From Acidimicrobiia bacterium (GTDB lineage Bacteria > Actinomycetota > Acidimicrobiia > Spongiisociales > UBA5794): a DNA stretch of 64,000 nucleotides. Under the pieces are notes generated by a model. The model had not been told where the DNA came from and did no database searches. It worked only from the letters and a program-made list of their open reading frames with translations. Both the position numbers and the translations under genes were made by a program. Within the stretch, counting starts at the first letter, position 1, and every line of letters starts with the position of its first letter. The stretch is taken from contig JASJDZ010000043.1 of NCBI GenBank assembly GCA_030065575.1, positions 2,564 through 66,563 of the forward strand, in the 5' to 3' direction. Shown piece after piece: positions 1-64,000 of this stretch.

Positions 1-165
1 GAAGTCGGGCTGATGGCTGCGCCGTGCAGGTTTCGTAGGCAGAGTCGATGGGTTCGTAGCCCATCGACTCTGGTCTGCGCCGCGGGGGAGGACGGTCACC
101 GCTTGGAACGCAAACCCACTTGTGTAGAGACTCTCGCCAGATCTCATCCTGGATTGCCCTCCCAC

Positions 166-804
166 ATGCCGCTGCATCGGGCACAATTGTCTGAGAGTCC
201 TCGTACCAATCGGACATGTACGGGTGTTCGGATTTGGGCGGTGTGCGCGTTGAATCAGGCAGTTCGATTCCGGTCCCTCTATGCGGACCATCAGCCGGAC
301 GTGCTGGCCTACTTCCTACGCCGTCTCTCGCGGGAAGACGCAGTGGATGCCACAGCGGATGTATTCCTGACGGCGTGGCGCCGGATCGACGACGTGCCGG
401 ACAACCCCCAAGTCAGGCTCTGGCTATTCGGAGTGGCGCGCAACGTGCTCCGCAACCAGCAGCGGAGCCACCGTCGCCGCGGCAGGCTGTGGGGGAAACT
501 CGCATCCGTGAGGGCCGATGCGGAGCCTCCGCCGGAGACGGTGGTGCTCCGTCGCGAGCAGGATCGTGAGGCGGTCGAGGCCCTCGATCAGCTGCGGCCG
601 CAGGACCGCGACGTGCTGACCCTCCGTCTCTGGGAAGAGGCAAGCTTCGACGACATGGCAGCCGTGATGCAGTGTTCTCGCCATGCTGCGGAGCAGCGCT
701 ATGGCAGGGCATTGCGCCGACTGCGGAGCGTTACTCGCCGATCCGGACATGAACTCATGAGCGGGGAAAGCCCCGACCTGCCGACGAAGGAGCCAATGCA
801 ATGA
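166..804 (+). CDS. ECF (extracytoplasmic-function) RNA polymerase sigma factor. The start is uncertain; an alternative GTG lies at 241.
   Basis: The ORF shows sigma-70 region 2 (LYADHQPDVLAYFLRR...FLTAWRRID) and a region 4 HTH (RDVLTLRLWEEASFDDMAAVM). Its stop overlaps the downstream start as ATGA. Confidence 0.7.
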   Translation: MPLHRAQLSESPRTNRTCTGVRIWAVCALNQAVRFRSLYADHQPDVLAYFLRRLSREDAVDATADVFLTAWRRIDDVPDNPQVRLWLFGVARNVLRNQQRSHRRRGRLWGKLASVRADAEPPPETVVLRREQDREAVEALDQLRPQDRDVLTLRLWEEASFDDMAAVMQCSRHAAEQRYGRALRRLRSVTRRSGHELMSGESPDLPTKEPMQ

Positions 805-1874
805 AGGCGGACGACGCGAACCGACTAGAGGCATTCGTGCGCAACGCCAATCCGGTGCCGCACGCCGACGCTTTGATCGATTCCGAAGAGTCCGCCGCGG
901 TCACGTTCCGTCTCCTGGAAGCAACGGAGAAGGACGTGCCGGGATTGCTACCGGTTCCGCCGAAGGTAGAACGCCATGAGAGAGGCATGAGCATGGAAAC
1001 CGTACATAGCGTTCCGGTTGCAGAAAGGAAGCGTCCCAGACCGATGCGAGCCGCTGCGTTTGCCTTCGCTGCAGCTGTATTCGTTGCTGCAGTCATAGGA
1101 GTCGGCGCACTGCTCACCCGTGATGGCTCGGGCGAAGTTGCGACACCGATCACGGTGGCGCCCCCCGAGATCACCTTTGACGATCCCGAACGGGCCCTAT
1201 TCACATACGAGACGGAAATCCGACAGCTCATCGAGGACACCTACGTGCGGGCGGCGCCGCTGCTCGACGTGGAAGGCCTGGCATTCGTGGTCTCACTCGA
1301 GATCTCGCGGCTTCCCGTTTCCGACTACGGAGTCGGATGGATGCCGGCAGACGAGAACACACTGGTCATCGGAATCGATCCTTACCTCCCGCAACTCAGC
1401 GAAGTCCTGCCCGAACGAGTGACGGTGATGGTTGCCGATGCCCTCTTCTACAACGCTCGCTATCGCGGAGGGGCGTCAGAGGAGACACTCTTTGAGAGCA
1501 TGGTTGCGACGGGCCTTGCTAGCAATTTCATCGAGGACGTGTACGGGTTCAGCTCCCCGTGGGCGAATGCATTTCCGGCAGAGCAGACCGAGGCGTTCAT
1601 GGAGCAGGCCCGGCCCCTGTTCGAAACCCGATGGGAGGACCTGAGCAACCCGGACCTTTCCTGGGATGAGCGTTTTGCGGTGCAGACCGTGTTCGATACT
1701 TGGATCCACTACGACCCTTCCGGGTCCGAGTGGCGCGCCCAGCAAGGAGTGGATGTTCCGCAGTGGGCGGGCCAAACCCTGGGCCACCGGATGATTGAGG
1801 CGTATCTGGCGGAGAACCCGGATCAGACTGCGGCCGACTTGGTGGCGACACCGGCGTCCGTATTTCTTCCGTGA
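801..1874 (+). CDS. Putative membrane-anchored anti-sigma factor.
   Basis: It is translationally coupled (ATGA) to the ECF sigma gene. It has a cytoplasmic N-terminus, one hydrophobic TM segment (AAAFAFAAAVFVAAVIGVGALL) and a large extracytoplasmic domain. Confidence 0.55.
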   Translation: MKADDANRLEAFVRNANPVPHADALIDSEESAAVTFRLLEATEKDVPGLLPVPPKVERHERGMSMETVHSVPVAERKRPRPMRAAAFAFAAAVFVAAVIGVGALLTRDGSGEVATPITVAPPEITFDDPERALFTYETEIRQLIEDTYVRAAPLLDVEGLAFVVSLEISRLPVSDYGVGWMPADENTLVIGIDPYLPQLSEVLPERVTVMVADALFYNARYRGGASEETLFESMVATGLASNFIEDVYGFSSPWANAFPAEQTEAFMEQARPLFETRWEDLSNPDLSWDERFAVQTVFDTWIHYDPSGSEWRAQQGVDVPQWAGQTLGHRMIEAYLAENPDQTAADLVATPASVFLP

Positions 1875-1926
1875 GTGCGTTGGCTTGGATGATGCGGAGC
1901 GATGGGGGGTAGGTTAGGAGGCAATC

Positions 1927-2181
1927 GTGAATTGGTGGCTGGTCCTCTGGATAGTGGTTCACGTCGCTATGCAGATCTTTGGCCTGGTGCATATCCGACG
2001 CAACCGGGCATCAATGGAACGACGCCTGATTTGGAAATGGGTGCTCCTTATCATCTTCCTGCCCATCGCCGGCCCGCTCGGCTACATCTTCTTCCTCCTG
2101 GACAAGGCTGTGCAGCGCGGCACGCCGGGCCGCCGCGACGAAGCGGCATCCTTCCTGCGGAGCCCCAGCTTCAAGGATTGA
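1927..2181 (+). CDS. Small two-TM membrane protein, PLDc_N (phospholipase-D nuclease N-terminal)-like.
   Basis: It has a GTG start 7 nt after an AGGAGG RBS. Two hydrophobic helices surround a short basic loop (LWIVVHVAMQIFGLVHIRRNR...WKWVLLIIFLPIAGPLGYIFF). Confidence 0.5.
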   Translation: MNWWLVLWIVVHVAMQIFGLVHIRRNRASMERRLIWKWVLLIIFLPIAGPLGYIFFLLDKAVQRGTPGRRDEAASFLRSPSFKD

Positions 2182-2230
2182 GCGACGCGCCGTTGTTGCC
2201 CCTTGGCCTGCCTGTGCTAAAAAAGCGCCT

Positions 2231-3034
2231 ATGGCTATTGACATGAACGGTTTGGTGTGCGTCGTCACAGGAGCGACCGGGATGGCGGCGTCGGGAGCTC
2301 GTGCGCTTGCCGCAAGCGGCGCCAGCGTCTTCATCATCGCCCGCAAGCCAGATACGTGTGTGCGGCTAGCGGACGCAATTGAAGCGAGCGGCGGCACCGT
2401 CTCGTGGGCGCAGGCAGATCTGACCGATGAAGCGCAAACAGAGGCGGCGTTCGCGAAGTGTGTTGAGGAGTTCGGACGGATCGACGGCCTCTTTGCGGTT
2501 GCAGGAGGGAGCGCCCGCAGATTCGGCGACGGGCCGGTGGAAGCAACCTCGCTGGACGGGTTCCGTGCCGCCCTTGATATCAACGCCATACCCGCCTTCC
2601 TCGCTGCCCGGGAGTCGCTACGTGTGATGCTGGAGCAGGAGCCTCGGACCGGTGGTTCGCGAGGGGCCATCCTGCTGATGTCGAGCGTTCTCGCCGAGAG
2701 CCCGGCCCGCCTCTTCGCCACCCACGGCTATGCGGCATCGAAGGGGGCCATCAATGCCCTCACGCGAACGATGGCCGCACGCTATGCCCCCGACGGGGTG
2801 CGCGTAAACACGGTGGCGCCGGGCCTGGTTGCCACTCCGATGTCAGAGCGGGCGCAGAACGACCCGGAGAGCGTTGCTTACGCACAGCGCAAGCAACCTC
2901 TTGCCAGAGGTCTCATTCCGGCCGAAGCGGCCGGTGATCTGGCGGTCTTCTTCCTCTCCGACGCGTCGCTCTACATAACGGGTGAGGTGATCAGCCTCGA
3001 TGGAGGCTGGTCCGTTACGGAGGCGCCGACTTAG
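2231..3034 (+). CDS. SDR-family oxidoreductase.
   Basis: It has a TGATGMAASG Rossmann motif and a YAASK catalytic Tyr-x3-Lys, and is about 267 aa. Confidence 0.85.
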   Translation: MAIDMNGLVCVVTGATGMAASGARALAASGASVFIIARKPDTCVRLADAIEASGGTVSWAQADLTDEAQTEAAFAKCVEEFGRIDGLFAVAGGSARRFGDGPVEATSLDGFRAALDINAIPAFLAARESLRVMLEQEPRTGGSRGAILLMSSVLAESPARLFATHGYAASKGAINALTRTMAARYAPDGVRVNTVAPGLVATPMSERAQNDPESVAYAQRKQPLARGLIPAEAAGDLAVFFLSDASLYITGEVISLDGGWSVTEAPT

Positions 3035-3942
3035 CCGGGAACACGGTCGGCCGCAGCCAACGCAGCACCAACCGCACCAGCCTCCGACCCAAGCAGTGCC
3101 GGACGGATGTCGATCAGATCGTGGTCGACCAAGGTCACGTGCTCGTAGACCGAACGCTTGATTGGATCGAAGATGGCGTCGCCCGCCGCAGCTATCCCAC
3201 CTCCGATGACCACCCGGTGCGGACCGAGGAAGGTGATGGCGTTGGCGATAGCGATCCCGAGGTACTTGCCTGCGGATTCCACTGCTGCTGCGCACCGTTC
3301 GTCTCCTTCGGCAACACCATCAAAGACCTCCTTGACGGTCCTCCGACCGGCGTTGGCGGCAAGCCGATCCGACCTCGCCATCGCCTCGGCGCAGCCGAAG
3401 TTGCCACATCCGCATTGCGGGCCGTCAGGGCAGACAGTCTGATGAGCAATCTCTCCCGCCCGACCGGTGGCTCCCCAGAACAGGTCCCCATTCATCATGA
3501 TGCCGCCACCGATACCTGTCCCCAGGGTCATGCAGACGACTATGTCGGCACCACGACCGGCCCCAATGCGACCCTCTGCAAGGGTGAATGCTCTGGCGTC
3601 GTTGATGAGGGTTGCAGGCATGGCGAGACCATTGTCGAGGATGCTCTGCAACGGCACTCCGCGCCACTGGCCAGGCAGGTTGGTGAATATCTCGACAACG
3701 CCGTCCGAGTCGAATAGACCTGGGGTCCCCATCCCTAGGGCGATGAAGGGGCCGTCCTGTTCGTGTCGCTCATTGAACACATCGATCATCCGGGTGAGCA
3801 CAGCTTCGTGTCCCGCATCACCTCGAGTGGGGACACTGCCGACCGATTCGATCACCGGTTCCGCTCCATCTGGAATCGTTAGCACCACCATCTTGGTGTT
3901 GGTCGCTCCGAGGTCCACCCCTAGGTACCTGCGGGTGCTCAT
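3031..3942 (-). CDS. ROK-family sugar kinase (glucokinase / N-acetylglucosamine kinase-like).
   Basis: It has an N-terminal LGVDLGATNTK ATP motif and the ROK zinc motif CGCGNFGCAE. The start ATG overlaps the gntR stop as ATGA. Confidence 0.85.
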   Translation of the reverse strand: MSTRRYLGVDLGATNTKMVVLTIPDGAEPVIESVGSVPTRGDAGHEAVLTRMIDVFNERHEQDGPFIALGMGTPGLFDSDGVVEIFTNLPGQWRGVPLQSILDNGLAMPATLINDARAFTLAEGRIGAGRGADIVVCMTLGTGIGGGIMMNGDLFWGATGRAGEIAHQTVCPDGPQCGCGNFGCAEAMARSDRLAANAGRRTVKEVFDGVAEGDERCAAAVESAGKYLGIAIANAITFLGPHRVVIGGGIAAAGDAIFDPIKRSVYEHVTLVDHDLIDIRPALLGSEAGAVGAALAAADRVPG

Positions 3943-4658
3943 CGTCCTCCCTCGTCCCGGTACATGGTCACGTCGAAGACGTAGCGGTCGGCGGCATAGC
4001 GTGTTTCAGTGTGCTCGAGCGGTCGTCCGTCCTGGTCATAGATGACGCGGCGCTCGCACAGCACCGGGCTGAGCTCATCTAGTTCGAGCAGGGTCTTCTC
4101 CTGAGGGGTGGCGGCCCTTGCTTGCACCTGGGCGGTGGCACGACTCGGCAGCAAGCCGATCGCCTCAAAGGCGACGTGCAGCGATCCGTCACCAAGCCCC
4201 GTCAGCACTCCGGCACAATGCGGAGCCAGCACCGCGCGTTCCATTGCCATCGGCGTGCCGTCCGCAAGGCGTAGTCGAACTAGCAGCCCGACCTTCGCTT
4301 CCTCCGCCATCTCGAGCGCATCGAGATCATCCTGGCTCGGCTCGATCAGTCCTGACTCGATGGTGATGGAAGTCGCCGTCAGACCGCGCCGCCGCATGCT
4401 CTCCGAAAACGACAGGGGCGAACCGAGCAGGCGGGGGATGGGGCGAGGACTGACGAAGGTTCCCTTGCCCTTGCGGCGATGAAGCAGGTGTTCGCGCTCG
4501 AGGGTCTGTACGGCGTGACGGGCGGTCATCCTGCTGACACCGAACAGCTCGCTGAGCTCAGTCTCCGAGGGCAGGATGTCTCCGGGCTGGAGTTCGGCAA
4601 TCCGGGCACGCAGGTGATCGGCGATCTCCTCGTAGCGGGGGCGGCGGGGAACGGTCAT
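3939..4658 (-). CDS. GntR/HutC-family transcriptional regulator (DasR/NagR-like, with a UTRA effector domain).
   Basis: It has an N-terminal wHTH (LPSETELSELFGVSRMTARHAVQTLEREHLL) and a C-terminal UTRA-like domain. It is the first gene of a two-gene minus-strand operon. Confidence 0.85.
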   Translation of the reverse strand: MTVPRRPRYEEIADHLRARIAELQPGDILPSETELSELFGVSRMTARHAVQTLEREHLLHRRKGKGTFVSPRPIPRLLGSPLSFSESMRRRGLTATSITIESGLIEPSQDDLDALEMAEEAKVGLLVRLRLADGTPMAMERAVLAPHCAGVLTGLGDGSLHVAFEAIGLLPSRATAQVQARAATPQEKTLLELDELSPVLCERRVIYDQDGRPLEHTETRYAADRYVFDVTMYRDEGGR

Positions 4659-4709
4659 CCTGGCGGTTGCGGCGGGTGACGGTTCGGCACGATGGCACCA
4701 TGCTAGCGT

Positions 4710-4725
4710 AGTTGTCTAGACAAGT
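4710..4725. promoter_or_regulatory. Candidate HutC-type operator (dre-like): AGTTGTCTAGACAAGT.
   Basis: It is a near-perfect 16-bp palindrome with a GTCTAGAC core. It sits in the divergent intergenic region between the gntR-ROK operon and the SIS gene. It resembles the DasR/NagR dre consensus ACTGGTCTAGACCACT. Confidence 0.5.
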
Positions 4726-4753
4726 GGTTTGACCCGAACTGCGAGGTGATCTG

Positions 4754-5554
4754 GTGACAGAGCATGGCTTCTCGGATGGCGTAGCCGGGCGATGGATGAC
4801 CGCAGCTCAGCAGACACTTGATCGCATCGAGCAGACCCAGATGGACGCGATCGGGGCCACCAGCAAGATGTGTGCCGATGCCATCGCAGCTGGGGGCATG
4901 GCGCATCTCTTTGGTACCGGCCACTCCCGGATCCCACTCGAAGAGATGTTCCCACGCTACGGCTCCTATCCCGGGTTTCACCCGATGGCCGAACTGTCGA
5001 TGACTTTCCACACCCAGGTAGCCGGCACGAACGGTCAGCGGCAGGCGATGTTCATTGAACGAGTTGAGGGTCTTGCTGAAGTCATCCTGCGCAACTTCGT
5101 GTTCAAGTCCTTGGACCCCATGATCGTATTTTCCTCGTCCGGGACAACAGCCGTACCCATCGAGATCGCCATTGGCGCTAGGGAGCGCGGTATGAAGGTG
5201 GTCGCAGTCACTGCGGTCGATCACTCCCAAGCGGGGGATCCATTGCCACGGACCGGGACCAGGTTGATGGATCACGCCGACGTCGTCATCGACATTTGCA
5301 TCCCGGTTGGTGATGCTGCCGTGTCCCTGACCGACCTTGACACGCCTGTCGGTCCGTTGTCAACGGTGGCGAACGCAGCGGTGGTCAACGAGATCAAAGT
5401 GCAGACCGCCGAGTTGCTGCGCCGCGCGGGCAAGCTCCCCTCTGTGATCACAAGCTCCTCAGTCGTTGGTGCTGATCGCTCGTCTGCGCTGTTCGAAGAC
5501 GCGTATAGGGACTACGCCCGACGCCTGGCCGCCGCCCTGGGAGGAACGGAGTGA
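4754..5554 (+). CDS. SIS (sugar isomerase) domain protein, UPF0309-like.
   Basis: It has a GTG start and a SIS-type phosphosugar-binding fold (FGTGHSRIP...VFSSSGTT). It is divergent from the gntR operon. Confidence 0.65.
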   Translation: MTEHGFSDGVAGRWMTAAQQTLDRIEQTQMDAIGATSKMCADAIAAGGMAHLFGTGHSRIPLEEMFPRYGSYPGFHPMAELSMTFHTQVAGTNGQRQAMFIERVEGLAEVILRNFVFKSLDPMIVFSSSGTTAVPIEIAIGARERGMKVVAVTAVDHSQAGDPLPRTGTRLMDHADVVIDICIPVGDAAVSLTDLDTPVGPLSTVANAAVVNEIKVQTAELLRRAGKLPSVITSSSVVGADRSSALFEDAYRDYARRLAAALGGTE

Positions 5555-5628
5555 CTCCAACTCGTCGTCCTATGTGTACGTGTAGGAGACGAGGTAGCGC
5601 GTTTCAATCGCCACGGGGCTTTGTTCTT

Positions 5629-5646
5629 GACACATACAAAAGTGTC
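5629..5646. promoter_or_regulatory. Inverted repeat GACACATACAAAAGTGTC upstream of the ROK regulator gene.
   Basis: It has 5-bp perfect arms (GACAC/GTGTC) around an 8-bp A-rich spacer, about 40 nt upstream of the ATG at 5686. It overlaps a TTGACA -35-like hexamer. Confidence 0.35.
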
Positions 5647-5685
5647 TGCTCAAATGGCGGAAGCATCGGGAGGAGAACGAGGCGA

Positions 5686-6852
5686 ATGGCGGTGAGTAGC
5701 CACACACCTGGGGGGCTACTCAAACTGATCCGTGACGGAGCGGCCGCAACTCGCGCTGATCTTGCCGGACTCACCGGGTTGGCCCGATCCACTGTTTCGC
5801 AAAGAGTCGATGCTCTGCTCACAGACCGCTTGCTAATCGAGGCGGGCGAGGCCCCGTCGAGCGGCGGGCGACCGCCGACGCTGCTGAAGTTCAATCAGGA
5901 TGCCGGAGTGGTGCTTGCCGCTGACCTTGGGGCTTCTCACTCTCGTCTTGCCGTCAGCAATCTCAGGGCCGAACCTCTCGCCACCTGTCGCGGACAGTTG
6001 CCTATCTCTGCCGGCCCGGAAGCGGTTCTGAGTTGGGCCGTCGATGAGTTCGCCAAACTCCTTGCGGACGCAGGCAAGGCTGCGAGCGATGTCAAAGCCA
6101 TTGGAGTTGGCTTGCCGGGCCCTGTCGAGCACTCAACCGGTAGAGCCATCTCGCCCCCGATAATGCCGGGATGGGACGGCTACGACGTAAAGGCAAGGCT
6201 GGCCGAGAGCTTCGACGTGCCGGTACTCGTCGACAACGACGTGAACATCATGGCCCTGGGGGAGTGGTGGGCCTCCAGCAACTCTGCGGATGACTTCCTG
6301 TACATCAAGGTTGGCACCGGTATCGGATCAGGATTGATCCTGGGTGGCCACCTCCATCGCGGGGCTGACGGTGCAGCCGGAGACATCGGCCACATCCAGG
6401 CCGGCGATCCCAGCGTCGTGTGCCGTTGCGGCAATCCGGGATGCCTCGAAGCTTCGAGCGGTGGCGGCGCCCTGGCGCAGGCACTGGCTAGCCAGGGATA
6501 CGACACAGCTGTGACAAGCGACGTGGTCCAACTGGTGAGGGCGGGCAATCCCGATGCGATACGCGCTGTTCAGGAAGCGGGCAGGGAGATCGGCAGTGTT
6601 TTGGCCACCATCGTGAATGTGCTCAACCCGCTCGACATCGTGATCGGGGGCGATCTGGCCGACACCGGAGCAGAGTTCCTAGCCCGCATTCGCGAAGTGG
6701 TCTATCGACGATCCACAGCGCTTTCGACGCGGCAGCTCTCTATCCGAGCGAGCGAACTCGGCGACAATGCCGGCATAACCGGTGCCGCGGCAATGGCTAT
6801 CGAGCATGCGTTCTCACCCAGCGCAGTGAACGAGCGGGCGGGTGTCGGATGA
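5686..6852 (+). CDS. ROK-family transcriptional repressor (NagC/XylR-like).
   Basis: It has an N-terminal wHTH (LAGLTGLARSTVSQRVDALL), a ROK sugar-kinase-like fold and a zinc motif CRCGNPGCLE. A GGGAGGAG RBS lies before the ATG at 5686, and the upstream in-frame extension is not coding-like. Confidence 0.8.
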   Translation: MAVSSHTPGGLLKLIRDGAAATRADLAGLTGLARSTVSQRVDALLTDRLLIEAGEAPSSGGRPPTLLKFNQDAGVVLAADLGASHSRLAVSNLRAEPLATCRGQLPISAGPEAVLSWAVDEFAKLLADAGKAASDVKAIGVGLPGPVEHSTGRAISPPIMPGWDGYDVKARLAESFDVPVLVDNDVNIMALGEWWASSNSADDFLYIKVGTGIGSGLILGGHLHRGADGAAGDIGHIQAGDPSVVCRCGNPGCLEASSGGGALAQALASQGYDTAVTSDVVQLVRAGNPDAIRAVQEAGREIGSVLATIVNVLNPLDIVIGGDLADTGAEFLARIREVVYRRSTALSTRQLSIRASELGDNAGITGAAAMAIEHAFSPSAVNERAGVG

Positions 6853-6956
6853 GGATTCAACAGAAGTGGGTAGCGGCCTATCGGCATTCCTGCCATGCGC
6901 CGCACACCCTCAACAAGGGAAAGAACCGTTATCGGAAATAGAAGGAGGAGGAGAGC

Positions 6957-7997
6957 TTGTCGAAGAAGACAAAGTTTCCAGCTTGGCGGCTGCTGACAGT
7001 GCTCGCAGTGTTCGCGTTGATCGCTGCTGCGTGTGGCGGAGATGACGAGGGTGGCGATGACACGTTCACCCTGGGCGTATCCAACACACTCGTCGGCAAC
7101 GCGTGGCGCGAGCAGATGATTTGCGCCATCAAGGCAGAGGCGCTGGCCCGGGGCAACGTCGATGAGGTGGTTCTGCAGAATCGCAATACCGACGTAGCGG
7201 GCCAGATCGCCGACATCCAGACTCTGATCTCTCAGGGTGTGGATGCCATCATCATCAACCCGGCCGACCGTTCGGCCCTGGACGACGTAATTGCTGAGGC
7301 CGACGCGCAGGGAATCCCGGTCATATCCGTGGACGCCCCCGTGACCGCCCCCGAGGCGTACTTCGTGTCGAACAACCAGGTCGAGTACGGCGAGGTTGGT
7401 GCCCGGTGGCTCTTTGAGACGCTGGGTGGTGAAGGCAAGGTCGCGTACATGCGCGGTCTAGATGGTCACCCGGCAGATACCGATCGTGACACCGGCTGGG
7501 TCGCGGCGCTTGCCGAGTATCCCGGCATCGAGGTTGTCTACGAGAACTGGACCGGATGGGATCCCAGCGTTGGCGCCCAGCAGGCCCTGGAGATTCTCAC
7601 CACCATGGAGGTGGATGGAATCTGGACCTCCGGCATCGACTACACCGTGGTTGAGCAGTTCGCCGTTGCCGGTGTTGATTACGTACCGATCGTTGGTGCG
7701 GACAACAACGCCTTCATCGAGCAGCTGATGAACACCAGCGGGCTAGTTGGCGCCGGCGTGTCGAACCCGCCGTCTATTGGGGGAGTCGGTGCGGCTATTG
7801 CCCTTGACATCCTCGAAGGCAAGGACGTGAGCCAGGAGACGCTCCTGACTCCCGTCGTGCTCGACAGTATGGATGAGCTCGAAGGTGTGTACATCCCCGA
7901 CCTGACAGCAGGTTGGTCTTCGTACATGGTCATCGAGCCGTACGTCACATACTCCGACGCCCAGGCAGTCATCGACTGCAAGGGCCCTGGGGAGTAA
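6957..7997 (+). CDS. Sugar ABC transporter substrate-binding lipoprotein (PBP type I, ribose/xylose class).
   Basis: It has a TTG start after GGAGGAGGAG, a lipoprotein signal (LIAAACGG), and the periplasmic-binding fold typical of RbsB/XylF. Confidence 0.8.
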
Positions 7998-8060
7998 TGC
8001 AATGCGTGCCGGACTCCTCTCCAGAGGGGTCCGGCACCTCCACCTATTGAGGACCTGAAT

Positions 8061-9569
8061 GTGAGCGAGGAGTTCCTGCTCGCGGCGCGCGGCGTCGCCA
8101 AGCAATACGGACCGGTTGTGGCATTGCGCTCTGCGAACCTGTCCGTCGTACCGGGGGAGATCCATGCTCTGCTGGGCGCCAACGGTGCCGGCAAGAGCAC
8201 GCTCGTCAAGATCCTGTCATCTGTCATCCGAGCCGATGCCGGCGCGATCGATGTCCACGGCGTCGAAGCCGCTCTCCAGAAGCCCACAGATTCCCTCGCG
8301 GCTGGGATCGCCACCGTTTTTCAAGATCCAGCCCTGATCCGCGACCTCACGCTGGAACAGAACCTCCGCATCTCCCGTCTGACCAAGAGCGACGTCCTGC
8401 CCTGGCTGGAGAGAATGAACCTCGGCCACATCGACTTCGACTTGCAGGTTGCCGACGTCCCTCTCGCGGTGCTCCGCCTCCTCGACCTCGCCCGAGCACT
8501 TGCCCACGATCCGCAGCTACTCATGCTCGACGAGATCACCGCCGCATTGACTACCGACCAAGCCGACTACGTCTTTGAATTGATGCAGGAGTGGAAGGAT
8601 CGCGGCCGGTCCGTCCTCTTTATCTCCCACCGCCTGGGGGAGGTGCTTGCCTCCTGCGACCGGGCCACGATTCTGCGCAACGGCGCCGATGTTGCCCACC
8701 TCGATCTAGCCGGCGTCGACGAAGGCCAGCTCGTAACGGCAATGCTGGGCGAGGAGCTGGTCGAAGAGCTAGAAGAGGCCGGCACAACTCAGGAAACCGG
8801 GCCAGCCGTTGCCGCCGGTGCTCGGGACCGGAAAGAGCGACCCGTTGTTCTCGAGTTGAAGGATGTCCACTTGCGGGACAAGGTGAACGGTATCTCCTTC
8901 GAGCTCCGTCAGGGCGAGATCCTCGGCCTGACCGCACTGGAGGGTCAGGGTCAGAAGGAGTTGTTCCAGGCCCTGAGCGGCGATCACCGACCCAGTGCCG
9001 GGGAACTGCTGGTGAAGGGAGAGCCCCTGAGGGCGCGATCCCCATACGATGCCATCCGACGGGGAGTGGTCCTCGTACCGGCAGACCGCCAGCAGGCATT
9101 GCTACCGCAACGATCGGTCCGGGAGAACCTGGCCACACCTCTCTACAACAGTGCCGGGGGCTGGCTGGCTCTGGCCGGCGACGAGAAAGAGCGCGTCGAC
9201 GGCGCCGTTGCCCGGCTGGACATCGATGTCCGCGCCGGAAGCCAGGCACAGCGACTCTCGGGCGGGAATCAGCAGAAGGTGACGATCGGCCGCTGGCTTG
9301 CCGCCGGATTCGACACCCTGCTTTGTTTCGACCCCACCAGGGGCATTGACATCCAGACCAAGGCCCAGATTTACGATCTGCTCCGGGAGGTGGCCGCCGA
9401 CGGGGCCTCGGTCATCCTCTACACGAGTGAGTTGCGGGAGATCCAACTCGTGTGCGATCGGGTACTTGTGATGTACGCCGGCCGCATTGTCAACGAACAG
9501 GATGCTGCAACCGCAACCGAGGAATCCATGCTGAGCGCTGCCCACGGTCTGAAAGAGGTCCCGGCATGA
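8061..9569 (+). CDS. Sugar ABC transporter ATP-binding protein with duplicated ATPase domains.
   Basis: It has two Walker A motifs (GANGAGKST, and a degenerate one in the second half) and an LSGGNQQKV signature. At about 500 aa it resembles RbsA/XylG/MglA. Confidence 0.9.
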   Translation: MSEEFLLAARGVAKQYGPVVALRSANLSVVPGEIHALLGANGAGKSTLVKILSSVIRADAGAIDVHGVEAALQKPTDSLAAGIATVFQDPALIRDLTLEQNLRISRLTKSDVLPWLERMNLGHIDFDLQVADVPLAVLRLLDLARALAHDPQLLMLDEITAALTTDQADYVFELMQEWKDRGRSVLFISHRLGEVLASCDRATILRNGADVAHLDLAGVDEGQLVTAMLGEELVEELEEAGTTQETGPAVAAGARDRKERPVVLELKDVHLRDKVNGISFELRQGEILGLTALEGQGQKELFQALSGDHRPSAGELLVKGEPLRARSPYDAIRRGVVLVPADRQQALLPQRSVRENLATPLYNSAGGWLALAGDEKERVDGAVARLDIDVRAGSQAQRLSGGNQQKVTIGRWLAAGFDTLLCFDPTRGIDIQTKAQIYDLLREVAADGASVILYTSELREIQLVCDRVLVMYAGRIVNEQDAATATEESMLSAAHGLKEVPA

Positions 9570-10579
9570 CCTCCACTTCCCCGGATGCGCTGGTTGCCGG
9601 TACGCAGGCGCCCTGGCGTCGCTGGCTACGCCGTCATGGTTGGACATTGGGTGTCTGGCTCCTCCTGTTCCTGCTGATCGCCTATTACGCCACTCTCATT
9701 CCACGGTTCGGCGCCTTCCAGGTTGCGTCGATCGTCAACAACGCAACACCGCTCGTCTTCCTCGCCGTTGCCCAGGCCGTGATCGTTATCGCCGGGGGCA
9801 TCGATCTCGGCGTGGGCGGCATGCTTGTCCTGTCCAGCGTCACCGCAGCGCGGTTAATGGAGGGCCAACCCTTCGGCGTCACCATTGTTCTCGCTGTACT
9901 GATCCTTCTTGCCGCCGCGGTCATCAACTCCGGCGTTGGCTGGATCATCACCCGATCCAATGTGCCCGACATCGTTATCACTCTCGGATCTCTGTATGTG
10001 TTCCAGGGCTTGGCGCTCGCGGTCCTTCCCAACCCGGGGGGAGGGACGAGCGAGGGATTCCGCTGGCTGTTCACCGGATCTGACACCGGAATCGGCACCA
10101 ACCCGTGGCCGGCCGCTGTCATGATGACGGTAGCCGTGGCCGCGGTCGCCTGGTGGATGGGCAAGACCAGGAGTGGTCTGTCTCTGTACGCTGCTGGGAG
10201 CGATAGGACTGCCGCTTTCCTCTCAGGGATCAACGCCGATCGCGTCAAGATCATGGCCTATGCGGTCGGTGGCGCCTTCGCTGCCCTGGCCGGGTTGGCC
10301 AACACAGCAATCGCGGGTCGCGGCAACGCAACGACGGTGGGCGGCAATCTCACGCTCAACTCGGTCGCAGCGATCGTGCTCGGTGGTGTCGCCCTCACCG
10401 GCGGAATTGGGTCTGCCATTGCAGTAGTGCCCGCCGGGATCATCCTGTTCTTCCTCAATCCGATCCTCACCGCAATGGGAGTCGACCCGAGTAGTGCCCA
10501 GGTGATCCAGGGCGTTCTGATCGTGTTTGTGATGGCGGCGACGGGGATAATCGAATGGCGAAGGAGGAGGCAGGCATGA
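9566..10579 (+). CDS. Sugar ABC transporter permease.
   Basis: It is a polytopic membrane protein of the RbsC/AraH type. Its ATG overlaps the ATPase stop as ATGA. Confidence 0.8.
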   Translation: MTSTSPDALVAGTQAPWRRWLRRHGWTLGVWLLLFLLIAYYATLIPRFGAFQVASIVNNATPLVFLAVAQAVIVIAGGIDLGVGGMLVLSSVTAARLMEGQPFGVTIVLAVLILLAAAVINSGVGWIITRSNVPDIVITLGSLYVFQGLALAVLPNPGGGTSEGFRWLFTGSDTGIGTNPWPAAVMMTVAVAAVAWWMGKTRSGLSLYAAGSDRTAAFLSGINADRVKIMAYAVGGAFAALAGLANTAIAGRGNATTVGGNLTLNSVAAIVLGGVALTGGIGSAIAVVPAGIILFFLNPILTAMGVDPSSAQVIQGVLIVFVMAATGIIEWRRRRQA

Positions 10580-11577
10580 GCACGGATCTCATCCCTCTCT
10601 CCGAGGAAGAAGCCGCCGTCTCTGGTCGACAGAAGGCCGCCCGGTACCTGGTCAACCATCCCCACCTCGTACTCATCGGCGTCCTTGTCTTGCTGATCAT
10701 CCTGACCGGGCTCATCGAACCGAATTACCTGAGCATCAACGGCCTCCGCAATTCGGCGCTGTTTGCCGTTCCGATCGGCATACTCGCTGCGGGTCAGACG
10801 ATCCTGATGTTGACGGGCGGTATCGACCTGTCGGCGGCGATGATCGCCACCGGGGCCGCCTACATTGCCGCAAACCAATCGCCACAGGGTGCGGTGATCG
10901 CCATCCTGGGTGGTCTGCTCGTTGGTTTCCTGGCCGGTGCCGCCAACGGCATCGGGGTCGGGATCTTCCAGGTCAACCCTCTGATCATGACCCTCGCCAT
11001 GTCGGGCATCCTGCTGGGCCTATTCACTTCGTGGGCGCAGACAATCTTCTCGGGGTCAACCCGCATGGGTGACTTCATCAGGACGTTGGGAGGCGGATCG
11101 TTCTTCGGTCGGGCCATACCTTGGGCAGTGGTCGTCTGGGCGGTGCTTTCGGTGTTTGTTGTCTACATGCTGCGCCGGAGCGGTTTCGGACGGAACCTCT
11201 ATGCCCTCGGTGACAACCCTGCCGTCGCCCGCCTGTCCGGCACCCGGGCTTGGCAGGTCCTGATCATTGTGTACACGATGGCCGGCGTCTTCGCTGCCAT
11301 AGCCGGTCTCTTGCTCGGCGGTCGGGTCGGAGCCGTCGATCTCCAACTGGCCGGGGTGTTCCTACTTCCGTCGGTGGCGGCGGCGGTCATCGGCGGAACA
11401 TCCATCTTCGGCGGAATCGGCACCTACACCGGCACCATCCTCGGCGCCCTGATTCTCGGCGTGCTCCAATCGCTTCTCACGTTCCTCGGGGCAGGCCAGG
11501 CCGTGCAACAAATGCTGTACGGCAGCATCGTCATCGGTTTGTCCTGGCTCTACACCAGGATTTCCGCAGCACAGTAA
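10576..11577 (+). CDS. Sugar ABC transporter permease (second subunit).
   Basis: It is a polytopic membrane protein. Its ATG sits after AGGAGGAGG and overlaps the upstream stop as ATGA. Confidence 0.8.
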   Translation: MSTDLIPLSEEEAAVSGRQKAARYLVNHPHLVLIGVLVLLIILTGLIEPNYLSINGLRNSALFAVPIGILAAGQTILMLTGGIDLSAAMIATGAAYIAANQSPQGAVIAILGGLLVGFLAGAANGIGVGIFQVNPLIMTLAMSGILLGLFTSWAQTIFSGSTRMGDFIRTLGGGSFFGRAIPWAVVVWAVLSVFVVYMLRRSGFGRNLYALGDNPAVARLSGTRAWQVLIIVYTMAGVFAAIAGLLLGGRVGAVDLQLAGVFLLPSVAAAVIGGTSIFGGIGTYTGTILGALILGVLQSLLTFLGAGQAVQQMLYGSIVIGLSWLYTRISAAQ

Positions 11578-11581
11578 GGAG

Positions 11582-12745
11582 ATGGTCGACATGCATCTGA
11601 GCGAGATCAAAGCAGGTGTGGTCGGCGTCGGTTTCATTGGGGTTGCCCACGTTGAAGCGCTGCGTCGACTCGGAGTCGATGTGGTCGGTGTCGTGGGCTC
11701 AAGCCCGGAAAGAGCCAGGGCGAAGGCGGAGGCGGCGAATCTGCCGCGCGTCTACGACGGCATAGAGGCAATGGCCGCCGATCCCGAGATCGATGTCATC
11801 CACATCGCCAGTCCCAACTACGCACATGCCGGGCAAGCGCGGATAGTCCTCGACGCCGGCAAGCATGTTGTTTGTGAGAAGCCGCTGGCGCTGACGTCAG
11901 AGGAGACGGCGGATCTCGTGGCCAGGGCAGCAACCGCCGGGCTCGTCAACGCCGTTTGCTTCAACATCCGCTTCTATCCGAATTGCCATCAGGCCAGATC
12001 CCTCGTGGCATCCGGCGACATCGGCACTCCCCGGTTGATCAGCGGCAGCTACCTGCAGGACTGGTTGCTGCTCGAGACCGACTGGAACTGGCGCCTCGAG
12101 TCGGAGAAGGCTGGGGCGCTGCGTGCTGTTGCCGACATTGGCTCACACTGGCTCGACCTGGCCCGGTTCATCACCGGGGCGCATGTGACGGAAGTGATGG
12201 CTGATCTTCACACCTTCGTCAAGACTCGCAAGCATCCGGCCGGGCCCGTCGAGACCTTCGCCGTCACCGGTGACGATGAGGAACTGATCGAGGAGGCGAT
12301 GGAGTCCGACGACAGCGCCGGGGTCTTGCTGCGCTTTGACAACGGAGCGCGAGGTGTCGTCACGATCTCGCAAGTATCGGCTGGACGTAAGAACTCAGTC
12401 TCGATCGAAGTCGACGGCAGCGAATCCGCACTGTCCTGGTTCTCGGAGAACCCTGATCATCTCTGGATCGGCCACCGGGGCCGACCGAACGAGATCCTGC
12501 AGCGAGACCCTTCCCTGGCGAGCCCGGACGCCGCTCGTACCATCGGCTACCCGGGGGGACACGTCGAGGGCTATCCCGATACGTTCCGGGCGCTCTTCGC
12601 CGAAGTCTACGCCGATGTTGCCGCCGGGGGACCGGCCGTCGATCCTCGCTATCCGACATTCGCCGACGGCCACGATGCGCTCCTGGTGACTGAGGCAGTC
12701 GCCCGGAGCTCACAAGAACAACGTTGGATCCATATCGAAAGATGA
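11582..12745 (+). CDS. Gfo/Idh/MocA-family NAD(P)-dependent oxidoreductase. The start may instead be at 11591.
   Basis: It has an N-terminal Rossmann motif (GVVGVGFIGVAHVEAL) and a consensus EKP motif (VVCEKPLA). Confidence 0.85.
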   Translation: MVDMHLSEIKAGVVGVGFIGVAHVEALRRLGVDVVGVVGSSPERARAKAEAANLPRVYDGIEAMAADPEIDVIHIASPNYAHAGQARIVLDAGKHVVCEKPLALTSEETADLVARAATAGLVNAVCFNIRFYPNCHQARSLVASGDIGTPRLISGSYLQDWLLLETDWNWRLESEKAGALRAVADIGSHWLDLARFITGAHVTEVMADLHTFVKTRKHPAGPVETFAVTGDDEELIEEAMESDDSAGVLLRFDNGARGVVTISQVSAGRKNSVSIEVDGSESALSWFSENPDHLWIGHRGRPNEILQRDPSLASPDAARTIGYPGGHVEGYPDTFRALFAEVYADVAAGGPAVDPRYPTFADGHDALLVTEAVARSSQEQRWIHIER

Positions 12746-12755
12746 GGAGGAAAGC

Positions 12756-13670
12756 ATGAAGCTCGGTTTGCTCACCGCACCCTTCCCGGAGACGCCTCTC
12801 GACGAGGTCGCCGACTGGACCGCTGGCAATGGGTTCACCGCAATCGAGATCGCCTGCTGGCCGGCCACCAGCGGTGATACCCGTCGCTACGCCGGTACCA
12901 GCCATATCGATGTCGACGAGATCTCCGATACCGAGGCGTCAGACATAATGGGCGGGATGAAAGACCGGGGCCTGGAAGTGTCGGGTCTCGGCTACTACCC
13001 CAACCCGCTCCACCCCGATCAGGCGCACGCACGGATGGTTATTGACCATCTGAAGAAGGTGATCGTGGCCGCAGGCAAGATGGGTGTGCCCGTAGTCAAT
13101 ACCTTCGTTGGTGCCGACCGTGCACTGACTCAGGATGAGAACTGGGAAAAGGCGACCCGGGTGTGGCCGGAAATCGTGAATTGCGCCGCTGACAACGGTG
13201 TCAAGATCGCCATTGAGAACTGCCCGATGATCTTCTCCAAGGACGAGTGGCCGTCTGGTCACAACGTCGCCTACAACCCAAAGACATGGCGAAGGATGTT
13301 CGAGGAGTTCGGCGAGACGGTCGGCCTCAACTTCGACCCATCGCACCTGATCTGGCTGATGATCGACATTGAGCAAGCCATCCTGGAGTTCGGGGAACGG
13401 TTCTACTTCTTCCAGGCGAAAGACGTCATGATCGACTACGAAGGTCTCTACGAGAACGGAAGCCTGTCCTCAGGCATGGGCTGGCAGGTTCCGCGTCTTC
13501 CCGGGCTCGGCGACGTTGATTGGGCGATCGTGTTCCGTTCGCTCTACCGGGTCGGCTACGACGGGCCGATCATCATTGAACATGAGGATCGTGACTTCGA
13601 GCAGACAGACGACCTGGTCAAGCGCGGGTTCCTGCTCGCCCGCGACGTACTGGCGCCATACGTCCACTAG
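12756..13670 (+). CDS. Sugar phosphate isomerase/epimerase (xylose-isomerase-like TIM barrel).
   Basis: It has a TIM-barrel fold with metal-ligand His/Glu/Asp positions, similar to IolE/LgdB/DgpB-type enzymes. Confidence 0.85.
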   Translation: MKLGLLTAPFPETPLDEVADWTAGNGFTAIEIACWPATSGDTRRYAGTSHIDVDEISDTEASDIMGGMKDRGLEVSGLGYYPNPLHPDQAHARMVIDHLKKVIVAAGKMGVPVVNTFVGADRALTQDENWEKATRVWPEIVNCAADNGVKIAIENCPMIFSKDEWPSGHNVAYNPKTWRRMFEEFGETVGLNFDPSHLIWLMIDIEQAILEFGERFYFFQAKDVMIDYEGLYENGSLSSGMGWQVPRLPGLGDVDWAIVFRSLYRVGYDGPIIIEHEDRDFEQTDDLVKRGFLLARDVLAPYVH

Positions 13671-13687
13671 AGCCTAGAACTACAGCT

Positions 13688-15022
13688 TTGAGGAACTACC
13701 AGGAGCACGGCCGATATGACGTGGTGGTCGTCGGATCCGGTTCTGCCGGGTCGACGGCCGCCATTGCATCAGCGCGCGCAGGCGCAAGGACGTTACTGAT
13801 CGAGAAACTTCCGTTCCTCGGTGGCAATTCGACTGCGGTACTGGACACGTTCTACGGCTTCTACACACCGGGGGAGAGGGCCCGCAAGGTCGTGGCCGGG
13901 ATCGGTGACGATGTTGTCGCCGGACTCAAGGCGCTCGGGGAGGTGGTGGTGCGCCCCAACACCTATGGCGCCGGTACGGGGGTGACCTACCTGGCAGAGC
14001 ACTTGAAGGTTGTTTGGGAAGGCCTCGTCCTGACCGCAGGTGTGGATGTTCTCCTCCACGCCTTCGTTCAGGACGCAGGCGGAACCGACGGGCGCGTCAA
14101 CGAGCTCGTTGTTGCCACCAAGGCGGGCCTGATGCGTGTCGAGGCGACCACGGTCGTAGACGCTTCAGGCGATGCCGATGTCTGTCACCACGCAGGGCTC
14201 GGATACGAGCTCGCAGGATCGATCGCACCGGCACAGACGCTGACAACCACCTTCCGCATGGCCAACGTCAACATGGATAGGCGGAGGACGATCACCAAGG
14301 ACGACCTCCACGCCGTAATGGCTGAGGCCGCTGAGTCAGGCGACTACGACCTGCCGCGCCGGGAAGGCAGCGACCACATCACCCCGGTCGACGGGATGAT
14401 TGCCACCGTGATGACGCGAATCAATCACGTCGTGAAGGAAGATGACGGTACCGTGCGCAACGCTACCGACCCGAACCTCCTCACTGCTGCGGAGATCGAA
14501 GGCAGACGGCAAGCCCTCGAGTACGCAAGATTCCTGATCGATCGGGTACCCGGCTACGAGAACGCGGCAATCGTTGCCCTGTCCAGCCAGATCGGTCTCC
14601 GCGAGACGCGCCGCGTCTACGGCGACTACCGGCTGTCCCGAGCAGACGTTCTCGCCGCTCGGCAATTTGACGATCAGATCGGTCTGTGCGGAGCACCCAT
14701 CGAGGATCACCACGGTGGCGCCGGGACAGGCACGACCTGGGAGTACCTCCCCGAAGGCGAAGCAGTGGGCATCCCACTGCGAACCCTGATCGCGCGAGAT
14801 GGGCAGAACGTAATGATTGCGGGTCGTTGCTTCTCAGCCGAGCACGACGCACAGGCTTCTGTGCGCTCGATGGCTCAATGCATGGCAATGGGACAGGCGG
14901 CGGGAGTCGTCGCCGCGCTTGCCGCCGGGAGCGGCGGTGAGGTGAGATCGGTTCCAACTGCTGACGCTCAGACCGCACTTCGCAATGCCGGTGCGGTGCT
15001 GAGCATCGGGGAGGCCGGCTAG
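13688..15022 (+). CDS. FAD-dependent oxidoreductase.
   Basis: It has a TTG start and an N-terminal dinucleotide-binding motif (DVVVVGSGSAGSTAAIASA...LLIEK). At about 444 aa it resembles the FAD_oxidored / HI0933-like class. Confidence 0.75.
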   Translation: MRNYQEHGRYDVVVVGSGSAGSTAAIASARAGARTLLIEKLPFLGGNSTAVLDTFYGFYTPGERARKVVAGIGDDVVAGLKALGEVVVRPNTYGAGTGVTYLAEHLKVVWEGLVLTAGVDVLLHAFVQDAGGTDGRVNELVVATKAGLMRVEATTVVDASGDADVCHHAGLGYELAGSIAPAQTLTTTFRMANVNMDRRRTITKDDLHAVMAEAAESGDYDLPRREGSDHITPVDGMIATVMTRINHVVKEDDGTVRNATDPNLLTAAEIEGRRQALEYARFLIDRVPGYENAAIVALSSQIGLRETRRVYGDYRLSRADVLAARQFDDQIGLCGAPIEDHHGGAGTGTTWEYLPEGEAVGIPLRTLIARDGQNVMIAGRCFSAEHDAQASVRSMAQCMAMGQAAGVVAALAAGSGGEVRSVPTADAQTALRNAGAVLSIGEAG

Positions 15023-15988
15023 ATGGCGTTCGTGCGTACGGTTACCGGGGACGTGCCACCACACGAACTCGGTGTTACCTATGCACATGAGCACGTCGTG
15101 CTCGATGCGCCGATTGCGCAAGACCGCTTTCCTCACGCGTTTCTCGATGACGACGACGCAGCCTTATCAGAACTACGCGCTTGCGCCGAGGTAGGTGTGA
15201 AGGCGATGGCCGATGCGCTTCCGTGTGCGATCGGCCGGCACCCGGAACGCCTTGCAGAAATCAGCCGCGCCGTCGGCGTTCACATCATCGCCAGCACCGG
15301 CGCTCACACCAGCAAGTGGTATCCAGGGCTCTCCTGGGCCAACGAGCTACCGGCACCACAACTGACCGAGCTGTTTGTCGCCGATATCGAAATTGGGATC
15401 GACCGGTTCGACTACTGCGGGCCGGTAATCGAGCGGACACCCCATCGCGCAGGCCTCATCAAAGTTGGCACCCTTCAGGACGACCCCAACGAGCGTGACC
15501 GGCGAACCTTCGCCGCAGCGGCCGCGACCCACCGCCGCACCGGCGCACCGATCATTACTCACTGCGAGGAGGGAAGGGGTGGCCGGGAGCAGATTGAGCT
15601 CTTCGCTGAGTACGGCATCAGCCCAGATTGTGTAGTGCTTTCCCATACGGACAAGGTCCAAGACGTTGGCTACCACCTGGACCTGGTGGGGGCGGGGGCC
15701 TTCCTCGAGTTTGATCAAGCACTCCGCCATCCGATAGGTCCGACCAATCCGACCGTGCGTATCGTCACCGAGTTGGTGTCGTCTGGCTTCGGGTCCCAGG
15801 TGATGCTTGGCACCGACGGTGCTCGTCGCTCTCTGTTGACGGCATACGGGGGAGCGCCGGGATTGGCGGCGCTGGCAACCGGCGTGACGGAAGCACTCAA
15901 GAACGAGGGGGTCTCGGATGAGTCTCTCAATACCATCTTCGTCGATAACCCCGCTCGATTCTTCAGTTTCCGCGAGGTGGCAGAATGA
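15023..15988 (+). CDS. Phosphotriesterase-family (PTE/PHP) metal-dependent hydrolase, possibly a lactonase.
   Basis: It has the HxH metal motif (THEHVV) at the N-terminus of an amidohydrolase TIM barrel, and is about 321 aa. Confidence 0.8.
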   Translation: MAFVRTVTGDVPPHELGVTYAHEHVVLDAPIAQDRFPHAFLDDDDAALSELRACAEVGVKAMADALPCAIGRHPERLAEISRAVGVHIIASTGAHTSKWYPGLSWANELPAPQLTELFVADIEIGIDRFDYCGPVIERTPHRAGLIKVGTLQDDPNERDRRTFAAAAATHRRTGAPIITHCEEGRGGREQIELFAEYGISPDCVVLSHTDKVQDVGYHLDLVGAGAFLEFDQALRHPIGPTNPTVRIVTELVSSGFGSQVMLGTDGARRSLLTAYGGAPGLAALATGVTEALKNEGVSDESLNTIFVDNPARFFSFREVAE

Positions 15989-17037
15989 CGGATGTCGGCC
16001 GGCCATACCCGGACAGGGCTATCGCCGTCGGGAAACTCGCTCCCGGCATCGGCAATCTTGGGCTTCGCACTCAGGCTGTCAGGCGACCGGCGGAGGACGA
16101 AGCGGTGCTCGAGATCATTGCGACCGGCATCTGCGGTACCGATCTTCACATCGCAGACGACGAGTTCCCCTCCGAGCCGCCGGTGACGATGGGTCACGAG
16201 ATCACCGGAGAGGTTGCTGGGATCGGATCCGGCGTCGACTCCTCATGGTTGGGTGCGAGGGTTGTCTGCGAGACCTACTTCGCGACCTGCGGGGCGTGCA
16301 TCTACTGCCGCAACGGGAAGCCGAACCTATGTGCTGGGCGACGATCAATCGGCTCCCGTGTCGACGGCGGCTTTAGCCGCTGGCTGACCATCCCGGTTCG
16401 TAACCTATGGCGAGTGCCCGACCATGTCGGCAGGCACGGCGCAGCGCTAGCGGAACCACTCGCCTGTGTAGCGCGATGCATCTTCGATCCTCCGGTCATC
16501 AATCCCGGAGATAGCGTCCTTGTCGTCGGTCCCGGCGCTATGGGCCAGCTGACCGCCCAGTGCGCTCGGGCTGCGGGAGGAGTAGTCACGCTCGTGGGTC
16601 TGCAGCGTGACTCGGCGCGCCTCGAAGTGGCAGCGTCGATGGGTTTCAATGTGGTCGAGGCCGATGGCGACGTGACCGATCTCGGCGAGTTCGATGTCGT
16701 TGCCGAAGCATCCGGTAGCGAGGGTGGCGCTCGCACCGCACTCGACTCTGTCCGCAAGGGTGGGGCGTACATCCAGGTAGGCATCTTCGGCAAGCCAATC
16801 CAGGCGATGCTGGATGCATTCGTGTACGGGGAGCTGATTGTGCGGTCGGCGAACGCCAGCACCCCGAGTTCCTGGCGGAGAGCGATGCTGCTCCTCGATT
16901 CCGGCCTGATCGACCTTGATCGGCTGGTGAGCGACGTGTACGCACTCGAGGATTGGGAACAGGCATTCGCCGCCACCAGGGCTGGACAAGGGCTCAAAAT
17001 CGTTATCGATCCTCGTCTCCCGGCTCGCAACACCTGA
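15985..17037 (+). CDS. Zinc-dependent medium-chain alcohol/polyol dehydrogenase.
   Basis: It has a catalytic Zn motif (GHEITGEV), a structural Zn motif (CGACIYCRNGKPNLC) and a GPGAMG NAD motif. Its start overlaps the upstream stop. Confidence 0.85.
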   Translation: MTDVGRPYPDRAIAVGKLAPGIGNLGLRTQAVRRPAEDEAVLEIIATGICGTDLHIADDEFPSEPPVTMGHEITGEVAGIGSGVDSSWLGARVVCETYFATCGACIYCRNGKPNLCAGRRSIGSRVDGGFSRWLTIPVRNLWRVPDHVGRHGAALAEPLACVARCIFDPPVINPGDSVLVVGPGAMGQLTAQCARAAGGVVTLVGLQRDSARLEVAASMGFNVVEADGDVTDLGEFDVVAEASGSEGGARTALDSVRKGGAYIQVGIFGKPIQAMLDAFVYGELIVRSANASTPSSWRRAMLLLDSGLIDLDRLVSDVYALEDWEQAFAATRAGQGLKIVIDPRLPARNT

Positions 17038-17065
17038 CTCGACAATTGGCCGAAAGGAAGTTCGC

Positions 17066-17878
17066 ATGACTATCGGAGCAACACCCGAAGCAAGTTGGAG
17101 GACTGCCCTCATCGGCCCCAGCGCAGTCGTGACCGGCGTATCGAACGGCATCGGTAGATCGATCGCTGTTGCCCTGGCCGAGGCAGGGGCAAACGTGGCT
17201 GGGTGTTACGGGTCGGATCACCAAGGTGCGCAGCGGGTTCGCAACCAGATTGCCGCCACGGGCAGGGACTCTTACATCATCCAGGCTGACACGGGAGATC
17301 CCGCCACGGCTGAGACTCTGGCCACCGAAGCCGTTGATCGGTGGGGATCCCTCGACATCTGGGTCAACAATGCCGCTCGGCTCATGGTCAAGCCCGTTGT
17401 GGAAACCACCGACGAGGATTGGCACGGCCTGCTGGCGGCCAATCTTCACGGCTTCTTCTACGGCTCGCGGGCTGCAGCAACGATCATGTACGGCCAGAAG
17501 CGTGGCCGCATCATCAACATCACATCTGCGGCAGACGTTCTGGTAGTAGAGAATCTCGGTACCTACATCGCAGCCAAGGGCGGGATCATCGGGCTTACGA
17601 AGACCCTGGCTCTAGAAGCCGCGCGGCATCAGGTCACCGTGAACGCCGTATCCCCGGGGGCCATCGATACCCCTCTGAATCTGAAGGCGTACACACCAGA
17701 GGTGCGTCGTACCTACGAAGCACGGATCCCGCTCGGACGGATCGGCGCGGAGGATGAGATCGCCGACGTGGTCGCCTTCGTTGCGTCGAACGCCTCCCGC
17801 TACCTCACCGGCCAAGAGATCGTTGTTGACGGCGGACTGGTGATCAACGGCACTGTCGGTCACGCCCTGGACGAATGA
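17066..17878 (+). CDS. SDR-family oxidoreductase.
   Basis: It has a TGVSNGIGRS cofactor motif, an NNAA motif and a YIAAK catalytic dyad. Confidence 0.85.
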   Translation: MTIGATPEASWRTALIGPSAVVTGVSNGIGRSIAVALAEAGANVAGCYGSDHQGAQRVRNQIAATGRDSYIIQADTGDPATAETLATEAVDRWGSLDIWVNNAARLMVKPVVETTDEDWHGLLAANLHGFFYGSRAAATIMYGQKRGRIINITSAADVLVVENLGTYIAAKGGIIGLTKTLALEAARHQVTVNAVSPGAIDTPLNLKAYTPEVRRTYEARIPLGRIGAEDEIADVVAFVASNASRYLTGQEIVVDGGLVINGTVGHALDE

Positions 17879-18726
17879 TGGGCCGGGTCAATGCAATCGA
17901 GGTGCTGGTCGAAGGGCTCGACCACCCCGAGGGTGTCGCCTACGACCACCACTCGGGGATCCTGTACGCAGGGGGCGAAGCGGGCCAGATCTACGCAATT
18001 GATCCCGAGGAACGTACCGTCCGAGAGATCGCAAGAACTCCCGGATTCGTGCTCGGCCTGGCTGTCGATGGTCGCGGCCGTTTGGTCATCTGCGACTCGG
18101 TTGACGCAGCCATCTGGGTGCTCGAGGACGGCAGGCTACGGCGGCTCCTCGACCGCGCCGGAGATCGCAAGCTAATGCTGCCCAACTACCCGGCATTCGG
18201 CCCGGACGGAACCCTCTACTTCTCCGATTCGGGCAAATGGAAGGAGAACAACGGTGCGATGATCCGGGTGGCTCCCGACGGGGAGGCGACTGTGCTCGAC
18301 GCAACCCTCAATCGGTTCACCAACGGTTGTGCAGTGACCCCAGACGGTTCTGAACTCTGGGTGGTCCAGTCCTTGGGCCCGGTGGCCAAGATCAGCCTGA
18401 CCGGCGAGGGAACCGCGGAGGTTGCTGTCGAGCTCCCGGGCACGATCCCCGACGGAGTCGCATTCACCAAAGACGGGGGAGCGGTTCTCACTTGCTACCG
18501 CCCGGATCGTATCTACTACCTGGACCGGGATGGCAGGTTAGAGATCCTGGCTGAGGATCCGGAGGGAACCCTGATGGCTGCCCCGACCAACGTCTGCTTC
18601 CTGGGTGGCGATCGCACGACCTTGGTCTCGGCCAACCTGGGACGATGGCACTTGACGCTGCTGGAGACCGATCTGACCGGCGTCGTTCCCCATGCCCCGG
18701 AGACTTGGGCGGCTGACGTGTTATGA
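17875..18726 (+). CDS. SMP-30/gluconolactonase/LRE-family lactonase.
   Basis: It has six-bladed propeller signatures (EGVAYD, GRLVICD, PNYPAFGPDGTLYFSD, PDGVAF). Its start overlaps the upstream stop as ATGA. Confidence 0.8.
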   Translation: MMGRVNAIEVLVEGLDHPEGVAYDHHSGILYAGGEAGQIYAIDPEERTVREIARTPGFVLGLAVDGRGRLVICDSVDAAIWVLEDGRLRRLLDRAGDRKLMLPNYPAFGPDGTLYFSDSGKWKENNGAMIRVAPDGEATVLDATLNRFTNGCAVTPDGSELWVVQSLGPVAKISLTGEGTAEVAVELPGTIPDGVAFTKDGGAVLTCYRPDRIYYLDRDGRLEILAEDPEGTLMAAPTNVCFLGGDRTTLVSANLGRWHLTLLETDLTGVVPHAPETWAADVL

Positions 18727-19712
18727 GCATTCAGGAAGAGAACGCAAGCGGGCGGCTACCCAACCTCGATTCGGCACTCTGGATTCGAGAGTCCGTCATT
18801 GCGTCGGGTGCTGCGGAGGGGACACGTGCGATCGACGTCCGACCGTGGGGAGGCATTGGCTGCCGCGTCTATCCCGATCGCGGGCTCGACATCGGGCAAG
18901 CCTGGTTCGGCGACACTCCCTTGGCCTGGACGTCGCAGGTGGGGGAGTCAGGGCCGTTACAGAATCTGGAGGGCATGTCCTGGGGCGAGGCCTTTGGTGG
19001 GGGACTGCTGGTGACTTGCGGGATGCGCAACGTTGGCATGCCGTCCGAAGGTCACGGGCTACACGGGACGTACTCGCATCTGCCGGCATCAGATGTACGG
19101 ACTGGAGCAGTCGTCGGTGACCAGGATGCTGCGGTGGTGATCACCGGCGTCGTGCACGATGAGGAGCCGCCGGCACCTCTCCAACTGCAGCGAACCATAC
19201 GAATCGCAGCCGGTCGAGGCCGTATCGATGTCGAGGATCTCATCACCAACACGGGCGACGAACCGGCCGAGGCTCCTCTGCTGTATCACTGCAACTTTGG
19301 CTATCCGCTGTGGTCGCCTCCGGCCCATTTGCGCATTCCCGCGGTGGCGGCAACCCACGCCCGCGATACTGAATCGGAGGTAGCGCTGGACACGTGGCAC
19401 ATCCCTCCTTCGCTCGAAGTCGCCCCCGAGCGCGTTCTCGAGCACGTAATTTCTGCGGGCACCACTCAGGGCCAAGCAATGATCACGAACTCCGAGTTGG
19501 GCATCGCGGTCGAGGTCGGCTGGGACCGGGCTGAGTTACCTCGCCTCAATCAATGGCTGGACCCCAACCCCGGAATGGCTGTGCTCGGTATCGAACCCGC
19601 CAACTGCTCAACGCGAGGGCGCAGCTTCGATCGTGCCTCCGGGGCCTTGCCCTGGCTCCAGCCCGGTGAAGCAAGAATCACCCATCTGTGGATCGAGGCT
19701 CGGGGGGTATGA
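18723..19712 (+). CDS. Aldose-1-epimerase-like (DUF4432 / galactose-mutarotase-fold) protein.
   Basis: It has a mutarotase-like beta-sandwich with an HCNFGYP motif, and is translationally coupled to the lactonase gene. Confidence 0.6.
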   Translation: MSIQEENASGRLPNLDSALWIRESVIASGAAEGTRAIDVRPWGGIGCRVYPDRGLDIGQAWFGDTPLAWTSQVGESGPLQNLEGMSWGEAFGGGLLVTCGMRNVGMPSEGHGLHGTYSHLPASDVRTGAVVGDQDAAVVITGVVHDEEPPAPLQLQRTIRIAAGRGRIDVEDLITNTGDEPAEAPLLYHCNFGYPLWSPPAHLRIPAVAATHARDTESEVALDTWHIPPSLEVAPERVLEHVISAGTTQGQAMITNSELGIAVEVGWDRAELPRLNQWLDPNPGMAVLGIEPANCSTRGRSFDRASGALPWLQPGEARITHLWIEARGV

Positions 19713-19738
19713 GACTCCACGCCATGATCTTCGACGAG

Positions 19739-20440
19739 CTAGCTGAGTAGAGCCGCAGCGGGCTCATCCGCATACACGATTGTGTTCCCGTGCTGGCGCA
19801 GATACGACGCAGGCACCTCCGGGCCAATCGGCCCGGACACCGCCCGTTCCAGGATCTCGGCTTTGTGCCGACCTGAGACCAGCAGCCAGATCTCTTCCGC
19901 GGCAAGCAGCGTCCCCATCCCAAGCGTTATCCCCCAGGTTGGTCGAGCTGTTGCCCCGTAACGGGCTGCGTTCTGCTGGGTCGACGGGTCCAACTCAACA
20001 ACACGTGTTCGCGAGTCAGACCTCGAGCCCGGCTCGTTCATGCCGATATGCCCATTGCCGCCCAGCCCGACAACGGCCAGGTCGAGCCCGCCATCGGCGA
20101 TCACATCTTCAAAGCGTTCGCACTCCTCTTGCAGTGAGGCTGCGGTCACATCGAAGGTGTACAAGGCATCGGGTGGGGTAGGAAGTCGCTGCAAGAGCGC
20201 CCTATCGAGCATCTCGTCGCAGCGTCCGAGATCACCGACCGGGAGAAGGAACTCATCGAGCAGGAACACCTCTGTGCCTTCCAGAGACCCGCCAGAAGCC
20301 GTGAACTCGGCATAGACGGGCTCGGGTGTGCTCCCAGTAGCGAGACACACGCGCAACCCATTTCGCAGGGAGACGAAGCGAACGAGTCGGGCCCCGACAG
20401 CCGGGGCCCACTCGTCAGCCGCAAAGATCTCGAGTTTCAC
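19739..20440 (-). CDS. nagB: Glucosamine-6-phosphate deaminase.
   Basis: It has the NagB/Pgl signature [16 protein letters not shown] and an N-terminal LATGSTP motif. The GTG start overlaps the upstream gene's stop as GTGA. Confidence 0.8.
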
Positions 20441-21633
20441 CCGTCGGTGACGATATCGAAGATCGACCCTGTGTCCTTGTCGCTGAGGATCAGCTTCTTC
20501 CGTCCGTCCGGCAGGACCTCTTCCTTGACCACGGCGTGACCATCGTGGAACGAGTTGGTCTTGGCAATCCGCTCGGTTGCGCCCCCGCGCCACTCGACGT
20601 TGACGGGTTCCCACTGCCTGGTCTCGGCGGAGCGGTAGGCGGCGTCCATGATCGCGTTGACCACGTAACCGTCGTAGAAGGTCTCCATAGGCTCCGTGCC
20701 GTTCTCGATGGCATCGAACATATCGGTGAACATGTCGACATAGCCGAGCTCGGAGACTTCGTCGCCAACCGGGAATAGCCAGCCCTCAGTGGATTCGAGC
20801 TTCTCCGCGACGTATCCCTCTCCGCCACCGGATGAGTACATCTCATACCCGGTCCGCAGGAAGTGATTGAGCCAGATCGTGCCCTCGGTCCCGGCGACCT
20901 CGTCACGCAGGTCCATACCACCACGGAACGACCAGCTCACCTCGAATTGGCCAATCGCACCCGATTCGAAACGGATGAGCACTACGGCGTTGTCCTCCGC
21001 CTTGATGGGATGAACGAGCGTGTCGGCCCACGCCATGACATCGAGCGGCCGATTGCCCTTGCCGACGAAGTTGCGAATGATCTCAATGCAATGGCAGCCC
21101 AGGTCGACAATGGCGCCACCCCCGGCCTTGTCCTTGTCCCAGAACCATGCGCTGTGAGGCCCGGGATGAGTCTCTCGGGAGCGCACCCAGGTGACATCGC
21201 CGATGGCGCCTCCGTTGACCGCTGCTATCGCCTTGAGCGTCTTGGGTGTGTAGCACAGATCCTCTAGGTAACCGGCGAAGATCCCGGCTTGCTCGACCCG
21301 GTCGAGGATTCGCTTGGCTTCTTCGCCGGAGCGGGCCAACGGCTTCGTGCATAGGACGGGCTTGCCCGCAGCGGCGATGAGATCGATCGCTTCCTCGTGA
21401 AGGAAGTTGGGGAGAGCGACAACGACCACATCGACCGCAGGGTCGTTGATCGCGTCCTCGATACTCGTTGTGTGGCGAGGGATGCCCCATCGCTCGGCAA
21501 ATGCCTGACCACGCTCCTCGGTTCTCGAGTAGACAACCCCGACTCGATCCCGGCCGCGCTGGCCGTGGAGAGTCATCGTGTAGAAGTCTCCGATCAGCCC
21601 GGTCCCGAGCATGGCAATCGTGCGTCCTTCCAT
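20437..21633 (-). CDS. Gfo/Idh/MocA-family oxidoreductase.
   Basis: It has a Rossmann motif ([13 protein letters not shown]) and a CTKPLA (EKP-like) motif. It is the first gene of a two-gene operon with nagB. Confidence 0.85.
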
Positions 21634-21683
21634 GACTGTTCCTCCTGGTACTGGATGGACGGCGCCTCACGACGTGATGGCGA

Positions 21684-21695
21684 TTGTATATACAA
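21684..21695. promoter_or_regulatory. Perfect palindrome TTGTATATACAA upstream of the Gfo-nagB operon.
   Basis: It is a 12-bp perfect palindrome with the same TTGT...ACAA arms as the 4710 site, about 50 nt upstream of the start at 21633. Confidence 0.4.
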
Positions 21696-21702
21696 GTTAG
21701 CG

Positions 21703-21735
21703 GAAAGCCCGGCTGCTGCGTAATGCTGCAGCCGG
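21703..21735 (-). terminator. Possible intrinsic terminator downstream of the M50 protease gene.
   Basis: It is a GC-rich hairpin (CCCGGCTGC...GCAGCCGGG, 9-bp stem) followed on the minus strand by CUUUCC. The U-tract is weak. Confidence 0.3.
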
Positions 21736-21758
21736 GTCGATCAGCGTGACGTCGAGAG

Positions 21759-22883
21759 CTAGGCCGCCAGTTGCGGCTCATCCGTCAAGCGACGCAGAGC
21801 AAGCGCGCGGTCGATTTCGAGTGCGGTAACCAGACCGACGGCCTGTCCGCCATCCATGACGACGATCGGCTTGCCATGATGGCGGAGGATTGCTGCTGCC
21901 GGATTGTCGATTTCCAGCATGACCGGCTTCGGCAGCGGGAGATCCCGCAGGCGAGCCGGGACGGCATTGCGCTGTCCGGCGCCGGCGGCGACTCGGACCA
22001 ACTCGCGACGAGAGGTCACTGCGGTCACGTTGCCGCCGAAGTCGACCGCGACGATGCGGTCGTCAGTGCGTCCCTGCTCGATCACGATGTCACGAACTTC
22101 CGCCCAGTCACCCATCGTGGCGGGCAGGGGAGACATGATCTCGGCCAGGCTCAGGTTATTGAGGGCACCCTGGACTCGGCCCATCCTGGCCTCCTGGCCG
22201 GCTGCCGCATAGAGGAACCAACCGATTCCAGCAGTCCAGAGCCCGCCGGGGTTTCCGGCCAGAAACTCAACAAGGCCGAACACGGCAACCATGATTCCAA
22301 GCCCGCGACCGGCGCGAGCTGCTCCAACCGTGGCACGGGAGCGGTCGCCGTGACGCTTCCATAGCCAGGCGTGCAGCAGACGACCTCCGTCGAGAGGTGC
22401 GCCGGGCAGCAGGTTGAAGACAGCGAGAATGGCATTGAGCCCTGCCAGCCAGACCAGCACCGCAGTGAGCAGCGTTGGTGCTGAGATCACGGCGGTGATC
22501 CCAGCCGTGGCTGCGGCCAGCAGCGCAAGGGCAAGGCTGGACGCCGGGCCAACGCCGGCGATCAGAGCTTCGGCACGCGGAGTAGGAGCCTCATCCTCGA
22601 GGTGGGCGACGCCGCCGAGCAACCAGAGTGTTAGCGAGGAGACCTGAATGTCGTACCGCTGGGCAACAACGGCATGGGCCGCCTCGTGGACGAAGATGGA
22701 GAGCAGCAGGGACGCTCCGGCAAGGAAACCGGCGACCAGGTAGGCCCCGTCGCTCCATCCGGGTGCGAGCTGCGGCAAGACGCCATTCGCCACGAGTAGG
22801 CCGAGGACGGCGGCAAGCGCTACGGCACCCCAGTGCAGCTTGACCGGGATTCCGCGGAATGATCCAATCGTACGTGCGTTCAT
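21759..22883 (-). CDS. Site-2 protease family (peptidase M50) with a C-terminal CBS pair.
   Basis: It has the HEAAH zinc motif inside a TM helix, multiple TM segments and a C-terminal CBS-like region. Confidence 0.8.
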   Translation of the reverse strand: MNARTIGSFRGIPVKLHWGAVALAAVLGLLVANGVLPQLAPGWSDGAYLVAGFLAGASLLLSIFVHEAAHAVVAQRYDIQVSSLTLWLLGGVAHLEDEAPTPRAEALIAGVGPASSLALALLAAATAGITAVISAPTLLTAVLVWLAGLNAILAVFNLLPGAPLDGGRLLHAWLWKRHGDRSRATVGAARAGRGLGIMVAVFGLVEFLAGNPGGLWTAGIGWFLYAAAGQEARMGRVQGALNNLSLAEIMSPLPATMGDWAEVRDIVIEQGRTDDRIVAVDFGGNVTAVTSRRELVRVAAGAGQRNAVPARLRDLPLPKPVMLEIDNPAAAILRHHGKPIVVMDGGQAVGLVTALEIDRALALRRLTDEPQLAA

Positions 22884-23075
22884 GGTTCACCTCCAGAAGG
22901 CGATCCGACTCATTAGAGAGGTTCGTTGCCGGAAGTCAGGACGGATGCTTCCAACCGGTTATGCGCATACGCGCATGTTTCCTGTCTAGTCCCGTTCCGC
23001 AAGTCCATCCGTCCCTTGTCGATCGAGCCTTGGGGATAGATGATGGAGGCAGGTCCCAACACCAGGGAGTGCCGA

Positions 23076-23642
23076 ATGATCGAACTGCGGATTCACGGCC
23101 GCGGAGGACAAGGCGCCGTCGTTGCTTCCAAGACACTGGCGCAGGCAGCGTTTCTGGCAGGGAGATACGTTCAGAGTTACCCGGACTACGGGGTAGAACG
23201 TCGCGGCGCGCCCGTTGTGGCGTTCGCCCGCATCGCCGAGCCCGGTGATGATGTGTTCGTTCGCCAGGACATCAAGGAACCACACCATCTGCTGGTGCTC
23301 GACCCGACCTTGTTGGATTCGGGCAATCCCATCGCCGGACTGCGCGACGGAGGCTGGGTGGTGGTCAACAGCCCTGATCCACCCCAGTCTCTGGGGATCG
23401 TCACACGGTTCCGCGTTGCCACAGTGGATGCGACCCGCATCGCGATGAACCACGGCCTCGGCACTGCCGCTCAGCCCGTTGTCAATACCGCCATTCTCGG
23501 CGCTTTCGTGCGGGTTACGGAGATAGTCGAGATGGACGACTTGCTGCGAGCGATCACCTACGAGGTCCCCACAATGGAGGAGGAGAACTGCCAGGCGGCT
23601 CGTGACGCCTTCGATTCGGTGCGTACGGAGGTGGCGGTATGA
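23076..23642 (+). CDS. porG: 2-oxoacid:ferredoxin oxidoreductase gamma subunit.
   Basis: It has the PorG fold (IELRIHGRGGQGAVVASKTLAQAA). The ATG at 23076 follows a GGGAG RBS, and the stop overlaps the next ATG as ATGA. Confidence 0.85.
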   Translation: MIELRIHGRGGQGAVVASKTLAQAAFLAGRYVQSYPDYGVERRGAPVVAFARIAEPGDDVFVRQDIKEPHHLLVLDPTLLDSGNPIAGLRDGGWVVVNSPDPPQSLGIVTRFRVATVDATRIAMNHGLGTAAQPVVNTAILGAFVRVTEIVEMDDLLRAITYEVPTMEEENCQAARDAFDSVRTEVAV

Positions 23643-25297
23643 ATGGCCTCGGGCATGTTGATGACTACCCGGAGATTCCGGTTTCGCTGGCTCCGACCAG
23701 CGCCCTGCTCAAGACGGGCGCGTGGCGAAGCGTCCGCCCCGTGGTCGCCAAGCGCACCGCACCATGCACTGCGGGGTGCCCGGCCGCTATCGATATCCCG
23801 GCCTACTTCGACGAAATCCGACGGGGGGAACTGGAATCCGCTCTCGATCGGTTCCTGCGCCGCAATCCGTTTCCTCGCATAACGGGACGGGTGTGCCCCC
23901 ATTTCTGCGAACAGGGATGCAGCCTGGCGGTAGCCGCCGACGAGGAACCCGTGTCAATCAGATCGATCGAGCGCTGGTTGGGGGACGAAACTGCCGATCG
24001 GCCCCATGTTGTCGAAGCGGAACCAACCAGCAAGCGAATCGCGATCGTTGGTGGCGGGCCGGCGGGAATGGCCGCATCCTTCTACCTGAGGCGATCCGGT
24101 CATGAGGTGACGTTGTTTGAGCGCCGTGACCACGCAGGTGGCGTCATGCGATACGGGATCCCGGAGTACCGGCTGCCACAGGAGATCGTTGATCACGAGG
24201 TCGATCGCCTAGCTGAGATGGGTGTTGAGATCCGCACCGGCGTCTCATTGGGCGACGACTTCAGCCTCGAGGACCTCGAAGCCGACTACGCCGCCGTCTT
24301 CGTTGCCACGGGGGCAGGTAAGCAGAGGCGCAGCGATATCAAAGGGGAGAGCCTCCTCGAGCCCGGACTGCCCTTCCTGGAAGCCGCAAAGCGCGGCGAA
24401 GGCACCGCACTCGGGGATCGCTGCGCAGTTATTGGTGCCGGCAACACGGCTATGGACGTTGCGCGCACTCTTCGCCGTCTTGGCGCCCACGTCACGGTCA
24501 TCTACCGGAGAACCAAGGACGAGATGACGGCGATCGAAGAAGAGTACGAGCGAGCACTGGCCGACCGGGTCAAGTTCGAATGGCTGATGTCGCCGCGCGA
24601 GGTGAAGAAGGCTCGCAACGAATTGCGCCTCATCCTCGATCACATGAGGCTCGGTGAGCCGGATGAGTCCGGCCGGCCCCACCCCGAGCCGACGGGGGTG
24701 AGTTCCGAACTTCGGTTCGACAGCATCTTTGCGGCTGTCGGGGAGATCGCAGAGATCGGGACATTCCCCGAGCGGATGCGCGATGACCAGGGTTGGGTGG
24801 ATGTCGGTGCCGACGGGTCGACCCGAGATCCGAAAGTGTTTGCCGGAGGTGATCTCGCCACCGGGCCGGCGACCGTGGTGCAAGCTATCGCGGCGGGTCG
24901 CGCTGCAGCGCAGGCAATAGATGATCAACTTGGTTTCTCCCACCTGTGGCCGGAAGAGGAACCGGTAGACACAGTGAAGCCGGCCGAGGTCAACCCCACC
25001 TACATGCCTCACCACGACCGGGCCGACGATCATGAAGTTGAGGTAGTCACGCAGTTCGCCGAGGAAACGGCGACTCTGAGCGATGCAGAAGCAGCTGAGG
25101 AGACGGATCGCTGTCTGTCCTGCGGGTACTGCAACAACTGCGGTACTTGCTTCGTCTTCTGCCCCGACGCCGCAATCATCTGGGAGGACGGACCGCGAAT
25201 CGACCATGAGTTCTGCAAAGGATGTGGCATCTGCGTTGTCGAGTGCCCGGGACACGCAATGGTGCTGGTGAACGAGAGGGAGGTGAGCAATGTCTGA
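23639..25297 (+). CDS. Fusion protein of a GltD-like NAD(P)H:flavin oxidoreductase and a PorD-like 2x[4Fe-4S] ferredoxin.
   Basis: The N-terminus has a GltD-type Cys-rich domain (CTAGCP...GRVCPHFCEQGC) and an FAD/NAD(P) Rossmann motif (IAIVGGGPAGMAAS, VIGAGNTAMD). The C-terminus has two CxxCxxCxxxCP motifs (CLSCGYCNNCGTCFVFCP, CKGCGICVVECP). It occupies the position porD normally holds, between porG and porA. Confidence 0.8.
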   Translation: MNGLGHVDDYPEIPVSLAPTSALLKTGAWRSVRPVVAKRTAPCTAGCPAAIDIPAYFDEIRRGELESALDRFLRRNPFPRITGRVCPHFCEQGCSLAVAADEEPVSIRSIERWLGDETADRPHVVEAEPTSKRIAIVGGGPAGMAASFYLRRSGHEVTLFERRDHAGGVMRYGIPEYRLPQEIVDHEVDRLAEMGVEIRTGVSLGDDFSLEDLEADYAAVFVATGAGKQRRSDIKGESLLEPGLPFLEAAKRGEGTALGDRCAVIGAGNTAMDVARTLRRLGAHVTVIYRRTKDEMTAIEEEYERALADRVKFEWLMSPREVKKARNELRLILDHMRLGEPDESGRPHPEPTGVSSELRFDSIFAAVGEIAEIGTFPERMRDDQGWVDVGADGSTRDPKVFAGGDLATGPATVVQAIAAGRAAAQAIDDQLGFSHLWPEEEPVDTVKPAEVNPTYMPHHDRADDHEVEVVTQFAEETATLSDAEAAEETDRCLSCGYCNNCGTCFVFCPDAAIIWEDGPRIDHEFCKGCGICVVECPGHAMVLVNEREVSNV

Positions 25298-26513
25298 GCG
25301 CCTTCTTCTCACCGGCAATCACGCAGCTGCCTACGGTGCGATGCTGGCGAGGGCCGAGGTCATCTCGGCCTATCCGATCACGCCCCAAACCATGATCGTC
25401 GAGCTTCTGTCCGAGATGACGGCCTCGGGACGGCTCCCGGCCAAGTTCATCACCGTCGAGTCCGAGCACTCGGCCATGGCGGCATGCGTCGGGGCCTCCG
25501 CCGCCGGCGCCCGCACCTACACGGCGACGAGCGGGCAAGGCCTCGCGCTCATGCACGAAATGCTGCATTGGGCGGTTGGAGCCCGCCTGCCGATTGTCCT
25601 GACGAACGTGAGCCGGGCAATGGCACCCGGTTGGTCGATCTGGAGCGACCAGAGCGACATCCTGTCGCAACGAGACGTCGGCTGGATGATGCTTTTCGCA
25701 GAAAGCGTGCAAGAGGCACAGGACTTCATCCTCTGGACCTATCGAGTCGCCGAGCAGGTCTTCCTACCCGGCATGGTGGGCATGGATGCGTTCATCCTCT
25801 CTCATACGGCCGAACCCCTGATCGTGCACGATCAGGAGGCGGTCGATGCGTACCTGCCGAAGTTCGATCCCCTATACGACCTCGATCCAGCCGAGCCCCG
25901 TGCTTATGGGGGACTGGTCAACCGGGATCACTACTTCGAGATGCGCTACAAGATCTACGAGAACATGGATAGGGCGGGCCAACTCCTCGTCGAGGCGGGG
26001 GAAGAATTCGGCGAGGTCTTGGGACACCGCTACACGCCGCTCGAGGGTTTCATGCTCGATGACGCCGACTATGTGATCGTCTCGGCGGGCGCGATGACGT
26101 CCAACATCCGGCAGGCTGTTCGCGATCTGCGGGAGGAAGGGATGAAGGTAGGCCTGCTGCGGGTCATCGCATTCCGGCCCTTCCCGGTCGACGAAGTGCG
26201 CCGGATACTGACCGGGCGAACCAAAGTTGCGGTGCTCGATCGCAACATGAGCGCCGGGCACTCGGGCATCTTTGCGCAGGAGATCCGCTCCGCAATGCTG
26301 GGCCAACCCGACGCGCCACCCATCTACGGCTACGTGGTCGGCATCGGTGGCCGGGACGTACGGGTCGAAACTGGCCATCAGGTTCTCCACGACCTGTTGA
26401 CGCGAGAGGAACCTGAGCTGGCGCTCTTTGTCGGGCTGAAAGGCCTGCCCATCGGCCCGGTACGCAAGGACTTCGAGATCAAGCCGCTGGCGCCGCTGGA
26501 GGTGATGCAATGA
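25290..26513 (+). CDS. porA: 2-oxoacid:ferredoxin oxidoreductase alpha subunit.
   Basis: It has the PorA N-terminal pyrimidine-binding fold (GNHAAAYGAMLARAEVISAYPITPQT...ESEHSA). Its start overlaps the upstream stop. Confidence 0.9.
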   Translation: MSERLLLTGNHAAAYGAMLARAEVISAYPITPQTMIVELLSEMTASGRLPAKFITVESEHSAMAACVGASAAGARTYTATSGQGLALMHEMLHWAVGARLPIVLTNVSRAMAPGWSIWSDQSDILSQRDVGWMMLFAESVQEAQDFILWTYRVAEQVFLPGMVGMDAFILSHTAEPLIVHDQEAVDAYLPKFDPLYDLDPAEPRAYGGLVNRDHYFEMRYKIYENMDRAGQLLVEAGEEFGEVLGHRYTPLEGFMLDDADYVIVSAGAMTSNIRQAVRDLREEGMKVGLLRVIAFRPFPVDEVRRILTGRTKVAVLDRNMSAGHSGIFAQEIRSAMLGQPDAPPIYGYVVGIGGRDVRVETGHQVLHDLLTREEPELALFVGLKGLPIGPVRKDFEIKPLAPLEVMQ

Positions 26514-27418
26514 GGTGGGTAGTTCCCGAAGCGGAGCACATGTCCGAAGGCACGCTGGGCTGTCAAGGCTGCGGTGGGGCACTGTCGATGCGTCTGGTAC
26601 TCAAAGAGGTCGGCCGTGACGCAGTCGGAGTGATCCCCGCCTGCTGTTGGTCGATCATCGATGGCCCGTGGCCGACGCATGCACTCGACATTCCCGTGTT
26701 GCATACCGCGTTCGAAACCGCCGCAGTGGTGGCAACCGGAGTGAAGGCGGCCAAGACCATCCAGGGCAAGGATACGACGGTTATCGCCTGGGCCGGTGAC
26801 GGTGGTACTTTCGACATTGGCCTGCAGGCGCTCTCGGGGGCGGCGGAGCGAAACGAGGACATCCTGTTCGTTTGCTACGACAACGAGGCGTACATGAACA
26901 CCGGGATCCAACGTTCCTCGTCCACGCCCACTGGCACATGGACAACGACCACCCCGGACCAGCGACCCGAGGCGCGGCCGAAGAAGGACATCATGGGCAT
27001 CATCGCCGCCCATCGGATTCCCTACGCAGCCACGGCAACCGCGGCCTATCCGGAGGATCTGGAACGCAAGGTGAAGACGGCAGTCGAGACCAAGGGAGGA
27101 ATGCGGTTCCTGCACCTGCTCTCGGTTTGCCCTCCGGGATGGAAGATGGAGGCGCACCAGGCGATCGAGGTGATGCGGCGGGCGGTACGCAGCAAGGTGT
27201 TCCCCCTCTACGAGGTCCGCAACGGCCGGGAGTACACGATCACGCATTGGCCTGATGAGTTGCCGGTAGAGGAGTACTTCTCGATGCAGGGCCGGTTCAA
27301 GACGCTGCTCAGCGATCCGGAGATGCTCGAGGTAGTGCGGGGCAACGTTGAAGAGAGGTGGCAGATCCTGCTCGGACGCCATCAACGTTCCCACCCGGAG
27401 ATGGCGCCCACGAACTAG
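26510..27418 (+). CDS. porB: 2-oxoacid:ferredoxin oxidoreductase beta subunit (TPP-binding).
   Basis: It has a Cys cluster (CQGCGG, CCW) and a TPP GDGG motif (WAGDGGTFDIG). It is coupled to porA by ATGA. Confidence 0.9.
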   Translation: MRWVVPEAEHMSEGTLGCQGCGGALSMRLVLKEVGRDAVGVIPACCWSIIDGPWPTHALDIPVLHTAFETAAVVATGVKAAKTIQGKDTTVIAWAGDGGTFDIGLQALSGAAERNEDILFVCYDNEAYMNTGIQRSSSTPTGTWTTTTPDQRPEARPKKDIMGIIAAHRIPYAATATAAYPEDLERKVKTAVETKGGMRFLHLLSVCPPGWKMEAHQAIEVMRRAVRSKVFPLYEVRNGREYTITHWPDELPVEEYFSMQGRFKTLLSDPEMLEVVRGNVEERWQILLGRHQRSHPEMAPTN

Positions 27419-27496
27419 CCATACCAGCCCCTGACCGTCGTTTGGCGGAGTAGTGTCGGATAGGGAAGTACGACGCATCCGACTGGACGGGGCACC

Positions 27497-29356
27497 ATGA
27501 GGGGTCCGGCATTGAGGATCGCCTCGGTCATCACTGTTCTCAGCGCCGCGCTGTTCACCGGGGCGGCTCAGGTCGCTGCGGCCGAGACAGGAACGGTCTA
27601 CCCGCTCGTCTTCCCCGTAGGTGGTGCGAACAGTTGGACCGACACCTACGGAGCGCCTCGCTCCGAAGGGCGCACTCACCAGGGCATTGACATCTTCGCC
27701 GCAAAGGGCACGCCGGTCCTTGCCGCAGCGGACGGGCGAGTATCCCGGATCGCGGAGGGAAACAGAGCCGGGCGCTTCATCGTCATAAGCCACGACGATG
27801 GATGGAGCACTTACTACCTCCACCTGGACAACGACACGCCCGGTACCGATGACGGCCTCGGTGGCGCTCCGGCGCCGGGCATTCAGGTTGGGACGAGGGT
27901 CGCGGCTGGAGATGTGATCGACTTCGTGGGGGACAGCGGCAACGCCGAAGGGACGTCGCCACACCTGCATTTCGAGCTACATCGCCCCGACGGCCGTCCG
28001 GTCAATCCGACTCCTCATCTCAATGCCGCCGAATCGGGCAGTGCTCCCGAATCGCTTTCGGGCCCGGACCGTGTGCTGTATCGGGCCGCTGGGGTCGAAC
28101 TCGTCGGGAGCCTCGATCCGGGCGGAGGCTTTGCCGCCGGACTGGCCGTCCACAACGACATTGCGTACGTGGGTACCTGGGGAAGGCATGATGCCTGTCC
28201 GAACTCCGGGGTGCGGGTCATCGATGTGTCGGATCCGACTGAGCCTGTGGCAATAGGGGTGATCGCCGGCAGCGACGAATACCCCGGGACAAGTACGGAC
28301 GGGGTCTGGGCCGGCCGGGTCGAGACGGATAGTTTCGTCGGGGCCCTCGCGGTGGTCAGCGTCCGCCTGTGTGACACGAGTGAGCGCAATAGGAAGACCG
28401 ACGCGTTTCGGGGTTTGGCCATTTACGACGTCAACGAACCAGCAGCGCCACGCCTGCTCAGCGAGTACCACTCCGGGGCCCAAACTCAGGGGGCCAACGA
28501 CGTCAGCTTGGCGGTTCGCCCCGACGGCAGGGCCGTGCTCAGCGCCACCGTCATGCAGTCCTACTTGCACACCGGAGGGCGAGCCGGCGACTGGCGGCTC
28601 GTAGATGTGTCTGACCCCGAACACCCCCGCCAAGTCGCAGAGTGGGACTATCGCAGCTACCTGCCGGCCGGCGATCGAGCTCGCAGCAATCGTGAACTGC
28701 ATGTGCATACCTCGCTTCTGTCCGCCTCCGGAGAGCGGGTCTGGCTTGGGGTCTGGGATGCTGGGCTCATTCAGCTCGACCTGCGCAATCCCGAGGCGCC
28801 GAAGTTCATCTCGTCGGTTCCCGTGGGCGAAGGGCATGGAGGAAATGCGCACGGCGTCGCCTTCGACCCTGCCTCGGGTCTCCTGATCCGCAATGATGAG
28901 AACCTCGAGTGGCTGACTGAAGACGGTGAGATTCAGCCGTGGGGGGGTCAAACGTTCTACGACGCATCCGACCCTGCAGACGTCGAGTTGATTGGCTCAT
29001 TCACCACAGCCAACACCGATCTGACTGCGGGTGTGCCTGCTGCGCCGGGGTACTTCACCGCGCACGAGGCTGTGCTCGTGAACAACATCGAGTACGTCTC
29101 CTGGTACTCCGATGGCATTCGCATCGTGGATCTGTCAGACGCCGGTGCCCCCACCGAGATAGGGCATTTTGTGCCTCCGCCGACTCCTGACCCTCAGGCC
29201 CACTTCCTCGGCCAGGGTCGCGGCTCCAGCTTTGCCATGGTGTGGGGCGTCGTCGTCACCAATGGCTACATCTATCTGACCGACATGCACAGTGGGCTTT
29301 GGATCGTCCGTCACGCCGGCCCGGAATCCGCGCCTCCTCTCACCGGGCGTCGGTGA
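27497..29356 (+). CDS. Secreted M23 (LytM-type) metallopeptidase fused to an LVIVD-repeat beta-propeller.
   Basis: It has a signal peptide (ITVLSAALFTGAAQVAAA) and M23 motifs (HQGIDIFA...HLHFE). It then has at least five repeats of the type V(R/L)(V/I)(I/V)D(V/L)SDP(T/E)xP. Confidence 0.75.
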   Translation: MRGPALRIASVITVLSAALFTGAAQVAAAETGTVYPLVFPVGGANSWTDTYGAPRSEGRTHQGIDIFAAKGTPVLAAADGRVSRIAEGNRAGRFIVISHDDGWSTYYLHLDNDTPGTDDGLGGAPAPGIQVGTRVAAGDVIDFVGDSGNAEGTSPHLHFELHRPDGRPVNPTPHLNAAESGSAPESLSGPDRVLYRAAGVELVGSLDPGGGFAAGLAVHNDIAYVGTWGRHDACPNSGVRVIDVSDPTEPVAIGVIAGSDEYPGTSTDGVWAGRVETDSFVGALAVVSVRLCDTSERNRKTDAFRGLAIYDVNEPAAPRLLSEYHSGAQTQGANDVSLAVRPDGRAVLSATVMQSYLHTGGRAGDWRLVDVSDPEHPRQVAEWDYRSYLPAGDRARSNRELHVHTSLLSASGERVWLGVWDAGLIQLDLRNPEAPKFISSVPVGEGHGGNAHGVAFDPASGLLIRNDENLEWLTEDGEIQPWGGQTFYDASDPADVELIGSFTTANTDLTAGVPAAPGYFTAHEAVLVNNIEYVSWYSDGIRIVDLSDAGAPTEIGHFVPPPTPDPQAHFLGQGRGSSFAMVWGVVVTNGYIYLTDMHSGLWIVRHAGPESAPPLTGRR

Positions 29357-29421
29357 CACGAACAGCCGACCTCTTCCGCGTCATGCCCCACTAACGTCAC
29401 TCCCAACCCGACCCGGACGCT

Positions 29422-29841
29422 ATGAACCGTTTCTCCTCAACACAGAAGGCTGTCATCAGCGGCGATATCGCTGTGCTGATCATGCTGACTTTGGCCGGTT
29501 TTGCCACACACCTGACACTCGATGCCTTCGGGAGAATGATCGTCACCATGGTCGCTTCGCTACTGGCATGGGCCGCGGTTTCTCCGTTTCTGGGGGTCTA
29601 TCGCGAGGAGGTACTGGCCGATCCGAGATCGCTGTGGCGCGTTGGTTGGGCCGCTGTGCTGGCTGCGCCCCTTGCCACCTTCCTCCGTGCGGTTGCGTTG
29701 GATCGTGATATCCCATGGGTGTTTGTCCTCGTCACCATGGGAACCACCGCAGTGGGCTTGCTCGCGTGGCGAATCGCCTACGGATGGTGGATGGCACGTC
29801 AAGCGCCGGCTGCGACGAGCTCCACTATCAGCCCCCGGTGA
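29422..29841 (+). CDS. DUF3054-like small membrane protein.
   Basis: It has four predicted TM helices, is about 139 aa, and the composition is coding-like. It overlaps the convergent EEP gene by 43 bp. Confidence 0.5.
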   Translation: MNRFSSTQKAVISGDIAVLIMLTLAGFATHLTLDAFGRMIVTMVASLLAWAAVSPFLGVYREEVLADPRSLWRVGWAAVLAAPLATFLRAVALDRDIPWVFVLVTMGTTAVGLLAWRIAYGWWMARQAPAATSSTISPR

Positions 29842-30464
29842 TCCGACCCGGCGATCTTGACTGCCCTTGTTTCCACGGCGCGGGCACCCTGGATGAAGGC
29901 GTGGTCGATGCGCAGCATCGCCGGTGACCACGGGAAGTAGCCCCACGTGGCCTGCGCCGTCCCTGCTTCTCGGGCCCCATCCGTCGCCAGGTCACTCACC
30001 CGGCGATAGACCGGCCACACTGGAGAGGAGTTGAAGTCGCCGACGACGATCCTCGTCTCTGCGGGCGTCCCAAGAAGATGTTCGAGGGCGTTGAGTTCGG
30101 CGGTGCGCAGCTTCCGTGAACTTCTCCAGGGCCGCGAGATCGGGTTGGCCAGGTGGGTAGAGAGAGCCTCCACCCTGCCCATTCCCCATCGCGAGCCATC
30201 GAATGTAGCCCGCACCGGGTTGCGGTACGGGAACTCGAGCCGATCGAAGCTGGCCTCGACATCTGTCGCAAGACCCATGCCCGTAGTGTCGTCCCGGGGG
30301 TCGAGCAGGCGAGACACACCCCACTCTGCGAGCACTTCTGCCGCGTTCTCGCTCAACTCCTGAACAGCAACCACGTGGGGCTGCACGGCGCGAAGCACCT
30401 CGGCGAACGCCGCGGGGCGGGCGCGTCCGTTGTACAGGTTGGCGGTCAGTATGCGTAGTGACAC
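29799..30464 (-). CDS. Endonuclease/exonuclease/phosphatase (EEP) family protein.
   Basis: It has EEP motifs (VVAVQE, VVGDFN, SDHRGL). Confidence 0.75.
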   Translation of the reverse strand: MSLRILTANLYNGRARPAAFAEVLRAVQPHVVAVQELSENAAEVLAEWGVSRLLDPRDDTTGMGLATDVEASFDRLEFPYRNPVRATFDGSRWGMGRVEALSTHLANPISRPWRSSRKLRTAELNALEHLLGTPAETRIVVGDFNSSPVWPVYRRVSDLATDGAREAGTAQATWGYFPWSPAMLRIDHAFIQGARAVETRAVKIAGSDHRGLIVELVAAGA

Positions 30465-30647
30465 AAGCGGGAGCCTATCGAAGCTCCGCCGCCGGACGGG
30501 ACGCGACCCACAGAAATGCCAGGATTGGGTCGGAAACTTCGGTTGAGTGTTGGGTCCAACCGACCGATACAGGAGGTAACGGCAGGTACTGACGATGAGG
30601 TGCGGCGACCGTTATTGTTGCCCTACCGACAAGATGAGGAGACAACG

Positions 30648-31055
30648 GTGCGATTGACAACGGCGATGCTGGCCGATGCGGCACAGGTCCAAGGCGGCAA
30701 GCTGTTTGTGCTTGGCGGCGGCTTCGACACCATCAGTGCCCGGAAGCTCCCTGTCATCCATCGCAGCCTCACGGTGGCTCTGGTGGCCGAGATCGAGCCC
30801 GAGGAGCGTCATCGCGATCTCGAGATTGCGCTGCGGCTCATCGATGAGGACGGTGTCGACATGGGAGTCGAGGCCAAAGGCAAGCTGAGGGTCGGCGCTC
30901 CACCAAATCTGCCGCCGGGTTCCTCGAGCATTGTCCCTATCGTCAGCCCCTTCCACGGTATCGAGTTCCCCGATGCCAAGGGCTATGCCTTCGTCGTGAC
31001 GTTCGAAGACAACGAGCTAGAGCGTATTCGCTTCCGGGTGGTGAAGGTGGGCTGA
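30648..31055 (+). CDS. Hypothetical protein.
   Basis: It has a GTG start 6 nt after a GAGGAG RBS and coding-like GC3. I see no recognisable motif. It lies directly upstream of pgsA. Confidence 0.4.
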   Translation: MRLTTAMLADAAQVQGGKLFVLGGGFDTISARKLPVIHRSLTVALVAEIEPEERHRDLEIALRLIDEDGVDMGVEAKGKLRVGAPPNLPPGSSSIVPIVSPFHGIEFPDAKGYAFVVTFEDNELERIRFRVVKVG

Positions 31056-31067
31056 TACCGTAGGCCC

Positions 31068-31616
31068 GTGTTCACAATCCCCAACCTGATATCGCTGGTT
31101 CGTCTAGCGCTGATCCCCGTCTTTCTCTGGTTGCTCGTCGGGCGAGATGAGCCAGTGTGGGCAGGCATCCTCCTCGGTGTGATCGGATCGACCGATTGGG
31201 TCGACGGCTATCTGGCCCGCAAACTGGATCAAGTGTCTGAGATCGGGAAGATCCTCGATCCTCTCGCCGATCGTCTGGCGGTCGCGACTGCGGTGATCGC
31301 AGGCCTGGTGAGCGGGTACCTGCCGGGATGGTTTGCCTGGGCTCTCATCGTTAGGGAGGCGCTCGTCGGCGTCGGTGCGATGATCGTTGCGTTGCTGGGC
31401 CACACGAGCCTTGCCGTGCGACAACTCGGCAAGGTTGCCACCTTCCTGCTCTACAACGCCGTAGCCTGGTTCTTCGTCGGCGTGGAGTGGGATCCAGCGC
31501 TCTATATCGCGTGGTTCACCGGGGTGCCGGGTTTGATCCTCTACTACGTGGTGGCAACTCAGTACGCAACCGACGCGATTGCTGCAATCAGAGCCCGCAA
31601 CGAAGGTCCAACCTAG
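31068..31616 (+). CDS. pgsA: CDP-alcohol phosphatidyltransferase (phosphatidylglycerophosphate synthase-like).
   Basis: It has a D-x2-DG-x2-AR...G-x3-D-x3-D signature (DWVDGYLARKL...GKILDPLADRL) and multiple TM segments. Confidence 0.8.
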   Translation: MFTIPNLISLVRLALIPVFLWLLVGRDEPVWAGILLGVIGSTDWVDGYLARKLDQVSEIGKILDPLADRLAVATAVIAGLVSGYLPGWFAWALIVREALVGVGAMIVALLGHTSLAVRQLGKVATFLLYNAVAWFFVGVEWDPALYIAWFTGVPGLILYYVVATQYATDAIAAIRARNEGPT

Positions 31617-31636
31617 ACCTCGGCTCCTGCCGCATT

Positions 31637-32044
31637 ATGCTCGAGTTGAGCGACGTCACAGGAGACACCGTGCAGATACCAGAAGGGCTCCGCTACACCG
31701 ATAATCACGAGTGGATTGCCGTCGAAGACGGCATGGCACGGGTTGGTATCACCGACTATGCCCAGGACGCGCTTGGCGACGTCGTCTTCGTCGATCTCCC
31801 TGAGGAAGGAACCGAGGTCAGCATCGGTGAGCCATTCGCTGAGATCGAGTCAACGAAGTCCGTCGCCGACGTCTACGCACCCATCTCGGGAACGGTCGCG
31901 GCGGTGAACGGATTGCTGGTGGATTCTCCTGAGATCATCAACAGCGACCCCTATGGAGATTCCTGGTTCGTGGTCATCGACGGCGACATCGGCCCGATTG
32001 ACGAGTTGATGGATGCAGCCGCCTACGCCGACTTCTGCGAGTAG
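31637..32044 (+). CDS. gcvH: Glycine cleavage system H protein.
   Basis: It has a lipoyl-lysine motif (ESTKSV) and HEW...GITDYAQ signatures, and is about 135 aa. Confidence 0.85.
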   Translation: MLELSDVTGDTVQIPEGLRYTDNHEWIAVEDGMARVGITDYAQDALGDVVFVDLPEEGTEVSIGEPFAEIESTKSVADVYAPISGTVAAVNGLLVDSPEIINSDPYGDSWFVVIDGDIGPIDELMDAAAYADFCE

Positions 32045-32090
32045 GTCAACTCTCAACTTGTAGTCGAGGCTTACGGACTACCATGCAACT

Positions 32091-32504
32091 ATGGCCAATG
32101 AGCATGGCGCTCCGGACGAGTTGAGCGACGCCGAAAAGACCGTCTTCTACGACCCCGACGCCGGTGCCGCGGATGTCGGCGAGGTTGTCGGCAGAATCGA
32201 GGGAGCATTTCGTTATGCCCTCGTAGTCGAGCGCGGCCCGCGCGCCGGCTTGACCTATGTTCTGGGTGAGGGAGAGACCGTTGCCGGCCGCTCCGGCGAT
32301 GCGGAGATCTTCCTGGGCGATGTCACAGTTTCTCGTCGCCATGCTCGGTTTTTCGTGGATGACAACGGGCTCACCGTCGAGGATCTTCGCTCGACCAACG
32401 GCACCTATGTCAATGCAGAGCGCCAGGACAGAGCTTCCCTACAGGCAGGGGACGAGGTAATCATCGGGAAGTTCCATTTGGTGGTGGCCGGCGGCCATGG
32501 CTGA
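32091..32504 (+). CDS. garA: FHA-domain protein (GarA/OdhI-like).
   Basis: It has an N-terminal threonine-containing peptide (ETVFYD-like) and a C-terminal FHA domain (GRSGDAEIFLGDVTVSRRHARF...STNGTYVN). Confidence 0.85.
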   Translation: MANEHGAPDELSDAEKTVFYDPDAGAADVGEVVGRIEGAFRYALVVERGPRAGLTYVLGEGETVAGRSGDAEIFLGDVTVSRRHARFFVDDNGLTVEDLRSTNGTYVNAERQDRASLQAGDEVIIGKFHLVVAGGHG

Positions 32505-33216
32505 GGGAGCGGCAGCACCGATGTCCCGCCGCAAGACCCAGTCGATCGGCGAAGTTATCAACGGTCTTCGCAACGACTTCCCCGACCTCACTGTCTCGAA
32601 GGTGAGGTTTCTCGAGGCACAAGGCCTGATCAACCCCGGCCGCAGCCCCTCGGGGTATCGGATGTTCACCGATGATGACATCGACCGGCTGCGTTATGTC
32701 CTCAGCGAACAGCGAGACCATTTCCTTCCCCTCAAGGTCATCAAATCCAAGCTGACCTCGTGGGACCGTGGCGAGCAGATGGATACTCCGCGCGACAGCG
32801 GACCGGCTCCTGAGGTCTACTTCGGTGGCCCCGGGGTATCGATGGGCATGGAAGAACTGGGGCGTAGCACCGGGCTCACCCGGGATCAGATCGACGAGTT
32901 GATCGCTCAGAAGGTGCTCAACCCGATGGACCTTCCCGATGGGCGAAAGGTGTTCCGCGATGATGATCTGGCTATTGCCCGCTCCGCCTATCGGCTCTAT
33001 GCCCGTGGCTTCGAGGGACGGCACATACGATCGTTGCGACTCGCAGCTGATCGCGAAGTGGATCTGCTCGCCCAGTTGGTGAACCCGCTGCTGCGTCACC
33101 GCAATCCTAAGAACCGGCGCCGCGCCGCCGAGGTGCTCGCCGATGGCGCCAGCGCCGGAGCCCGACTCCAGGAGAGTCTCGTCAGATCACGGCTGCGTAA
33201 GCTGCTCGAGGGATGA
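32497..33216 (+). CDS. MerR-family transcriptional regulator (FtsR/Rv1828-like).
   Basis: It has a MerR HTH (SIGEVINGLRNDFPDLTVSKVRFLEAQGLINPGRSPSGYRMF). It overlaps the garA stop and matches the Rv1827-Rv1828 synteny. Confidence 0.75.
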   Translation: MAEGAAAPMSRRKTQSIGEVINGLRNDFPDLTVSKVRFLEAQGLINPGRSPSGYRMFTDDDIDRLRYVLSEQRDHFLPLKVIKSKLTSWDRGEQMDTPRDSGPAPEVYFGGPGVSMGMEELGRSTGLTRDQIDELIAQKVLNPMDLPDGRKVFRDDDLAIARSAYRLYARGFEGRHIRSLRLAADREVDLLAQLVNPLLRHRNPKNRRRAAEVLADGASAGARLQESLVRSRLRKLLEG

Positions 33217-34244
33217 TGCGGCGCCTCCATTCACCTGTTGCCTTTCTCGCCGCGCTTACCCTGTTGGCGTCTCCAATCCGTTTTTCTGCCGAACCGGAGC
33301 CGCCAACGCTGGAATCGGAGGCCTGGATAGCCGTTGACGCTGCGAGCGGGTCGACCCTTCTCGAGTTCAACGCCGATGAGGAACGGGCAATGGCTTCGGT
33401 CACCAAGCTGATGACTGCGCTGGTCGTCCGTGCCCATGCTGATCTAGACGACCGCGTCCGCATCAGCGAAGCCGCGGCAGCAGTAGGGGAGGCCGAGGTC
33501 GGTCTCGTTGCGGGTGAGGTATGGAGCGTCCGGGATCTATTGGCTGCGGTTCTGGTGCGTTCCGGCAACGATGCGGCCCACGCTCTGGCTGAGTACGTCG
33601 GTGGCAGCATCGCCGGGTTTGCCGACCAGATGAATCAGATGGCCGCCGACATGGGGCTGGAACACTCCAACTTCGCCAACCCCCACGGTTTGGACGACGA
33701 GGGCCACTACACATCAGCGCGCGACCTCACGGTCATGGCTGAAGCTGTGCTGGCCGACAATGTGCTCGCCCAACTCACGAGAACGGGAATCGTCAGGTTC
33801 AAACCGTCACCCGAGGGTGTGAGCCGGATAACAACGAATACCAACCGATTGCTCAATCGCTATCCCGGCGTGATCGGACTGAAGACCGGTTACACCGGCA
33901 AGGCTGGGCGGGTACTGGTCTCCGCAGCAGAGATCGAGGGCCAGACGATCATTGCTGTGGTGATGGGTAGCGAGAATCACTTCGCCGACACCGCGGCGAT
34001 CCTCGACTACGTCACCCAGTCCTATTCGATTCGCGATCGGTTGCTTGTTCCTCTCGCCGAGCAGGAAGGCGGAGGCGGCCCGGTCGGGTTGCTCGACGTG
34101 GACGAGCAGCGGTTCGTGAAGTCACGCCAGCCGTTGCCAAACGGCCGTGACGCGGTCACCCCCTGGGGACAGACGCCGGGATCGCAACAGGTAGAGGACA
34201 TGGTCCGCAGGATGATTCCCGTTGTGCTCGGTGGATCCGCTTGA
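33213..34244 (+). CDS. D-alanyl-D-alanine carboxypeptidase (peptidase S11).
   Basis: It has a signal peptide, SVTKLMTA (SxxK), SGN and KTG motifs, and a C-terminal extension. Confidence 0.8.
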   Translation: MMRRLHSPVAFLAALTLLASPIRFSAEPEPPTLESEAWIAVDAASGSTLLEFNADEERAMASVTKLMTALVVRAHADLDDRVRISEAAAAVGEAEVGLVAGEVWSVRDLLAAVLVRSGNDAAHALAEYVGGSIAGFADQMNQMAADMGLEHSNFANPHGLDDEGHYTSARDLTVMAEAVLADNVLAQLTRTGIVRFKPSPEGVSRITTNTNRLLNRYPGVIGLKTGYTGKAGRVLVSAAEIEGQTIIAVVMGSENHFADTAAILDYVTQSYSIRDRLLVPLAEQEGGGGPVGLLDVDEQRFVKSRQPLPNGRDAVTPWGQTPGSQQVEDMVRRMIPVVLGGSA

Positions 34245-34828
34245 ACGGCGACTACCTGCAGGTTGTTGATGCCGACGCCCTCGACCGCCGCATTTGCGAG
34301 TTGGGCGCCAGCATCTCCGAGGACTATGCAGGGCGCAACCCCGTCTTGGTCGGCGTCCTCAAGGGATGCGTGCCCTTCCTTCCCGACCTCATCCGCTGTA
34401 TCGAGGAGCCACACGAGGTTGATTTCCTCCTACTGACCCGTTTTGGAAGCAAGGGGAGGGTGGCCGTTTCGATGGACACGGCGATCTCTCTGGAAGGTCG
34501 ACATGTTCTGCTGGTGGAGGACATCGTCGACACAGGCCTCACCTTGAGCGCGCTGCGCCGGAACCTGGAGGTACGCCGACCCGCCAGCCTCAACACGGTG
34601 GCACTGCTCGACAAGGTCCCCCGTCGCATCGTCGACGTACCACTCGAGTACAGAGGTTTCGAGATCGGCGACGAGTTCTTGCTCGGCTACGGTCTCGATT
34701 GGGATGGCCGCTACCGCAATCTTCCGGGCCTCTGGGCCGTGATGGACATGGAACGGCTCCACGACCTCCACGAGACCTTGCCAGATGTGGTGTTCCCCGG
34801 CTCGGACGGGGTCGACGCTCCTCAGTGA
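34241..34828 (+). CDS. hpt: Hypoxanthine-guanine phosphoribosyltransferase (copy 1).
   Basis: It has a PRPP-binding motif (VLLVEDIVDTGLTLS) and a TTG start overlapping the upstream stop. Confidence 0.85.
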   Translation: MNGDYLQVVDADALDRRICELGASISEDYAGRNPVLVGVLKGCVPFLPDLIRCIEEPHEVDFLLLTRFGSKGRVAVSMDTAISLEGRHVLLVEDIVDTGLTLSALRRNLEVRRPASLNTVALLDKVPRRIVDVPLEYRGFEIGDEFLLGYGLDWDGRYRNLPGLWAVMDMERLHDLHETLPDVVFPGSDGVDAPQ

Positions 34829-34840
34829 TAGGCTGGCGAT

Positions 34841-35341
34841 ATGGACCCGGTACCCATGGACCTGATCGGCATCAGAATCGAACTGCCGTCAAACGTCCCC
34901 ATCCTGCTGCTCCGGGAACGTGACGGCTCCCGCTACCTGCCTATCTGGATTGGCCCCAACGAAGCTACTGCAATCGCCCTGGCCCTCCAGGAAGTCGAGC
35001 CGCAACGCCCAATGACGCACGACCTGCTCAAACTGGTTGTCGATGCCTTCGACGCCGAAGTGGTGCGCGTCGATGTCACCGAGTTGGTCTCCGGAACCTT
35101 CTTCGCCAACCTGGTGATGAATCACCAGGGGAACGAAGTAGTGATCTCGGCTCGACCGTCCGACGCCGTTGCGCTGGCCGCGCGTACCAAGTCGCCCGTC
35201 TTCGCCGATCGCGCCCTGCTCGACGAAGCCGGCGTGGAGATCGAAGACGAAGGTCAGGAAGATGAGATCGAGCGATTCCGCGAGTTCCTGGAGGATATCT
35301 CGCCGGACGATTTCACTCACGGACAGGGAAGCGATTCCTAG
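34841..35341 (+). CDS. Bifunctional nuclease family protein (DUF151, Rv1829-like).
   Basis: It has the conserved DUF151 N-terminal core (GIRIELPSNVPILLLRE...YLPIWIGPNEATAIALAL) and an acidic C-terminal tail. Confidence 0.7.
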   Translation: MDPVPMDLIGIRIELPSNVPILLLRERDGSRYLPIWIGPNEATAIALALQEVEPQRPMTHDLLKLVVDAFDAEVVRVDVTELVSGTFFANLVMNHQGNEVVISARPSDAVALAARTKSPVFADRALLDEAGVEIEDEGQEDEIERFREFLEDISPDDFTHGQGSDS

Positions 35342-35370
35342 CTCATCCTTCAGGTTATCCACAGGGGTTG

Positions 35371-35400
35371 TTGACAAGTCGCGTAGTCCTTCAGTAACTT
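35371..35400 (+). promoter_or_regulatory. Candidate sigma-70-like promoter for the second MerR gene.
   Basis: It has a TTGACA at 35371-35376, then 18 nt, then TAACTT, about 65 nt upstream of the GTG at 35465. Confidence 0.25.
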
Positions 35401-35464
35401 CACGTGCGTAGTTCGGCGGGCGGAATTACGTCGATGTAAGCTACAAGCCACAAGGAGGCTTTCC

Positions 35465-35938
35465 GTGAAGGAGCAGGACATCGGATACCGCGCCCCGCAG
35501 GTTTGCAGTCTGGTTGGTATCACGTACCGCCAGCTGGACTACTGGGCCCGTACCGGCCTCATCAAGCCCTCTATTCAGACGGCCCAGGGATCAGGCACAC
35601 AGCGCCGCTATTCGTTTACGGACATTGTGCAGCTCAAGGTCGTCAAGCGGCTTCTCGACGCCGGGATGAGCCTCAAGAAGATCCGTAGCGCCATGTCCAT
35701 CCTGCGTGAGCAGCTGGCCAGCAACAGCCCGCTGACCGATGTCACCCTTCTCTCGGATGGGGCGACGATCTTTGCGGCACACAGCGCAGACGAGGTAGTC
35801 GATGTCTTCCAAAAGGGCCAAGGAGTGTTCGGCATCGCCGTCGGCCCGGTGCAGCAGGAACTCGAGGGGGAGCTCCTCAAGCTCGTCCCCGAAGAAGCTG
35901 CAAGCGTTGCCAGCATCACGGAGGCGCAGGCCCACTGA
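35465..35938 (+). CDS. MerR-family transcriptional regulator (Rv1830-like).
   Basis: It has a GTG start after an AAGGAGG RBS and a MerR HTH (VCSLVGITYRQLDYWARTGLIKPS). Confidence 0.75.
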   Translation: MKEQDIGYRAPQVCSLVGITYRQLDYWARTGLIKPSIQTAQGSGTQRRYSFTDIVQLKVVKRLLDAGMSLKKIRSAMSILREQLASNSPLTDVTLLSDGATIFAAHSADEVVDVFQKGQGVFGIAVGPVQQELEGELLKLVPEEAASVASITEAQAH

Positions 35939-36033
35939 GTACGGAATACCTCGACGAGCAACAGCCTGCGGACGCTATCGACTTTGCCCACGAGAGCGAA
36001 CGGCAGTTCGCGCGACTGCTGGACTTCTATCAA

Positions 36034-36384
36034 GTGGAGTGGGAGTACGAGCCGCGCGAGTTTCCGATCGAGTTTGACGATTCCGGCGAGCCAACCAAGT
36101 TCTTCCGACCTGACTTCCACCTTCCGGACGACGATCTCTACATAGAGATCACAACCATGAGCCAGAAGCTCGTGACCAAGAAGAACCGCAAGGTACGTCG
36201 CTTGCGCGAGCTGTATCCGGACATCGACTGCAAGATCTTCTATCAGCGCGACTATCTCAGCCTGCTGGTCAAATACGGTCTCGAAGAGTTGCCGGACCAA
36301 GAGCTTCCTGCCACTCCGACCCGTCTTCCCGGACCTCCGCGGGTCGAAGACCTGGGTGACGACGAGCAGATCGCAGCGAGCTGA
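36034..36384 (+). CDS. Hypothetical acidic protein. The start is uncertain.
   Basis: The frame is coding-like with high GC3. The coding-like frame continues about 32 codons upstream to the MerR stop without any ATG, GTG or TTG. Confidence 0.35.
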   Translation: MEWEYEPREFPIEFDDSGEPTKFFRPDFHLPDDDLYIEITTMSQKLVTKKNRKVRRLRELYPDIDCKIFYQRDYLSLLVKYGLEELPDQELPATPTRLPGPPRVEDLGDDEQIAAS

Positions 36385-36428
36385 CGGGTCCGGTTAGTCT
36401 GACCCCGTCGAGAAGGAGGCAGGCGAGC

Positions 36429-37472
36429 ATGTCGTCAAGTCCGATCAGCGCCTCCCATGCAGCGCTAGGCGCCCGGTTCACGGATTTTGGCGGCTGGGAG
36501 ATGCCCCTGCAGTACGAGGGCGTCATCGCCGAGCACATGGCGGTGCGTTCCTCGGTAGGCGTCTTTGATGTCAGCCACCTGGGTCGGTTCAGGTTGTCTG
36601 GTCCCGGGGCAACACGTGCGTTGAACGAAGAGCTGTGCAACCGCATCGAGAAAGCGGCCCCCGGCCGGGCCCAGTACACGATGGCACTCAACGACGCTGG
36701 GGGAGTTGTTGACGACATCATCGTGTGGAGATTCGAAGAGGCTGACTACTGGGTGATGCCCAACGGGGTCAACTTCGATCAGCTCCTTGCCAGGTTCACC
36801 AAGAGACCAGATGTCGAAGCCACCGCAATTCGCCAGGACACGGTGCTGCTGGCGGTGCAGGGACCGGACAGCCCGCAAGTCGTCGAGCAGGTCGTAGGAG
36901 TGGCCCCGGGGCGCTTCCGGGTGAAGACCGGCGAGTTCAATGGCAGCCCGATGTGGATCGGAGGCACCGGCTACACGGGAGAACGCGGTGCCGAAATTGC
37001 CGTTCCGGCGTCACAGGGCGAGCAGTTGTTCCGCGGCTTCCTCGATGCAGGTGCCGTTGCCTGCGGACTTGCCGCGCGCGACACCTTGCGGCTGGAAATG
37101 GGCTACCCGCTATGGGGACAGGATCTGGACGAATCAACAACCCCCCTCGAAGCCGATCTCGGGTGGGTAGTGGATTGGAGCCACGAGTTTGTTGGCAAGG
37201 CAGCCCTGGAGCGGCAAGTGGCCACCGGGCTCGAGAAAGGCCTGGTGGCATTTCGGATGGGTGATCGAAGACCGCCGCGCAACGGGTATCGCCTGCGCAG
37301 TGGAGAATCGAATGGCACCGTTACCTCCGGCAACTTCAGCCCGGTTCTCGAAGTTGGCATAGGAATGGGGTATCTCTCTCCGCCCATTGATCGGAGCGCA
37401 GCGCTGGAGGTGGAGGTCCGGGGCAAGTGGCAGATCGTCGAGCAGGTCGACTTGCCCTTCCTGCAGAAGTAG
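36429..37472 (+). CDS. gcvT: Glycine cleavage system T protein (aminomethyltransferase).
   Basis: It has the GcvT N-terminal signature (ALGARFTDFGGWEMPLQYEGVIAEHMAVRSSVGVFDVSHLGR) and is full length at about 347 aa. Confidence 0.9.
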   Translation: MSSSPISASHAALGARFTDFGGWEMPLQYEGVIAEHMAVRSSVGVFDVSHLGRFRLSGPGATRALNEELCNRIEKAAPGRAQYTMALNDAGGVVDDIIVWRFEEADYWVMPNGVNFDQLLARFTKRPDVEATAIRQDTVLLAVQGPDSPQVVEQVVGVAPGRFRVKTGEFNGSPMWIGGTGYTGERGAEIAVPASQGEQLFRGFLDAGAVACGLAARDTLRLEMGYPLWGQDLDESTTPLEADLGWVVDWSHEFVGKAALERQVATGLEKGLVAFRMGDRRPPRNGYRLRSGESNGTVTSGNFSPVLEVGIGMGYLSPPIDRSAALEVEVRGKWQIVEQVDLPFLQK

Positions 37473-37554
37473 TCAACCGGGACCGCAGGCAACTCAATAC
37501 GAGGTACCGTATAGCTATCGGGCAAGGATGTGCCGACAGAGCAGAGAGGTTGAA

Positions 37555-38292
37555 ATGGAGGCGCTAGGAATCGATGTTGGAGGCAGCGGGGTCAAGGCCG
37601 CACCCGTCGATCTCTCCACCGGGAAGCGCGTAGTCAAGCGCAAGCGAGTCCCTACGCCGGAATCCTCCACCCCCGCGGCCGTTTACGAAGTCTTTGACCA
37701 GCTGATTTCGCACTTCGACTGGAAGGGTCCGATCGGGTGTGCGCTTCCAGGTGTCGTCCGCAACGGAGTGATGCTGACTGCGGCGAACGTCGATGACGGA
37801 TGGATCGGGCGTGACGTCAGGACCGACCTGGAAGAGCGGTACGGGCAGGAAGTGACCGTTCTCAACGACGCTGATGCCGCCGGTATCGCCGAGAACCTCT
37901 TCGGAGCCGCCCGGGAACTCAGTGGCACTGTGCTTCTACTGACCCTGGGAACAGGTATAGGCAGTGCGCTCTTCACCAATGGGGTACTGGTACCCAACAC
38001 GGAACTTGGTCACCTGGAGTTCCACGGACGCGATGCCGAGGACTACGCCGCGGCCCGGCTCGTCAGTCAAGAGCGCCTGATCGAGCGAGACTGGGCGGTC
38101 CGGCTCAACGAGTACCTCAACTACGTCGAGAGCGTGCTGACGCCGGATCACTTCATCCTGGGTGGTGGCATCTCAAAGAACTTCGACCGGTACGCCGACC
38201 TACTCAACACCAACGCAACCGTACGCGCGGCACGGTTTCGCAACCGGGCTGGGATCATCGGAGCTGCTCTCGCAACTGGTGAGGCCGTGTGA
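37555..38292 (+). CDS. ppgK: Polyphosphate/ATP glucokinase (ROK family).
   Basis: It has a LGIDVGGSGVKAA motif and a ROK fold that lacks the Cys zinc motif, as in PpgK. The ATG at 37555 overlaps the gcvT 3' end. Confidence 0.8.
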   Translation: MEALGIDVGGSGVKAAPVDLSTGKRVVKRKRVPTPESSTPAAVYEVFDQLISHFDWKGPIGCALPGVVRNGVMLTAANVDDGWIGRDVRTDLEERYGQEVTVLNDADAAGIAENLFGAARELSGTVLLLTLGTGIGSALFTNGVLVPNTELGHLEFHGRDAEDYAAARLVSQERLIERDWAVRLNEYLNYVESVLTPDHFILGGGISKNFDRYADLLNTNATVRAARFRNRAGIIGAALATGEAV

Positions 38293-39098
38293 GCAGCACC
38301 ACGTCACAGCTAATGACAAACGACGGCCTCGGTCTCCTGGTCCGCCATTGGGCCTGCGACTCGCCGCGAGCGCACGTGCTCATAGTCCATGGCATCGGCG
38401 AGCACTCCGGTCGATGGAGTCACGTCGGGAGCTACCTCTCCGATCACGGGTTGCAGGTCACCGGATTTGATCTGCGCGGCCACGGTGCTTCCGGGGGAGA
38501 TCGTGTTGATCTCGATAGCTTCGACGAGTACTTGGACGACCTCGAATTGATGCTCGAGAGCCTCGGCGCCGATCTGCCGACCGTCATCTACGGCCATTCA
38601 ATGGGCGGCCTGATCGCGATGTCATACGGTGTCGGCGATCGCCCGCAACCCGACTACTACGTACTCTCCGCACCTGCGCTGCGCGCCAATGTGCCCGCCG
38701 TGTTGAGGGCAAGTGCGAAGGTTCTTGGCAAGCTGCGGCCCGGAATGAGAATGGGCAACTCGATAACGGGCGACCAACTATCGAAAGACCCCACCGTCGG
38801 CGAGAAGTACTTCTCTGACCCGCTCGTCGAGCAGAAGCCAACGCTGCGGTTCGGCAACGCCTTCCTCAATCAAATGAACGCCATCAGCGATAGGTACGAG
38901 GCCCTGGCGCGTCCCACGCTTGTCATCCACGGAACGGACGATCCATTGGTTCCCCCGGAGGCGTCCGCACCCCTTGGGGGTCTCGACAATGTGAGCCGCA
39001 AGCTGTTCCCCGGCCTCCGTCACGAGATCCATCATGAGGTTGAGTGGGAAGATGTGCTGGCCCACATCGTGGGCTGGCTTGACGCTCAGTTGGCGTAG
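38289..39098 (+). CDS. Alpha/beta hydrolase (lysophospholipase / monoacylglycerol lipase-like).
   Basis: It has a GHSMGG nucleophile elbow and an HGxGEHSGR motif. Its GTG overlaps the ppgK stop as GTGA. Confidence 0.75.
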   Translation: MSSTTSQLMTNDGLGLLVRHWACDSPRAHVLIVHGIGEHSGRWSHVGSYLSDHGLQVTGFDLRGHGASGGDRVDLDSFDEYLDDLELMLESLGADLPTVIYGHSMGGLIAMSYGVGDRPQPDYYVLSAPALRANVPAVLRASAKVLGKLRPGMRMGNSITGDQLSKDPTVGEKYFSDPLVEQKPTLRFGNAFLNQMNAISDRYEALARPTLVIHGTDDPLVPPEASAPLGGLDNVSRKLFPGLRHEIHHEVEWEDVLAHIVGWLDAQLA

Positions 39099-40114
39099 GC
39101 CGCATCGACAACGTCGTTCAGGCGCCGTCGTGTTCTGTCATCGGTGAAGGCGGCAGCAACGGCGTTGCGGGTGACTCGGTGCAGGTCCGCTTCTGTGAAC
39201 TGGTGATGCTTGACGGCCAGCTCGAACTCGTCGGTGAGGGTGACCGCACTCATCAGTCGATTATCTGTGTTCAGAGTCACGTTGAACCCTGCACGGTGCA
39301 GCCGGCCGAGTGGGTGAGCATCAGCGGCGATCCCCAGAGTGTGGAGATTTGATGTCGGGCAGACCTCCAGGGGAATCTGCTCCCGGTGCAACCGGGTCGC
39401 AATCGGACCGAGCGTCTCGCCATCGATATCGCCCGTGATCCGAATCCCGTGACCGATCCGGTTCGCCCCACATTCATCGAGCGCAGCCGCAATGCTGCTG
39501 GGCCCGTCCGCCTCACCGGCGTGAATCGTCAAGTTGAGCCCATGGTCTCGGGCGTGAGCACAGGCGCGACGATGTTCTCCGGCCGGATAGCCGGCTTCAG
39601 GTCCGGCCAGATCAAACCCAACCACACCCGCATCTGCAAATGCGACAGCGGCCTTCGCATCCAACTCGGAGTCCGGCATGTTCCGCATTGCGTCGACAAT
39701 CAGGTTGATGATCACGCCGGTCTCGCTCCGCGCCCTAGCAAATCCGAGCAGGGCAGCCTCGATCGCGTCCTCGCGGCGAAGCCCGCGGTGAGTGTTGAGC
39801 ACAGGCGCAAACCGAATCTCGGCATAGACGACCCCGTCGGCATACAGATCCAGCCCTGCTTCGTAGGCAACGCGCTCGATGGCCCGCCGGGTTTGCATCA
39901 CCGCAATCGTGTGTTCGAACCCTTCGAGATAACGCTCGAGGGAACCCGAGCCGCCTCGATAGAACCACCCGCGCAGTTCGTTCGGATCGCCCGTCGGCAA
40001 TCCCACGTATCCGATGTCGTTGGCGAGCTCGATGACCGTATCGACGCGCAAGCCGCCATCTAGATGATTATGCAGCTCAACCTTCGGCAGCTCGATCAGG
40101 CGCGTTCTATCCAT
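39086..40114 (-). CDS. add: Adenosine deaminase.
   Basis: It has the ELHNHLDG metal motif, HAGE, and a TLNTDN C-terminal motif, and is about 342 aa. Confidence 0.9.
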   Translation of the reverse strand: MDRTRLIELPKVELHNHLDGGLRVDTVIELANDIGYVGLPTGDPNELRGWFYRGGSGSLERYLEGFEHTIAVMQTRRAIERVAYEAGLDLYADGVVYAEIRFAPVLNTHRGLRREDAIEAALLGFARARSETGVIINLIVDAMRNMPDSELDAKAAVAFADAGVVGFDLAGPEAGYPAGEHRRACAHARDHGLNLTIHAGEADGPSSIAAALDECGANRIGHGIRITGDIDGETLGPIATRLHREQIPLEVCPTSNLHTLGIAADAHPLGRLHRAGFNVTLNTDNRLMSAVTLTDEFELAVKHHQFTEADLHRVTRNAVAAAFTDDRTRRRLNDVVDAAYAN

Positions 40115-40139
40115 TCACTCGACGATAGCGCCCCAATAG

Positions 40140-40766
40140 TCAGCGCAGCCGCGGGTTCAGCGTGTACGTACCTCCCCAAGAGGCCGAGTCGAGGACGTGT
40201 CCCTCCATCGCTTGCCTCAAGTCGGTTCCGCCGAAACCGGCCGGGAGATCGAGATCGGCCGTGTCGAGGGCGAAGACGGTAAACACGTAGCGGTGGATGA
40301 GACTGTCGTTCCACGGTGGACACGGGCCGTCGTAGCCGTAGTAGTCGCCCTCCATATCGGGATCGCCCGCAAACCAGCCGGTGTAGTCGTTGCGCCCCTG
40401 CCGACACCCGTGGGGGCCTGTCGCCGCCTGCTGACCGTGGGGGACAACACCATCGGCAAACTCGCCCTCTTCGATCTGGGTCAGATCGCCGGGGAGTCCG
40501 GCAACCACCCAGTGGAAGAAGTCCGCCCGGGGCAGGTCGGAAGGTACCTCACGCCCTTCCTGATTGACATCGTCGGGTTTGGTCGGGGCGTCGGGGTCAT
40601 GGCAGATGAGTGCCACCGACACTGTGCCCTCTGGGCTTCCGTGCCACGCAAGGTGCGGATTACGGTTTGGGGCCAGTGTCACGTGCGAGTCGGGATCGGG
40701 AACACAGAACGCGAAGTCCCCGGGGATTGCTGCTCCGTCGGCGAAGCTCGAGCTGGTCAGGTCCAT
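40140..40766 (-). CDS. YbhB/YbcL-family PEBP (Raf-kinase-inhibitor-like) protein.
   Basis: It has the PEBP core (HWVVAGLP...YDGPCPP...HRYVFTVFAL). The ATG at 40766 follows an AGGAGGTGG RBS. Confidence 0.75.
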   Translation of the reverse strand: MDLTSSSFADGAAIPGDFAFCVPDPDSHVTLAPNRNPHLAWHGSPEGTVSVALICHDPDAPTKPDDVNQEGREVPSDLPRADFFHWVVAGLPGDLTQIEEGEFADGVVPHGQQAATGPHGCRQGRNDYTGWFAGDPDMEGDYYGYDGPCPPWNDSLIHRYVFTVFALDTADLDLPAGFGGTDLRQAMEGHVLDSASWGGTYTLNPRLR

Positions 40767-40833
40767 CGTTGCCACCTCCTGAGACGAGCCTAATCCGCAA
40801 AGCCGCCGCGGGTAATGCAGTAGGGTCGGATCT

Positions 40834-41379
40834 ATGGCGGCATCATTCACCGGGAAGCTGCTTGTGGCCAACCCGCAGCTCGTAGACCCCAACTTCTACC
40901 GCACGGTCGTGCTCCTGTTCGAGCACGGAGAGGATGGTGCCTTTGGCACCGTACTCAACCGGCCGACGGACGAGGGGGCAGCCGAGCATCTACCCGCCTG
41001 GGCCCACCTTCTGGCCGAGCCGGCCACGGTGTTCATAGGCGGGCCGGTTCGGAACGAAATCGCAGTAGGCGTGGCCGAGTGGCCGACAGCGGAGGCGGCC
41101 GGAGAGTCGAACCTCTTCTCCGGCATTGGGTTCGTCGATCTGACCGATCCGCCCGATTCCGAGCAGGCACCGGAGCGGATCAGGGTCTTCAGCGGATACG
41201 CAGGATGGGATGCCGGGCAACTCGAGGTTGAGCTGGCAGTCGATTCCTGGTTCATTGTTGACCCAATCGTCGGCGATGTGTTTGGTGATCCCGAGGGACT
41301 CTGGTCCCGGGTACTGGAACGCCAGGGCGGCCACCTCTCCCTCTATGCACGGTACCCCGAAGATCCCTCTCTGAACTGA
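40834..41379 (+). CDS. YqgE/AlgH-family protein (UPF0301).
   Basis: It has the DUF179 signature (LLVANPQLVDPNFYRTVVLLFEH...GTVLNRP). Confidence 0.75.
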   Translation: MAASFTGKLLVANPQLVDPNFYRTVVLLFEHGEDGAFGTVLNRPTDEGAAEHLPAWAHLLAEPATVFIGGPVRNEIAVGVAEWPTAEAAGESNLFSGIGFVDLTDPPDSEQAPERIRVFSGYAGWDAGQLEVELAVDSWFIVDPIVGDVFGDPEGLWSRVLERQGGHLSLYARYPEDPSLN

Positions 41380-41380
41380 G

Positions 41381-42082
41381 ATGGCCGCCACAGTCCCTCA
41401 GCTGCGAACTGCCCTGCGCGGCAAGTCACCCTCGCTTTCGTATGAGCGAGCTCTGTGGAGTGCCGGGAAAAGCGTGGTAGTGGGCATGGATGAAGTCGGC
41501 CGCGGTGCCTGGGCAGGCCCGGTGAGCGTCGGGGCCGCAGTGGTGCCTCAGGGCCGCCGCGTCTATAAGATCCGCGACTCAAAGATGCTGACGGAGACGG
41601 AGAGAGAAGGCCTGTTCGATCGACTGGCCGATTGGTGTGTGGCGTGGGCCGTTGGGCACGCAACACATACGGAATGCGACGAGCTGGGCATGTCACCTGC
41701 GTTGACGCTCGCAGCCGGGCGGGCGCTCGAGCGTCTCGGAATCGCCTACGACCACGTTTTGCTCGACGGGAACTGGGACTTTGCGCTCGGTGGCAGCGCC
41801 GACCTGCTGGTCAAAGGGGACGCACGGTCGCTATCGATAGCCACTGCATCGATTCTGGCCAAGGTGACTCGGGATCGGCTCATGGCGGAGGCCGCCGCTG
41901 ACTTCCCCTATTACGGATTCGATCAGAACAAGGGATATCCCGGCCCTGATCACCGGGCCGCTCTCCATGCGTACGGGCCATCTACGATCCACCGCCGCTC
42001 CTGGGTCTTCATGGATGGCCTGGCCTGGTCGGGAGTCAAGCGTCTGGAGCGCCCGGATCCTCAGCAGCAACTATTCGACTGA
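41381..42082 (+). CDS. rnhB: Ribonuclease HII.
   Basis: It has GMDEVGRGAWAGPV (the catalytic DE) and a DSK motif. Confidence 0.9.
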   Translation: MAATVPQLRTALRGKSPSLSYERALWSAGKSVVVGMDEVGRGAWAGPVSVGAAVVPQGRRVYKIRDSKMLTETEREGLFDRLADWCVAWAVGHATHTECDELGMSPALTLAAGRALERLGIAYDHVLLDGNWDFALGGSADLLVKGDARSLSIATASILAKVTRDRLMAEAAADFPYYGFDQNKGYPGPDHRAALHAYGPSTIHRRSWVFMDGLAWSGVKRLERPDPQQQLFD

Positions 42083-43055
42083 AGTCGTGGGCGAACACAG
42101 CGAACCCGCCACCGGTGTGCCAGAAGACGATGTTCTCGCCCGGGCCGTACCGTCCCTCGCCGATTTCGCGGTGCAGGCCGGCCAGCGCCTTGCCGGTGTA
42201 TGTGGGATCGAAGATGAGCCCGGTCAACCGGGTTGCCTCCGCCTGAACCTCTAGCTCTTCGTCGGTGACCACCCCGTAGCCGCCGCCAACATGAGCATCG
42301 TTGTACTCAATGTGCGGACGCGGAGGATCGATTCCGAGCTGAGCGGCGGCCTCGGCCAGGATCGCCTCGACCTTGGCTCGAATCGTGGCACCGGGATCAC
42401 CTATGGAGCAAGCGACGATCCTCAGTTTCAACCCAAGTCGATCGACACCCCAGCCGATACCAGCGGTCGTGCCACCCGAGGAGGCGGCATGCCACAACAC
42501 CGGGCTGGACCCGTCGATCGCAGCCGCCTGGTCGGCGATCTCACGAAGGGCGAGGACAAACCCCCACATTCCGAGCCCGTCCGACGCTCCTTCTGGGATC
42601 ACCCAACACAGGCGTCCTTGATCGTTTTGGCTCGCGGCCTCGGTGACGAGAAGCTCATCACGCCGGTCCCAATCGGCCGGCGTGATGTAACGGATCTCGG
42701 CGCCGGCGAGCTGATCGAGGAGCAGGTTGCCGGAAAGATCCGCCTCTTCGCCCTCGCGGCGCCGCAGCAGAAGTACACAGTGCAGACCGAGACGGGCACA
42801 GGCCAGCGCGGTGGCCCGGGAGTGATTCGACTGCAGAGACCCACAGGTGACAACAGTGTCTGCACCTTTGTCGATAGCGGCGGCGAGGTGGAACTCCAGC
42901 TTGCGCACTTTGTTTCCGGAAAGACCGAAGCCGGTCAGGTCGTCACGCTTGAACCAGATCCGAGGACCGCCCCAGGCGACCGAAAGCCGCTCGGCGTACT
43001 CCAGGGGTGTCGGCGTGATCGCCAGCGGGATCCGTCTCGGCAGTTCCAACGACAT
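42036..43055 (-). CDS. PLP-dependent 1-aminocyclopropane-1-carboxylate deaminase / D-cysteine desulfhydrase family protein.
   Basis: It has the PLP-lysine region (SGNKVRKLEF), a tryptophan-synthase-beta-like fold and a GGGYG motif. Confidence 0.8.
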   Translation of the reverse strand: MSLELPRRIPLAITPTPLEYAERLSVAWGGPRIWFKRDDLTGFGLSGNKVRKLEFHLAAAIDKGADTVVTCGSLQSNHSRATALACARLGLHCVLLLRRREGEEADLSGNLLLDQLAGAEIRYITPADWDRRDELLVTEAASQNDQGRLCWVIPEGASDGLGMWGFVLALREIADQAAAIDGSSPVLWHAASSGGTTAGIGWGVDRLGLKLRIVACSIGDPGATIRAKVEAILAEAAAQLGIDPPRPHIEYNDAHVGGGYGVVTDEELEVQAEATRLTGLIFDPTYTGKALAGLHREIGEGRYGPGENIVFWHTGGGFAVFAHDFSRIVAAEDPGAPDA

Positions 43056-43134
43056 GGTCCGACACTACTCGTCCGCCGGGACGCGTCGCCGTGCGTGGAC
43101 GCCTCGGTTCGTCTACCGGCGCTACCGTTGCGGC

Positions 43135-43740
43135 ATGGCTCAGGAGCAACAGCAGTTCGTACTTGCCAGCGGCTCGCCGCGACGCAGGCTGCTGCTCACT
43201 GCGGCCGGTTACCGCTTCGACGTGATATCACCGGACATCGACGAGAGCCGCACGAAGGGGGAGAGGGCCGAGGAGTACGTGGTCCGGATGGCCCAGGAGA
43301 AGGCGGATGCGGTTGCGGAGCGCGTACCCACCGGCACCATCCTCCTCGGCTTCGACACCGCGGTGGTTCTCGCCGACCGCATCCTCGGAAAGCCGGCGGA
43401 CGAGGCGGAGGCCACGGCAATGCTGCTCTCACTGGCAGGAAGAACGCACACGGTCTATACCGGATACTCCCTGGTACGGGCCGGCGAAGGATTCGCCGCG
43501 AGCGGAGTCGACGCCTCCCGGGTGACGATGCGGCCGGTCAACCCGGCCGAAGCAGCCGAGTACGCCGCAACCGGAGAACCCCTGGACAAGGCAGGAGCGT
43601 ATGCCCTGCAAGGCAGGGGTCGGGAGTTCGTCTCCAAGGTCGAAGGAGCGAAGTCGACCGTGATCGGTCTCCCGCTCGAACACGTTGTCGATGCGTTGAC
43701 CCGTTCCGGTGTCCTTCCTGTCCACGATGGCGCCATTTGA
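43135..43740 (+). CDS. maf: Maf-like nucleoside triphosphate pyrophosphatase.
   Basis: It has an N-terminal LASGSPRRRLL motif and a Maf fold. The ATG is at 43135, and the long upstream in-frame extension is Arg-rich and non-coding-like. Confidence 0.85.
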   Translation: MAQEQQQFVLASGSPRRRLLLTAAGYRFDVISPDIDESRTKGERAEEYVVRMAQEKADAVAERVPTGTILLGFDTAVVLADRILGKPADEAEATAMLLSLAGRTHTVYTGYSLVRAGEGFAASGVDASRVTMRPVNPAEAAEYAATGEPLDKAGAYALQGRGREFVSKVEGAKSTVIGLPLEHVVDALTRSGVLPVHDGAI

Positions 43741-43820
43741 TGATTGCGCAATGATCCCGGAAATCGAGCCCCTCCCTAGGTAGAGTTCAAGCAGCATGCC
43801 GCCAGGGAGGAGACTGGTCT

Positions 43821-45491
43821 TTGCCGTTTGTCGCCGTCGTCGAGTCAGGGGTACCGCCCGGGTCGATAGACACGTTCACTGTCGTTAGTGGGCTCTTCGG
43901 GGGACTTGCCCTCTTCCTGATGGGAATGGACCGCCTCACGAAGTCGCTACGGCTCCTCGCCGGTGATCGGATGCGCGGAATTCTCACCCGCCTGACGACC
44001 AATCGCTTTGCGGCTGCCGGAACCGGGGCCGGGCTTACTGCGGTCATTCAGTCCTCGTCCGTCACAACCGTTCTCGTTGTCGGTTTCATAACGGCCGGGC
44101 TGATGACTGTGCAGCAATCCGTCGGCGTCATCCTCGGGGCGAACATCGGTACGACCGTCACCGCCCAGATCATCGCTTTCAAGGTGACGCGATACGCACT
44201 CGCTCTCATTGCAGTTGGCTTCGTGGTGCGCTTCGTGTCGAAGAACGATTCCCGTCGCGCCCAGGGCGGCCTGGTACTGGGACTCGGAATGGTCTTCTTC
44301 GGAATGTCGGTCATGGGCGACGCAATGAGCCCCCTCGGCGATTTGGCCGGCTTCCAGGACTGGATGGCGGGGATGTCCAACCCCATAGCCGGCGTAGCGG
44401 CCGGAGCGATATTCACCGCCGTCGTCCAATCATCATCCGCAACTACAGGTGTGGTGCTTGCCCTTGCCTTCGAGGGCCTGATCAGCCTGGAAGCAGGGAT
44501 CGCGCTCGTGCTCGGTGCAAATATCGGGACCAGTGTCACTGCGCAACTCGCTGCACTTGGCAAACCCCGCGCGGCGCAGCGGGCGGCCTGGGTACACACC
44601 CTATTCAACGGAATCGGCGTCCTGATCTGGTTGCCCTTCATCCCGTTGCTGGCAACGTTCGTTGAGGGAATAGGTGGCGACCTCGCCCGTCAGATTGCCA
44701 ATGCTCACACGGTGTTCAATGTGGTCAACGCCCTGCTGTTCATCGGGTTCACCAACCAGCTGGCAGCACTAGTGGAAAGAATCGTTCCAGACTTGGAGGT
44801 GGAGCCGCTGGTTCAGCCGCGCTATCTCGATGAGGGCCTGCTTGTTACCCCGGACCTGGCTCTGGCCCGATCGCGCCTCGAACTGCTCCGGTTGGCGGAA
44901 CGCGTGCGCCGCATGCTTGCGGATTCGCTTCCTGCCGTTCTCTCCGGAACCCCCGGTGAGCTTGCAGAGGTGGAGGCAATGGATGACGAAGTCGATGCAC
45001 TGTACGGTTCGATCGTCCAGTACCTAGGTCGCCTCAGCACGGCAGAGCTCGGATCCCGAGCCTCGTCCGAGCTATTTCAGCTGATGGAGGCGACCAACAA
45101 CCTCGAGGCTATCGGCGACATAATCGAGACCAACCTGGTCCAGATCGGCCTCACCCGGATCGAAAATGACATCGTCGTAAGCGCCGATACAACCGAGTTC
45201 ATGAACCACTTGCACGGAGAGGTCCTGCGCGCATTTGATCTAGCCATCCTCGCCGTAACCCAGAAGAACGAGGCGGCGGCTCGCGAGGTTCTATCCATGA
45301 AACGATCAATCAACACCTTGGCACGAAAGGCCGAGGCCCATGAGGCCGAACGCCTTGTGGCCGACGAGCCAAACCGCATTGCCTCTTACGGCTTCGAGAC
45401 CGACCTGATTGCCCATTTGAAGCGAGTCTTCTACTTCACTCGTCGCACCGCGCGGGTCGCAGTTCCGGTTGAGGAGCGCTCCCGGGGTTGA
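43821..45491 (+). CDS. Na+/phosphate cotransporter family protein (NptA-like) with C-terminal PhoU-like domains.
   Basis: It has duplicated QSSS motifs (AVIQSSSVTTV, VVQSSSATTG) in the membrane domain and a C-terminal PhoU-like helical region. Confidence 0.8.
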   Translation: MPFVAVVESGVPPGSIDTFTVVSGLFGGLALFLMGMDRLTKSLRLLAGDRMRGILTRLTTNRFAAAGTGAGLTAVIQSSSVTTVLVVGFITAGLMTVQQSVGVILGANIGTTVTAQIIAFKVTRYALALIAVGFVVRFVSKNDSRRAQGGLVLGLGMVFFGMSVMGDAMSPLGDLAGFQDWMAGMSNPIAGVAAGAIFTAVVQSSSATTGVVLALAFEGLISLEAGIALVLGANIGTSVTAQLAALGKPRAAQRAAWVHTLFNGIGVLIWLPFIPLLATFVEGIGGDLARQIANAHTVFNVVNALLFIGFTNQLAALVERIVPDLEVEPLVQPRYLDEGLLVTPDLALARSRLELLRLAERVRRMLADSLPAVLSGTPGELAEVEAMDDEVDALYGSIVQYLGRLSTAELGSRASSELFQLMEATNNLEAIGDIIETNLVQIGLTRIENDIVVSADTTEFMNHLHGEVLRAFDLAILAVTQKNEAAAREVLSMKRSINTLARKAEAHEAERLVADEPNRIASYGFETDLIAHLKRVFYFTRRTARVAVPVEERSRG

Positions 45492-45501
45492 GGGCAGTGC
45501 C

Positions 45502-46134
45502 CTAGACGGCCACCTCAGCCGCCCAACCCAGGTGCCCGGCCAGAGCAAGGGTGGCCTCCACCACCGCAGGGTCGAACTGGGTGCCAGAGCAGCGCACCAG
45601 CTCGTTGAGCGCGTAGGCCACCGGCAGCGCTGGTTGATAGGGGCGATTGCTGGTGATGGCGTCAAATGCATCGGCAACCTGGAGAATGCGGGCCTCGATG
45701 GGGACCTTGCTGCTCGGCAACGCATTCGGATAGCCGGTTCCATCGAACCGTTCGTGATGGGTGAGGACGATGCGTGCGACCAGGTCGGGCACTGAGTCGC
45801 GGACGAGTTGGTAACCCATCATCGGATGGTGTCGCAGCTCCTCCCATTCGGCCTTGTCGAGCGGGCCCGGCTTATCGAGGATCTCGCGCGAGATGAAGAT
45901 CTTCCCCGCATCGTGGAACAGGCCGGCTTGCAGCAGGAGAGCGAGTTGCTCGGTGGAGAGCCCCATGATGCCGGCAATGTCTGCCGACAGGCGACCCGTC
46001 CGCTCACCGTGCGCGACGAGCTCAGGATCGGTGGCCCGCAACAGCCTCTCGATATGATGCACCCGGTTCCTTCCCCAGCGGTCAAACCAGTCTCGGCCGG
46101 ACGGCGCAAAGCCTGAATGGGCCGGGCGGATCAA
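45502..46134 (-). CDS. HD-GYP / HD-domain phosphohydrolase.
   Basis: It has an HD motif (LFHDAGK) and an HHERFDGTGYP (GYP-like) motif. Confidence 0.8.
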   Translation of the reverse strand: MIRPAHSGFAPSGRDWFDRWGRNRVHHIERLLRATDPELVAHGERTGRLSADIAGIMGLSTEQLALLLQAGLFHDAGKIFISREILDKPGPLDKAEWEELRHHPMMGYQLVRDSVPDLVARIVLTHHERFDGTGYPNALPSSKVPIEARILQVADAFDAITSNRPYQPALPVAYALNELVRCSGTQFDPAVVEATLALAGHLGWAAEVAV

Positions 46135-46179
46135 TTACAGCCCTGTAAGTCTGCAGGGCGGTTGCCGTAGCGCTCTCGA

Positions 46180-47478
46180 CTAAGGGCTAGCTTCTAGTGA
46201 GCGCCGAATGAACCAGATCGCAAAGCTAACTGCGACGGCACCGCCAAGAATCCCGACGGCCGCAAACATGTTTTCGAGGAGAGCCGGCCGTATCAGCAGC
46301 AGTAGCCCGAGACCCAGCATCATCATGCCCGACATCAGCTTCAGAAACTGCCCCTCCCGCTCGGACAGTTTGCGCGAGCCGAGCGTCCAAACGAAGACGC
46401 CAACGATCACCAGAAGCGGGATGACATACACCAGGTTGTATAGAACCAGGTAGGAGTAGTAGCTCGCCGTCGAGAGATCGTTCAGGGTCAGCACCCGGGT
46501 GAAGACCAGCGGGAAACCGGCTGTGCAAAGCAACTCATAGCTGTTGGCAACAGCCGCCAGTGCCACAGTGCCCGCCAGCACTGTCGGCATCGAATCGCCG
46601 GTGGTCAGCTTCCTCATCCGGGCGAAGAGCCCTGGCCTGGCCGCGTCGGGTATCGAAAGCGAGCCTGCGGTTCCCGGTGCGAAGTAGTCCTTCATGTTGA
46701 GGAGCGCAATCACGAGCGCGATGGTGCCGGCCACGGCGGTCACCCATCTGAGCTGGCCGGTCACGAGGAACACGTTCAGCCAGGCTGCCATGAAAGCGAA
46801 GTACATGACCCCCGACATCACCACGAACACACCACCCACCAGGGCCATTCGCCACCGGCTCCGTGCATGCACCAGCAGGCTGAGCAAGAAGAGCAGGACG
46901 AAGAATGCACACGGGTTGAACGCATCGAGACCCGCCACCGCGATGGTGAAGATCGGCAGTGATACCCGGTCGGCATCGATATCACCTAGAACCGGGACGC
47001 TCAGGTCGTCGTCACTGTCACCCGACCCGGTTCCGGGGTCCGCGTTGCTAGAGAGCGCCTCAAAGCAGCGCACCAGTTCTGCCTCGAGCTCGGCGCCCTT
47101 CTCCTCGGCGCTGTCGAAACCGCCATCCATCTGCTCGCAGAAGAGATAGGTCGGTACCCCGACTATGTCCTCGCCGACCTCGTCGGCGAGTGCCAGCACC
47201 CTATTGACCTGTTCCTCGGTGGCGGACTCGGCGCTGACCCGGATCACCTGCAGCCAGTCATACTCCTGTTCGAGGTACTCGATGAAGGGTTTCGCCTTGG
47301 CGCAGTAGGCACACGTCTCGGAGTAGACGTAGTAGAAGGCAACCTGTTTGCTGCCCGACCCGTCCTGGGGATACCAATCGGACTGTTCCCCAGATTGAGC
47401 TGTGGACGCGCCGACCGGTGGCGCAAGGACTGCAATCGCCAGCGCCGTGAGCAGCACGAGAATCAGGACACGTTTCAT
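46180..47478 (-). CDS. Fusion of a thioredoxin-like domain and a CcdA/DsbD-like membrane domain.
   Basis: It has a signal peptide, a periplasmic Trx-like segment with CAYC, an acidic linker, and then a 6-8 TM domain. The TM domain has Cys residues in TM helices (NPCAFF, LLCTAGFP), as in CcdA. Confidence 0.6.
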   Translation of the reverse strand: MKRVLILVLLTALAIAVLAPPVGASTAQSGEQSDWYPQDGSGSKQVAFYYVYSETCAYCAKAKPFIEYLEQEYDWLQVIRVSAESATEEQVNRVLALADEVGEDIVGVPTYLFCEQMDGGFDSAEEKGAELEAELVRCFEALSSNADPGTGSGDSDDDLSVPVLGDIDADRVSLPIFTIAVAGLDAFNPCAFFVLLFLLSLLVHARSRWRMALVGGVFVVMSGVMYFAFMAAWLNVFLVTGQLRWVTAVAGTIALVIALLNMKDYFAPGTAGSLSIPDAARPGLFARMRKLTTGDSMPTVLAGTVALAAVANSYELLCTAGFPLVFTRVLTLNDLSTASYYSYLVLYNLVYVIPLLVIVGVFVWTLGSRKLSEREGQFLKLMSGMMMLGLGLLLLIRPALLENMFAAVGILGGAVAVSFAIWFIRRSLEASP

Positions 47479-47577
47479 TGGAACGAACAGGTTGACAATC
47501 GATGCGCCGCTCAGCCAGGGGCAAAGGTCCCCGGTTCTGGATGCGGATTGATCAGTGAATTCGGCCTGGTGGCCCGC

Positions 47578-48516
47578 TCACAGCGATGCGACGAACTCGG
47601 AGAGTTGATCCATCGTGGCGAGGCCATCCAGGACCCCAACCTGCGTCACACAGAACGCACCGGCTCTATTTCCCAGCTGGATCGAGTCTCCCAGACTCTG
47701 CCCGCGCGCCATCCCTACGACCAGCCCGGCATTGAAGGCGTCACCAGCCCCGGTCGAGTCAACTGCATCGACCAGAAGGGACGGGTAGCTAGTGCTCCCG
47801 GCGCTCGTGATGTGTACGGCTCCCTTGCTGCCGATGGTCGCCACGACCTCGCCCACCCCCAGTTGCAGGAGACGTTCCCCAGCCGTCACCACATCGCTCG
47901 TGGTGTCGGTTGGCATTCCGGTGAGGATCGACAGCTCTGTCTCATTGGGAGTGGCGATATCGACGGCTTCGAGGAGAGCGGCAGGTAGCGGCGCCGCAGG
48001 CGCCGGATTGAGGACCACGGTTGCCCCGGCCGCCTTGGCGTCCTCGGCAGCCCTGGTCACCGTTGCGATCGGAATCTCGAGCTGCGCCAGCAGAATGTCG
48101 CCGGGGGAGTATGCAATGTCCGCAACGTCCTCTGGCTGTAGATCGGCACTGGCACCGGGCGCAACCGAAATCATGTTCCGACCCGTGTCATCGACAAAGA
48201 TCAGCGCGACCTGGTTGTCGCGATCGGACTGGCGGACGAGGGGGCCGAGCAAGCCCTCGGCGTCGAGAAACGCCTGCGCTTGCCGCCCGAGATCACGGCT
48301 GCCCGTCTTGGTTGCGAACTGAACGTCCGCCCCGAGTCGCGCAACTCCAACGGCCTGATTGAAGCCCTTGCCACCCGGACCGATATGCAGCGGCTGGGTA
48401 GCCAACACGGTTTCGCCCATCTTGGGGAGCCGCGCCGAGAGGGACACAAAATCGATTCCTACGCTTCCAACTACGAAGATTCCCATGCCGCAGATGATAT
48501 ACCTGCATTCCGCCAT
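47578..48516 (-). CDS. rbsK: Ribokinase (PfkB family).
   Basis: It has GGKGFNQA and DTTGAGDAFNAG motifs. The ATG at 48516 follows a GAGGAGGGG RBS. Confidence 0.85.
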   Translation of the reverse strand: MAECRYIICGMGIFVVGSVGIDFVSLSARLPKMGETVLATQPLHIGPGGKGFNQAVGVARLGADVQFATKTGSRDLGRQAQAFLDAEGLLGPLVRQSDRDNQVALIFVDDTGRNMISVAPGASADLQPEDVADIAYSPGDILLAQLEIPIATVTRAAEDAKAAGATVVLNPAPAAPLPAALLEAVDIATPNETELSILTGMPTDTTSDVVTAGERLLQLGVGEVVATIGSKGAVHITSAGSTSYPSLLVDAVDSTGAGDAFNAGLVVGMARGQSLGDSIQLGNRAGAFCVTQVGVLDGLATMDQLSEFVASL

Positions 48517-48586
48517 CCGAGTGGCCCCTCCTCACTGCATCAACTAGGTTCCCAGCAGGATTCGCCGGGGATCTGGAAGGGGCCTC

Positions 48587-49438
48587 GTGGTACTCAGCCT
48601 TGCCATCGCCTCGGCTATATCGCTCGGGGTGGCGGACTATCTAGCGGGGGCGACCCTACGTTCCGACGGACGGATGAATGCCGCCCTGCCGTACACCGCA
48701 ATCGGAGCGATCTTCGGCGCAATCGTTGTGAGCGTGGCCCTGCCTTTCGCCCCCCCGGAGGAGTTCTCATCGACTGATCTCTACTGGTCCCTGGCCGCAG
48801 GGACGGCAACCGGGCTTGCGCTTCCACTTCTGATGGTCGGGATGGCGCGCGGCCCCATGGCGGTGGTTGCTCCCGTCTTAGGTCTGGTCTCGATGGCGGT
48901 TCCCGCCATCGTGGGGCCGATCCTCGGGGATCGCCTCACGTCGGTCGAGGTCATCGGATTGCTCGTCGCATTCCCGGCTGCCGGTCTCGTATCCCTATCC
49001 GACCACGAGTCTGAGGAGTCGGCCCCAATCCCGAGAGCGATAGCCCTGGCGGCAGGCGCCGGGGCTCTGTTTGGCACCGCCGCGATCTGCTTCGGTCAGA
49101 CCAGCACCGCCAGCGGCATCGCTCCCGGCGTAGTCGCCCAAATCACAACCGCCGCACTGCTCAGCACGGGCACAATTCTGACCCGTCGCCTGATCAGACC
49201 CAGATCGCACGCAATGACTCTCTCTGCAGCTGTGGGGATCCTGACCGCGATAGCGGTGTTCCTCAGTGTCCTTGCCTACCAGCGGGGCCCCGTCGCCATA
49301 GTCGCCGCCGTTATCGGTCTGGCACCGGGACCGACGGTACTGCTGGCCCGCATGGTTGCCCGCGAGAGCATACGCTCGATACAGCTCGTCGGCTTTGCCC
49401 TGGGGATAGTCGCCGTCATCCTCTTCGCTCTCGGCTAA
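48587..49438 (+). CDS. DMT-superfamily (EamA-like) membrane transporter.
   Basis: It has about 10 TM helices in a duplicated 5+5 architecture and a GTG start. Confidence 0.55.
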   Translation: MVLSLAIASAISLGVADYLAGATLRSDGRMNAALPYTAIGAIFGAIVVSVALPFAPPEEFSSTDLYWSLAAGTATGLALPLLMVGMARGPMAVVAPVLGLVSMAVPAIVGPILGDRLTSVEVIGLLVAFPAAGLVSLSDHESEESAPIPRAIALAAGAGALFGTAAICFGQTSTASGIAPGVVAQITTAALLSTGTILTRRLIRPRSHAMTLSAAVGILTAIAVFLSVLAYQRGPVAIVAAVIGLAPGPTVLLARMVARESIRSIQLVGFALGIVAVILFALG

Positions 49439-49441
49439 TCG

Positions 49442-50719
49442 TCAGGTGACGGTGCTGCGCTGGCGGCGATACTTGGACAGCCGATCCTCCCGCATCAGGC
49501 CCGCAATTCGATGTACGGCGTTATGGACATCGGCGAAGCTCACGTAGAGCGGAGCCAGACCCAGGCGGATGTTGTCGGGCTCGCGGAAATCGGGCACAAC
49601 GCGACCTTCATCAATCATGGCTTGAACAACTCGCCAGGCGTCCGGGTGGCGCAATGAGACGTGGGAACCACGCCGGGCCGCCTCCCGGGGAGATGCAATC
49701 GTGAACCCAAGCGGCGAGAGAACCTCGTCCGCGAGCTCGATCAGATAGTCGGTGAGGGCAACAGACTTCGCTCTGATCCGGCCGATGCCCGCCTCAGCAA
49801 CGATCTGAGCGGCCGGAGTGATCGCAGCGAGAGACAGGATCGGCATCGTTCCCGTCTGGAATCGAGCTATGTCTGCTGCCGGCCGGTACTCGAGGTCGAA
49901 ATCGAATGGTCGGCGGTGACCCCACCACCCGGCCAGGGGGTTCTCCAGGGGAAGCTCCGGATTGACGTACATGAAGGCGGGGGCGCCGGGACCGCCGTTG
50001 AGGTACTTGTACGTGCACCCAACGGCCAGATCGACACCCGAGAGGTCGGTGGGAACCACGCCTGCCGAGTGGCTGAGATCCCATAGGACCATCGCGCCTA
50101 CTTCGTGCGCCGCTTCGGTGATCCTTCGCATGTCGTAGAGATACCCACTCTTGAAGACGACGTGGGACAGCGTCACTAATGCCACATCGGCATCCAACGC
50201 TGCTTCGACGGCCTCCACCGGGCCATTGATACCGTCGTGGGATTGAATCACCTCCACGTCGCCACCACCGGCCGCCTCGGTTGCTGCTTCGAGGACGTAG
50301 AGATCGGTGGGGAAGTTCAGGTCGTCGGTGATGACCCGGGTCCGTCCCGGCCGCAACCGGAGGGCTCCCCACGCAAGCTTGAACAGACAGACGGTGGTCG
50401 AGTCCGCCACGACCACCGATCCCGGCTCAGCGCCAATCAGCGGCGCAAGCAGGTCACCCGTGTCGCGGCCCAGCGTCCACCACCCCTCGCCCCAGGACCC
50501 AATCAAGCGGCTACCCCATTCTTGCGCTATCACCTCCTCCAGATGGTCGCTCGTAGCCGCCGGTAGGCGACCCAGTGAATTCCCATCGAGGTAGATCAGC
50601 TCCGGATCATCAGAGATGAAGCGGGAACGAAACTCTGCCAACGCGTCCGCAGCATCGTGCGCCTGGGCTTCTGCAAACCCAGCGGAATCGGGGAATGGGC
50701 CCATCCCAAGTTCGGCCAT
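49442..50719 (-). CDS. kynU: Kynureninase.
   Basis: It has a PLP fold type I with the KynU signatures (LDGNSLG, WDLSHSAG, CTYKYLNGGPGAPAF). Its start overlaps the upstream stop as TGATG. Confidence 0.85.
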   Translation of the reverse strand: MAELGMGPFPDSAGFAEAQAHDAADALAEFRSRFISDDPELIYLDGNSLGRLPAATSDHLEEVIAQEWGSRLIGSWGEGWWTLGRDTGDLLAPLIGAEPGSVVVADSTTVCLFKLAWGALRLRPGRTRVITDDLNFPTDLYVLEAATEAAGGGDVEVIQSHDGINGPVEAVEAALDADVALVTLSHVVFKSGYLYDMRRITEAAHEVGAMVLWDLSHSAGVVPTDLSGVDLAVGCTYKYLNGGPGAPAFMYVNPELPLENPLAGWWGHRRPFDFDLEYRPAADIARFQTGTMPILSLAAITPAAQIVAEAGIGRIRAKSVALTDYLIELADEVLSPLGFTIASPREAARRGSHVSLRHPDAWRVVQAMIDEGRVVPDFREPDNIRLGLAPLYVSFADVHNAVHRIAGLMREDRLSKYRRQRSTVT

Positions 50720-51969
50720 CAGATCAACCAGAACTCGGTCTGGCGACCGTCTATGAACTCGAGCTCACCATCGCTGAACAGAGCCTCCTCCTCGAGCATG
50801 AATCTGACCTCCTGGCCATCCCACTCGGGAACCTCGTGCACCACCGATAACTCGATGGAGTAGGCGGTGTCGGCATGAATCGGGTAGTCACCGGTGCCGG
50901 GGATGCCATCCTGCTGATCCCACAGCCCAATAGTGGGGCCGGCGCCGTGCCCGTGGAGCCCGATCGGGTGGCTGTAGATGCACGGCTGGAGGCCCTCAGC
51001 GAGAGCCTGCCGGCGGGCCTCGCTCAGCACATCGTTGCCGGTAGCACCGGGGCGGAAGCGCTCGATCAGGATGTCTTGCAACCGGTTGGCACCAGCGAGA
51101 CCAGCGCGCAGGCCGAGCGGGGCCTCATCCTCGCCATTACGAAGCACATATGCGTGCTGCTGCTGATCGGTGTGAAGCCCGAGGTACTCGATACCGAAGT
51201 CGATGTGAATCAGATCGCCCGGTTCGATGATGGTGTCGCCGGGATGTTCACTGAAGTCACCGTTGCGGTGACGCCGGGGCCGCTGGACTGAGACGCTCGG
51301 CTGGAACCAGGTTCGGTAGCCAGAGGCCAACACGCTCTGCCGCAGCCACCATTCCACATCGGCTGTCGACGTCGTCCCGGGGGTCACCACATCACTCGAT
51401 AGCGCAGTGCGCAGCAGGTCGTGGGCACGGGCGCAGATGTCGGAGTAGTTGTGCTTCTCCGAAGCCGACCTGGTTTCGAGCCAGCCGACCGCCGGCTCGT
51501 GAGTCGCAACGACCCGACTGCGGAGATCCGGCGAAAGAGCCGTTATCAACCGGTCGTGCTCAGACGCGCTCAGACCATCGGCAACGGCATATAGGGGTGA
51601 GCGGTTGAGCGCAATACGTTGCGGCGCCTTGTCCTCCAGATACGCGCTGAGGCGAGCCCACTGGTCGGGCTCGTCCCCCGGATCCCATGCCGCCGGGAAG
51701 GCGTTTCCCACGGCGTAGCGCGCAATAGCCACACGTTCCCTCCCGAAGTCCGTGAACACCAGGATGGTTCGTCGCCGCGCCGTTATCCATGTGGCGGGCA
51801 GCATTGTCCTCACGATTGGGTCCTCGTTGTACTCGCGAGCCACCAGCACCCAACAGTCAATGCCGATCCGTTCCAGGATCGAGGGCAATACCGTCTCGAG
51901 ACGCTCCTCGAGCCAGGCATCTCGGATTCCCGCTTCTTCTCGCAGGCTCACTGCTGAGTCTCTTCCCAT
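50719..51969 (-). CDS. M24-family metallopeptidase (Xaa-Pro aminopeptidase-like).
   Basis: It has a C-terminal pita-bread fold with metal ligands (HIDFG, HGHG, ELSV). I chose the ATG at 51969 because the longer start at 52116 would overlap the divergent secreted-protein gene. Confidence 0.75.
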   Translation of the reverse strand: MGRDSAVSLREEAGIRDAWLEERLETVLPSILERIGIDCWVLVAREYNEDPIVRTMLPATWITARRRTILVFTDFGRERVAIARYAVGNAFPAAWDPGDEPDQWARLSAYLEDKAPQRIALNRSPLYAVADGLSASEHDRLITALSPDLRSRVVATHEPAVGWLETRSASEKHNYSDICARAHDLLRTALSSDVVTPGTTSTADVEWWLRQSVLASGYRTWFQPSVSVQRPRRHRNGDFSEHPGDTIIEPGDLIHIDFGIEYLGLHTDQQQHAYVLRNGEDEAPLGLRAGLAGANRLQDILIERFRPGATGNDVLSEARRQALAEGLQPCIYSHPIGLHGHGAGPTIGLWDQQDGIPGTGDYPIHADTAYSIELSVVHEVPEWDGQEVRFMLEEEALFSDGELEFIDGRQTEFWLI

Positions 51970-52114
51970 CCTCTGCTCTCCAGGCTCTTCGAGTTCAACG
52001 CAACGAGTATATGTAGCAGCCGGCTCCGGCTCGATCGCTCGGCTCGACGCAAAAGACATGCCCGATAGTGACCGACCCACCATTAGCCTCGTCAGCACTG
52101 TGTCAAGACGATTC

Positions 52115-53551
52115 ATGACTCTGCTGATCGGGTCGCTGATGCTCTCGATGGGGACGGCGGCTGTCGGCGCCGACCTCCCCCCGGGTGGGACATTCCTGGA
52201 CGACGATCACAGCGTCCACGAGAGCGCAATCGAAGCGATTGCTGCTGAGGGCATCACCCTTGGTTGCAACCCACCCGCCAACGACCGCTACTGCCCCCAG
52301 AATCCCGTCACCCGCGGCCAAATGGCCGCCTTCCTCGATCGAGCACTCAAGCTGCCCCCGACCACCCAAGCACCATTCAACGACGTCAGCGGAGTCTTCA
52401 CCGATTCCATCAACCGCCTCGCCGCCGCCGGCATCACCCTCGGCTGCAACCCACCCGCCAACGACCGCTACTGCCCCCAGAAGCTGATTACCAGAGCCGA
52501 GATGGCCACCTTCCTGACCCGGGCGCTCGGCTTGACTCCGCTAACCCCGCCGGTGCGACCCGGACCGCCAACGGGCAATCCTGACGGCAACGCGGTTGTC
52601 CCGGCAGAGGCGCAGGCCGAAAGCGTCTTCAACCCCGACATAGTCATCGGCAACGGCACGCCAGCCAGTTGCACCTCCGCAGCTGTGGTCGACGCAGTGG
52701 CGCAGGGTGGTGTGATCGTCTTCGACTGCGGGCCCGATCCGATCACGATCGAGATGATGGAGCCCGCCAAGGTCTTCAACAACACCGGCCCTGAGATCGT
52801 CATCGACGGCGGGGGACTCGTGACCCTGAGCGGGCGGAACCAAAACCGGATCCTGTATATGAACACGTGTGATCCTGACCTGATCTGGACAACCCCACAC
52901 TGTCAGAACCAGGACCATCCGCGGCTGACAGTGCAGAACCTGACGTTTGTCAACGGCAACTCGAAGGGAGATGACCCCGACGGGGGTGGAGCCATCTGGG
53001 TGCGCGGGGGCAGATTCAAGATCGTGAACTCACGATTCTTCAACAACGTGTGCGACGACGTCGGCCCTGATGTCGGCGGTGCCGCTGTTCGAGTCTTCAG
53101 CCAGTACCAGGGCCTTCCGGTATATGTCGTCAACAGCACCTTCGGCGGTGCCGAGGGCTACGGCAATGTCTGCTCGAACGGGGGAGGGCTGAGCAGCATC
53201 GGAGTCTCCTACACGGTCATCAACAGCCTGTTCACTCACAATCTGGCGATTGGGAACGGGGCGAATCCATCCCGTGGTGGCACCCCCGGAGGCGGCAGCG
53301 GTGGGGCCATCTACAACGACGGCAATACCTTCACGCTGAAGATCGTCGATACCGTCATCGAGGACAATCACGCCAACGAGGGCGGAGGCGCCATCTTCTT
53401 TGTCAGCAATGATCGATCCGGGAATCTTCGGATCGAGGACTCGACGCTTCGCCGCAACCCGAGTGATGGATTTGAGACTCGCGGCTTCCCCGGGATCTTC
53501 TACCTGGGAAGCGGGCCGATCCAGGTCGTCAACTCGACTATCGAGGAGTAG
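52115..53551 (+). CDS. Secreted protein with two SLH-like repeats and a C-terminal right-handed beta-helix (pectate-lyase/adhesin-like).
   Basis: It has a signal peptide (MTLLIGSLMLSMGTAAVGA). It has two 60-aa repeats of the type AIxxxAAxGITLGCNPPANDRYCPQxxxTRxxMAxFLxRAL. It then has Gly/Asn-rich repeats (GGGAIW, GGAIYNDGN, GGGAIFFVSND). Confidence 0.65.
   Translation: MTLLIGSLMLSMGTAAVGADLPPGGTFLDDDHSVHESAIEAIAAEGITLGCNPPANDRYCPQNPVTRGQMAAFLDRALKLPPTTQAPFNDVSGVFTDSINRLAAAGITLGCNPPANDRYCPQKLITRAEMATFLTRALGLTPLTPPVRPGPPTGNPDGNAVVPAEAQAESVFNPDIVIGNGTPASCTSAAVVDAVAQGGVIVFDCGPDPITIEMMEPAKVFNNTGPEIVIDGGGLVTLSGRNQNRILYMNTCDPDLIWTTPHCQNQDHPRLTVQNLTFVNGNSKGDDPDGGGAIWVRGGRFKIVNSRFFNNVCDDVGPDVGGAAVRVFSQYQGLPVYVVNSTFGGAEGYGNVCSNGGGLSSIGVSYTVINSLFTHNLAIGNGANPSRGGTPGGGSGGAIYNDGNTFTLKIVDTVIEDNHANEGGGAIFFVSNDRSGNLRIEDSTLRRNPSDGFETRGFPGIFYLGSGPIQVVNSTIEE
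52250..52482 (+). repeat. Two copies of a 53-nt near-identical direct repeat, 180 nt apart.
   Basis: The copies at 52250-52302 and 52430-52482 differ at 2 positions. They encode the GITLGCNPPANDRYCPQ cores of the two SLH-like repeats. Confidence 0.6.
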
Positions 53552-54047
53552 CGGGATCCGGTAGCCCGGTGAGCGTTGCCAGAACCTGCTCCAGGCCGTG
53601 GTCGGCACTGACGACGGTTGCCCCCGCCTCCGCGGCCGCGCGCATTCGATCCGCGTGCAACCTGCGCGCCTCTGCGTCGCCAACCGGACGCCGGTGATCG
53701 GCAGGGTGCTGTAGCCCTCGCTCCGGGACGGCGAGATCCAACATGACAAGTGTGTGTCCCTCGGCCACGATCCGCTTCAGAAGCGGCATGTCGTCTGCGA
53801 TGCTGGCTGCCGCTGCGATCACCTGCGGACTGCTCGCCGCAATCGAATCGAGGACAAAGCGTCGTTCGAGCTCATGCAGATGAGGCACGCCGTCTGCGGC
53901 GGCAATCTCACGAGCATTGCTCCCGGTGATGGCGAGCAGGGACTCGTCGCTATCGCTGAACGGCATCCTTCGCGCCCCGGCCAGTGCTCTGCCAACTGCG
54001 GTCTTGCCTGCACCCATGGGCCCCGTTATGACGATGTGCTGAGCCAT
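53538..54047 (-). CDS. P-loop kinase of the shikimate/gluconate kinase family.
   Basis: It has a Walker A motif (ITGPMGAGKTAVGRAL) and is about 169 aa. It is convergent with the beta-helix gene, with a 14-bp overlap. Confidence 0.6.
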   Translation of the reverse strand: MAQHIVITGPMGAGKTAVGRALAGARRMPFSDSDESLLAITGSNAREIAAADGVPHLHELERRFVLDSIAASSPQVIAAAASIADDMPLLKRIVAEGHTLVMLDLAVPERGLQHPADHRRPVGDAEARRLHADRMRAAAEAGATVVSADHGLEQVLATLTGLPDPATPR

Positions 54048-54110
54048 CCATCTCCAAGCGGTCTAGTCACCGGCGATAGAGTAGACAGGGACCGCTACCG
54101 GAGGAACCCC

Positions 54111-54560
54111 ATGCTCCCGGAAGATCGCAGATTCCTCGATACGGCAATCGGGCAGGCCCGGATCGGTCTGTCGACCGGGGGCATTCCGATCGGCGCCGCA
54201 CTAGCAGCCGATGGAGCGTTGCTCGGAGCGGGCCACAACCAGCGTGTCCAGCTGGGATCGCCGATCCGGCACGGCGAAACGGATGCGCTGGAGAACGCAG
54301 GCCGGCAGCCGGCTTCCGTCTACCGTCGCGCCACGATGTACACCACGCTCTCACCGTGCGATATGTGCACCGGCGCCATCCTGCTCTACGGCATACCCCG
54401 CGTGGTCATTGGTGAGAACCGGACCTTCATGGGTGCGGAGAACCTCCTCCGCGAGCGCGGTGTCGAGGTCGTTGTGGTGGAGGATGCGGACTGTATTGCC
54501 ATGATGACCGAGTTCATCGCCTCTCACCCGGAGCTCTGGAACGAGGACATCGGCGAGTAG
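54111..54560 (+). CDS. CDA-fold nucleoside/nucleobase deaminase (guanine/cytosine deaminase-like).
   Basis: It has the zinc motifs HGETDA and PCDMC. The ATG at 54111 follows a GGAGGAA RBS. Confidence 0.75.
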   Translation: MLPEDRRFLDTAIGQARIGLSTGGIPIGAALAADGALLGAGHNQRVQLGSPIRHGETDALENAGRQPASVYRRATMYTTLSPCDMCTGAILLYGIPRVVIGENRTFMGAENLLRERGVEVVVVEDADCIAMMTEFIASHPELWNEDIGE

Positions 54561-54569
54561 GGGAGCGCA

Positions 54570-55136
54570 CTACCTCATCTCGGGAGGCAACTCTCCGATG
54601 TAGGGGAGGGTGCGATGTCGCTCGGCGTAGTCGAGCCCGTAACCCACGACCCACACATCGGGGATGGTGAACCCGAGGAAGTCGATCGGCACCTCCTGCT
54701 CAGTGCGGTCTGGCTTGTGCAGCAGCGTGCAGGTCCGAACCGAGTTCGGCTCGTGGGCGGCGAATAGTCGTTTCAGGTAGGCAAGGGTGTGCCCGGTGTC
54801 GACGATGTCCTCTACGAGCAGAACGTCCTCTCCGTCGATGCCGTGTCGCACGTCCATGAGGAGGCGCACCGGATCGGCGTGCTCGCTTTCCTTGGCTCCG
54901 TAGGACGACACTGCGATGAACTCGACCCGGTGCGGGACTTTCAGCCGCCGTGCCAGATCACTGAGGAAGATGAACGAGCCCTTGAGGACGCCGATCAGCA
55001 CCAGCATCTCGGTATCGGCGTAGGTCGCATCGATTTCGCTGGCGAGCTCGTCGACACGCGATTGAATCTCCGACTCGGACAGAAGAGTTGGGGGCATATC
55101 CATGTCCCGGACGCTAGCCGAATCCGTCAACCCCAT
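54570..55136 (-). CDS. hpt: Hypoxanthine-guanine phosphoribosyltransferase (copy 2).
   Basis: It has a PRPP motif (VLLVEDIVDTGHTLA). It is a paralog of the 34241 copy, with about 40% identity by eye. Confidence 0.85.
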   Translation of the reverse strand: MGLTDSASVRDMDMPPTLLSESEIQSRVDELASEIDATYADTEMLVLIGVLKGSFIFLSDLARRLKVPHRVEFIAVSSYGAKESEHADPVRLLMDVRHGIDGEDVLLVEDIVDTGHTLAYLKRLFAAHEPNSVRTCTLLHKPDRTEQEVPIDFLGFTIPDVWVVGYGLDYAERHRTLPYIGELPPEMR

Positions 55137-55160
55137 GCCGATGGTTGCCGATGCGCTGGC

Positions 55161-55442
55161 ATGAAGGTTCGTATCATCGTCCTCACGCTGCTGTTGCTTG
55201 CTGCCGGATGCAGCCAGGGATCTCGTGCCGGTTCATGTGCTGAGTTTGCCGCGGAGGTCGACGATCTGCTGGCTAGAGAGGTCTCCGCTTCCGAACTCGA
55301 AGCCTTCATCCAGGACAGCGAGGAAAGGGTGGCAGAGCTGATGGCGGCCAAGCCGGAGCGGGCAGAGCCTTGCGTCACGGCCGTCATGGAGGCGATGTTC
55401 ACCATCGGGTTCTCCGAGCTCGAGATCCTGTTCGAGCAGTAG
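55161..55442 (+). CDS. Small lipoprotein.
   Basis: It has a signal peptide with a lipobox (LLLLAAGCSQG) and is 93 aa and acidic. Confidence 0.5.
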   Translation: MKVRIIVLTLLLLAAGCSQGSRAGSCAEFAAEVDDLLAREVSASELEAFIQDSEERVAELMAAKPERAEPCVTAVMEAMFTIGFSELEILFEQ

Positions 55443-55445
55443 CTC

Positions 55446-56273
55446 TCAGCCCTGGGGTTGTCCACGCTCTTCAACGGCCTTGCCGATGTGCTGGACGTAT
55501 TGAGCCATGGCATGGTCGCTGAAGTGGTCGACCTTCCCCTTCTTGAGCCCGTGGAAGAACCCGCGCCATCGGTCCTTCGCTCGTTGGCGCTTGGTCATCC
55601 GCCGCACGTTCCCGTAGGTGTTGATGTAGAGGCGACGCCCGGTGTGTCGGTATCCGAGCCAGGTGGGCGGGACGCGAGGCACGATGTCGTTGTTGTTGAC
55701 CCATCGGGTGAGGTCGACGTCGACGTTGTTGATATAGCGCTTGGTACCCACCCGGGGAGCTCCAAACGTGTAGACACCCGCCGGCATCGCCGGGATGTGG
55801 GCGAGGAAGCAACGGCCGGCGCAGATCGTGGCCATGGCGCCGCCTAGCGAGTGCCCGGTGAACCACAGGGTGCGGGGATCATCGGCGATGATCTCCTCGA
55901 GCAGCGGCCAAAGGTCGTCCACTTCCTGCTTGAAGCCGCGATGGACGCGACCGACGGTTTCTGCCAGCACCATCAATGCGTTGACGTCAGCCTTGACGTC
56001 GTTCCAGTCATTCGGTTCTGTGCCTCGGCATGCAACAACGATGTCTGTCTCGTTCCCGAAGACGTACGCCTGTGCTCCATTCCGATCTGCGAAATGCTCC
56101 AGATCGAGGCCTATTTGCGGGACGTAGTGGCGAACGGCGTCAGGCTGCAGGTAGGAGATGCGCGAGATCTCGGCGAACAGCAGCGAGGCTTCCATGCGCC
56201 CGAGTGGGCCAATCGGGCCGCTGTGGGCCATCGGGATATCTATCTCGGGGACCTGGGGTTCAGACTCGCTCAC
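55446..56273 (-). CDS. Class-3 (fungal-type) lipase family alpha/beta hydrolase.
   Basis: It has a GHSLGGA nucleophile elbow and Lipase_3 family topology. Confidence 0.75.
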   Translation of the reverse strand: MSESEPQVPEIDIPMAHSGPIGPLGRMEASLLFAEISRISYLQPDAVRHYVPQIGLDLEHFADRNGAQAYVFGNETDIVVACRGTEPNDWNDVKADVNALMVLAETVGRVHRGFKQEVDDLWPLLEEIIADDPRTLWFTGHSLGGAMATICAGRCFLAHIPAMPAGVYTFGAPRVGTKRYINNVDVDLTRWVNNNDIVPRVPPTWLGYRHTGRRLYINTYGNVRRMTKRQRAKDRWRGFFHGLKKGKVDHFSDHAMAQYVQHIGKAVEERGQPQG

Positions 56274-56322
56274 GCGACAGATTCTACCCAGTCGAGGGTC
56301 ACTCGCACTCTGCCCATTCCCC

Positions 56323-58791
56323 TCACCCGACGGTCACCGCTACCGCCACCGCGCCCTCGCCGTCGGCGGGCACCGGCGCCACTCCATCAGCAACCGGAAT
56401 GCCATCCACCAGCATGTGGATTTCATTTCCGGGACCCGTCCGCTGGACTGCAATGTCGTAGACGACACCGCGGAAGATGCGACGGGCACTGAATCCATCC
56501 CAGTGGGAGGGGAGCACCGGGCGGACTTCGAGCCCGTTGAAGGTGGGCCGAATGCCGAGGATCGCCTGGGTGATCGCGACGTAGTTCCACGCCGCCGTTC
56601 CGGTGAGCCATGAGTTCTTGGCCTCACCGTGACTCGGAGCGTCGCGGCCGGCAATTGTCTGCGCATACACGTACGGCTCTGCCCGGTGCACATCGCTGAT
56701 CTCTTCGCGCTCGGCGGGGCAGATACGGCGGTAGTACTCGAACGCTCGGTCCCCATTGCCCACCATCGTCTCGGCGACCACGATCCACGGATTGGAGTGA
56801 CAGAAGATGCTGCCGTTCTCCTTGTACCCCGGCGGGTACGTGGTTATCTCGCCCAGTTCAACGCGGTAGCCCGTGTACGGAGGTTGAACCAGCATGATCC
56901 CGTGATCCGTTGCGAGGTGCTCGGCGACTGAGTCGAGCGCTCTCGCCGCCAAACCGTTGGCCAGGCCGGCTCCACCCATGATGCTCCAGCCCTGCGATTC
57001 GATGAATACCCGACCTTCGTCACACTCGGCAGAACCAACCTTGTTTCCGAAGTGGTCGTAGGCGCGCACGAACCACTCACCGTCCCATCCTGCGGGACCT
57101 TCGATGATTGCGAGCATATCGGTTCGGGCTGTGGCGTACCGTGCGGCCAGATCGGGCCGGTCGATCTCCTGCGCTAGTGCCACCATCTCTGCGGCTGCAG
57201 CGCAGAACAACCCGGCGATCATGACGCTCTCCGCAACCTTGCCGTCACGACTCGTCGTGGTCTGGAACGACTCGCCGGGCTCCTCGGAGAAGCAGTTCAG
57301 GTTCAGACAGTCGTTCCAGTCTGCGCGACCGATCAGCGGTAGACCGTGCGGGCCGCGGCGGTCCAGCGTGAACTGCAACGAACGCTGGAGATGGTCGAGG
57401 AGTGGCTGCTCCGTCCCCGGGGTGTTCTGATACACAACCAACTCGTCGAGGATGCTCCGGTCGCCGGTCTCGCGAACGTAGGCAACGACCGCAAGGACGA
57501 GCCACAGGGGATCGTCGTTGAAATTGGTTCCAACAGCGTCATTACCTCGCTTGGTGAGCGGCTGATACTGATGGAAAGCGCCCCCATCCGGAAGCTGGGT
57601 AGCGGCTAGGTCGAGAATCCGCTCTCGAGCGCGCTCAGGGGCCATGTGGACGAATCCGAGGAGGTCCTGGTTCGAGTCGCGGAAGCCCAGGCCCCTCCCA
57701 ACGCCGGATTCGTAGAAAGAGGCAGAGCGAGACAGATTGAAGGTGACCATGTTCTGATACGCGTTCCAGATGTTCACCATGCGGTTGGTGGCCTCATCCG
57801 GCGTCGATACCTGGAAGAGCCCGAGCAGTCTGTCCCACTGCTCGCCCAGGGAGCCGAACGATCGGTCGACATGTTCTTCGTCGAGGAAGCGGTCGATGAC
57901 GCTGGCGACGCGACGCTTGTCGATGCGCTCGGGGTGCTCAGCGTCGAACTTCTCGTCACGTGGATTCTCGGAGTAGCCGAGCAGGAACACAAGGCGCTGC
58001 GACGCGTGCGGCTCGAGTTCCAGATCTACCTGGTGTACGCCGACCGGAGCCCATCCGTTGGCGATGCTTCGGGTGGTCGCTCCGGACTCGACGGCCTGTG
58101 GGGTGTCCCACCCGCGATACGTGCCGAGGAAGGACTCACGCTGTGTGTCGAACCCCGCGGTTGGCGCTGAGCAAGCGAAGTAGGCGAAGTGATCACGACG
58201 TTCCCGGTACTCGGTCTTGTGATAGATGACTCCATCCTCGACCTCGACTTCCCCGGTGTTGAAGTTGCGCTGGAAGTTCGTCATGTCGTCCTGGGCATCC
58301 CAGAGGGCAAACTCGACCGAGGCAAACAGCGATAGGGAAGCCGGGGTGGCGCGCAGATTGGTGACGGTCACATCCCAAACCTCGAGTGTCTCTCCGGAAG
58401 GCACGAAGTAGCGGGTTTCCGTGCGAATCCCATCTCGAGTTGACCCGATGATCGTATAGCCGAGCCCATGCCGGCAGGAGTAGTCGTCAACTGGTGCTCG
58501 CACCGGCATCCAACTTGGAGACCAGAACTCGCCGTTGGCGCCGTCCCGGATGTAGAGGTAGCGGCCGCCAAAGTCGAAGGGGACGTTGTTGTACCGGTAG
58601 CGCGTGAGACGGCGAAGGCGCGCATCCCGGTAGAAGGAATAGCCACCGGCGGTATTCGAGATCAAGCCGAAGTAGCTCTCGGACCCCAGATAGTTGAACC
58701 AGGGGAGGGGAGTCTCCGGGGTTGTCACTACGTACTCACGGGCCGCGTCGTCGAAGTATCCGTAGCGCACAAGGACTCCTTTGATCGGCAT
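56323..58791 (-). CDS. GH94 glycoside phosphorylase (cellobiose / N,N'-diacetylchitobiose phosphorylase family).
   Basis: At 822 aa it has a GH94 N-terminal beta-sandwich and an (alpha/alpha)6 catalytic barrel. The barrel has the conserved ADWND and GRGLGFRDSNQD regions. Confidence 0.85.
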   Translation of the reverse strand: MPIKGVLVRYGYFDDAAREYVVTTPETPLPWFNYLGSESYFGLISNTAGGYSFYRDARLRRLTRYRYNNVPFDFGGRYLYIRDGANGEFWSPSWMPVRAPVDDYSCRHGLGYTIIGSTRDGIRTETRYFVPSGETLEVWDVTVTNLRATPASLSLFASVEFALWDAQDDMTNFQRNFNTGEVEVEDGVIYHKTEYRERRDHFAYFACSAPTAGFDTQRESFLGTYRGWDTPQAVESGATTRSIANGWAPVGVHQVDLELEPHASQRLVFLLGYSENPRDEKFDAEHPERIDKRRVASVIDRFLDEEHVDRSFGSLGEQWDRLLGLFQVSTPDEATNRMVNIWNAYQNMVTFNLSRSASFYESGVGRGLGFRDSNQDLLGFVHMAPERARERILDLAATQLPDGGAFHQYQPLTKRGNDAVGTNFNDDPLWLVLAVVAYVRETGDRSILDELVVYQNTPGTEQPLLDHLQRSLQFTLDRRGPHGLPLIGRADWNDCLNLNCFSEEPGESFQTTTSRDGKVAESVMIAGLFCAAAAEMVALAQEIDRPDLAARYATARTDMLAIIEGPAGWDGEWFVRAYDHFGNKVGSAECDEGRVFIESQGWSIMGGAGLANGLAARALDSVAEHLATDHGIMLVQPPYTGYRVELGEITTYPPGYKENGSIFCHSNPWIVVAETMVGNGDRAFEYYRRICPAEREEISDVHRAEPYVYAQTIAGRDAPSHGEAKNSWLTGTAAWNYVAITQAILGIRPTFNGLEVRPVLPSHWDGFSARRIFRGVVYDIAVQRTGPGNEIHMLVDGIPVADGVAPVPADGEGAVAVAVTVG

Positions 58792-58835
58792 CGCTGCGGG
58801 TATCGAAGCGAACCGCGGCGGAGCCTAGCCGCCGC

Positions 58836-60368
58836 GTGTTCGAGCCCGGCGGGTCAGTCGCCCACACCAAACGCGGTCAACCGGCCCTATCCCCGGCCGC
58901 TGCAGGTCCGCATGCTGTTGGCGTGAAACACGTAACCATCATCGGCGGTGGTGTGATCGGCTGCGCCATCGCCCGGGAATTGACCCGGTACCGTCTCGAT
59001 GTCGTCCTGGTCGAGAGCGAGGTCGAGGTTGGGTTCGGCACATCGAAGTCGAACAGCGGCATCATCCACGGCGGTCATCACACTGAGCCCGGCACCCTGA
59101 AGGGCGAACTGGCCTGGGCCGGGAATCAGCGATGGGTTCGCTTGGCTCAGGAACTCGGTTTCGGCTTCAGAAGAAACGGTGACCTGACCGTCGCCTTCGA
59201 TGAAGCAGATGTCGAGGTGCTCGAGAAGATCGCGCAGCAGGGCCGGGACCGCGACATCCCCGGGGTCGAGATCTGGGGCCCAGACAAGATCCGCCTCGAG
59301 GAGCCCAATCTCAATCAAGACATCATTGCAGCGGTGGACGGCCCGACAGCAGGAGTCGTCAATCCCTACGAGGCATGCTTTGCGCTGGTCGAATGCGCCG
59401 TCGCCAACGGGCTAGGCCTTCGCGTCGGTGCCCCGGTGACGGCCATTGAAGCTGGAGGCGATGGGCTTCTGGTTCACGCCGGCGGGGAGCCAATTGAGAC
59501 GCAGTTCGTCATCAACGCAGCAGGGGTCCATGCCGAGAAGGTGGCTCGAATGGTCGGGCTGCTCGAGCCGACCATTCGGGGACGGAAGGGGGAGGAGTAT
59601 CTCCTCGACAAGCGGCTGGCCAGCATCGTGCAACGGACGATCTTCCCTTGCCCGACGCCGACCTCGAAAGGGATCCTGGTCATACCGACCTTCGACGGGA
59701 CAATCATGGTGGGACCAACGGCCCAAGCAGTGGAGGATCTGGAGGATGTAGCCACCACTGCAGTCGGGGCCGCTACGACCTTCGACCTGGCGCGACGTCT
59801 AGTCCCCGGGATCAGCGAGCGGGATTGCATTGCCGAGTTTGCCGGAGTTCGGGCGGTTGCAGGCAACAACGACTTCGTAGTCGGACCGACAAGCGTCCCG
59901 GGCTTCTTCAACGCTGCCGGGATTCAGTCACCGGGACTGACGGCAGCACCGGCGATTGCGGAAATGCTCGTTCACATGCTGGGCGAGGCGGGACTCGATC
60001 TGCTCCCTCGCCCTGAGTTCAAGCGCACTATGCCCCGCCCCGTCCACGCTGCTTCGATCTCAGTCGGCGAGCTAACCGAAATGGCCGAGCGCGACCGGCG
60101 CTTCGCTCGAGTTGTCTGCCGTTGCGAGTTGGTGACCGAGGCCGAGATACACGATGCGATCGACCGTGGGGCGCGCACCCTCGATGGCCTCAAATTCCGC
60201 ACCCGCGCCGGTATGGGTCGCTGTCAGGGTGGTTTTTGCACCTCACGCTGCATGCAGCTACTCGCGGCTGAGTCCGGCGCCGCAATGAGTGACATCACCA
60301 AGCGGGGCGATGGCTCGTGGCTGGTTCTCGACCGCAACCAGCTGGGTACCGCTGAGGTGCCGACATGA
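58836..60368 (+). CDS. GlpA-like FAD-dependent oxidoreductase with a C-terminal BFD-like [2Fe-2S] domain. The start may instead be the GTG at 58923.
   Basis: It has a [20 protein letters not shown] motif and a DAO-type fold. The C-terminus has [15 protein letters not shown]...[12 protein letters not shown]. Confidence 0.75.
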
Positions 60369-61645
60369 TGCCGCTGAGCAATCTCCGTGATGAGTACGAC
60401 ACTGTTGTCGTCGGAGCCGGCCCCGCCGGTATGGCCGCGGCACTCTCTGCGCTTCGCACCGGAGTAGAGACCGTCCTCATGGTCGATCGTGAGGTCGAAC
60501 CGGGCGGGATCCTCAACCAGTGCATCCACAACGGGTTTGGGCTCCATCACTTCGGCGAAGAGCTGACCGGTCCCGAGTATGCACAGCGTTTCCTCACCGA
60601 CCTGCTCGACCATCACATCGACATCGCAACCGACTGCTATGTGCTGGACGTCACCCCCGATCGCCTCGTGACTCTGATGTCACCTGCGGTCGGCGTCCGC
60701 CAGGTTCTTGCCGGGGCCGTGGTGCTGGCGATGGGAGCCAGAGAGCGAACCCGCGGCGCCATCCGCATCCCCGGACAGCGGCCCTCGGGCGTCATGACGG
60801 CGGGCCTGGCGCAGAAGTTTGTCAACCAGATGGGCCTATTGCCGGGCAAGCGGGCGGTAATCCTCGGATCGGGTGACATCGGCCTGATCATGGCAAGACG
60901 CATGACCCTCGAAGGCGTCGAGGTGCCCGGGGTATTCGAGATCATGCCGCATGCGAACGGCCTGACCCGCAACATCGTGCAGTGCCTCCATGACTTCGAT
61001 ATTCCATTGCACCTCTCCACGACCGTGGTGGAGATCCACGGGCGAGACCGCGTCGAGAAGGTGACCGTCGCTCCGGTCGATGATCAGCTGCGGCCGGATC
61101 TGAGCCGGGCGCACACGGTCAAATGCGACACCCTGTTGGCCTCGATCGGGCTCATTCCTGAGAACGAGCTGTCACAGAAGCTCGGGCTGCGCCTCGATCC
61201 GACCACGGCAGGACCCGTGGTGACATCGACGATGGAGACATCCCGGGACGGCGTGTTTGCCGCCGGCAATGTTGTGCACATTCACGATCTAGTCGACTTC
61301 GTGAGCCAGGAAGCCCTTCTCGCCGGCGAGAACGCCGCTCGCTACGTGACCGGCCGTCGGCCTCCCGCCGACAACATCAAGTTGAGCTCGGGAGCGAACG
61401 TGGCGTCGGTAGTGCCGCACACAATCTCCTCCGACCGGGAGCACACGGTGTATCTGAGGGTCCGCAAACCGATGGAGAAGAGTTGGTTGCGGCTTGGCGA
61501 CGTCTACGAGAAGCGCCTGCGCTACGTAGTACCCGCGGAGATGGTCTCGCTGAAGGTCCGGCCCCGGTTCCTGGAGCACTTCCACGGAGACAGCCTGACC
61601 ATCGATATCGTCCCCCGAGACGAGCCGGGAAGGGAGGAGCCGTGA
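60365..61645 (+). CDS. FAD/NAD(P)-binding pyridine-nucleotide-disulfide-type oxidoreductase.
   Basis: It has two Rossmann motifs ([27 protein letters not shown]). Its start overlaps the upstream stop and its stop overlaps the downstream GTG. Confidence 0.75.
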
Positions 61646-62040
61646 GCAGCGACGACGTGAGCAAGACGACTCAGTACCTGTGCATCGGCTGTCCCCTCGG
61701 GTGCCGGCTCGAGGTCGATGAGGGCCCGGTCGGTGACATCGTGGAGATCAGGGGTTTCTCGTGCCGCAAAGGGAAGACCTTCGCCGAACGGGAGCACACA
61801 GATCCCCGCCGGATGATCACCACTACCGTCGGGGTGACCGGCGGTCTTTGGGCTCGCCTTCCCGTGCACGCCACCGAAGAGATGCCAAAGCAACTCATGT
61901 GGGACGTCATAGAGGCGCTGCGTCGAGTCACGGTCACGGCCCCGATATCCGTGGGAGATGTCATTGTTCCCGGAATCCTCGGAACCGACGTTGACGTCGT
62001 GGCCTCCCGCGACATGCCCGCGGCGGAGCCGGCCGCGTAG
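61642..62040 (+). CDS. DUF1667 small Cys-rich protein.
   Basis: It has a GTG start after GGGAGGAG and a CIGCPLGC...FSCRKG cysteine motif. It is the third gene of the coupled triad. Confidence 0.6.
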
Positions 62041-62099
62041 ATGACCCCCGGGAGGATCTCGAAGGTCTATGGTCATGGCGTCGTCACGTAGGTAGCGAA

Positions 62100-62711
62100 G
62101 TGCCTCCAGCCGCCAAGATCGCCTTCATCGGTTCGCATTCTGTGCGCAAGACGAACGCGGTGCACTCCTTTGCAGGAGCAGTGGGGAGATCCGGCCGCAG
62201 CGTCGAAGTCGGCCGCGAGGTTATCCGGTTCAATCCGTTGGGGCTCAACGAGGGGGCTACTCCAGAGGCTCAGCTGTGGGTGATCATGGCACAAATCCAG
62301 CAGGAGCTGGAGCTGCGTAGCAGTGCCGACGTGTTGGTGACGGATCGCGCCGTCATCGACAACTTCGCCTACTTCCTCCGCACCACCGGGGGAGAGGATC
62401 CGTTCTCCGTCAAGCCGCTGGTGAGCAGATGGTGCGGGACATACGATCTCTTCGTCCGTCTCCTGCCCAACGTTCCTTTGAAGGTCGACGGTGTGCGCAG
62501 CACGAGTGATCGTTTCCGGAATGAGATCGAGACGATTCTCAACACCATCATTCCGCTCCATGTTCCGGCTGATCGCCTGGTGACCCTGGCGGCCTCAGAG
62601 ATCACGGAGGACTTCGACTGGGGGAGCCTGCTCGAGCGCCTCGTCGGACCGCCGCCGGTGGGAGAGCCTGTTCCGCAACCGGTGACCTTGTTCCCCACGC
62701 TGTGGGATTAG
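62100..62711 (+). CDS. P-loop NTPase (AAA_28-like).
   Basis: It has a degenerate Walker A motif (IGSHSVRKTNAV) and a Walker B-like hhhhD motif (VLVTDRA). Confidence 0.5.
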   Translation: MPPAAKIAFIGSHSVRKTNAVHSFAGAVGRSGRSVEVGREVIRFNPLGLNEGATPEAQLWVIMAQIQQELELRSSADVLVTDRAVIDNFAYFLRTTGGEDPFSVKPLVSRWCGTYDLFVRLLPNVPLKVDGVRSTSDRFRNEIETILNTIIPLHVPADRLVTLAASEITEDFDWGSLLERLVGPPPVGEPVPQPVTLFPTLWD

Positions 62712-63052
62712 CTGAAGCGGCGGGTCAAGTCGACGGCGAACCTTTCCATCTCAGACCAGTCCGAAGATAGGTAGAAGCCGGCCGAGAAGTCGGTGTCCTC
62801 GCGGCGAAACGTGATCTTCAGCACCGGCCGACCGAGCGCCCATCGTCCGGCGTGCCACTTACCGAGTGAGGCTCCGGTTCCTTCGGCCCACGTGATCGTC
62901 AACGGTGTCGTCGTCAGCTTCTTGAGGAAGTGCAGGCCCTCCTCGTCGAGCCACAGCTCACCGTTGCCGCGAGCGAAGAACGCTGCAGCTCGGTAGCGCT
63001 TCCACCAACGACCGCCGACTTCGGTCCCGAAGTAGTTCCCTTTCTTCTTCAC
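62708..63052 (-). CDS. Hypothetical protein. The GTG start is inferred.
   Basis: It has coding-like GC3 and a basic N-terminus. A GGAGAGGGTGGGG tract precedes the GTG at 63052. It is convergent with the P-loop gene, with a 4-bp overlap. Confidence 0.35.
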   Translation of the reverse strand: MKKKGNYFGTEVGGRWWKRYRAAAFFARGNGELWLDEEGLHFLKKLTTTPLTITWAEGTGASLGKWHAGRWALGRPVLKITFRREDTDFSAGFYLSSDWSEMERFAVDLTRRFS

Positions 63053-63155
63053 CTGGCCATGATATGCCCCACCCTCTCCGCAGCAATCTCCGACCGGCAA
63101 CAAACCCCGGAGAGGTCACTAGTGTCGGCTGACACTGCCGGGAGCTCCCTGAATC

Positions 63156-63968
63156 GTGTCAAGACGTCTGATGTTGGGTTTGGTCGCAACGGCGCTGGTC
63201 GCCGTGGGTGCGATCCTGTTCGCGATTCCGCGCGGATCGACGGTCGACGTTTCCTTCGATTGGACTCTCGAAGATGGATGCCCCGATGCTGTTCTGATCG
63301 GAGCTGCAGGCTCGGGTCAGCGGGATGACATCCTGGGCGTTGGCCCGCAGGTGGAATCGACAGTGTCGGCATTTGTGGACCAACTCACCGAACGAGCATC
63401 AAGCTCGGTTTCGGTCGGCTTCACTGCACTCGACTACCCGGCGCCCGACTTCATCGAAGGCACTCTGCAAGCGCTTCGGGGCGACACGATGTTCGGGTCC
63501 ATAGAGGAGGGCCGGACCACAATGATCTCTCTCGTTGGGGACATCGATAGTCAGTGCACCGATTCGGGTGTCTATCTGATCGGTTTCTCGCAGGGAGCGT
63601 CGGTCGTCCACACTTCGATAGTCGAAATGCCTCTGGAGTATCGGGATGCGATTGCTGGGGCGGTCGTGCTTGCCAATCCGTACCGCGACGCAGATGACCC
63701 GAACGCACAGCACTTTACCAACCAACCGGATCCGAACAGATCCGGAGATCCTTCGCCGCACACACGGGATGGGTCGCTCACCGCTATTGCGTTGCCGGAT
63801 TGGGTGAATGGATCCTTCTACTCGGCATGTGCGCAACGCGACACTGTCTGCAATTTCGCTCTGCGCGACCTATTCGCCACCGAGGCGGCCCACACTGAAC
63901 CCGCCTACCACGGCCTGGGTCCGCAACTCGGCCGGCTCCTTGCGGATGATTTGCTTGGGCGGCTGTAA
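63156..63968 (+). CDS. Cutinase-family secreted esterase.
   Basis: It has a signal/TM segment, the cutinase signatures CPDAVLIGAAGSGQ and GFSQGA (GYSQG-type nucleophile elbow), and conserved Cys pairs. Confidence 0.7.
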   Translation: MSRRLMLGLVATALVAVGAILFAIPRGSTVDVSFDWTLEDGCPDAVLIGAAGSGQRDDILGVGPQVESTVSAFVDQLTERASSSVSVGFTALDYPAPDFIEGTLQALRGDTMFGSIEEGRTTMISLVGDIDSQCTDSGVYLIGFSQGASVVHTSIVEMPLEYRDAIAGAVVLANPYRDADDPNAQHFTNQPDPNRSGDPSPHTRDGSLTAIALPDWVNGSFYSACAQRDTVCNFALRDLFATEAAHTEPAYHGLGPQLGRLLADDLLGRL

Positions 63969-64000
63969 GAGCAGCAGACTTGATCGCCCCAGAAGGGGCG

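Follow-up and report, generated by a model that had tools for sequence, protein, structure and literature searches.

Predicted operators of a HutC-subfamily GntR regulator at two promoters of a sugar gene island in Acidimicrobiia

NagR (YvoA) of Bacillus subtilis combines a GntR winged helix-turn-helix (HTH) with a UTRA domain and recognizes a 16-bp palindrome with a GTCTAGAC-type core. In the NagR–DNA structure, Arg38 reads the G at position −5 of the operator, Arg48 reads the G at −4, and Gly69 of the wing contacts the G at −7 (PMC4333415). A dre element in the strict sense has the form TGGT...ACCA, and at least one of its half-sites carries G at −5 as well as at −4. HutC proteins with an Arg at the Arg38-equivalent position of the HTH favour G/C and disfavour A/T, the GT and AC of HutC operators stand 4 nt apart, and both operons of a divergon are usually served by one site near its centre (PMC4494728). 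DasR of Streptomyces coelicolor is an actinobacterial HutC repressor of global reach, with about 200 predicted sites, and its effectors are amino-sugar phosphates. In Streptococcus pneumoniae, the operator of the cellobiose-responsive regulator BguR, AAAAATGTCTAGACAAATTT, was mapped by promoter truncation and has the core ATGTCTAGACAA, and the operator predicted for GmuR of B. subtilis is tAAATGTaTAGACAttTa (PMC3585215). In Firmicutes, BguR and GmuR control the PTS-based use of beta-glucosides and glucomannan, and the signals they respond to derive from cellobiose.

Members of the Acidimicrobiia are plentiful in soil, sediment and water; most of them are uncultured, and to our knowledge essentially no transcription factor of this class has been characterised. 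The DNA analysed here, called the window, is a stretch of 64 kb from an Acidimicrobiia bacterium, and it carries two similar palindromes in the promoter regions of a sugar gene island (Table 1). The first, AGTTGTCTAGACAAGT (= agttgtctagacaagt) at 4710–4725, had been described as a near-perfect 16-bp palindrome in the original prediction, and indeed 14 of its 16 bases are self-complementary, the inner 12 bases (TTGTCTAGACAA, 4712–4723) forming a perfect palindrome. It lies in a 95-bp spacer (4659–4753) which is bounded by the ATG of gntR (4658, minus strand) and the GTG of the SIS gene (4754, plus strand), i.e., in the divergent promoter between the gntR–ROK kinase and SIS operons where it had been placed, which includes the promoter of the regulator's own gene. 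The second, TTGTATATACAA at 21684–21695, is a perfect palindrome, separated by 50 nt from the ATG of the downstream Gfo/Idh/MocA gene (Gfo2). The gene labels assigned earlier are correct at the Pfam level (GntR + UTRA, ROK, SIS_2, winged-helix ROK, Gfo/Idh/MocA and Glucosamine_iso).

Table 1. Positions of genes, predicted operators and candidate promoter elements in the window
Feature	Position	Strand	Basis or remark
ROK-family sugar kinase without HTH, 303 aa	3031–3942	−	Pfam ROK; coupled to gntR (ATGA overlap)
GntR/HutC regulator, 239 aa, proposed binder of both operators	3939–4658	−	Pfam GntR + UTRA
Candidate −10 TAGCAT of the gntR–ROK kinase promoter	4700–4705	−	TAGCA(T/C) kept 4–6 nt past the operator, towards gntR
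Candidate extended −10 TGcTAGCGT of the SIS-operon promoter	4701–4709	+	TGCTAGC element kept beside the operator in L001–L011
Operator 1 (predicted), AGTTGTCTAGACAAGT	4710–4725		PWM 28.4; TGT.TA.ACA the sole invariant columns of 17 orthologous spacers
UPF0309/SIS_2 phosphosugar enzyme (putative), NagS-like, 266 aa	4754–5554	+	30% identity to NagS; His53, Ser54 and Asp179 equivalents kept
ROK-family regulator with N-terminal winged helix, start codon uncertain	5551–6852	+	Pfam ROK + HTH_24
Monosaccharide-type ABC transporter: binding protein, fused ATPase, two permeases	6957–11577	+	Pfam Peripla_BP_4, ORFs, synteny
Rest of the island: Gfo/Idh/MocA, TIM-barrel, FAD oxidoreductase, PTE-family, Zn-ADH, SDR, SMP30 lactonase, DUF4432	11582–19712	+	
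NagB-family deaminase/isomerase-like protein, 233 aa from GTG at 20440	19739–20440	−	Pfam Glucosamine_iso
Gfo/Idh/MocA oxidoreductase (Gfo2), first gene of the site-2 operon	20437–21633	−	
Operator 2 (predicted), GATTGTATATACAAGT, perfect core 21684–21695	21682–21697		PWM 23.0; site absent from the matrix
Candidate −10 TAACTT of the Gfo2 promoter	21694–21699	−	shares the operator's first two bases; its ortholog counterpart is the extended −10 TGATAAGTT
GC-rich hairpin, likely terminator of the upstream M50/CBS protease gene	21708–21736	−	spacer fold −44.5 kcal/mol, z = −2.8

The regulator encoded beside site 1 consists of an N-terminal GntR winged HTH (PF00392, 7.2e-21, residues 9–69) and a C-terminal UTRA domain of the chorismate-lyase fold (PF07702, 4.2e-28, residues 91–226). 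Its best solved relatives, in full-length alignments, are NagR (2.7e-35, 37% identity) and DasR (2.4e-23, only 86 bits); it reaches no NCBIfam equivalog cut-off, and the window holds one HutC paralog only. Both sites contain the HutC core GT-N-TA-N-AC, as GTCTAGAC and GTATATAC, with 4 nt from GT to AC, which bears out the earlier assignment to HutC-type operators. The position of the site is kept across species in the promoters of the regulator's divergon and of its target genes, as for HutC operators. We therefore estimate, at a probability of roughly 0.8, that both palindromes are operators of this local HutC-subfamily GntR repressor; the assignment of the binder is supported by the presence of the site before the regulator's own gene in more than 20 genomes, by the HutC core rule and by covariation between the protein and its DNA. 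The operator motif can be given with high confidence as (T/A)TGT(C/A)TA(G/T)ACA(A/T).

Whether the two palindromes could simply be AT-rich intergenic sequence without function depends on which of their properties is counted. Perfect palindromes of 12 bp are no rarity (the window contains 22), and the loose signature GT-N-TA-N-AC alone is not enriched in the 64 kb (5 found, 3.5 expected), both of which are compatible with a chance origin. The more specific pattern TTGT-N4-ACAA has exactly two matches in 64 kb, which are the two sites (0.21 expected; 3 of 100 shuffles reached 2). The significance of the sites rests on a position weight matrix (PWM), and neither their palindromicity nor the loose signature carries it. 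This matrix has 20 columns, was symmetrised, and was built from 23 sites upstream of gntR genes, 22 of them from other genomes and one from the window. The scores are 28.4 for site 1 and 23.0 for site 2, while the next best position in the window reaches 8.7, so that the PWM scan for the motif suggested earlier leaves only these two sites above a score of 9. The number of positions scoring at least 23 that is expected by chance in 64 kb is 8.5e-4. In addition, CTAG occurs 61 times in the window, where base composition would predict 219 occurrences and a Markov model 107; this 3.6-fold depletion makes the GTCTAGAC core even rarer by chance. When the columns of the PWM were permuted, the metagenomic loci described below gave a mean of 1.3 matches vs. 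39 with the real matrix. However, the permuted maximum of 55 exceeds the real count, and for this reason the mean alone was relied on; our guess is that some permutations perhaps leave the core essentially unchanged. A search allowing two mismatches with TTGTNTANACAA returned extra sites at chance level only, and the PWM was used instead.

The comparative data leave an origin of the palindromes by chance with a negligible probability and effectively refute it. Searching species-representative genomes for the regulator protein gave 38 loci, mostly from Acidimicrobiia metagenome-assembled genomes (MAGs). In the loci whose regulator is 52–83% identical, the spacer upstream of gntR contains the palindrome in the forms TTGTCTAGACAA, TTGTCTATACAA, ATGTCTAGACAT and ATGTATATACAT. 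Alignment of 100 nt around the site from 17 genomes gave a mean column identity of 43%, and the only invariant columns are TGT.TA.ACA, i.e., the core is invariant inside otherwise diverged spacers. The genomes with the site upstream of the regulator's own gene comprise Acidimicrobiia, a Limnocylindrales MAG and, at a distance, a Gaiellaceae MAG, and the spacer between gntR and the divergent SIS gene carries it in L001–L013, L015, L016, L019–L022, L025 and L045. The gene order SDR, ROK kinase, gntR, divergent SIS, ROK regulator and ABC transporter is kept in L001–L020 and L025. Three loci (L014, L017 and L018) show a differing architecture with overlapping TCTAGA units.

The promoter of Gfo2 was examined in a metagenome scan with the Gfo protein, which yielded 80 loci at 74–90% identity, 76 of them with enough upstream sequence. 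A PWM match of at least 12 was found before 38 of these 76 independent Gfo2 orthologs, centred 23–61 nt before the start codon. The sole other match in the 478 kb of metagenomic loci lies itself in a spacer between gntR and SIS (L045), which is again difficult to reconcile with chance. The other half of the Gfo2 orthologs show no recognisable site, which weighs against the operator reading; many of these are internal to an operon or have degenerate versions of the site, and others have a different sequence. In the Gaiellaceae MAG (L028), the SIS gene and the Gfo ortholog directly flank the site, which is 4.7 kb away from the regulator. The palindrome upstream of the Gfo–nagB pair, which had been presented as a second perfect palindrome with identical arms, is thus a true sibling of site 1. 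In relatives, the site also accompanies genes that have moved: L022, where the ROK kinase gene is detached, has a separate site 47 nt before it, and a DeoC-like aldolase gene is preceded by a site in L012, L013, L021, L025 and L026. Neither this aldolase nor the MetE-like gene of distant relatives was found in the window by tblastn. Outside such promoter regions, no PWM match of at least 13 was found in 393 kb and 478 kb of related DNA. The sites exist, are specific and conserved, and are always linked to this regulator clade and these genes, and the residues of the protein that govern DNA specificity and phosphate binding are as expected. Taken together, the two sites of the window support the small HutC regulon that had been proposed, which joins the ROK kinase, SIS and NagB-like genes.

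The question of which HutC regulator type the sites belong to can be addressed by the base at −5 and the residue that reads it. Thr33, Arg43 and Gly64 of the regulator occupy the positions of NagR Arg38, Arg48 and Gly69, respectively. Among 27 clade members, the Arg38 position is Ala in 16, Thr in 8, Ser in 2 and Leu in 1, and never Arg, whereas the equivalents Arg43 and Gly64 are invariant. On the DNA side, both half-sites in the window are TTGT/ACAA rather than TGGT/ACCA, and the base at −5 is T in all 23 orthologous sites. The locus thus offers a clean natural case of the GntR Arg-to-G rule, in which the loss of Arg at HTH position 28 goes together with a G-to-T change at −5 in every site.

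This covariation also bears on the possibility that a global DasR/NagR ortholog, encoded elsewhere in the genome, binds the palindromes as true dre elements, with the local GntR protein a bystander or directed at another target. The 16-mer matches the DasR consensus A(G/C)TGGTCTAGACCA(G/C)T at 14 of 16 positions, the flanking A(G/C)T...A(G/C)T included, and only 64 kb of the genome is covered by the window. However, both mismatches are the symmetric G positions at −5 that Arg38-type regulators read, the T at −5 is invariant in orthologous sites, more than 20 genomes have the site in front of the local regulator's gene, and that regulator has the non-Arg residue expected for a T at this position. 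A global DasR/NagR ortholog as the binder is accordingly quite improbable. It may also be that a second HutC regulator of the same specificity is encoded beyond the 64 kb covered. In contrast to the global reach of DasR, the two sites per 64 kb here describe a compact local regulon. The original prediction of a match to DasR/NagR dre elements thus holds for the HutC core and spacing and for the 14/16 agreement with the DasR consensus, but not for the half-sites, which are TGT instead of TGGT, nor for the regulator, which lacks the Arg38 equivalent that reads G−5. Because of these two differences, we classify the sites as HutC operators which would work like dre, in a regulator–operator pair of the NagR/DasR/BguR type, and not as strict DasR/NagR dre. 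BguR and GmuR have an operator core identical to that of the sites here, and BguR is likewise encoded divergently from its target operon. Unlike NagR, the regulator here is co-transcribed with a ROK kinase gene and is divergent from a UPF0309 SIS gene; a NagB-family gene is among the predicted targets here, as it is among those of NagR.

The operon beside site 1 also encodes a winged-helix ROK-family regulator, and ROK repressors also bind AT-rich palindromes, so that this protein, and not the HutC protein, could be imagined as the binder. However, the site is kept in L011, L021, L022 and L028, which have no ROK regulator gene within reach, GT-N-TA-N-AC is the HutC/FadR signature, and the same core has been mapped experimentally as the operator of the GntR regulator BguR. 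Binding by the ROK regulator is therefore very unlikely. The layered HutC/ROK control that had been suggested for this locus is structurally plausible in so far as the ROK regulator gene lies within the operon that the HutC protein would control, but the absence of this gene from the same four relatives makes the ROK layer an accessory feature. No second conserved operator for the ROK regulator was found in the spacer between its gene and the binding-protein gene in 11 loci.

From the sequence we infer binding by the local HutC regulator, repression rather than activation, the positions of the promoters and the nature of the inducer, and the following mechanism can be proposed. A repressor dimer would bind each 16-bp site, with Arg43 of each monomer reading the G of a TGT half-site and the wing (Gly64) entering the minor groove as in NagR, while Thr33 would stand in for the Arg that would require a second G. 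Site 1 would cover the start region of the SIS–ROK regulator–ABC transporter operon and the −35/spacer region of the gntR–ROK kinase promoter. Since the site spans both promoter regions, one bound dimer would shut both divergent promoters, including the regulator's own (autoregulation). Site 2, at the other end of the island, would overlap the −10 element and start region of the Gfo2–NagB-like operon. Basal expression of the co-transcribed ROK kinase would turn an imported monosaccharide into a sugar 6-phosphate, which would enter the UTRA pocket, displace the DNA-binding domains and thereby de-repress both operons.

The promoter positions deserve comment. Consensus scans for sigma-70 promoters and terminators returned nothing in either spacer; for the promoters this is expected in Actinobacteria and was not counted as support. 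The proposed promoters were therefore placed by eye on conserved TGnTAnnnT-like elements. The candidate extended −10 of the SIS operon ends 2 nt short of the 12-bp core and touches the 16-mer directly, so the transcription start of this operon would probably lie within operator 1. In the opposite direction, operator 1 would be located at roughly −30 to −19 of the gntR–ROK kinase promoter, over its −35/spacer region. In the Gfo orthologs, the operator starts inside a kept extended −10 element, TGATAAG-TTGTATAGACAA, the window counterpart of which is gcTAACTTGTATATACAA; the same −10 element is also present in loci without the operator. As operator 2 begins in this conserved −10, a bound dimer would cover the −10 element and the start site. 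The hairpin upstream of it probably ends the preceding M50 protease gene, and Gfo2 should thus have its own promoter. Neither spacer matched an Rfam family at E ≤ 1, and a riboswitch or sRNA reading was dropped for this reason.

These placements also argue about the direction of control. Some HutC members are reported to be dual regulators, e.g., NagR of B. thuringiensis (PMC6141813), and as the promoter positions here are predicted ones, the local HutC protein might bind the sites as an activator or dual regulator. Against this, site 2 and its orthologs begin in a conserved −10 hexamer and cover the expected start, and site 1 abuts the conserved TGCTAGC element, both placements being typical of steric repression. 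Activation or dual control is thus unlikely, and repression is the mode of action retained here. The predicted switch is one of the ordinary HutC kind, newly seen in the little-studied Acidimicrobiia, and it leaves the knowledge of how HutC repressors work unchanged.

The genes under the two predicted operators tie a UPF0309 SIS protein, a NagB-family protein, a ROK kinase, a C3-type Gfo dehydrogenase and, in relatives, a DeoC-like aldolase to one motif and one probable regulator, and this conserved gene set provides a practical handle on the pathway and substrate of an uncharacterised sugar island. The ROK kinase matches the NCBIfam ROK glucokinase subfamily below its cut-off. In the site-2 operon, the Gfo2 stop codon overlaps the GTG of the NagB-like gene (GTGA, 20440–20437), indicating translational coupling. 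All 12 PDB matches of the NagB-like protein are GlcN-6-P deaminases and its LDE and GNGHIGxNEPG motifs are kept, while every NCBIfam match is below cut-off. The solved relatives of both Gfo dehydrogenases of the island are sugar C3 dehydrogenases, e.g., levoglucosan dehydrogenase and DgpA. The Gfo2–NagB-like pair is conserved and convergent with the Gfo1, TIM-barrel, FAD oxidoreductase and PTE genes, and is therefore assigned to the same island; the genes listed in Table 1 as the rest of the island co-occur with Gfo2 and the NagB-like gene in metagenomic loci.

The original prediction had further pointed to regulators of amino-sugar genes, a reading to which the gene and protein sequences give even odds. 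The NagB catalytic motif, the NagS-like SIS protein, and NagR as the nearest solved relative with a NagR-like pocket in the regulator make it plausible. The SIS protein belongs to the same UPF0309/SIS_2 family as NagS (SCO4393), the GlcNAc-6P dehydratase of Streptomyces (1.1e-30), and keeps the three catalytic residues given in Table 1. However, it is only 30% identical to NagS, compared with at least 58.7% within Streptomycetaceae, and NagS homologs at 26–36% identity were tested and showed no GlcNAc-6P dehydration (PMC12680351). Moreover, nagS of Streptomycetaceae is paired with dmdR1, whereas the SIS gene here is paired with a HutC regulator. The Gfo, TIM-barrel, FAD oxidoreductase, PTE, lactonase and DUF4432 proteins fit no known amino-sugar route, and neither nagA nor a PTS gene is among the annotated island genes. 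The operator does not decide the matter, as the same core serves beta-glucoside regulation by BguR and GmuR; the motif thus says HutC and not amino sugar, and leaves the amino-sugar reading unproven.

A tentative and less probable extension is that Acidimicrobiia and neighbouring lineages break down an amino sugar, or a related monosaccharide, by a so far undescribed route which the operator pair would mark. A literature search on UPF0309, DUF4432 and levoglucosan dehydrogenase yielded nothing of use for the pathway. If such a route exists, the sugar 6-phosphate made by the ROK kinase would both act as inducer of the HutC protein and serve a UPF0309 SIS enzyme of new specificity as substrate, and the C3-type Gfo dehydrogenase and the NagB-family enzyme would complete the conversion.

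The effector pocket of the regulator provides some indication of the inducer. The phosphate ligands of NagR, Arg133, Arg135 and Ser165, are kept in all 27 clade members, with Thr90 being Ser or Thr, and so are its sugar ligands Ser88, Phe89, Glu145, Arg211, Glu222 and Tyr228 (27/27). The retention of these NagR-type ligands makes induction by a sugar phosphate likely, for which the ROK kinase co-transcribed with gntR would be the obvious source. However, three differences from NagR are invariant in the clade, namely Tyr167 to His161, Ile209 to Glu202 and Ala224 to Thr217, two of which adjoin the acetyl group of GlcNAc-6-P in NagR, so that the pocket differs near the acetyl group and at the stacking Tyr. 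These changes suggest a ligand that is related to, but different from, that of NagR; an amino-sugar 6-phosphate such as GlcN-6-P, but not GlcNAc-6-P, would be our guess. Should the proposed route be real, His161, Glu202 and Thr217 would define a new effector specificity among HutC regulators.

The putative effector pocket of the GntR/HutC regulator, the proposed binder of both palindromic operators, contains His161, Glu202 and Thr217, and these three residues are common to all members of its HutC clade (27/27). The Bacillus subtilis HutC repressor NagR, in contrast, carries Tyr167, Ile209 and Ala224 at these positions; its phosphate and sugar ligands are identical to those of the clade. Judged from sequence, His161/Glu202/Thr217 is a predicted effector signature specific to this HutC clade.

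Operator layout varies among the related loci (L numbers) collected from other genomes by a scan with the regulator protein. In the gntR-upstream spacers of L014, L017 and L018, whose regulators are orthologs with 55–61% identity, overlapping TGTCTAGA units with a period of 8 bp, e.g., GTCTAGTTGTCTAGATGTCTAGAGGTGTAG, replace the single palindrome, which is a different predicted operator layout within the same regulator clade. In the divergent spacer between gntR and the SIS gene of L006 and L009, two full sites adjoin, 16 bp centre to centre, suggesting that two dimers bind cooperatively in these genomes. In more distant relatives (L012, L013, L025, L021 and L026), the palindromic operator also occurs upstream of a DeoC/LacD-family aldolase gene, and in the first three it lies within a divergon of the aldolase versus a cobalamin-independent methionine-synthase-like (Meth_synt_2) gene. 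Both genes are absent from the 64-kb window.

Coordinates of the features (window unless a locus is named)
Feature	Position	Content
Regulator	3939-4658 (-)	GntR/HutC
Island genes	11582-19712; 19739-21633	two Gfo/Idh/MocA dehydrogenases among them
Overlapping array	L017:2125-2160	
Paired sites	L006:5907-5942; L009:5931-5966	
Operator and aldolase	L012:7622-9425; L013:7615-9415; L025:7594-9402; L021:7831-8617; L026:836-1600	
Start region of ROK regulator ORF	5551-5686	candidate GTG start
Hairpin	21708-21736	GC-rich, then CUUUCC
Left-end ORFs	13-1874	ECF-type sigma-factor-like ORF (by eye), then DUF2268 protein (Pfam)
Neighbour ORFs	23040-26513	

Both dehydrogenases in the sugar-metabolism island of the window have sugar C3 dehydrogenases as their solved relatives (levoglucosan dehydrogenase, DgpA). 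The island also encodes a xylose-isomerase-like TIM barrel, a PF12831 FAD oxidoreductase, a phosphotriesterase-family protein, a Zn-ADH, an SDR, an SMP30 lactonase and DUF4432, and this gene set is kept together across many metagenomic contigs.

The candidate start of the ROK regulator overlaps the SIS stop codon and would add ~45 residues ahead of the winged helix; most of this extension is alignable in L001. The hairpin directly follows the M50/CBS-domain protease gene and is likely an intrinsic terminator whose U tract is weak. For the unrelated neighbours of the island, ORF translations were inspected by eye. One left-end ORF looks like an ECF-type sigma factor, and the ORFs at 23040-26513 include some that look like 2-oxoacid:ferredoxin oxidoreductase subunits, one with an apparently NADPH-dependent and 4Fe–4S-like part.

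Follow-up and report, generated by a model that had tools for sequence, protein, structure and literature searches.

A patchwork locus for a candidate oxidise, eliminate or hydrate, reduce and phosphorylate sugar pathway in an uncultured Acidimicrobiia bacterium

Eight ORFs were found at 11582-19712 on the forward strand of the window (the whole 64 kb stretch analysed, which matches the Acidimicrobiia MAG contig GCA_029979685.1 JARPNZ010000246). They fill this span completely and leave no room for the ninth enzyme gene counted in the initial annotation. In order, they encode a Gfo/Idh/MocA dehydrogenase (Gfo), a TIM-barrel protein (TIM), a FAD oxidoreductase (FAD), a PTE-family amidohydrolase (PTE), a Zn-dependent dehydrogenase (ZnADH), an SDR, an SMP-30-like protein (SMP30) and a DUF4432 protein. 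Pfam matches for all eight enzymes agreed with every domain call made earlier. The tight, partly overlapping co-directional packing was likewise borne out (gaps of -4 to +50 bp, with four overlaps of 1-4 bp), as was the CUT2 ABC importer proposed directly upstream of 11582. The importer spans 6957-11577 on the same strand and comprises a solute-binding protein (SBP; 6957-7997; Peripla_BP_4, 184 bits) and, by domain search, an ATPase (8061-9569) and two BPD_transp_2 permeases (9566-10579 and 10576-11577), the ATPase and permease neighbours overlapping by 4 bp each. In the PDB, the SBP matched 4pe6 best (a putative ABC transporter, E 4e-31), and binders of ribose, xylitol and threitol came next.

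The span drawn earlier proved too narrow. The co-directional run begins at 4754 with a SIS gene and comprises 15 tightly spaced genes (4754-19712), of which 11582-19712 is the distal half. Two further pairs belong to the unit: a divergent gntR-rok2 pair (3031-4658) on one side, and a convergent nagB-like-gfo2 pair (19739-21633) on the other, separated from the DUF4432 gene by only 26 bp in the window. In one relative (L083), a ninth gene after DUF4432 encodes a MetE-like Meth_synt_2 protein. Base composition was even across the run (GC 0.60-0.64 and GC3 0.69-0.78 per gene). Consensus scans detected no promoter-like sites, and terminator-like sites were in no excess over shuffled sequence.

A GT-N-TA-N-AC palindrome stands before the main operon and again before the convergent pair. 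The first operator-like site, AGTTGTCTAGACAAGT, lies at 4710-4725 within the gntR/SIS divergent intergenic region, and the second, ATTGTATATACAAGT, at 21683-21698, about 50 bp upstream of gfo2; equivalent sites precede gfo2 in two related loci, L004 and L056. The chance expectation for a palindrome of the AGTTGTCTAGACAAGT type in the window was 0.1. Across 1.41 Mb of related loci, the exact core TTGTCTAGACAA was found 6 times, against none in 30 shuffles, and among the palindrome sites listed all but one fall between cluster genes. Spacing and motif position, the only evidence used for transcription and regulation, suggest that 4754-19712 is one co-transcribed operon and that the HutC-type GntR and a ROK protein appear to control the regulon.

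The GntR/HutC-subfamily regulator (3939-4658, reverse strand; GntR HTH 74 bits, UTRA 98 bits) overlaps by 4 bp the gene for ROK2 (3031-3942, reverse strand; ROK, 180 bits), a ROK-family sugar kinase without HTH. ROK2 keeps the DxGxT and CxCGxxGC motifs and scored 160 against a cut-off of 260 for the ROK glucokinase subfamily model. Next to it, an SDR (SDRup, 2231-3034, forward strand; adh_short_C2, 174 bits) is a possible peripheral member, present in 7/40 core loci (defined below); its homologues (40-53% identity) adjoin FAD, PTE and Gfo2 in Chloroflexota loci. The first gene of the long operon encodes a SIS_2/UPF0309 protein (4754-5554, forward strand; SIS_2, 131 bits) that exceeded the PRK02947 cut-off (258 against 135) and matched PDB 9eol, the NagS protein SCO4393 (E 1e-30). 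It is a distant NagS/MurQ relative; GlcNAc-6P dehydratase activity is missing from distant NagS homologues (PMC12680351). It is followed by ROK1 (5551-6852, forward strand; ROK 200 bits, HTH_24), whose N-terminal winged HTH makes it a probable regulator. ROK1 starts at 5551 or 5686: the NCBI gene call gives 388 aa from 5686, and the L083 protein was called as 431 aa, overlapping SIS.

In the convergent pair, the NagB-like hexosamine-6-phosphate deaminase/isomerase (19739-20440, reverse strand; Glucosamine_iso) scored 122 bits against a nagB cut-off of 237, matched Bacillus subtilis NagB (2bkv, E 1e-28) and keeps the GxTP, LDE and NGHIGxNEPG motifs of NagB. It is paired with Gfo2 in 8/40 core loci. 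Gfo2, a second Gfo/Idh/MocA dehydrogenase identified by domain search (20437-21633, reverse strand), matched PDB 6nor (E 6e-43), scored 129 bits against the IolG cut-off of 355, and shows 69-85% identity across three phylum-level groups.

In order to determine how these genes are distributed, we compared about 90 related loci, including 80 species-representative loci and 40 GTDB-representative core loci in which TIM shows at least 59% identity. The enzyme set of the initial annotation was not conserved as a unit across them. In the 40 core loci, the most frequent partners of TIM were Gfo (35), ABC genes (about 30), DeoC (29), SIS (26) and Gfo2 (22). GntR occurred in 19 of them, ROK2 in 18 and the NagB-like protein in 8. 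Counts for the remaining genes were 13 for PTE, 10 for FAD, 3 each for ZnADH and SDR, and 1 each for SMP30 and DUF4432. Gene content thus describes a widespread core, made up of the CUT2 importer, Gfo, TIM, SIS, two ROK proteins, the HutC-type GntR, Gfo2 and the NagB-like deaminase, and indicates that the run is a patchwork of this core and two optional add-ons. DeoC ranks third in frequency among the partners, and a search of the window showed that it is absent there. This exact gene set has no counterpart among curated families, and literature searches gave no description of it, in agreement with the earlier statement that it was unrecognised. No enzyme of the locus reaches any curated equivalog cut-off, and the predicted functions are all at superfamily level.

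The Gfo-TIM pair, adjacent in 60 of the 80 species-representative loci, forms the conserved centre of this gene cluster, in line with the importance given to the pairing in the initial annotation. Gfo (11582-12745, forward strand; Pfam) is an NAD-dependent dehydrogenase; among curated models it matched levoglucosan dehydrogenase best (174 against a cut-off of 650 bits), and its PDB matches include levoglucosan dehydrogenase 6a3f (E 6e-40) and three proteins whose function is unknown (3v5n, 4h3v and 4gqa). TIM (12756-13670, forward strand; AP_endonuc_2, 117 bits) is a metal-dependent xylose-isomerase-like barrel; no other AP_endonuc_2 protein was found in the window. Its nearest folds by Foldseek were 2zds (SCO6571; E 5e-16) and AtHYD (8ro4; E 2e-15). 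AtHYD is the 2-hydroxy-3-keto-glucal hydratase of the Agrobacterium 3-keto-glycoside pathway, in which it acts before a Gfo reductase (PMC10628242). TIM shares 20% identity with AtHYD at a TM-score of 0.68-0.69, barely above the 0.65-0.68 of ketose 3-epimerases, so that epimerase or isomerase chemistry may also be considered for TIM. The AtHYD-like fold of TIM supports the proposed kinship with oxidise-then-eliminate systems. A second TIM barrel and the alpha and beta subunits of C-glycoside deglycosidase (CGD) were not found in the window. A single TIM barrel can suffice, to judge by levoglucosan loci: the LgdB2 enzyme is bifunctional, and LgdB1 alone accompanies lgdA in 126 of 265 neighbourhoods. 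These comparisons indicate kinship of the pair with the pathways for levoglucosan and 3-keto-glycosides. YcjS/YcjR identity was rejected for Gfo and TIM.

Such kinship raises the possibility of a levoglucosan-type route to ordinary hexose, in which Gfo would be LgdA, TIM a bifunctional LgdB2-like eliminase/hydratase, Gfo2 LgdC and ROK2 a glucokinase, with the remaining genes accessory and levoglucosan, mannosan, galactosan or a 1,6-anhydro-hexosamine as substrate. The Gfo matches and the likeness of TIM to AtHYD fit this route, as does the SBP-ATPase-permease-permease-Gfo-TIM order, which resembles the B. smithii lgd locus. Many lgdA loci manage with one TIM barrel and ROK regulators are common in them, and NagB-like and MurQ/NagS-like SIS proteins would suit an anhydro-amino-sugar. 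However, the score of 174 against 650 bits led us to reject LgdA identity, since it is not that of an orthologue. Moreover, no LgdB1-like barrel accompanies TIM in the window, a NagA-type deacetylase is absent, and neither DeoC (29/40 relatives) nor the highly conserved flavoprotein has a role in a glucose route. We consider this route unlikely.

We regard as still less probable a variant inositol or inosamine pathway, with Gfo as inositol dehydrogenase, TIM acting on inosose like IolE, IolO or IolI, ZnADH as an IolM-like inosose dehydrogenase, and lactonase/hydrolase genes in place of IolD/IolB. Known inositol loci, such as the B. subtilis and Thermotoga maritima iol systems, carry CUT2 SBPs and ROK regulators. 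Both Gfo proteins match the IolG model (120 bits for Gfo) and scyllo-inositol dehydrogenase 5ya8, IolE is the only curated model that TIM touches at E <1e-5, and ZnADH matches IolM at 134 bits. Yet all these scores fall far under the respective cut-offs of 355, 290 and 450 bits, and a direct check (120 against 355 for Gfo, 32 against 290 for TIM) established that the pair is not IolG/IolE. A kinase above the IolC cut-off (371 against 300 bits) adjoins or lies near TIM in L057, L058 and L050, but the L058 order, Gfo-TIM-IolC-ZnADH-HAD-DUF4432, is no ordinary iol operon. In the window, an IolC search gave only a weak PfkB match at 47.6 kb, and IolD, IolB and IolJ homologues numbered 0 among 49 annotated ORFs. 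The ROK kinase, SIS, NagB-like and DeoC partners act on sugar phosphates, not cyclitols, and the Firmicutes homologues of TIM lie in glycoside clusters, not inositol clusters.

Those homologues (38-40% identity) occur in C-glycoside-deglycosidase and Gfo/ROK-glucokinase clusters of cultured Firmicutes (Enterococcus, Niallia). In E. raffinosus, the genes for Gfo, CGD-alpha, CGD-beta (PF19906) and another Gfo are followed by a homologue with 40% identity and then by a ROK glucokinase; similar contexts were found in Niallia, Streptomyces and Chloroflexota ZRK35. This cluster, and the joint presence of Gfo, TIM and FAD enzymes, could point to O- or C-glycoside deglycosylation of the DgpA/DgpBC or CarA/CarBC type. 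We consider this very improbable: besides the missing CGD subunits, in E. raffinosus the homologue has a gene of its own, located downstream of the lyase, and the importer is of the monosaccharide-class CUT2 type. In addition, the flavoprotein is a PF12831 protein whose Pfam matches include no GMC oxidoreductase domains of the kind carried by CarA and GlycDH.

The flavoprotein (13688-15022, forward strand; FAD_oxidored, 335 bits, full length) is very conserved, with 73-93% identity among the homologues listed; no informative solved relative was found for it. It is present in 10/40 core loci, and PTE follows it in every locus mapped, one short ORF separating the two in L084. PTE (15023-15988, forward strand; PTE, 157 bits) scored 153 against the 630-bit cut-off of the phospho-furanose lactonase model. 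Alignment with Lmo2620 (3pnz) showed that the metal ligands (HxH, Lys, His, His, Asp) are all kept, as are phosphate-site residues R235 and R268, but not K244 and Y278. PTE is probably a lactonase for an anionic sugar lactone, and the distribution indicates that FAD-PTE is an optional couple, with FAD its predicted dehydrogenase half.

The second add-on is a four-gene insert between PTE and the nagB-like gene, all on the forward strand. Its first gene encodes ZnADH, a Zn-dependent alcohol/polyol dehydrogenase (15985-17037; ADH_N and ADH_zinc_N), which best matched threonine 3-dehydrogenase (174 against 380) and IolM (134 against 450). The SDR (17066-17878; adh_short_C2, 210 bits) scored 196 against 215 for the glucose 1-dehydrogenase subfamily (L-rhamnose 1-dehydrogenase, 175 against 400) and is probably an aldose 1-dehydrogenase. 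It is the partner of SMP30, an SMP-30/gluconolactonase-like beta-propeller (17875-18726; SGL, 69.5 bits); Gaiellaceae and Actinomycetes MAG loci also keep the two adjacent, abutting or with an overlap of at most 10 bp. DUF4432 (18723-19712; 243 bits), the last gene of the run, is aldose-1-epimerase-like and matched 3ty1, a 'hypothetical aldose 1-epimerase' (E 1e-19); homologues of 30-38% identity directly follow CUT2 ABC genes in metagenomes. What was earlier taken for a 'double-lactonase module' resolves into separate FAD-PTE and SDR-SMP30 couples, each a dehydrogenase with a lactonase, whose distributions differ.

The insert is rare, complete only in the window, L002 and L083, and could be an independent non-phosphorylative cassette (15985-19712) for another sugar, only physically inserted, in which case the island would hold more than one pathway. 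Its mutarotase, aldose 1-dehydrogenase, lactonase and aldonate dehydrogenase would fit the logic of the established L-fucose and L-galactose oxidative routes. It is absent from most close relatives: in the standard Acidimicrobiia layout, PTE abuts nagB-like or an aldehyde dehydrogenase gene (L004, L084, L166) or is followed by two unrelated genes (L165). Between the window and L002/L083 it is also less conserved than the core (ZnADH 61-62%, DUF4432 55-56%; TIM 88%). On the other hand, its 4 bp overlap with PTE leaves no room for its own promoter, and a dehydratase or aldolase to complete an oxidative route is absent. Furthermore, the same four families lie beside Gfo-TIM and ABC genes in another class, Thermoleophilia (L062, L079), and in an Actinomycetes MAG (L057), where the cluster's only GntR is inside the cassette. 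We regard independence of the cassette as possible but doubtful.

Taken together, these results partly confirmed the initial observation and partly supported its interpretation. An aldonate end point had been proposed, whereas the conserved partners outside 11582-19712 (SIS, ROK, Gfo2, NagB-like and the relatives' DeoC) suggest sugar-phosphate chemistry. Plain glucose as product would make the SIS, NagB-like and DeoC genes superfluous. We marginally favour a reading in which the run forms the distal half of a single regulon. Its route would comprise oxidation, elimination/hydration, reduction and phosphorylation, and two side branches would each pair a dehydrogenase with a lactonase; this scheme leaves the frequency of DeoC in relatives unexplained. 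The compound would be imported by the ABC system and a ring hydroxyl oxidised to a keto-sugar by the NAD-dependent Gfo enzyme, or by the flavoprotein. TIM would then act, metal-dependently, on the keto intermediate by beta-elimination and/or hydration, like LgdB2 and AtHYD. Gfo2 would reduce the ketone, ROK2 would phosphorylate the product, and the sugar 6-phosphate would be processed by the SIS and NagB-like enzymes, joined in most relatives by deoxyribose-phosphate aldolase. FAD-PTE and SDR-SMP30 would each yield an aldonate, which ZnADH may oxidise in an oxidative side branch with DUF4432 as mutarotase. The regulon would thereby serve this uncultured Acidimicrobiia bacterium in the uptake and conversion of a neutral, monosaccharide-sized compound.

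The initial annotation had described nine enzyme genes between 11582 and 19712, tightly spaced behind a ribose/xylose-class ABC importer. The window itself matches contig JARPNZ010000246 of GCA_029979685.1, an Acidimicrobiia MAG. We counted eight open reading frames, which fill the whole span on the forward strand: a Gfo/Idh/MocA dehydrogenase gene (Gfo; 11582-12745), an AP_endonuc_2 TIM barrel (TIM; 12756-13670), a PF12831 FAD oxidoreductase matched with 335 bits (FAD; 13688-15022), a PTE-family gene (PTE; 15023-15988), a Zn-ADH (ZnADH; 15985-17037), an SDR (SDR; 17066-17878), an SMP-30/SGL gene (SMP30; 17875-18726) and a DUF4432 gene (DUF4432; 18723-19712). Pfam searches on these eight confirmed every domain call made previously. 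Gaps of -4 to +50 bp confirmed the tight spacing, and directly 5′ of the run lay the importer, of CUT2 type, with its solute-binding protein, double ABC ATPase and two permeases. The observation was real, with a wrong gene count and coordinates that were too narrow: the co-directional run starts at 4754 with an SIS_2 protein (SIS) and then an HTH-bearing ROK protein (ROK1), and its biggest intergenic gap is 104 bp or 131 bp, for a ROK1 start at 5551 or 5686, respectively. On one side of it, gntR, whose HutC-type product has a UTRA domain, and ROK2, encoding a ROK kinase, form a divergent pair (3031-4658); on the other, a NagB-like gene and Gfo2, the second Gfo gene, form a convergent one (19739-21633). 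Since GC and GC3 are uniform over the locus, the idea of a horizontally acquired 'island' is unsupported. A consensus scan of the locus detected no promoter-like or terminator-like motifs above shuffled sequence, and Rfam and tRNA scans of the window gave no match. All cluster proteins were run against NCBIfam equivalog models and none reached a cut-off.

Conservation was assessed by scanning the TIM alignment against GTDB representatives, one genome per species. At least 597 species-level genomes carried a TIM relative; the 80 best loci were retained, spanning Acidimicrobiia, Chloroflexota, Nitriliruptorales, Thermoleophilia including Gaiellaceae, and Rhizobiaceae. Window proteins were placed on these loci by tblastn, layouts were also taken from precomputed gene calls, and partners were counted in the 40 loci with a TIM at least 59% identical (core loci). 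Gfo was present in 35/40 and the ABC genes in about 30/40, followed by SIS (26/40), Gfo2 (22/40), GntR (19/40), ROK2 (18/40), PTE (13/40), FAD (10/40) and the NagB-like gene (8/40), while ZnADH and SDR were each found in 3/40 and SMP-30 and DUF4432 each in 1/40. The third most frequent partner, the deoxyribose-phosphate aldolase gene deoC (29/40), passes the deoC equivalog cut-off in core loci (214 vs 117 bits), yet is absent from the 64 kb window. It lies inside the cluster, often directly 3′ of TIM, in related loci L003, L005, L006, L009-L031, L035, L036, L056 and L170. The best-conserved partners of Gfo-TIM fall outside 11582-19712.

In close relatives with long contigs, precomputed gene calls gave the usual Acidimicrobiia layout as gntR divergent from SIS-ROK-SBP-ATPase-permease-permease-Gfo-TIM-FAD-PTE. 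A convergent nagB-like-gfo2 or aldehyde-dehydrogenase-gfo2 pair directly follows PTE in L004, L084 and L166, and two unrelated genes separate PTE from the convergent pair in L165. ZnADH-SDR-SMP30-DUF4432 was inserted between PTE and nagB-like in the window, L002 and L083 only. The same four families recur adjoining Gfo-TIM and ABC genes in two Gaiellaceae loci (L062, L079) and in an Actinomycetes MAG (L057), where they enclose the locus's sole gntR. Because of this recurrence, the four-gene insert is probably tied functionally to the core rather than being a random passenger. An alternative that concerns these last four genes only, namely that they form an independent aldose-oxidation cassette, draws on their rarity in core loci and is set against their return beside Gfo-TIM in distant loci; we consider it a minority view that still carries real weight. 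The per-gene counts and the layouts in relatives therefore resolve the run into three parts: the Gfo-TIM pair, which is universal, the FAD-PTE couple, which is optional, and the four-gene module, which is rare. The earlier treatment of the run as one unit did not survive the neighbourhood comparison, in which core, couple and insert were distributed differently.

We then compared the Gfo and TIM proteins with characterized enzymes. The best curated match of Gfo was the levoglucosan dehydrogenase (LgdA) model NF052479, at 174 vs 650 bits and so short of the cut-off, as was IolG model TIGR04380 (120 vs 355 bits); its nearest structures were three uncharacterised oxidoreductases and the levoglucosan dehydrogenase LGDH 6a3f. 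Gfo2, which is present and highly conserved, reached neither cut-off (IolG, 129 vs 355 bits; LgdA, 120 vs 650 bits), its nearest structure being 6nor. TIM matched IolE model TIGR04379 over residues 179-278 only, at 32 vs 290 bits and below cut-off, and all other curated models at E >0.005. With its AlphaFold model (pLDDT 77.7), Foldseek identified SCO6571 (2zds; E 5e-16) as best match and AtHYD (8ro4; E 1.7e-15, TM 0.69, 20% identity), the functional counterpart of LgdB2, as second; ketose 3-epimerases, UlaE and IolI scored only slightly below. One TIM barrel adjoins Gfo, with nearest folds SCO6571 and AtHYD at 20-24% identity when compared by fold, and besides TIM itself the window holds no second AP_endonuc_2 gene and no C-glycoside deglycosidase (CGD) subunit.

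The levoglucosan pathway of B. smithii and Paenarthrobacter (LgdA, LgdB1, LgdB2, LgdC) resembles the locus in that genes for a Gfo enzyme and a TIM barrel of xylose-isomerase type directly follow an ABC importer and another Gfo (in that pathway LgdC, the 3-keto-glucose reductase) lies nearby, with associated ROK proteins and a logic of oxidation, elimination, hydration and reduction. A single TIM barrel can suffice by analogy, LgdB2 being a bifunctional eliminase and hydratase and a single TIM enzyme being found in 126/265 lgdA neighbourhoods. A levoglucosan-type anhydrosugar route giving an ordinary hexose nevertheless appears rather unlikely: the window has one TIM barrel, its Gfo falls far short of the LgdA model, and SIS, NagB-like, FAD and PTE, together with DeoC in relatives, are not used by the lgd pathway. 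The A. tumefaciens 3-keto-glycoside pathway (GlycDH, AtOGE, AtHYD and a Gfo reductase) likewise unites a flavoprotein with TIM-barrel enzymes and a Gfo reductase. AtHYD is a 2-hydroxy-3-keto-glucal hydratase that acts after the O-glycoside beta-eliminase AtOGE and before the Gfo reductase (PMC10628242). In contrast to that pathway, whose GMC flavoprotein has a TAT-exported partner, the flavoprotein of the window belongs to PF12831, nothing like the eliminase AtOGE was found, and the importer is of CUT2 type. E. coli YcjQRS, which interconverts D-gulosides and D-glucosides via 3-keto intermediates, also places a Zn-ADH, TIM barrel and Gfo triad behind an ABC importer. Orthology was rejected by BLASTP (YcjR without a match to TIM; YcjS-Gfo, 26%, E 6e-17; YcjQ-ZnADH, 27% over half its length), and the resemblance is, on alignment, analogous and not orthologous.

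Independent support was drawn from the gene contexts of TIM homologues in cultured bacteria. A full-length homologue, 40% identical, is carried by an E. raffinosus megaplasmid (NZ_CP081847.1, L167, 6741-13865) in the order MFS, Gfo, TIM-barrel CGD-alpha-like, PF19906 CGD beta, Gfo, TIM homologue and ROK glucokinase-like, which makes E. raffinosus a carrier of the TIM family that has been cultured. This locus has the appearance of a complete C-glycoside utilisation cluster on a human-gut Enterococcus megaplasmid. In Niallia sp. Man26 the order is TIM homologue, second TIM, Gfo and ROK glucokinase; on a plasmid of Streptomyces sp. NBC_00564 a ROK regulator adjoins Gfo-TIM-Gfo-TIM2-ABC; and in Chloroflexota ZRK35 a GntR-TIM2-Gfo-deoC-CUT2 ABC set adjoins Gfo-TIM-ROK. 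These contexts place the TIM family, by predicted function, at the step of keto-glycal hydration, reduction and phosphorylation. They also bear on whether the window holds a glycoside deglycosidase locus. In the CGD clusters (DgpA/DgpB/DgpC and CarA/B/C) the likeness is that the E. raffinosus TIM homologue, Gfo and ROK glucokinase lie immediately 3′ of CGD alpha and beta; unlike them, the window lacks CGD alpha and beta, and TIM corresponds to their sugar-salvage end and not to the lyase. No Pfam match to CGD beta PF19906 was obtained in the eight ORFs, and E. raffinosus CGD alpha and beta used as tblastn queries found no match in the window. We regard a deglycosidase locus as highly improbable.

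Myo-inositol catabolism shares with the locus a Gfo-TIM pair (IolG/IolE), a CUT2 importer and a ROK regulator, as well as a ZnADH weakly like IolM of the T. maritima IolG/IolM/IolN/IolO variant and an IolC gene beside or near TIM in three related loci. These three, two Thermoleophilia loci and one Actinomycetes MAG, encode a kinase that clears the threshold of the IolC model (371 vs 300 bits), its gene immediately following TIM in L058 (10924-11829), lying close by in L050 (1440-2366) and falling just past ZnADH in L057 (11889-12824); the order in L058 is Gfo-TIM-IolC-ZnADH-HAD-DUF4432. IolC is 5-dehydro-2-deoxygluconokinase. Against a variant cyclitol route, which we consider unlikely, all iol models fall far below their cut-offs and the conserved partners are sugar-phosphate enzymes. 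As the initial annotation had supposed, the locus is not an iol operon: the IolG and IolE cut-offs were not reached, and IolD, IolB, IolC and IolJ were not seen among the 49 annotated window ORFs; of these four, only IolC occurs in L057, L058 and L050. With IolC as tblastn query, the window yielded only a PfkB at 47578-48516 on the reverse strand, 29% identical, for which no link to the locus was established.

The remaining enzymes were examined individually. PTE aligns with the phospho-sugar lactonase Lmo2620 (E 5e-42) and retains all metal ligands. The cationic phosphate site of Lmo2620 reportedly consists of K242, K244, R275 and Y278; PTE keeps two of the four as arginines (R235 for K242, R268 for R275) and has P237 and L271 at the positions of K244 and Y278. 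It scored 153 vs 630 bits against the phospho-furanose lactonase model NF045706, short of the cut-off. An anionic sugar lactone is a reasonable predicted substrate. The FAD and PTE genes are contiguous in the window, at 0 bp, and lie -4 to +52 bp apart in relatives, with one short ORF between them in L084, and the SDR and SMP-30 genes overlap; we infer two dehydrogenase-lactonase couples, FAD-PTE and SDR-SMP30. The PF12831 flavoprotein is strikingly conserved, at 74-76% identity across Acidimicrobiia. Its Pfam matches (PF12831, 335 bits) include no GMC domain, and PDB sequences matched only a 40-60-residue FAD-binding motif. Its AlphaFold model was poor (pLDDT 57.8) and Foldseek matches (TM ≤0.38) were meaningless, so no function was assigned to it.

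DUF4432 is aldose-1-epimerase-like (PDB 3ty1), consistent with a mutarotase. A metagenome scan found three close orthologues only, the remainder being distant gut and termite homologues. In many metagenomes such distant homologues directly follow CUT2 ABC genes, which bears only on a general link between DUF4432 and CUT2 transporters. On one metagenome contig (ERZ1673752.224, L157) a homologue (32%) at about 10001-10927 lies beside CUT2 ABC genes and is flanked on both sides by deoC-like tblastn matches, three in all, 34-46% identical and approximate in position. A stand-alone MetE-like (Meth_synt_2) protein is encoded in L083 (16167-17195), L016 (5043-6083), L062 (5516-6544) and L057 (3110-4204), its gene adjoining PTE or following DUF4432 in Acidimicrobiia, Chloroflexota and Gaiellaceae. 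As it scored 188 vs 406 bits against the methionine synthase model, it is unlikely to be MetE, and it could conceivably act as an O-demethylase.

Sugar-phosphate functions were suggested by the proteins outside the eight-gene run. In the NagB-like protein, which falls below the nagB cut-off, the GxTP, LDE and NGHIGxNEPG motifs known from monomeric NagB are conserved. SIS belongs to the UPF0309/NagS family and is distant from NagS SCO4393 (phmmer E 1e-30), falling short of the identity of at least 58% found within Streptomycetaceae and used here to define NagS orthologues. NagS homologues at 26-36% identity are inactive on GlcNAc-6P (PMC12680351), and a NagS (GlcNAc-6P dehydratase) function for the comparably distant SIS was rejected. 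Like the NagS/MurQ and NagB systems under DasR/NagR-type HutC regulators, the locus combines a UPF0309 SIS protein with a NagB-like deaminase and a ROK kinase, and its HutC-type regulator comes with a dre-like palindrome; it differs from them in the absence of NagA from the window and in a NagB-like protein below cut-off. An amino-sugar epimerisation route from galactosamine to glucosamine was considered and set aside.

The regulator carries both a GntR HTH and a UTRA effector domain, placing it in the HutC subfamily. We identified a palindrome, AGTTGTCTAGACAAGT, in the gntR-SIS intergenic region (4710-4725) and a related site, ATTGTATATACAAGT, at 21683-21698, about 50 bp 5′ of gfo2. Both the main operon and gfo2 are preceded by GT-N-TA-N-AC, the operator signature of the HutC subfamily, and by sequence the sites agree with it. 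The 12-mer core TTGTCTAGACAA occurred in 6 exact copies in 1.41 Mb of related loci and 0 in 30 shuffles; with one mismatch there were 12 copies, vs a shuffle mean of 0.9. All listed sites but one lie between cluster genes, at gntR-SIS, at ROK-Gfo or 5′ of gfo2. In relatives the candidate operator TTGT[C/A]TA[G/T]ACAA was seen in L004, L012, L032, L035, L036, L056, L058, L083 and L087, and relatives with the palindrome at equivalent promoters represent three phylum-level groups. Of the evidence available, the palindrome speaks most strongly for a single candidate regulon comprising the long operon and the gfo2-nagB-like pair, and defining the motif makes this regulon testable.

The order and domain content of the genes, their pattern of conservation and the positions of the motif were observed directly, and each catalytic step was deduced from them. 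We favour, with modest confidence, a pathway in which a monosaccharide-sized compound would be imported and a ring hydroxyl oxidised by a Gfo enzyme or the flavoprotein; TIM would carry out metal-dependent elimination and/or hydration of the keto-sugar, the other Gfo enzyme would reduce the ketone, and ROK2 would phosphorylate the product. The sugar phosphate would be processed by SIS and the NagB-like protein, plus DeoC in relatives, with an oxidative branch via the lactonase couples. The oxidise-then-eliminate class of chemistry proposed initially was judged right, whereas the proposed sugar-lactone/aldonate end point was wrong, the conserved partners being sugar-phosphate enzymes.

A more specific proposal has the core pathway opening the ring of a sugar analogue that is a cyclic ether or otherwise resists hydrolysis, through NAD-dependent oxidation and then beta-elimination, to give a 2-deoxy-aldose. 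Gene co-occurrence and chemical reasoning are its whole basis, no literature on such a route was found, and we hold it to be a long shot. Candidate substrates may be a 1,5-anhydroalditol (e.g., 1,5-anhydro-D-glucitol) or a 2-deoxy-glycoside or nucleoside. 1,5-anhydroglucitol is an isomer of the deoxyhexoses, and ring opening would necessarily yield a deoxy-keto sugar, which would then be reduced to the 2-deoxy-aldose. In most relatives this may be phosphorylated by the ROK kinase and cleaved by deoxyribose-phosphate aldolase (DERA); in the window, the insert may act as mutarotase, 1-dehydrogenase, lactonase and 5-dehydrogenase to give 5-dehydro-2-deoxygluconate, the substrate of IolC kinase. 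If true, this would account for deoC in 29/40 core loci, the IolC-type kinase in three loci and every insert gene, and would represent a widespread route in soil and freshwater Acidimicrobiia, Chloroflexota and Thermoleophilia. An adenosine deaminase gene (39086-40114, reverse strand) and a cytidine/dCMP-deaminase-like gene (53754-54560, forward strand) in the window are relevant only to speculation on deoxynucleoside sugars.

Elsewhere in the window, a four-gene 2-oxoacid:ferredoxin oxidoreductase set lies just 3′ of the sugar locus (23040-27418), encoding POR gamma, a GltD-like Fer4_20/Pyr_redox_2 protein, POR_N/PFOR_II and a TPP_enzyme_C protein. A gene at 27497-29356 encodes a 619-aa protein with an M23 peptidase domain and LVIVD repeats. 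A GH94 phosphorylase of the cellobiose/chitobiose phosphorylase family is encoded at 56323-58791 on the reverse strand, with no link to the locus established.

The Gfo-TIM core is abundant: matches to TIM and the flavoprotein number in the thousands among metagenome proteins, the best 120 listed for each being 73-100% identical. Nearly all carriers come from soils, sediments and waters and belong to uncultured Acidimicrobiia, Chloroflexota and Thermoleophilia. The locus joins the recently recognised oxidise-then-eliminate class known from levoglucosan, 3-keto-glycosides and C-glycosides. Literature searches found no description of this cluster, nor of its combination of an oxidise-eliminate module with sugar-phosphate enzymes and an orphan flavoprotein, plus DERA in relatives. 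It is well suited as a target for discovering pathways in abundant uncultured lineages, and is not a surprise in kind. Knowing its substrate would assign functions to members of PF12831, UPF0309 proteins outside NagS, DUF4432 and SCO6571-like TIM barrels, and would reveal a carbon source of major uncultured lineages.

Follow-up and report, generated by a model that had tools for sequence, protein, structure and literature searches.

Two nonhomologous lactonase folds are encoded beside two dehydrogenases in a 64,000-nucleotide stretch of genome from an uncultured Acidimicrobiia bacterium (contig JASJDZ010000043.1; hereafter, the window), which raises the question of whether both hydrolases serve a single pathway. 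An earlier note on this DNA had described a unit of five genes, encoding a phosphotriesterase (PTE)-like hydrolase, a Zn-dependent dehydrogenase (ZnADH), a short-chain dehydrogenase (SDR), an SMP-30/gluconolactonase (SGL) propeller, and a DUF4432 protein, that pairs two lactonases with two dehydrogenases.

Junctions and boundaries of the five-gene block

The open reading frame list and Pfam confirm all five genes, with the families and coordinates given earlier (Table 1). The Pfam matches of all five proteins exceed the Pfam cut-offs, and catalytic motifs are intact in each. The sequence itself shows ATGA overlaps at three junctions (15985, 17875, and 18723); the overlap at 18723, previously set apart as a separate kind, is of the same type as the other two. 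A second ATG in the SGL gene, at 17878, is the NCBI start (282 aa) and would give a 1-nt TGATG overlap. The description of every gene as starting no more than 4 nt from the stop before it holds for three of the four internal junctions and fails at the fourth: a 28-nt gap lies between the end of ZnADH (stop, 17035-17037) and the ATG of SDR (17066), and within this gap the SDR gene has its own ribosome-binding site, AAAGGAAG, 5 nt upstream of the ATG.

Obligate coexpression and matched stoichiometry had been read from these overlaps. An in-frame start at −4 to 0 of the upstream stop occurs, however, in 16 of the 44 same-strand adjacent open reading frame pairs of the window, so three overlapping junctions out of four are unremarkable in this genome. 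Because tight spacing is the norm here, the overlaps by themselves establish neither property and say nothing special about stoichiometry. The 5′ boundary of the block is arbitrary, since the TAG of a PF12831 flavoprotein gene (15020-15022) directly adjoins the PTE ATG (15023).

Table 1. Features of the locus, in window coordinates
Feature	Coordinates	Strand	Length (aa)	Basis and remarks
ROK-family sugar kinase	3031..3942	-	303	Pfam ROK, 179.6 bits; 3′ of GntR gene, divergent unit
GntR/HutC-type regulator with UTRA effector domain	3939..4658	-		Pfam GntR + UTRA; divergent from operon
SIS_2 sugar-isomerase-domain protein	4754..5554	+		Pfam SIS_2, 131 bits; first array gene
ROK protein with N-terminal extension	5551..6852	+	433	Pfam ROK, residues 122-418
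Periplasmic sugar-binding protein, CUT2-type ABC transporter	6957..7997	+		Pfam Peripla_BP_4, 184 bits
ABC ATPase (8061-9569) and two BPD_transp_2 permeases (9452-10579, 10555-11577)	8061..11577	+		Pfam
Gfo/Idh/MocA NAD(P) sugar/cyclitol dehydrogenase (GFO1)	11582..12745	+		Pfam
Xylose-isomerase-like TIM-barrel protein	12756..13670	+		Pfam AP_endonuc_2, 117 bits
PF12831 FAD-dependent oxidoreductase	13688..15022	+		Pfam FAD_oxidored, 335 bits; stop abuts PTE start
PTE-family (amidohydrolase-superfamily) binuclear metal hydrolase	15023-15988	+	321	Pfam PTE (PF02126), 157 bits
Zn-dependent medium-chain dehydrogenase (ZnADH)	15985-17037	+	350	Pfam ADH_N / ADH_zinc_N, 85 and 46 bits
Classical SDR	17066-17878	+	270	Pfam adh_short_C2, 210 bits; after 28-nt spacer with AAAGGAAG
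SMP-30/gluconolactonase/LRE (SGL) six-bladed β-propeller	17875-18726	+	283	Pfam SGL (PF08450), 69.5 bits
DUF4432 protein (aldose-1-epimerase-like)	18723-19712	+	329	Pfam PF14486, 243 bits; last array gene
NagB/6-phosphogluconolactonase-family protein	19739-20614	-		Pfam, NCBIfam; true start probably further downstream
Second Gfo/Idh/MocA dehydrogenase (GFO2)	20437-21633	-		Pfam, NCBIfam; convergent pair with NagB-like gene, 19739..21633

The block within a larger candidate operon

Judging from spacing, we favor, with some reservation, a reading of the five genes as the distal third of a ∼15-kb, 14-gene same-strand uptake and catabolism operon (4754-19712). The array runs SIS_2, ROK, ABC transporter, Gfo/Idh/MocA, xylose-isomerase-like TIM barrel, and FAD oxidoreductase before the five genes. 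The ROK gene overlaps the SIS_2 gene by 4 nt, in-frame starts of the permease genes overlap the upstream stops in the junction analysis, and terminator-like sites are not enriched within the array. A divergent GntR/UTRA regulator and ROK kinase lie on one flank and a convergent NagB-like/Gfo pair on the other. The closest loci are from Acidimicrobiia metagenome-assembled genomes.

The predicted products lean moderately toward a carbohydrate (or cyclitol or amino sugar) as the substrate class. The SIS_2 protein scores 258 bits on NCBIfam NF002805 (cut-off, 135). In size and domain layout, the array ROK protein resembles NagC/Mlc-type regulators; its score on the NagC model (144 bits) does not reach the cut-off. 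The ROK kinase matches the ROK glucokinase subfamily model at 160 bits, also below cut-off. PDB relatives of the sugar-binding protein are monosaccharide binders (best, 4pe6, 112 bits), and no NCBIfam equivalog was found for it. GFO1 matches 6a3f (which we take to be levoglucosan dehydrogenase; 141 bits) and 5ya8 (scyllo-inositol/L-glucose dehydrogenase; 114 bits) and scores 174 bits, below cut-off, on NCBIfam LevoglcsnDh. The TIM-barrel protein has 2zds as its sole PDB relative and is 83-89% identical in close relatives. The flavoprotein starts at TTG 13688 or GTG 13721 (the NCBI call, 433 aa; P0121), and no characterized relative of it was found by sequence or by fold.

No enzyme of the locus reaches an NCBIfam equivalog cut-off, and for this reason we assign no substrate. 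The window contains no aldonate dehydratase, 2-keto-3-deoxygluconate (KDG) kinase, or aldolase to finish an oxidative route. We regard the locus as a conventional, though uncharacterized, catabolic one.

Two hydrolases with intact active sites

The earlier note would have been undermined by an incomplete binuclear site in the PTE-like protein. In the alignment, all of the ligands (H22/H24/K147/H180/H208/D265) are present and do not vary among 15 subfamily members, and the protein looks catalytically competent. R235, R268, and R269 are invariant in the same subfamily alignment. The best PDB matches are Lmo2620 (3pnz, 147 bits) and MS53_0025 (3msr/3ovg, 135 bits for 3msr), both full length, and Mycobacterium tuberculosis Php (4if2, 124.5 bits). 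At the positions of R235 and R268, the phospho-sugar lactonases 3pnz and 3msr likewise have basic residues, whereas Php has Val and Cys. The best NCBIfam model is the phospho-furanose lactonase NF045706, although at 153.5 bits against a cut-off of 630 the protein is no equivalog. By sequence, then, the PTE-like protein is closest to phospho-sugar lactonases. That it is itself a lactonase, as previously stated, we infer only, since PF02126 also holds amidohydrolases such as PTER, which acts on N-acetyltaurine and N-acetyl-β-alanine (PMC11374699, PMC13311154).

That precedent leaves room for a role as an amidohydrolase or deacylase on an anionic N-acyl intermediate derived from amino sugars, which would make this an amino-sugar locus. 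Genes of the NagB, ROK, SIS, and HutC-type GntR families are conserved neighbors, as such a pathway would have it, and a NagA-like Amidohydro_1 gene, absent from the window, adjoins the cluster in two related loci (L085 and L168). We nevertheless consider a deacylase quite unlikely, given that its nearest relatives of solved structure, like its best NCBIfam model, are phospho-sugar lactonases, that the transporter is of the monosaccharide CUT2 type, and that neither an aminotransferase nor a deaminase other than the NagB-like protein is present.

NCBI names the protein "aryldialkylphosphatase," and PLL and PTE structures can be recognized as homologs at about 90 to 108 bits, as would be expected of a quorum-quenching N-acyl-homoserine-lactone lactonase or organophosphate hydrolase that happens to lie in a sugar operon. 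These scores fall below those of the sugar-lactonase relatives, and the invariant Arg residues are missing from Php. Moreover, the gene is in stop/start contact with sugar-metabolic genes, a placement kept in dozens of loci. We judge this explanation extremely unlikely.

The SGL protein keeps E18/N103/N149/D192, all invariant. Its AF2 model (pLDDT 95.3) superposes best on bona fide β-propeller lactonases (Foldseek TM 0.84 to RPA3624 and 0.80-0.82 to SMP30), and the best PDB sequence match is the propeller domain of Deinococcus SodC (52 bits). We read it as a probable sugar lactonase, and it looks catalytically competent. Characterized SGL lactonases typically act on neutral aldonolactones.

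ZnADH carries C50/H71/E72, the structural-zinc cysteines C102/C105/C108/C116, and GPGAMG at 182. Its best PDB matches are 4ej6 and threonine-dehydrogenase-like entries; all its NCBIfam matches are below cut-off, with threonine dehydrogenase and IolM models scoring higher than L-idonate/gluconate 5-dehydrogenase ones. The SDR has TGVSNGIG at 23, NNAA at 101, and S154/Y167/K171, and its PDB neighbors are generic and FabG-like. The DUF4432 protein matches 3ty1, a "hypothetical aldose 1-epimerase" and the only solved member of the family, over nearly its full length (74 bits). H114, H189, and E291 are invariant in 53 members, and we found no characterized member of the family.

Two lactonase folds in separable modules

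The PTE-like protein seeded a synteny survey of 83 loci, with denominators that differ per neighbor. Of 262 matches, the 80 closest supplied the metagenomic loci, which carry no taxonomy, so the frequencies describe this PTE-like subfamily and not all PTE genes. The flavoprotein gene immediately precedes the PTE-like gene in 37 of 46 loci, whereas ZnADH comes next after it in 10 of 51. The evolutionary partner of the PTE-like protein is therefore the upstream FAD oxidoreductase, which fell outside the coordinates first considered. This coupling is strong but not absolute, because the PTE gene directly follows the TIM-barrel gene, with no flavoprotein, in L093, L131, and L167. SGL was found in 3 of 34 PTE-seeded loci, DUF4432 in none of 27, and all five genes in none of 27.

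In the closest relatives (L001, L003, L004, L005, and L008), the five genes stay together without interruption. The cluster is nonetheless split in other relatives, an outcome the earlier note had named as counting against it: L007 and L009 lack SGL, and L090, whose PTE is 65% identical, lacks both SGL and DUF4432. All four combinations of SGL and DUF4432 presence and absence exist; these two genes are optional add-ons. SDR follows ZnADH in 13 of 13 loci, and the two travel as their own inseparable pair, which occurs with PTE but without SGL in L085, L090, L101, L112, and L128. PTE is found without the downstream genes in L083 (SIS_2-FAD oxidoreductase-PTE) and L086 (transporter-GFO-TIM-FAD oxidoreductase-PTE). 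Conversely, L170 to L172 lack PTE and read ROK / ZnADH-SDR-SGL-DUF4432-HAD / GntR / SIS_2. Since ZnADH-SDR-SGL-DUF4432(-HAD) occurs without PTE, the two lactonase folds lie in modules that can occur apart and have been joined in this lineage, and the five genes are not the unit that had been proposed.

Several flanking genes recur as well. The GntR/UTRA regulator gene is found beside both modules, and SIS_2 occurs in 17 of the 25 long PTE-seeded loci and also beside the PTE-less module. ROK kinase homologs adjoin the cluster in L085, L093, L100, L131, L134, and L170-172. The convergent pair is kept beside the PTE module (GFO2 in 16 and the NagB-like gene in 11 of 25 long loci).

The earlier note had proposed one linear pathway with two successive lactones (e.g., 1,5- and then 1,4-, or from two successive oxidations), with one dehydrogenase of the block making each lactone and a dedicated lactonase opening it. 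The intact active sites of both hydrolases and the contiguity of the genes in the closest relatives are what it would predict. Such a pathway should not, however, tolerate the loss of either lactonase, yet ZnADH-SDR is found with either one in the absence of the other, and PTE covaries with the flavoprotein rather than with ZnADH/SDR; we consider it unlikely. Redundancy, in which the PTE-like and SGL proteins cleave the same sugar lactone as nonorthologous isofunctional enzymes and this lineage carries both, has a precedent in UxuL and UxuF, different lactonases for the same hexaro-1,5-lactones (PMC6353982), and SGL is dispensable in L007, L009, and L090. Interchangeable enzymes should alternate within one module, but here each has its own module and partners, and the invariant Arg cluster of the PTE-like protein suggests an anionic substrate, in contrast to the typically neutral ones of SGL lactonases. 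Redundancy is thus very unlikely. The suggestion that the two hydrolases act on different intermediates fits both their intact sites and their separate modules, and it is the most likely one.

A two-module model

We propose, with moderate confidence, that two separable modules have been fused in this lineage to form the operon. This model builds on gene content, motifs, modularity, and synteny statistics, which are direct observations; every substrate and reaction in it is interpretation. The first module would be a widespread core of SIS_2, ROK, CUT2 ABC transporter, Gfo/Idh/MocA, xylose-isomerase-like TIM-barrel, PF12831 flavoprotein, and PTE-like genes. In it, the PTE-like protein would work with the flavoprotein encoded just upstream and most likely hydrolyze a lactone or other ester/amide intermediate that is anionic and probably phosphorylated; the core also carries kinase, SIS, and NagB-family genes, all phospho-sugar handling. 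The second module, ZnADH, SDR, SGL, and DUF4432, would be an accessory oxidative-aldose branch. There, the mutarotase-like DUF4432 protein may supply the correct anomer, an NAD(P) dehydrogenase may oxidize C1, and the SGL propeller may open the resulting neutral aldonolactone, after which the ZnADH/SDR pair could interconvert the acid sugar via a keto intermediate, much as IdnD/IdnO or LgnH/LgnI do. On balance, the two lactonase folds would then serve different steps in different modules and form no matched set with the dehydrogenases. The most useful lead is the conserved trio of SIS_2, PF12831 flavoprotein, and PTE-like protein.

Comparison with known systems

The metal site of the PTE-like protein (HxH / carboxylatable Lys / His / His / Asp) is that of Lmo2620 and MS53_0025, which also have basic residues opposite R235 and R268. 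Only two of the four presumed phosphate-contact positions of Lmo2620 are basic in the PTE-like protein, the others being Pro and Leu. These characterized enzymes sit in PTS sugar operons, whereas the PTE-like gene here accompanies an ABC transporter and directly follows a flavoprotein gene.

The SGL protein has the six-bladed propeller (TM 0.78-0.84) and Glu/Asn/Asn/Asp residues of the SMP-30-type lactonases RPA3624, human SMP30, XC5397, and Caulobacter XylC, although identity is only 17-24%. XylC adjoins XylB in the oxidative xylose pathway, and SGL is likewise beside an SDR dehydrogenase. The His/His/Glu of DUF4432 fits what we take to be the catalytic pattern of galactose mutarotase (GalM)/aldose 1-epimerase. 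In other phyla, DUF4432 genes sit with an FGGY kinase, a class II aldolase, and a fucose-isomerase-like gene and so accompany isomerase/kinase/aldolase pathways, not lactonases as here.

IdnD/IdnO of Escherichia coli and LgnH/LgnI of Paracoccus L-glucose catabolism belong to the same dehydrogenase types as ZnADH/SDR and are likewise encoded side by side. Both proteins here match L-idonate 5-dehydrogenase and gluconate 5-dehydrogenase models, below equivalog cut-offs, and the similarity of GFO1 to 5ya8 is a further likeness to the Lgn system. LgnH/LgnI are a precedent for the epimerization of an aldonate at C5, with the pathway logic set out in PMC12632266; unlike in these aldonate C5-epimerizing systems, the window holds no aldonate dehydratase, kinase, or aldolase.

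UxuL and UxuF of oxidative hexuronate catabolism usually replace one another. They are a precedent for the recruitment of unrelated lactonase folds to sugar-acid pathways (PMC6353982), but whereas they share lactones, the two folds described here belong to separate modules and probably differ in substrate.

Organization of the locus

The five genes for the PTE-like, ZnADH, SDR, SGL (SMP-30) and DUF4432 proteins form the last third of a 14-gene, ~15-kb same-strand array. Their ORFs and family assignments in the earlier note were right, each protein scoring above its Pfam gathering score; the statement that no more than 4 nt separate each start from the stop before it was wrong at one junction, where the ZnADH stop (17035-17037) and the SDR ATG (17066) are separated by 28 nt with AAAGGAAG within. 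Read directly from the sequence, the junctions at 15985, 17875 and 18723 are ATGA overlaps, and the overlap at SGL would be 1 nt from its second ATG (17878), the start of the 282-aa NCBI protein P0241. The TAG of the upstream flavoprotein gene (15020-15022) touches the PTE-like ATG, giving junction spacings of 0, -4, +28, -4/-1 and -4 nt from the flavoprotein gene to DUF4432, and the 5' edge of the five-gene block is an arbitrary cut. Obligate co-expression and, as probable, matched stoichiometry had been read from the tight junctions. In a crude gene set covering the whole window, 16 of 44 same-strand neighbors have an in-frame start at -4 to 0 of the upstream stop; overlapping junctions are therefore the norm in this genome and carry no special message on stoichiometry.

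Genes of the array and its immediate flanks
Feature	Coordinates	Strand or orientation	Evidence and remarks
GntR/UTRA regulator and ROK kinase	4658-3031	divergent from array	
SIS_2 protein	4754-5554	+	Pfam; NCBIfam NF002805 "sugar isomerase domain-containing protein," 258 bits vs 135
ROK protein	5551-6852	+	433 aa, N-terminal extension
Peripla_BP_4 binding protein	6957-7997	+	
ABC ATPase and two BPD_transp_2 permeases	8061-11577	+	
Gfo/Idh/MocA dehydrogenase	11582-12745	+	
Xylose-isomerase-like TIM barrel	12756-13670	+	
PF12831 FAD oxidoreductase (flavoprotein)	13688 or 13721 to 15022	+	TTG 13688, or GTG 13721 (NCBI, 433 aa)
PTE-like, PF02126	15023-15988	+	Pfam 157.4 bits vs cut-off 22.4
ZnADH	15985-17037	+	Pfam ADH_N / ADH_zinc_N above gathering scores
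SDR	17066-17878	+	Pfam adh_short_C2 210 bits, above gathering score
SGL, PF08450	17875-18726	+	Pfam 69.5 bits vs 26.3
DUF4432, PF14486	18723-19712	+	Pfam 243 bits vs 32.5
NagB/Pgl-family gene and second Gfo/Idh/MocA gene	19739-21633	convergent on array's 3' end	

Terminator-like sites within the array showed no excess over shuffled expectation, and no promoter-like sites were returned; for high-GC actinobacterial sequence such as this, the scan is uninformative. Gene spacing suggests a single transcript, and we read the locus as a putative operon for sugar-type uptake and catabolism, built from separable modules. The longest NagB-like ORF (19739-20614) overlaps the Gfo/Idh/MocA gene by 178 nt, and its homologs measure 233 to 245 aa; the true start of the gene probably lies further downstream. 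The PTE-like protein is identical to NCBI protein P0001 of an Acidimicrobiia metagenome-assembled genome (MAG), and the nearest loci are in Acidimicrobiia MAGs.

Ten larger ORFs scanned at 25-44 kb are housekeeping genes, with no dehydratase, kinase or aldolase among them that would complete an oxidative pathway. At 23639-27418, a Pyr_redox_2/Fer4_20 flavoprotein gene (552 aa) is followed by genes for POR_N/PFOR_II and TPP_enzyme_C subunits with overlapping junctions, which makes up a cluster of the 2-oxoacid:ferredoxin oxidoreductase type to which an NAD(P)H-flavin/FeS protein is attached. A 487-aa ORF at 42291-43754 has no Pfam match at E <= 1e-6.

Synteny of the five-gene block

Loci (designated by L numbers) were collected from three independent seeds: DUF4432 (185,579 species genomes scanned, then tblastn synteny), PTE (a metagenome scan plus contexts of PTE homologs, 83 loci) and SGL. 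From the DUF4432 seed, the whole block is found again in L001, L003, L004, L005 and L008, the nearest relatives within Acidimicrobiia, and two more loci (L007 and L009) carry PTE-ZnADH-SDR-DUF4432 without the SGL gene. Counting only PTE-seeded loci with enough flanking sequence to judge, the PF12831 flavoprotein gene lies directly upstream of PTE in 37 of 46 and ZnADH directly downstream in 10 of 51; SGL is present in 3/34, DUF4432 in 0/27, and all five genes occur together in 0/27. These frequencies describe this PTE subfamily, the metagenomic loci being the closest 80 of 262 matches. Across all loci, DUF4432-seeded ones included, SDR follows ZnADH in 13 of 13.

Individual loci end or change composition at different points. 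One consists of SIS_2-flavoprotein-PTE followed by unrelated genes (L083), and another of a transporter-Gfo-TIM-flavoprotein-PTE array that ends there (L086). In L090, whose PTE-like protein (65%) is as close as that of L001, ZnADH-SDR is followed by Meth_synt_2-like and HAD genes, with no SGL and no DUF4432. Among the SGL-seeded loci, L168/L169 read Gfo-TIM-PTE-ZnADH-SDR-SGL-HAD, with no flavoprotein and no DUF4432 gene, while L170-L172 read ROK (minus strand), ZnADH-SDR-SGL-DUF4432-HAD, GntR/UTRA (minus strand) and SIS_2, and their 15-19 kb contain no gene for PTE, flavoprotein, Gfo or TIM barrel; PfkB-SDR-KDPG-aldolase genes lie next door in L170. All four presence-absence combinations of SGL and DUF4432 occur.

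The natural units are thus flavoprotein plus PTE with SIS_2, Gfo, TIM barrel and transporter (with ROK, module A) and the ZnADH-SDR pair, to which SGL and DUF4432 are optional additions (module B). The cluster, whose integrity in close relatives the earlier note had left to be checked, is split, for example in L007/L009, which lack SGL, and in L090, which lacks SGL and DUF4432. That two lactonase folds stand in one operon is explained by a fusion of modules in one lineage of Acidimicrobiia. We disfavor the alternative of one pathway in which two lactones follow each other, since either lactonase is lost independently of the other. We hold the modular account of the locus with high confidence.

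Several neighboring patterns were recorded in the course of these comparisons. Approximately 70 DUF4432 loci in other phyla have neighbors of quite another kind, namely FGGY kinase, class II aldolase and L-fucose-isomerase-like genes together with a PocR/AraC regulator; no SGL or PTE gene was detected in them with the window proteins, except for a distant PTE match ~7 kb off in L044. In L011-L080 (Firmicutes, Victivallales, Anaerolineae and others), DUF4432 is ~33% identical and set in an isomerase-type sugar pathway, which may be the family's main context. In L006 (CAXMQO010000062.1, binned Saprospiraceae), a contig of 4.9 kb assigned to a Bacteroidota MAG, DUF4432 is 56% identical to that of the window and none of the usual neighbors was detected; the gene may reflect a binning error or transfer. 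In L093, L131 (=L168/L169) and L167, the PTE-like gene comes straight after the TIM-barrel gene and the flavoprotein gene is absent; two of the three carry SGL without DUF4432. A HAD-family phosphatase gene ends the ZnADH-SDR-SGL(-DUF4432) module in L168-L172 (e.g., L170 10214-10870) and has no counterpart in the window, whose array closes with DUF4432. Its presence hints that an intermediate of module B, too, is phosphorylated.

The PTE-like protein

The PF02126 match is near full-length, with residues 13-314 covering model positions 3-297 of 298. In the alignment to 3pnz, the ligands of the binuclear site fall on H22, H24, K147, H180, H208 and D265, which are invariant in 15 subfamily members. 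The ligand set of the putative metal site is thus complete (HxH, bridging carboxylatable Lys, two His and Asp), so the doubt that the earlier note had raised about a missing ligand does not apply. In a PDB sequence search, the solved relatives ranked 3pnz (147 bits), 3msr/3ovg (135 bits) and M. tuberculosis Php 4if2 (124.5 bits). The entry 3pnz is Lmo2620 and 3msr/3ovg is MS53_0025, both phospho-sugar lactonases. The best NCBIfam model was the phospho-furanose lactonase NF045706 (153.5 bits; cut-off, 630). By these scores, the protein is a relative of characterized lactonases and not an equivalog.

R235, R268 and R269 are also invariant in the 15 members. In the alignment, R235 and R268 stand opposite basic residues in both phospho-sugar lactonases and opposite Val and Cys in 4if2. 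Lmo2620 binds phosphate through two Lys, one Arg and one Tyr, and the positions aligned with these residues are R235, P237, R268 and L271.

Other assignments of the PTE-like protein were weighed. Its NCBI name would make it an organophosphatase; this role and that of an N-acyl homoserine lactone (AHL) lactonase are both unlikely, given a similarity ranking that places phosphotriesterase-like lactonase and PTE structures (about 90-108 bits) under the sugar-lactonase relatives, invariant Arg residues replaced by Val/Cys in 4if2, and a conserved sugar context. Redundancy, with the PTE-like and SGL proteins acting on the same lactone, has a precedent in UxuL/UxuF (PMC6353982) and is disfavored because the two proteins are placed in separate modules and the PTE-like subfamily bears the signature of an anionic substrate. 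An amidohydrolase would be in keeping with PTER, a PF02126 member that hydrolyzes N-acetyltaurine (PMC11374699), with an amino-sugar-flavored conserved context (NagB-family, ROK, SIS and HutC-type GntR genes) and with a NagA-like gene found in some relatives, though not in this locus; we consider this improbable.

The SGL, ZnADH, SDR and DUF4432 proteins

The AF2 model of SGL (pLDDT 95.3, 24 strands) has the six-bladed beta-propeller fold of PF08450. Foldseek TM scores were 0.84 to 8djf (RPA3624 lactonase), 0.80-0.82 to human and mouse SMP30 and 0.79 to Caulobacter XylC; the best structural matches also include Drp35 and XC5397. E18 (HPEG), N103 (PN), N149 (NG) and D192 (PDG) do not vary across 27 homologs and were equated to SMP30 E18/N103/N154/D204 by motif, not superposition; in the alignment with 7ris/8djf, N103 and N149 stand opposite the equivalent Asn residues. 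By sequence, SGL resembles solved lactonases weakly (25-31 bits), and its top match is a Deinococcus SodC propeller domain (52 bits).

ZnADH has residues for catalytic zinc (C50, H71/E72) and structural zinc (C102/C105/C108/C116) and GPGAMG at 182-187, and scores 100 bits against the L-idonate 5-dehydrogenase model, under the cut-off of 469. SDR has TGVSNGIG at 23-30, NNAA at 101-104, S154, Y167 and K171, and scores 172 bits against the gluconate 5-dehydrogenase model, under the cut-off of 279. DUF4432 matches 3ty1, a "hypothetical aldose 1-epimerase" (74 bits), and its H114, H189 and E291 show no variation among 53 members. GalM mutarotase has a His/His/Glu arrangement, which these residues match, and an epimerase role is predicted.

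PDB sequence searches gave no substrate clue for SDR (generic FabG-like matches), the binding protein (generic monosaccharide binders alone) or the TIM barrel (2zds alone). Among 15 locus proteins, the SIS_2 subfamily model alone passed its NCBIfam cut-off and no enzyme reached an equivalog cut-off; hence no substrate is named. Each of the proteins belongs to a known superfamily and carries its motifs, and none falls demonstrably in a characterized isofunctional family.

The flavoprotein and its partners

The PF12831 flavoprotein is 75-80% identical across >100 90%-identity clusters (homologs P0121-P0240, all named "hypothetical" or "FAD-dependent oxidoreductase"). It is much more conserved than its neighbors. 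A PDB sequence search matched solely the N-terminal FAD motif, and Foldseek with a mediocre AF2 model (pLDDT 69.5) returned only generic flavin folds (TM <= 0.45), for which reasons we draw no mechanism from the model. The literature searched gave no function for PF12831 or DUF4432. The flavoprotein is a strongly constrained enzyme without a characterized relative by sequence or fold.

The SIS_2 gene accompanies both modules, the PTE-less one included, and its product may be the element that all forms of the system share. The trio of SIS_2, PF12831 flavoprotein and PTE-like protein, strongly conserved and without any characterized function, is a more interesting lead than the two lactonase folds, and lies partly beyond the interval considered in the earlier note. 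It is possible, though somewhat doubtful, that the trio lies at the heart of a catabolic route, as yet undescribed, of Acidimicrobiia and their relatives, in which the flavoprotein would oxidize a phosphorylated or amino sugar (or cyclitol) derivative, the PTE-like enzyme would open or deacylate the product, and ZnADH-SDR-SGL-DUF4432 would serve as a substrate-range plug-in. To our knowledge, a pairing of flavoprotein oxidation with PTE hydrolysis is known for neither family. If this reading is true, DUF4432 gains its first functional context.

Proposed function

In module A, the PTE-like enzyme would take the flavoprotein's product or act in sequence with it. Its substrate is probably phosphorylated or otherwise anionic, as indicated by the invariant Arg cluster, by the relatives closest to it and by a conserved core that includes kinase, SIS and NagB-family genes. 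Oxidative aldose pathways, e.g., XylB/XylC, open in standard fashion with a mutarotase-like protein, a dehydrogenase using NAD(P) and a lactonase of the SGL type, and the mutarotase-like protein, NAD(P) dehydrogenase and SGL of module B could form such an oxidative front end. The Zn-MDR dehydrogenase with its constant SDR partner also recalls IdnD/IdnO and LgnH/LgnI, pairs through which an aldonate is epimerized at C5 via the 5-keto acid (PMC12632266), and might act similarly.

The two lactonase-like folds probably act on different intermediates, in different modules. This agrees loosely with the earlier interpretation as to different intermediates; the proposal that the lactonases partner the two dehydrogenases, and the five-gene unit itself, did not hold, the proteins belonging to separate modules. 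The specific reaction assignments are tentative and could easily be wrong; the modular account and the assignments taken together we consider rather probable.

Known routes were also considered. The canonical myo-inositol (iol) pathway is represented by IolG-like and IolE-like genes, but there is no IolD/B/C and scores are weak, and we reject it. Levoglucosan and C-glycoside pathways, prompted by the Gfo and TIM-barrel pair (6a3f and DgpA matches), gave scores far under cut-offs and offer nothing equivalent to the PTE, FAD and SIS genes.

Significance and relation to known systems

The locus reads as an ordinary high-GC catabolic operon whose two-lactonase oddity comes from the fusion of two modules, and the true co-variation is of flavoprotein with PTE and of ZnADH with SDR. 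It serves as an enzyme-discovery map, tying three families with little or no characterization (PF12831 flavoproteins, UPF0309-type SIS_2 proteins (NF002805) and DUF4432) to defined neighbors and a transporter. It is an abundant locus of Acidimicrobiia, seen in marine and sediment metagenomes; its substrate, once solved, would add a pathway of carbon turnover in a lineage that is widespread and uncultured, and would bring PF12831 and DUF4432 their first functions.

A literature search found no described pathway of this composition, and we class the locus as a modular carbohydrate catabolic operon, not a new system type. Compared with Lmo2620 and MS53_0025 (NF045706), the PTE-like protein of the window is far under the equivalog cut-off (153.5 versus 630 bits). 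The window ZnADH and SDR resemble IdnD/IdnO and LgnH/LgnI in their obligate pairing only (13/13), both scoring under the equivalog cut-offs.
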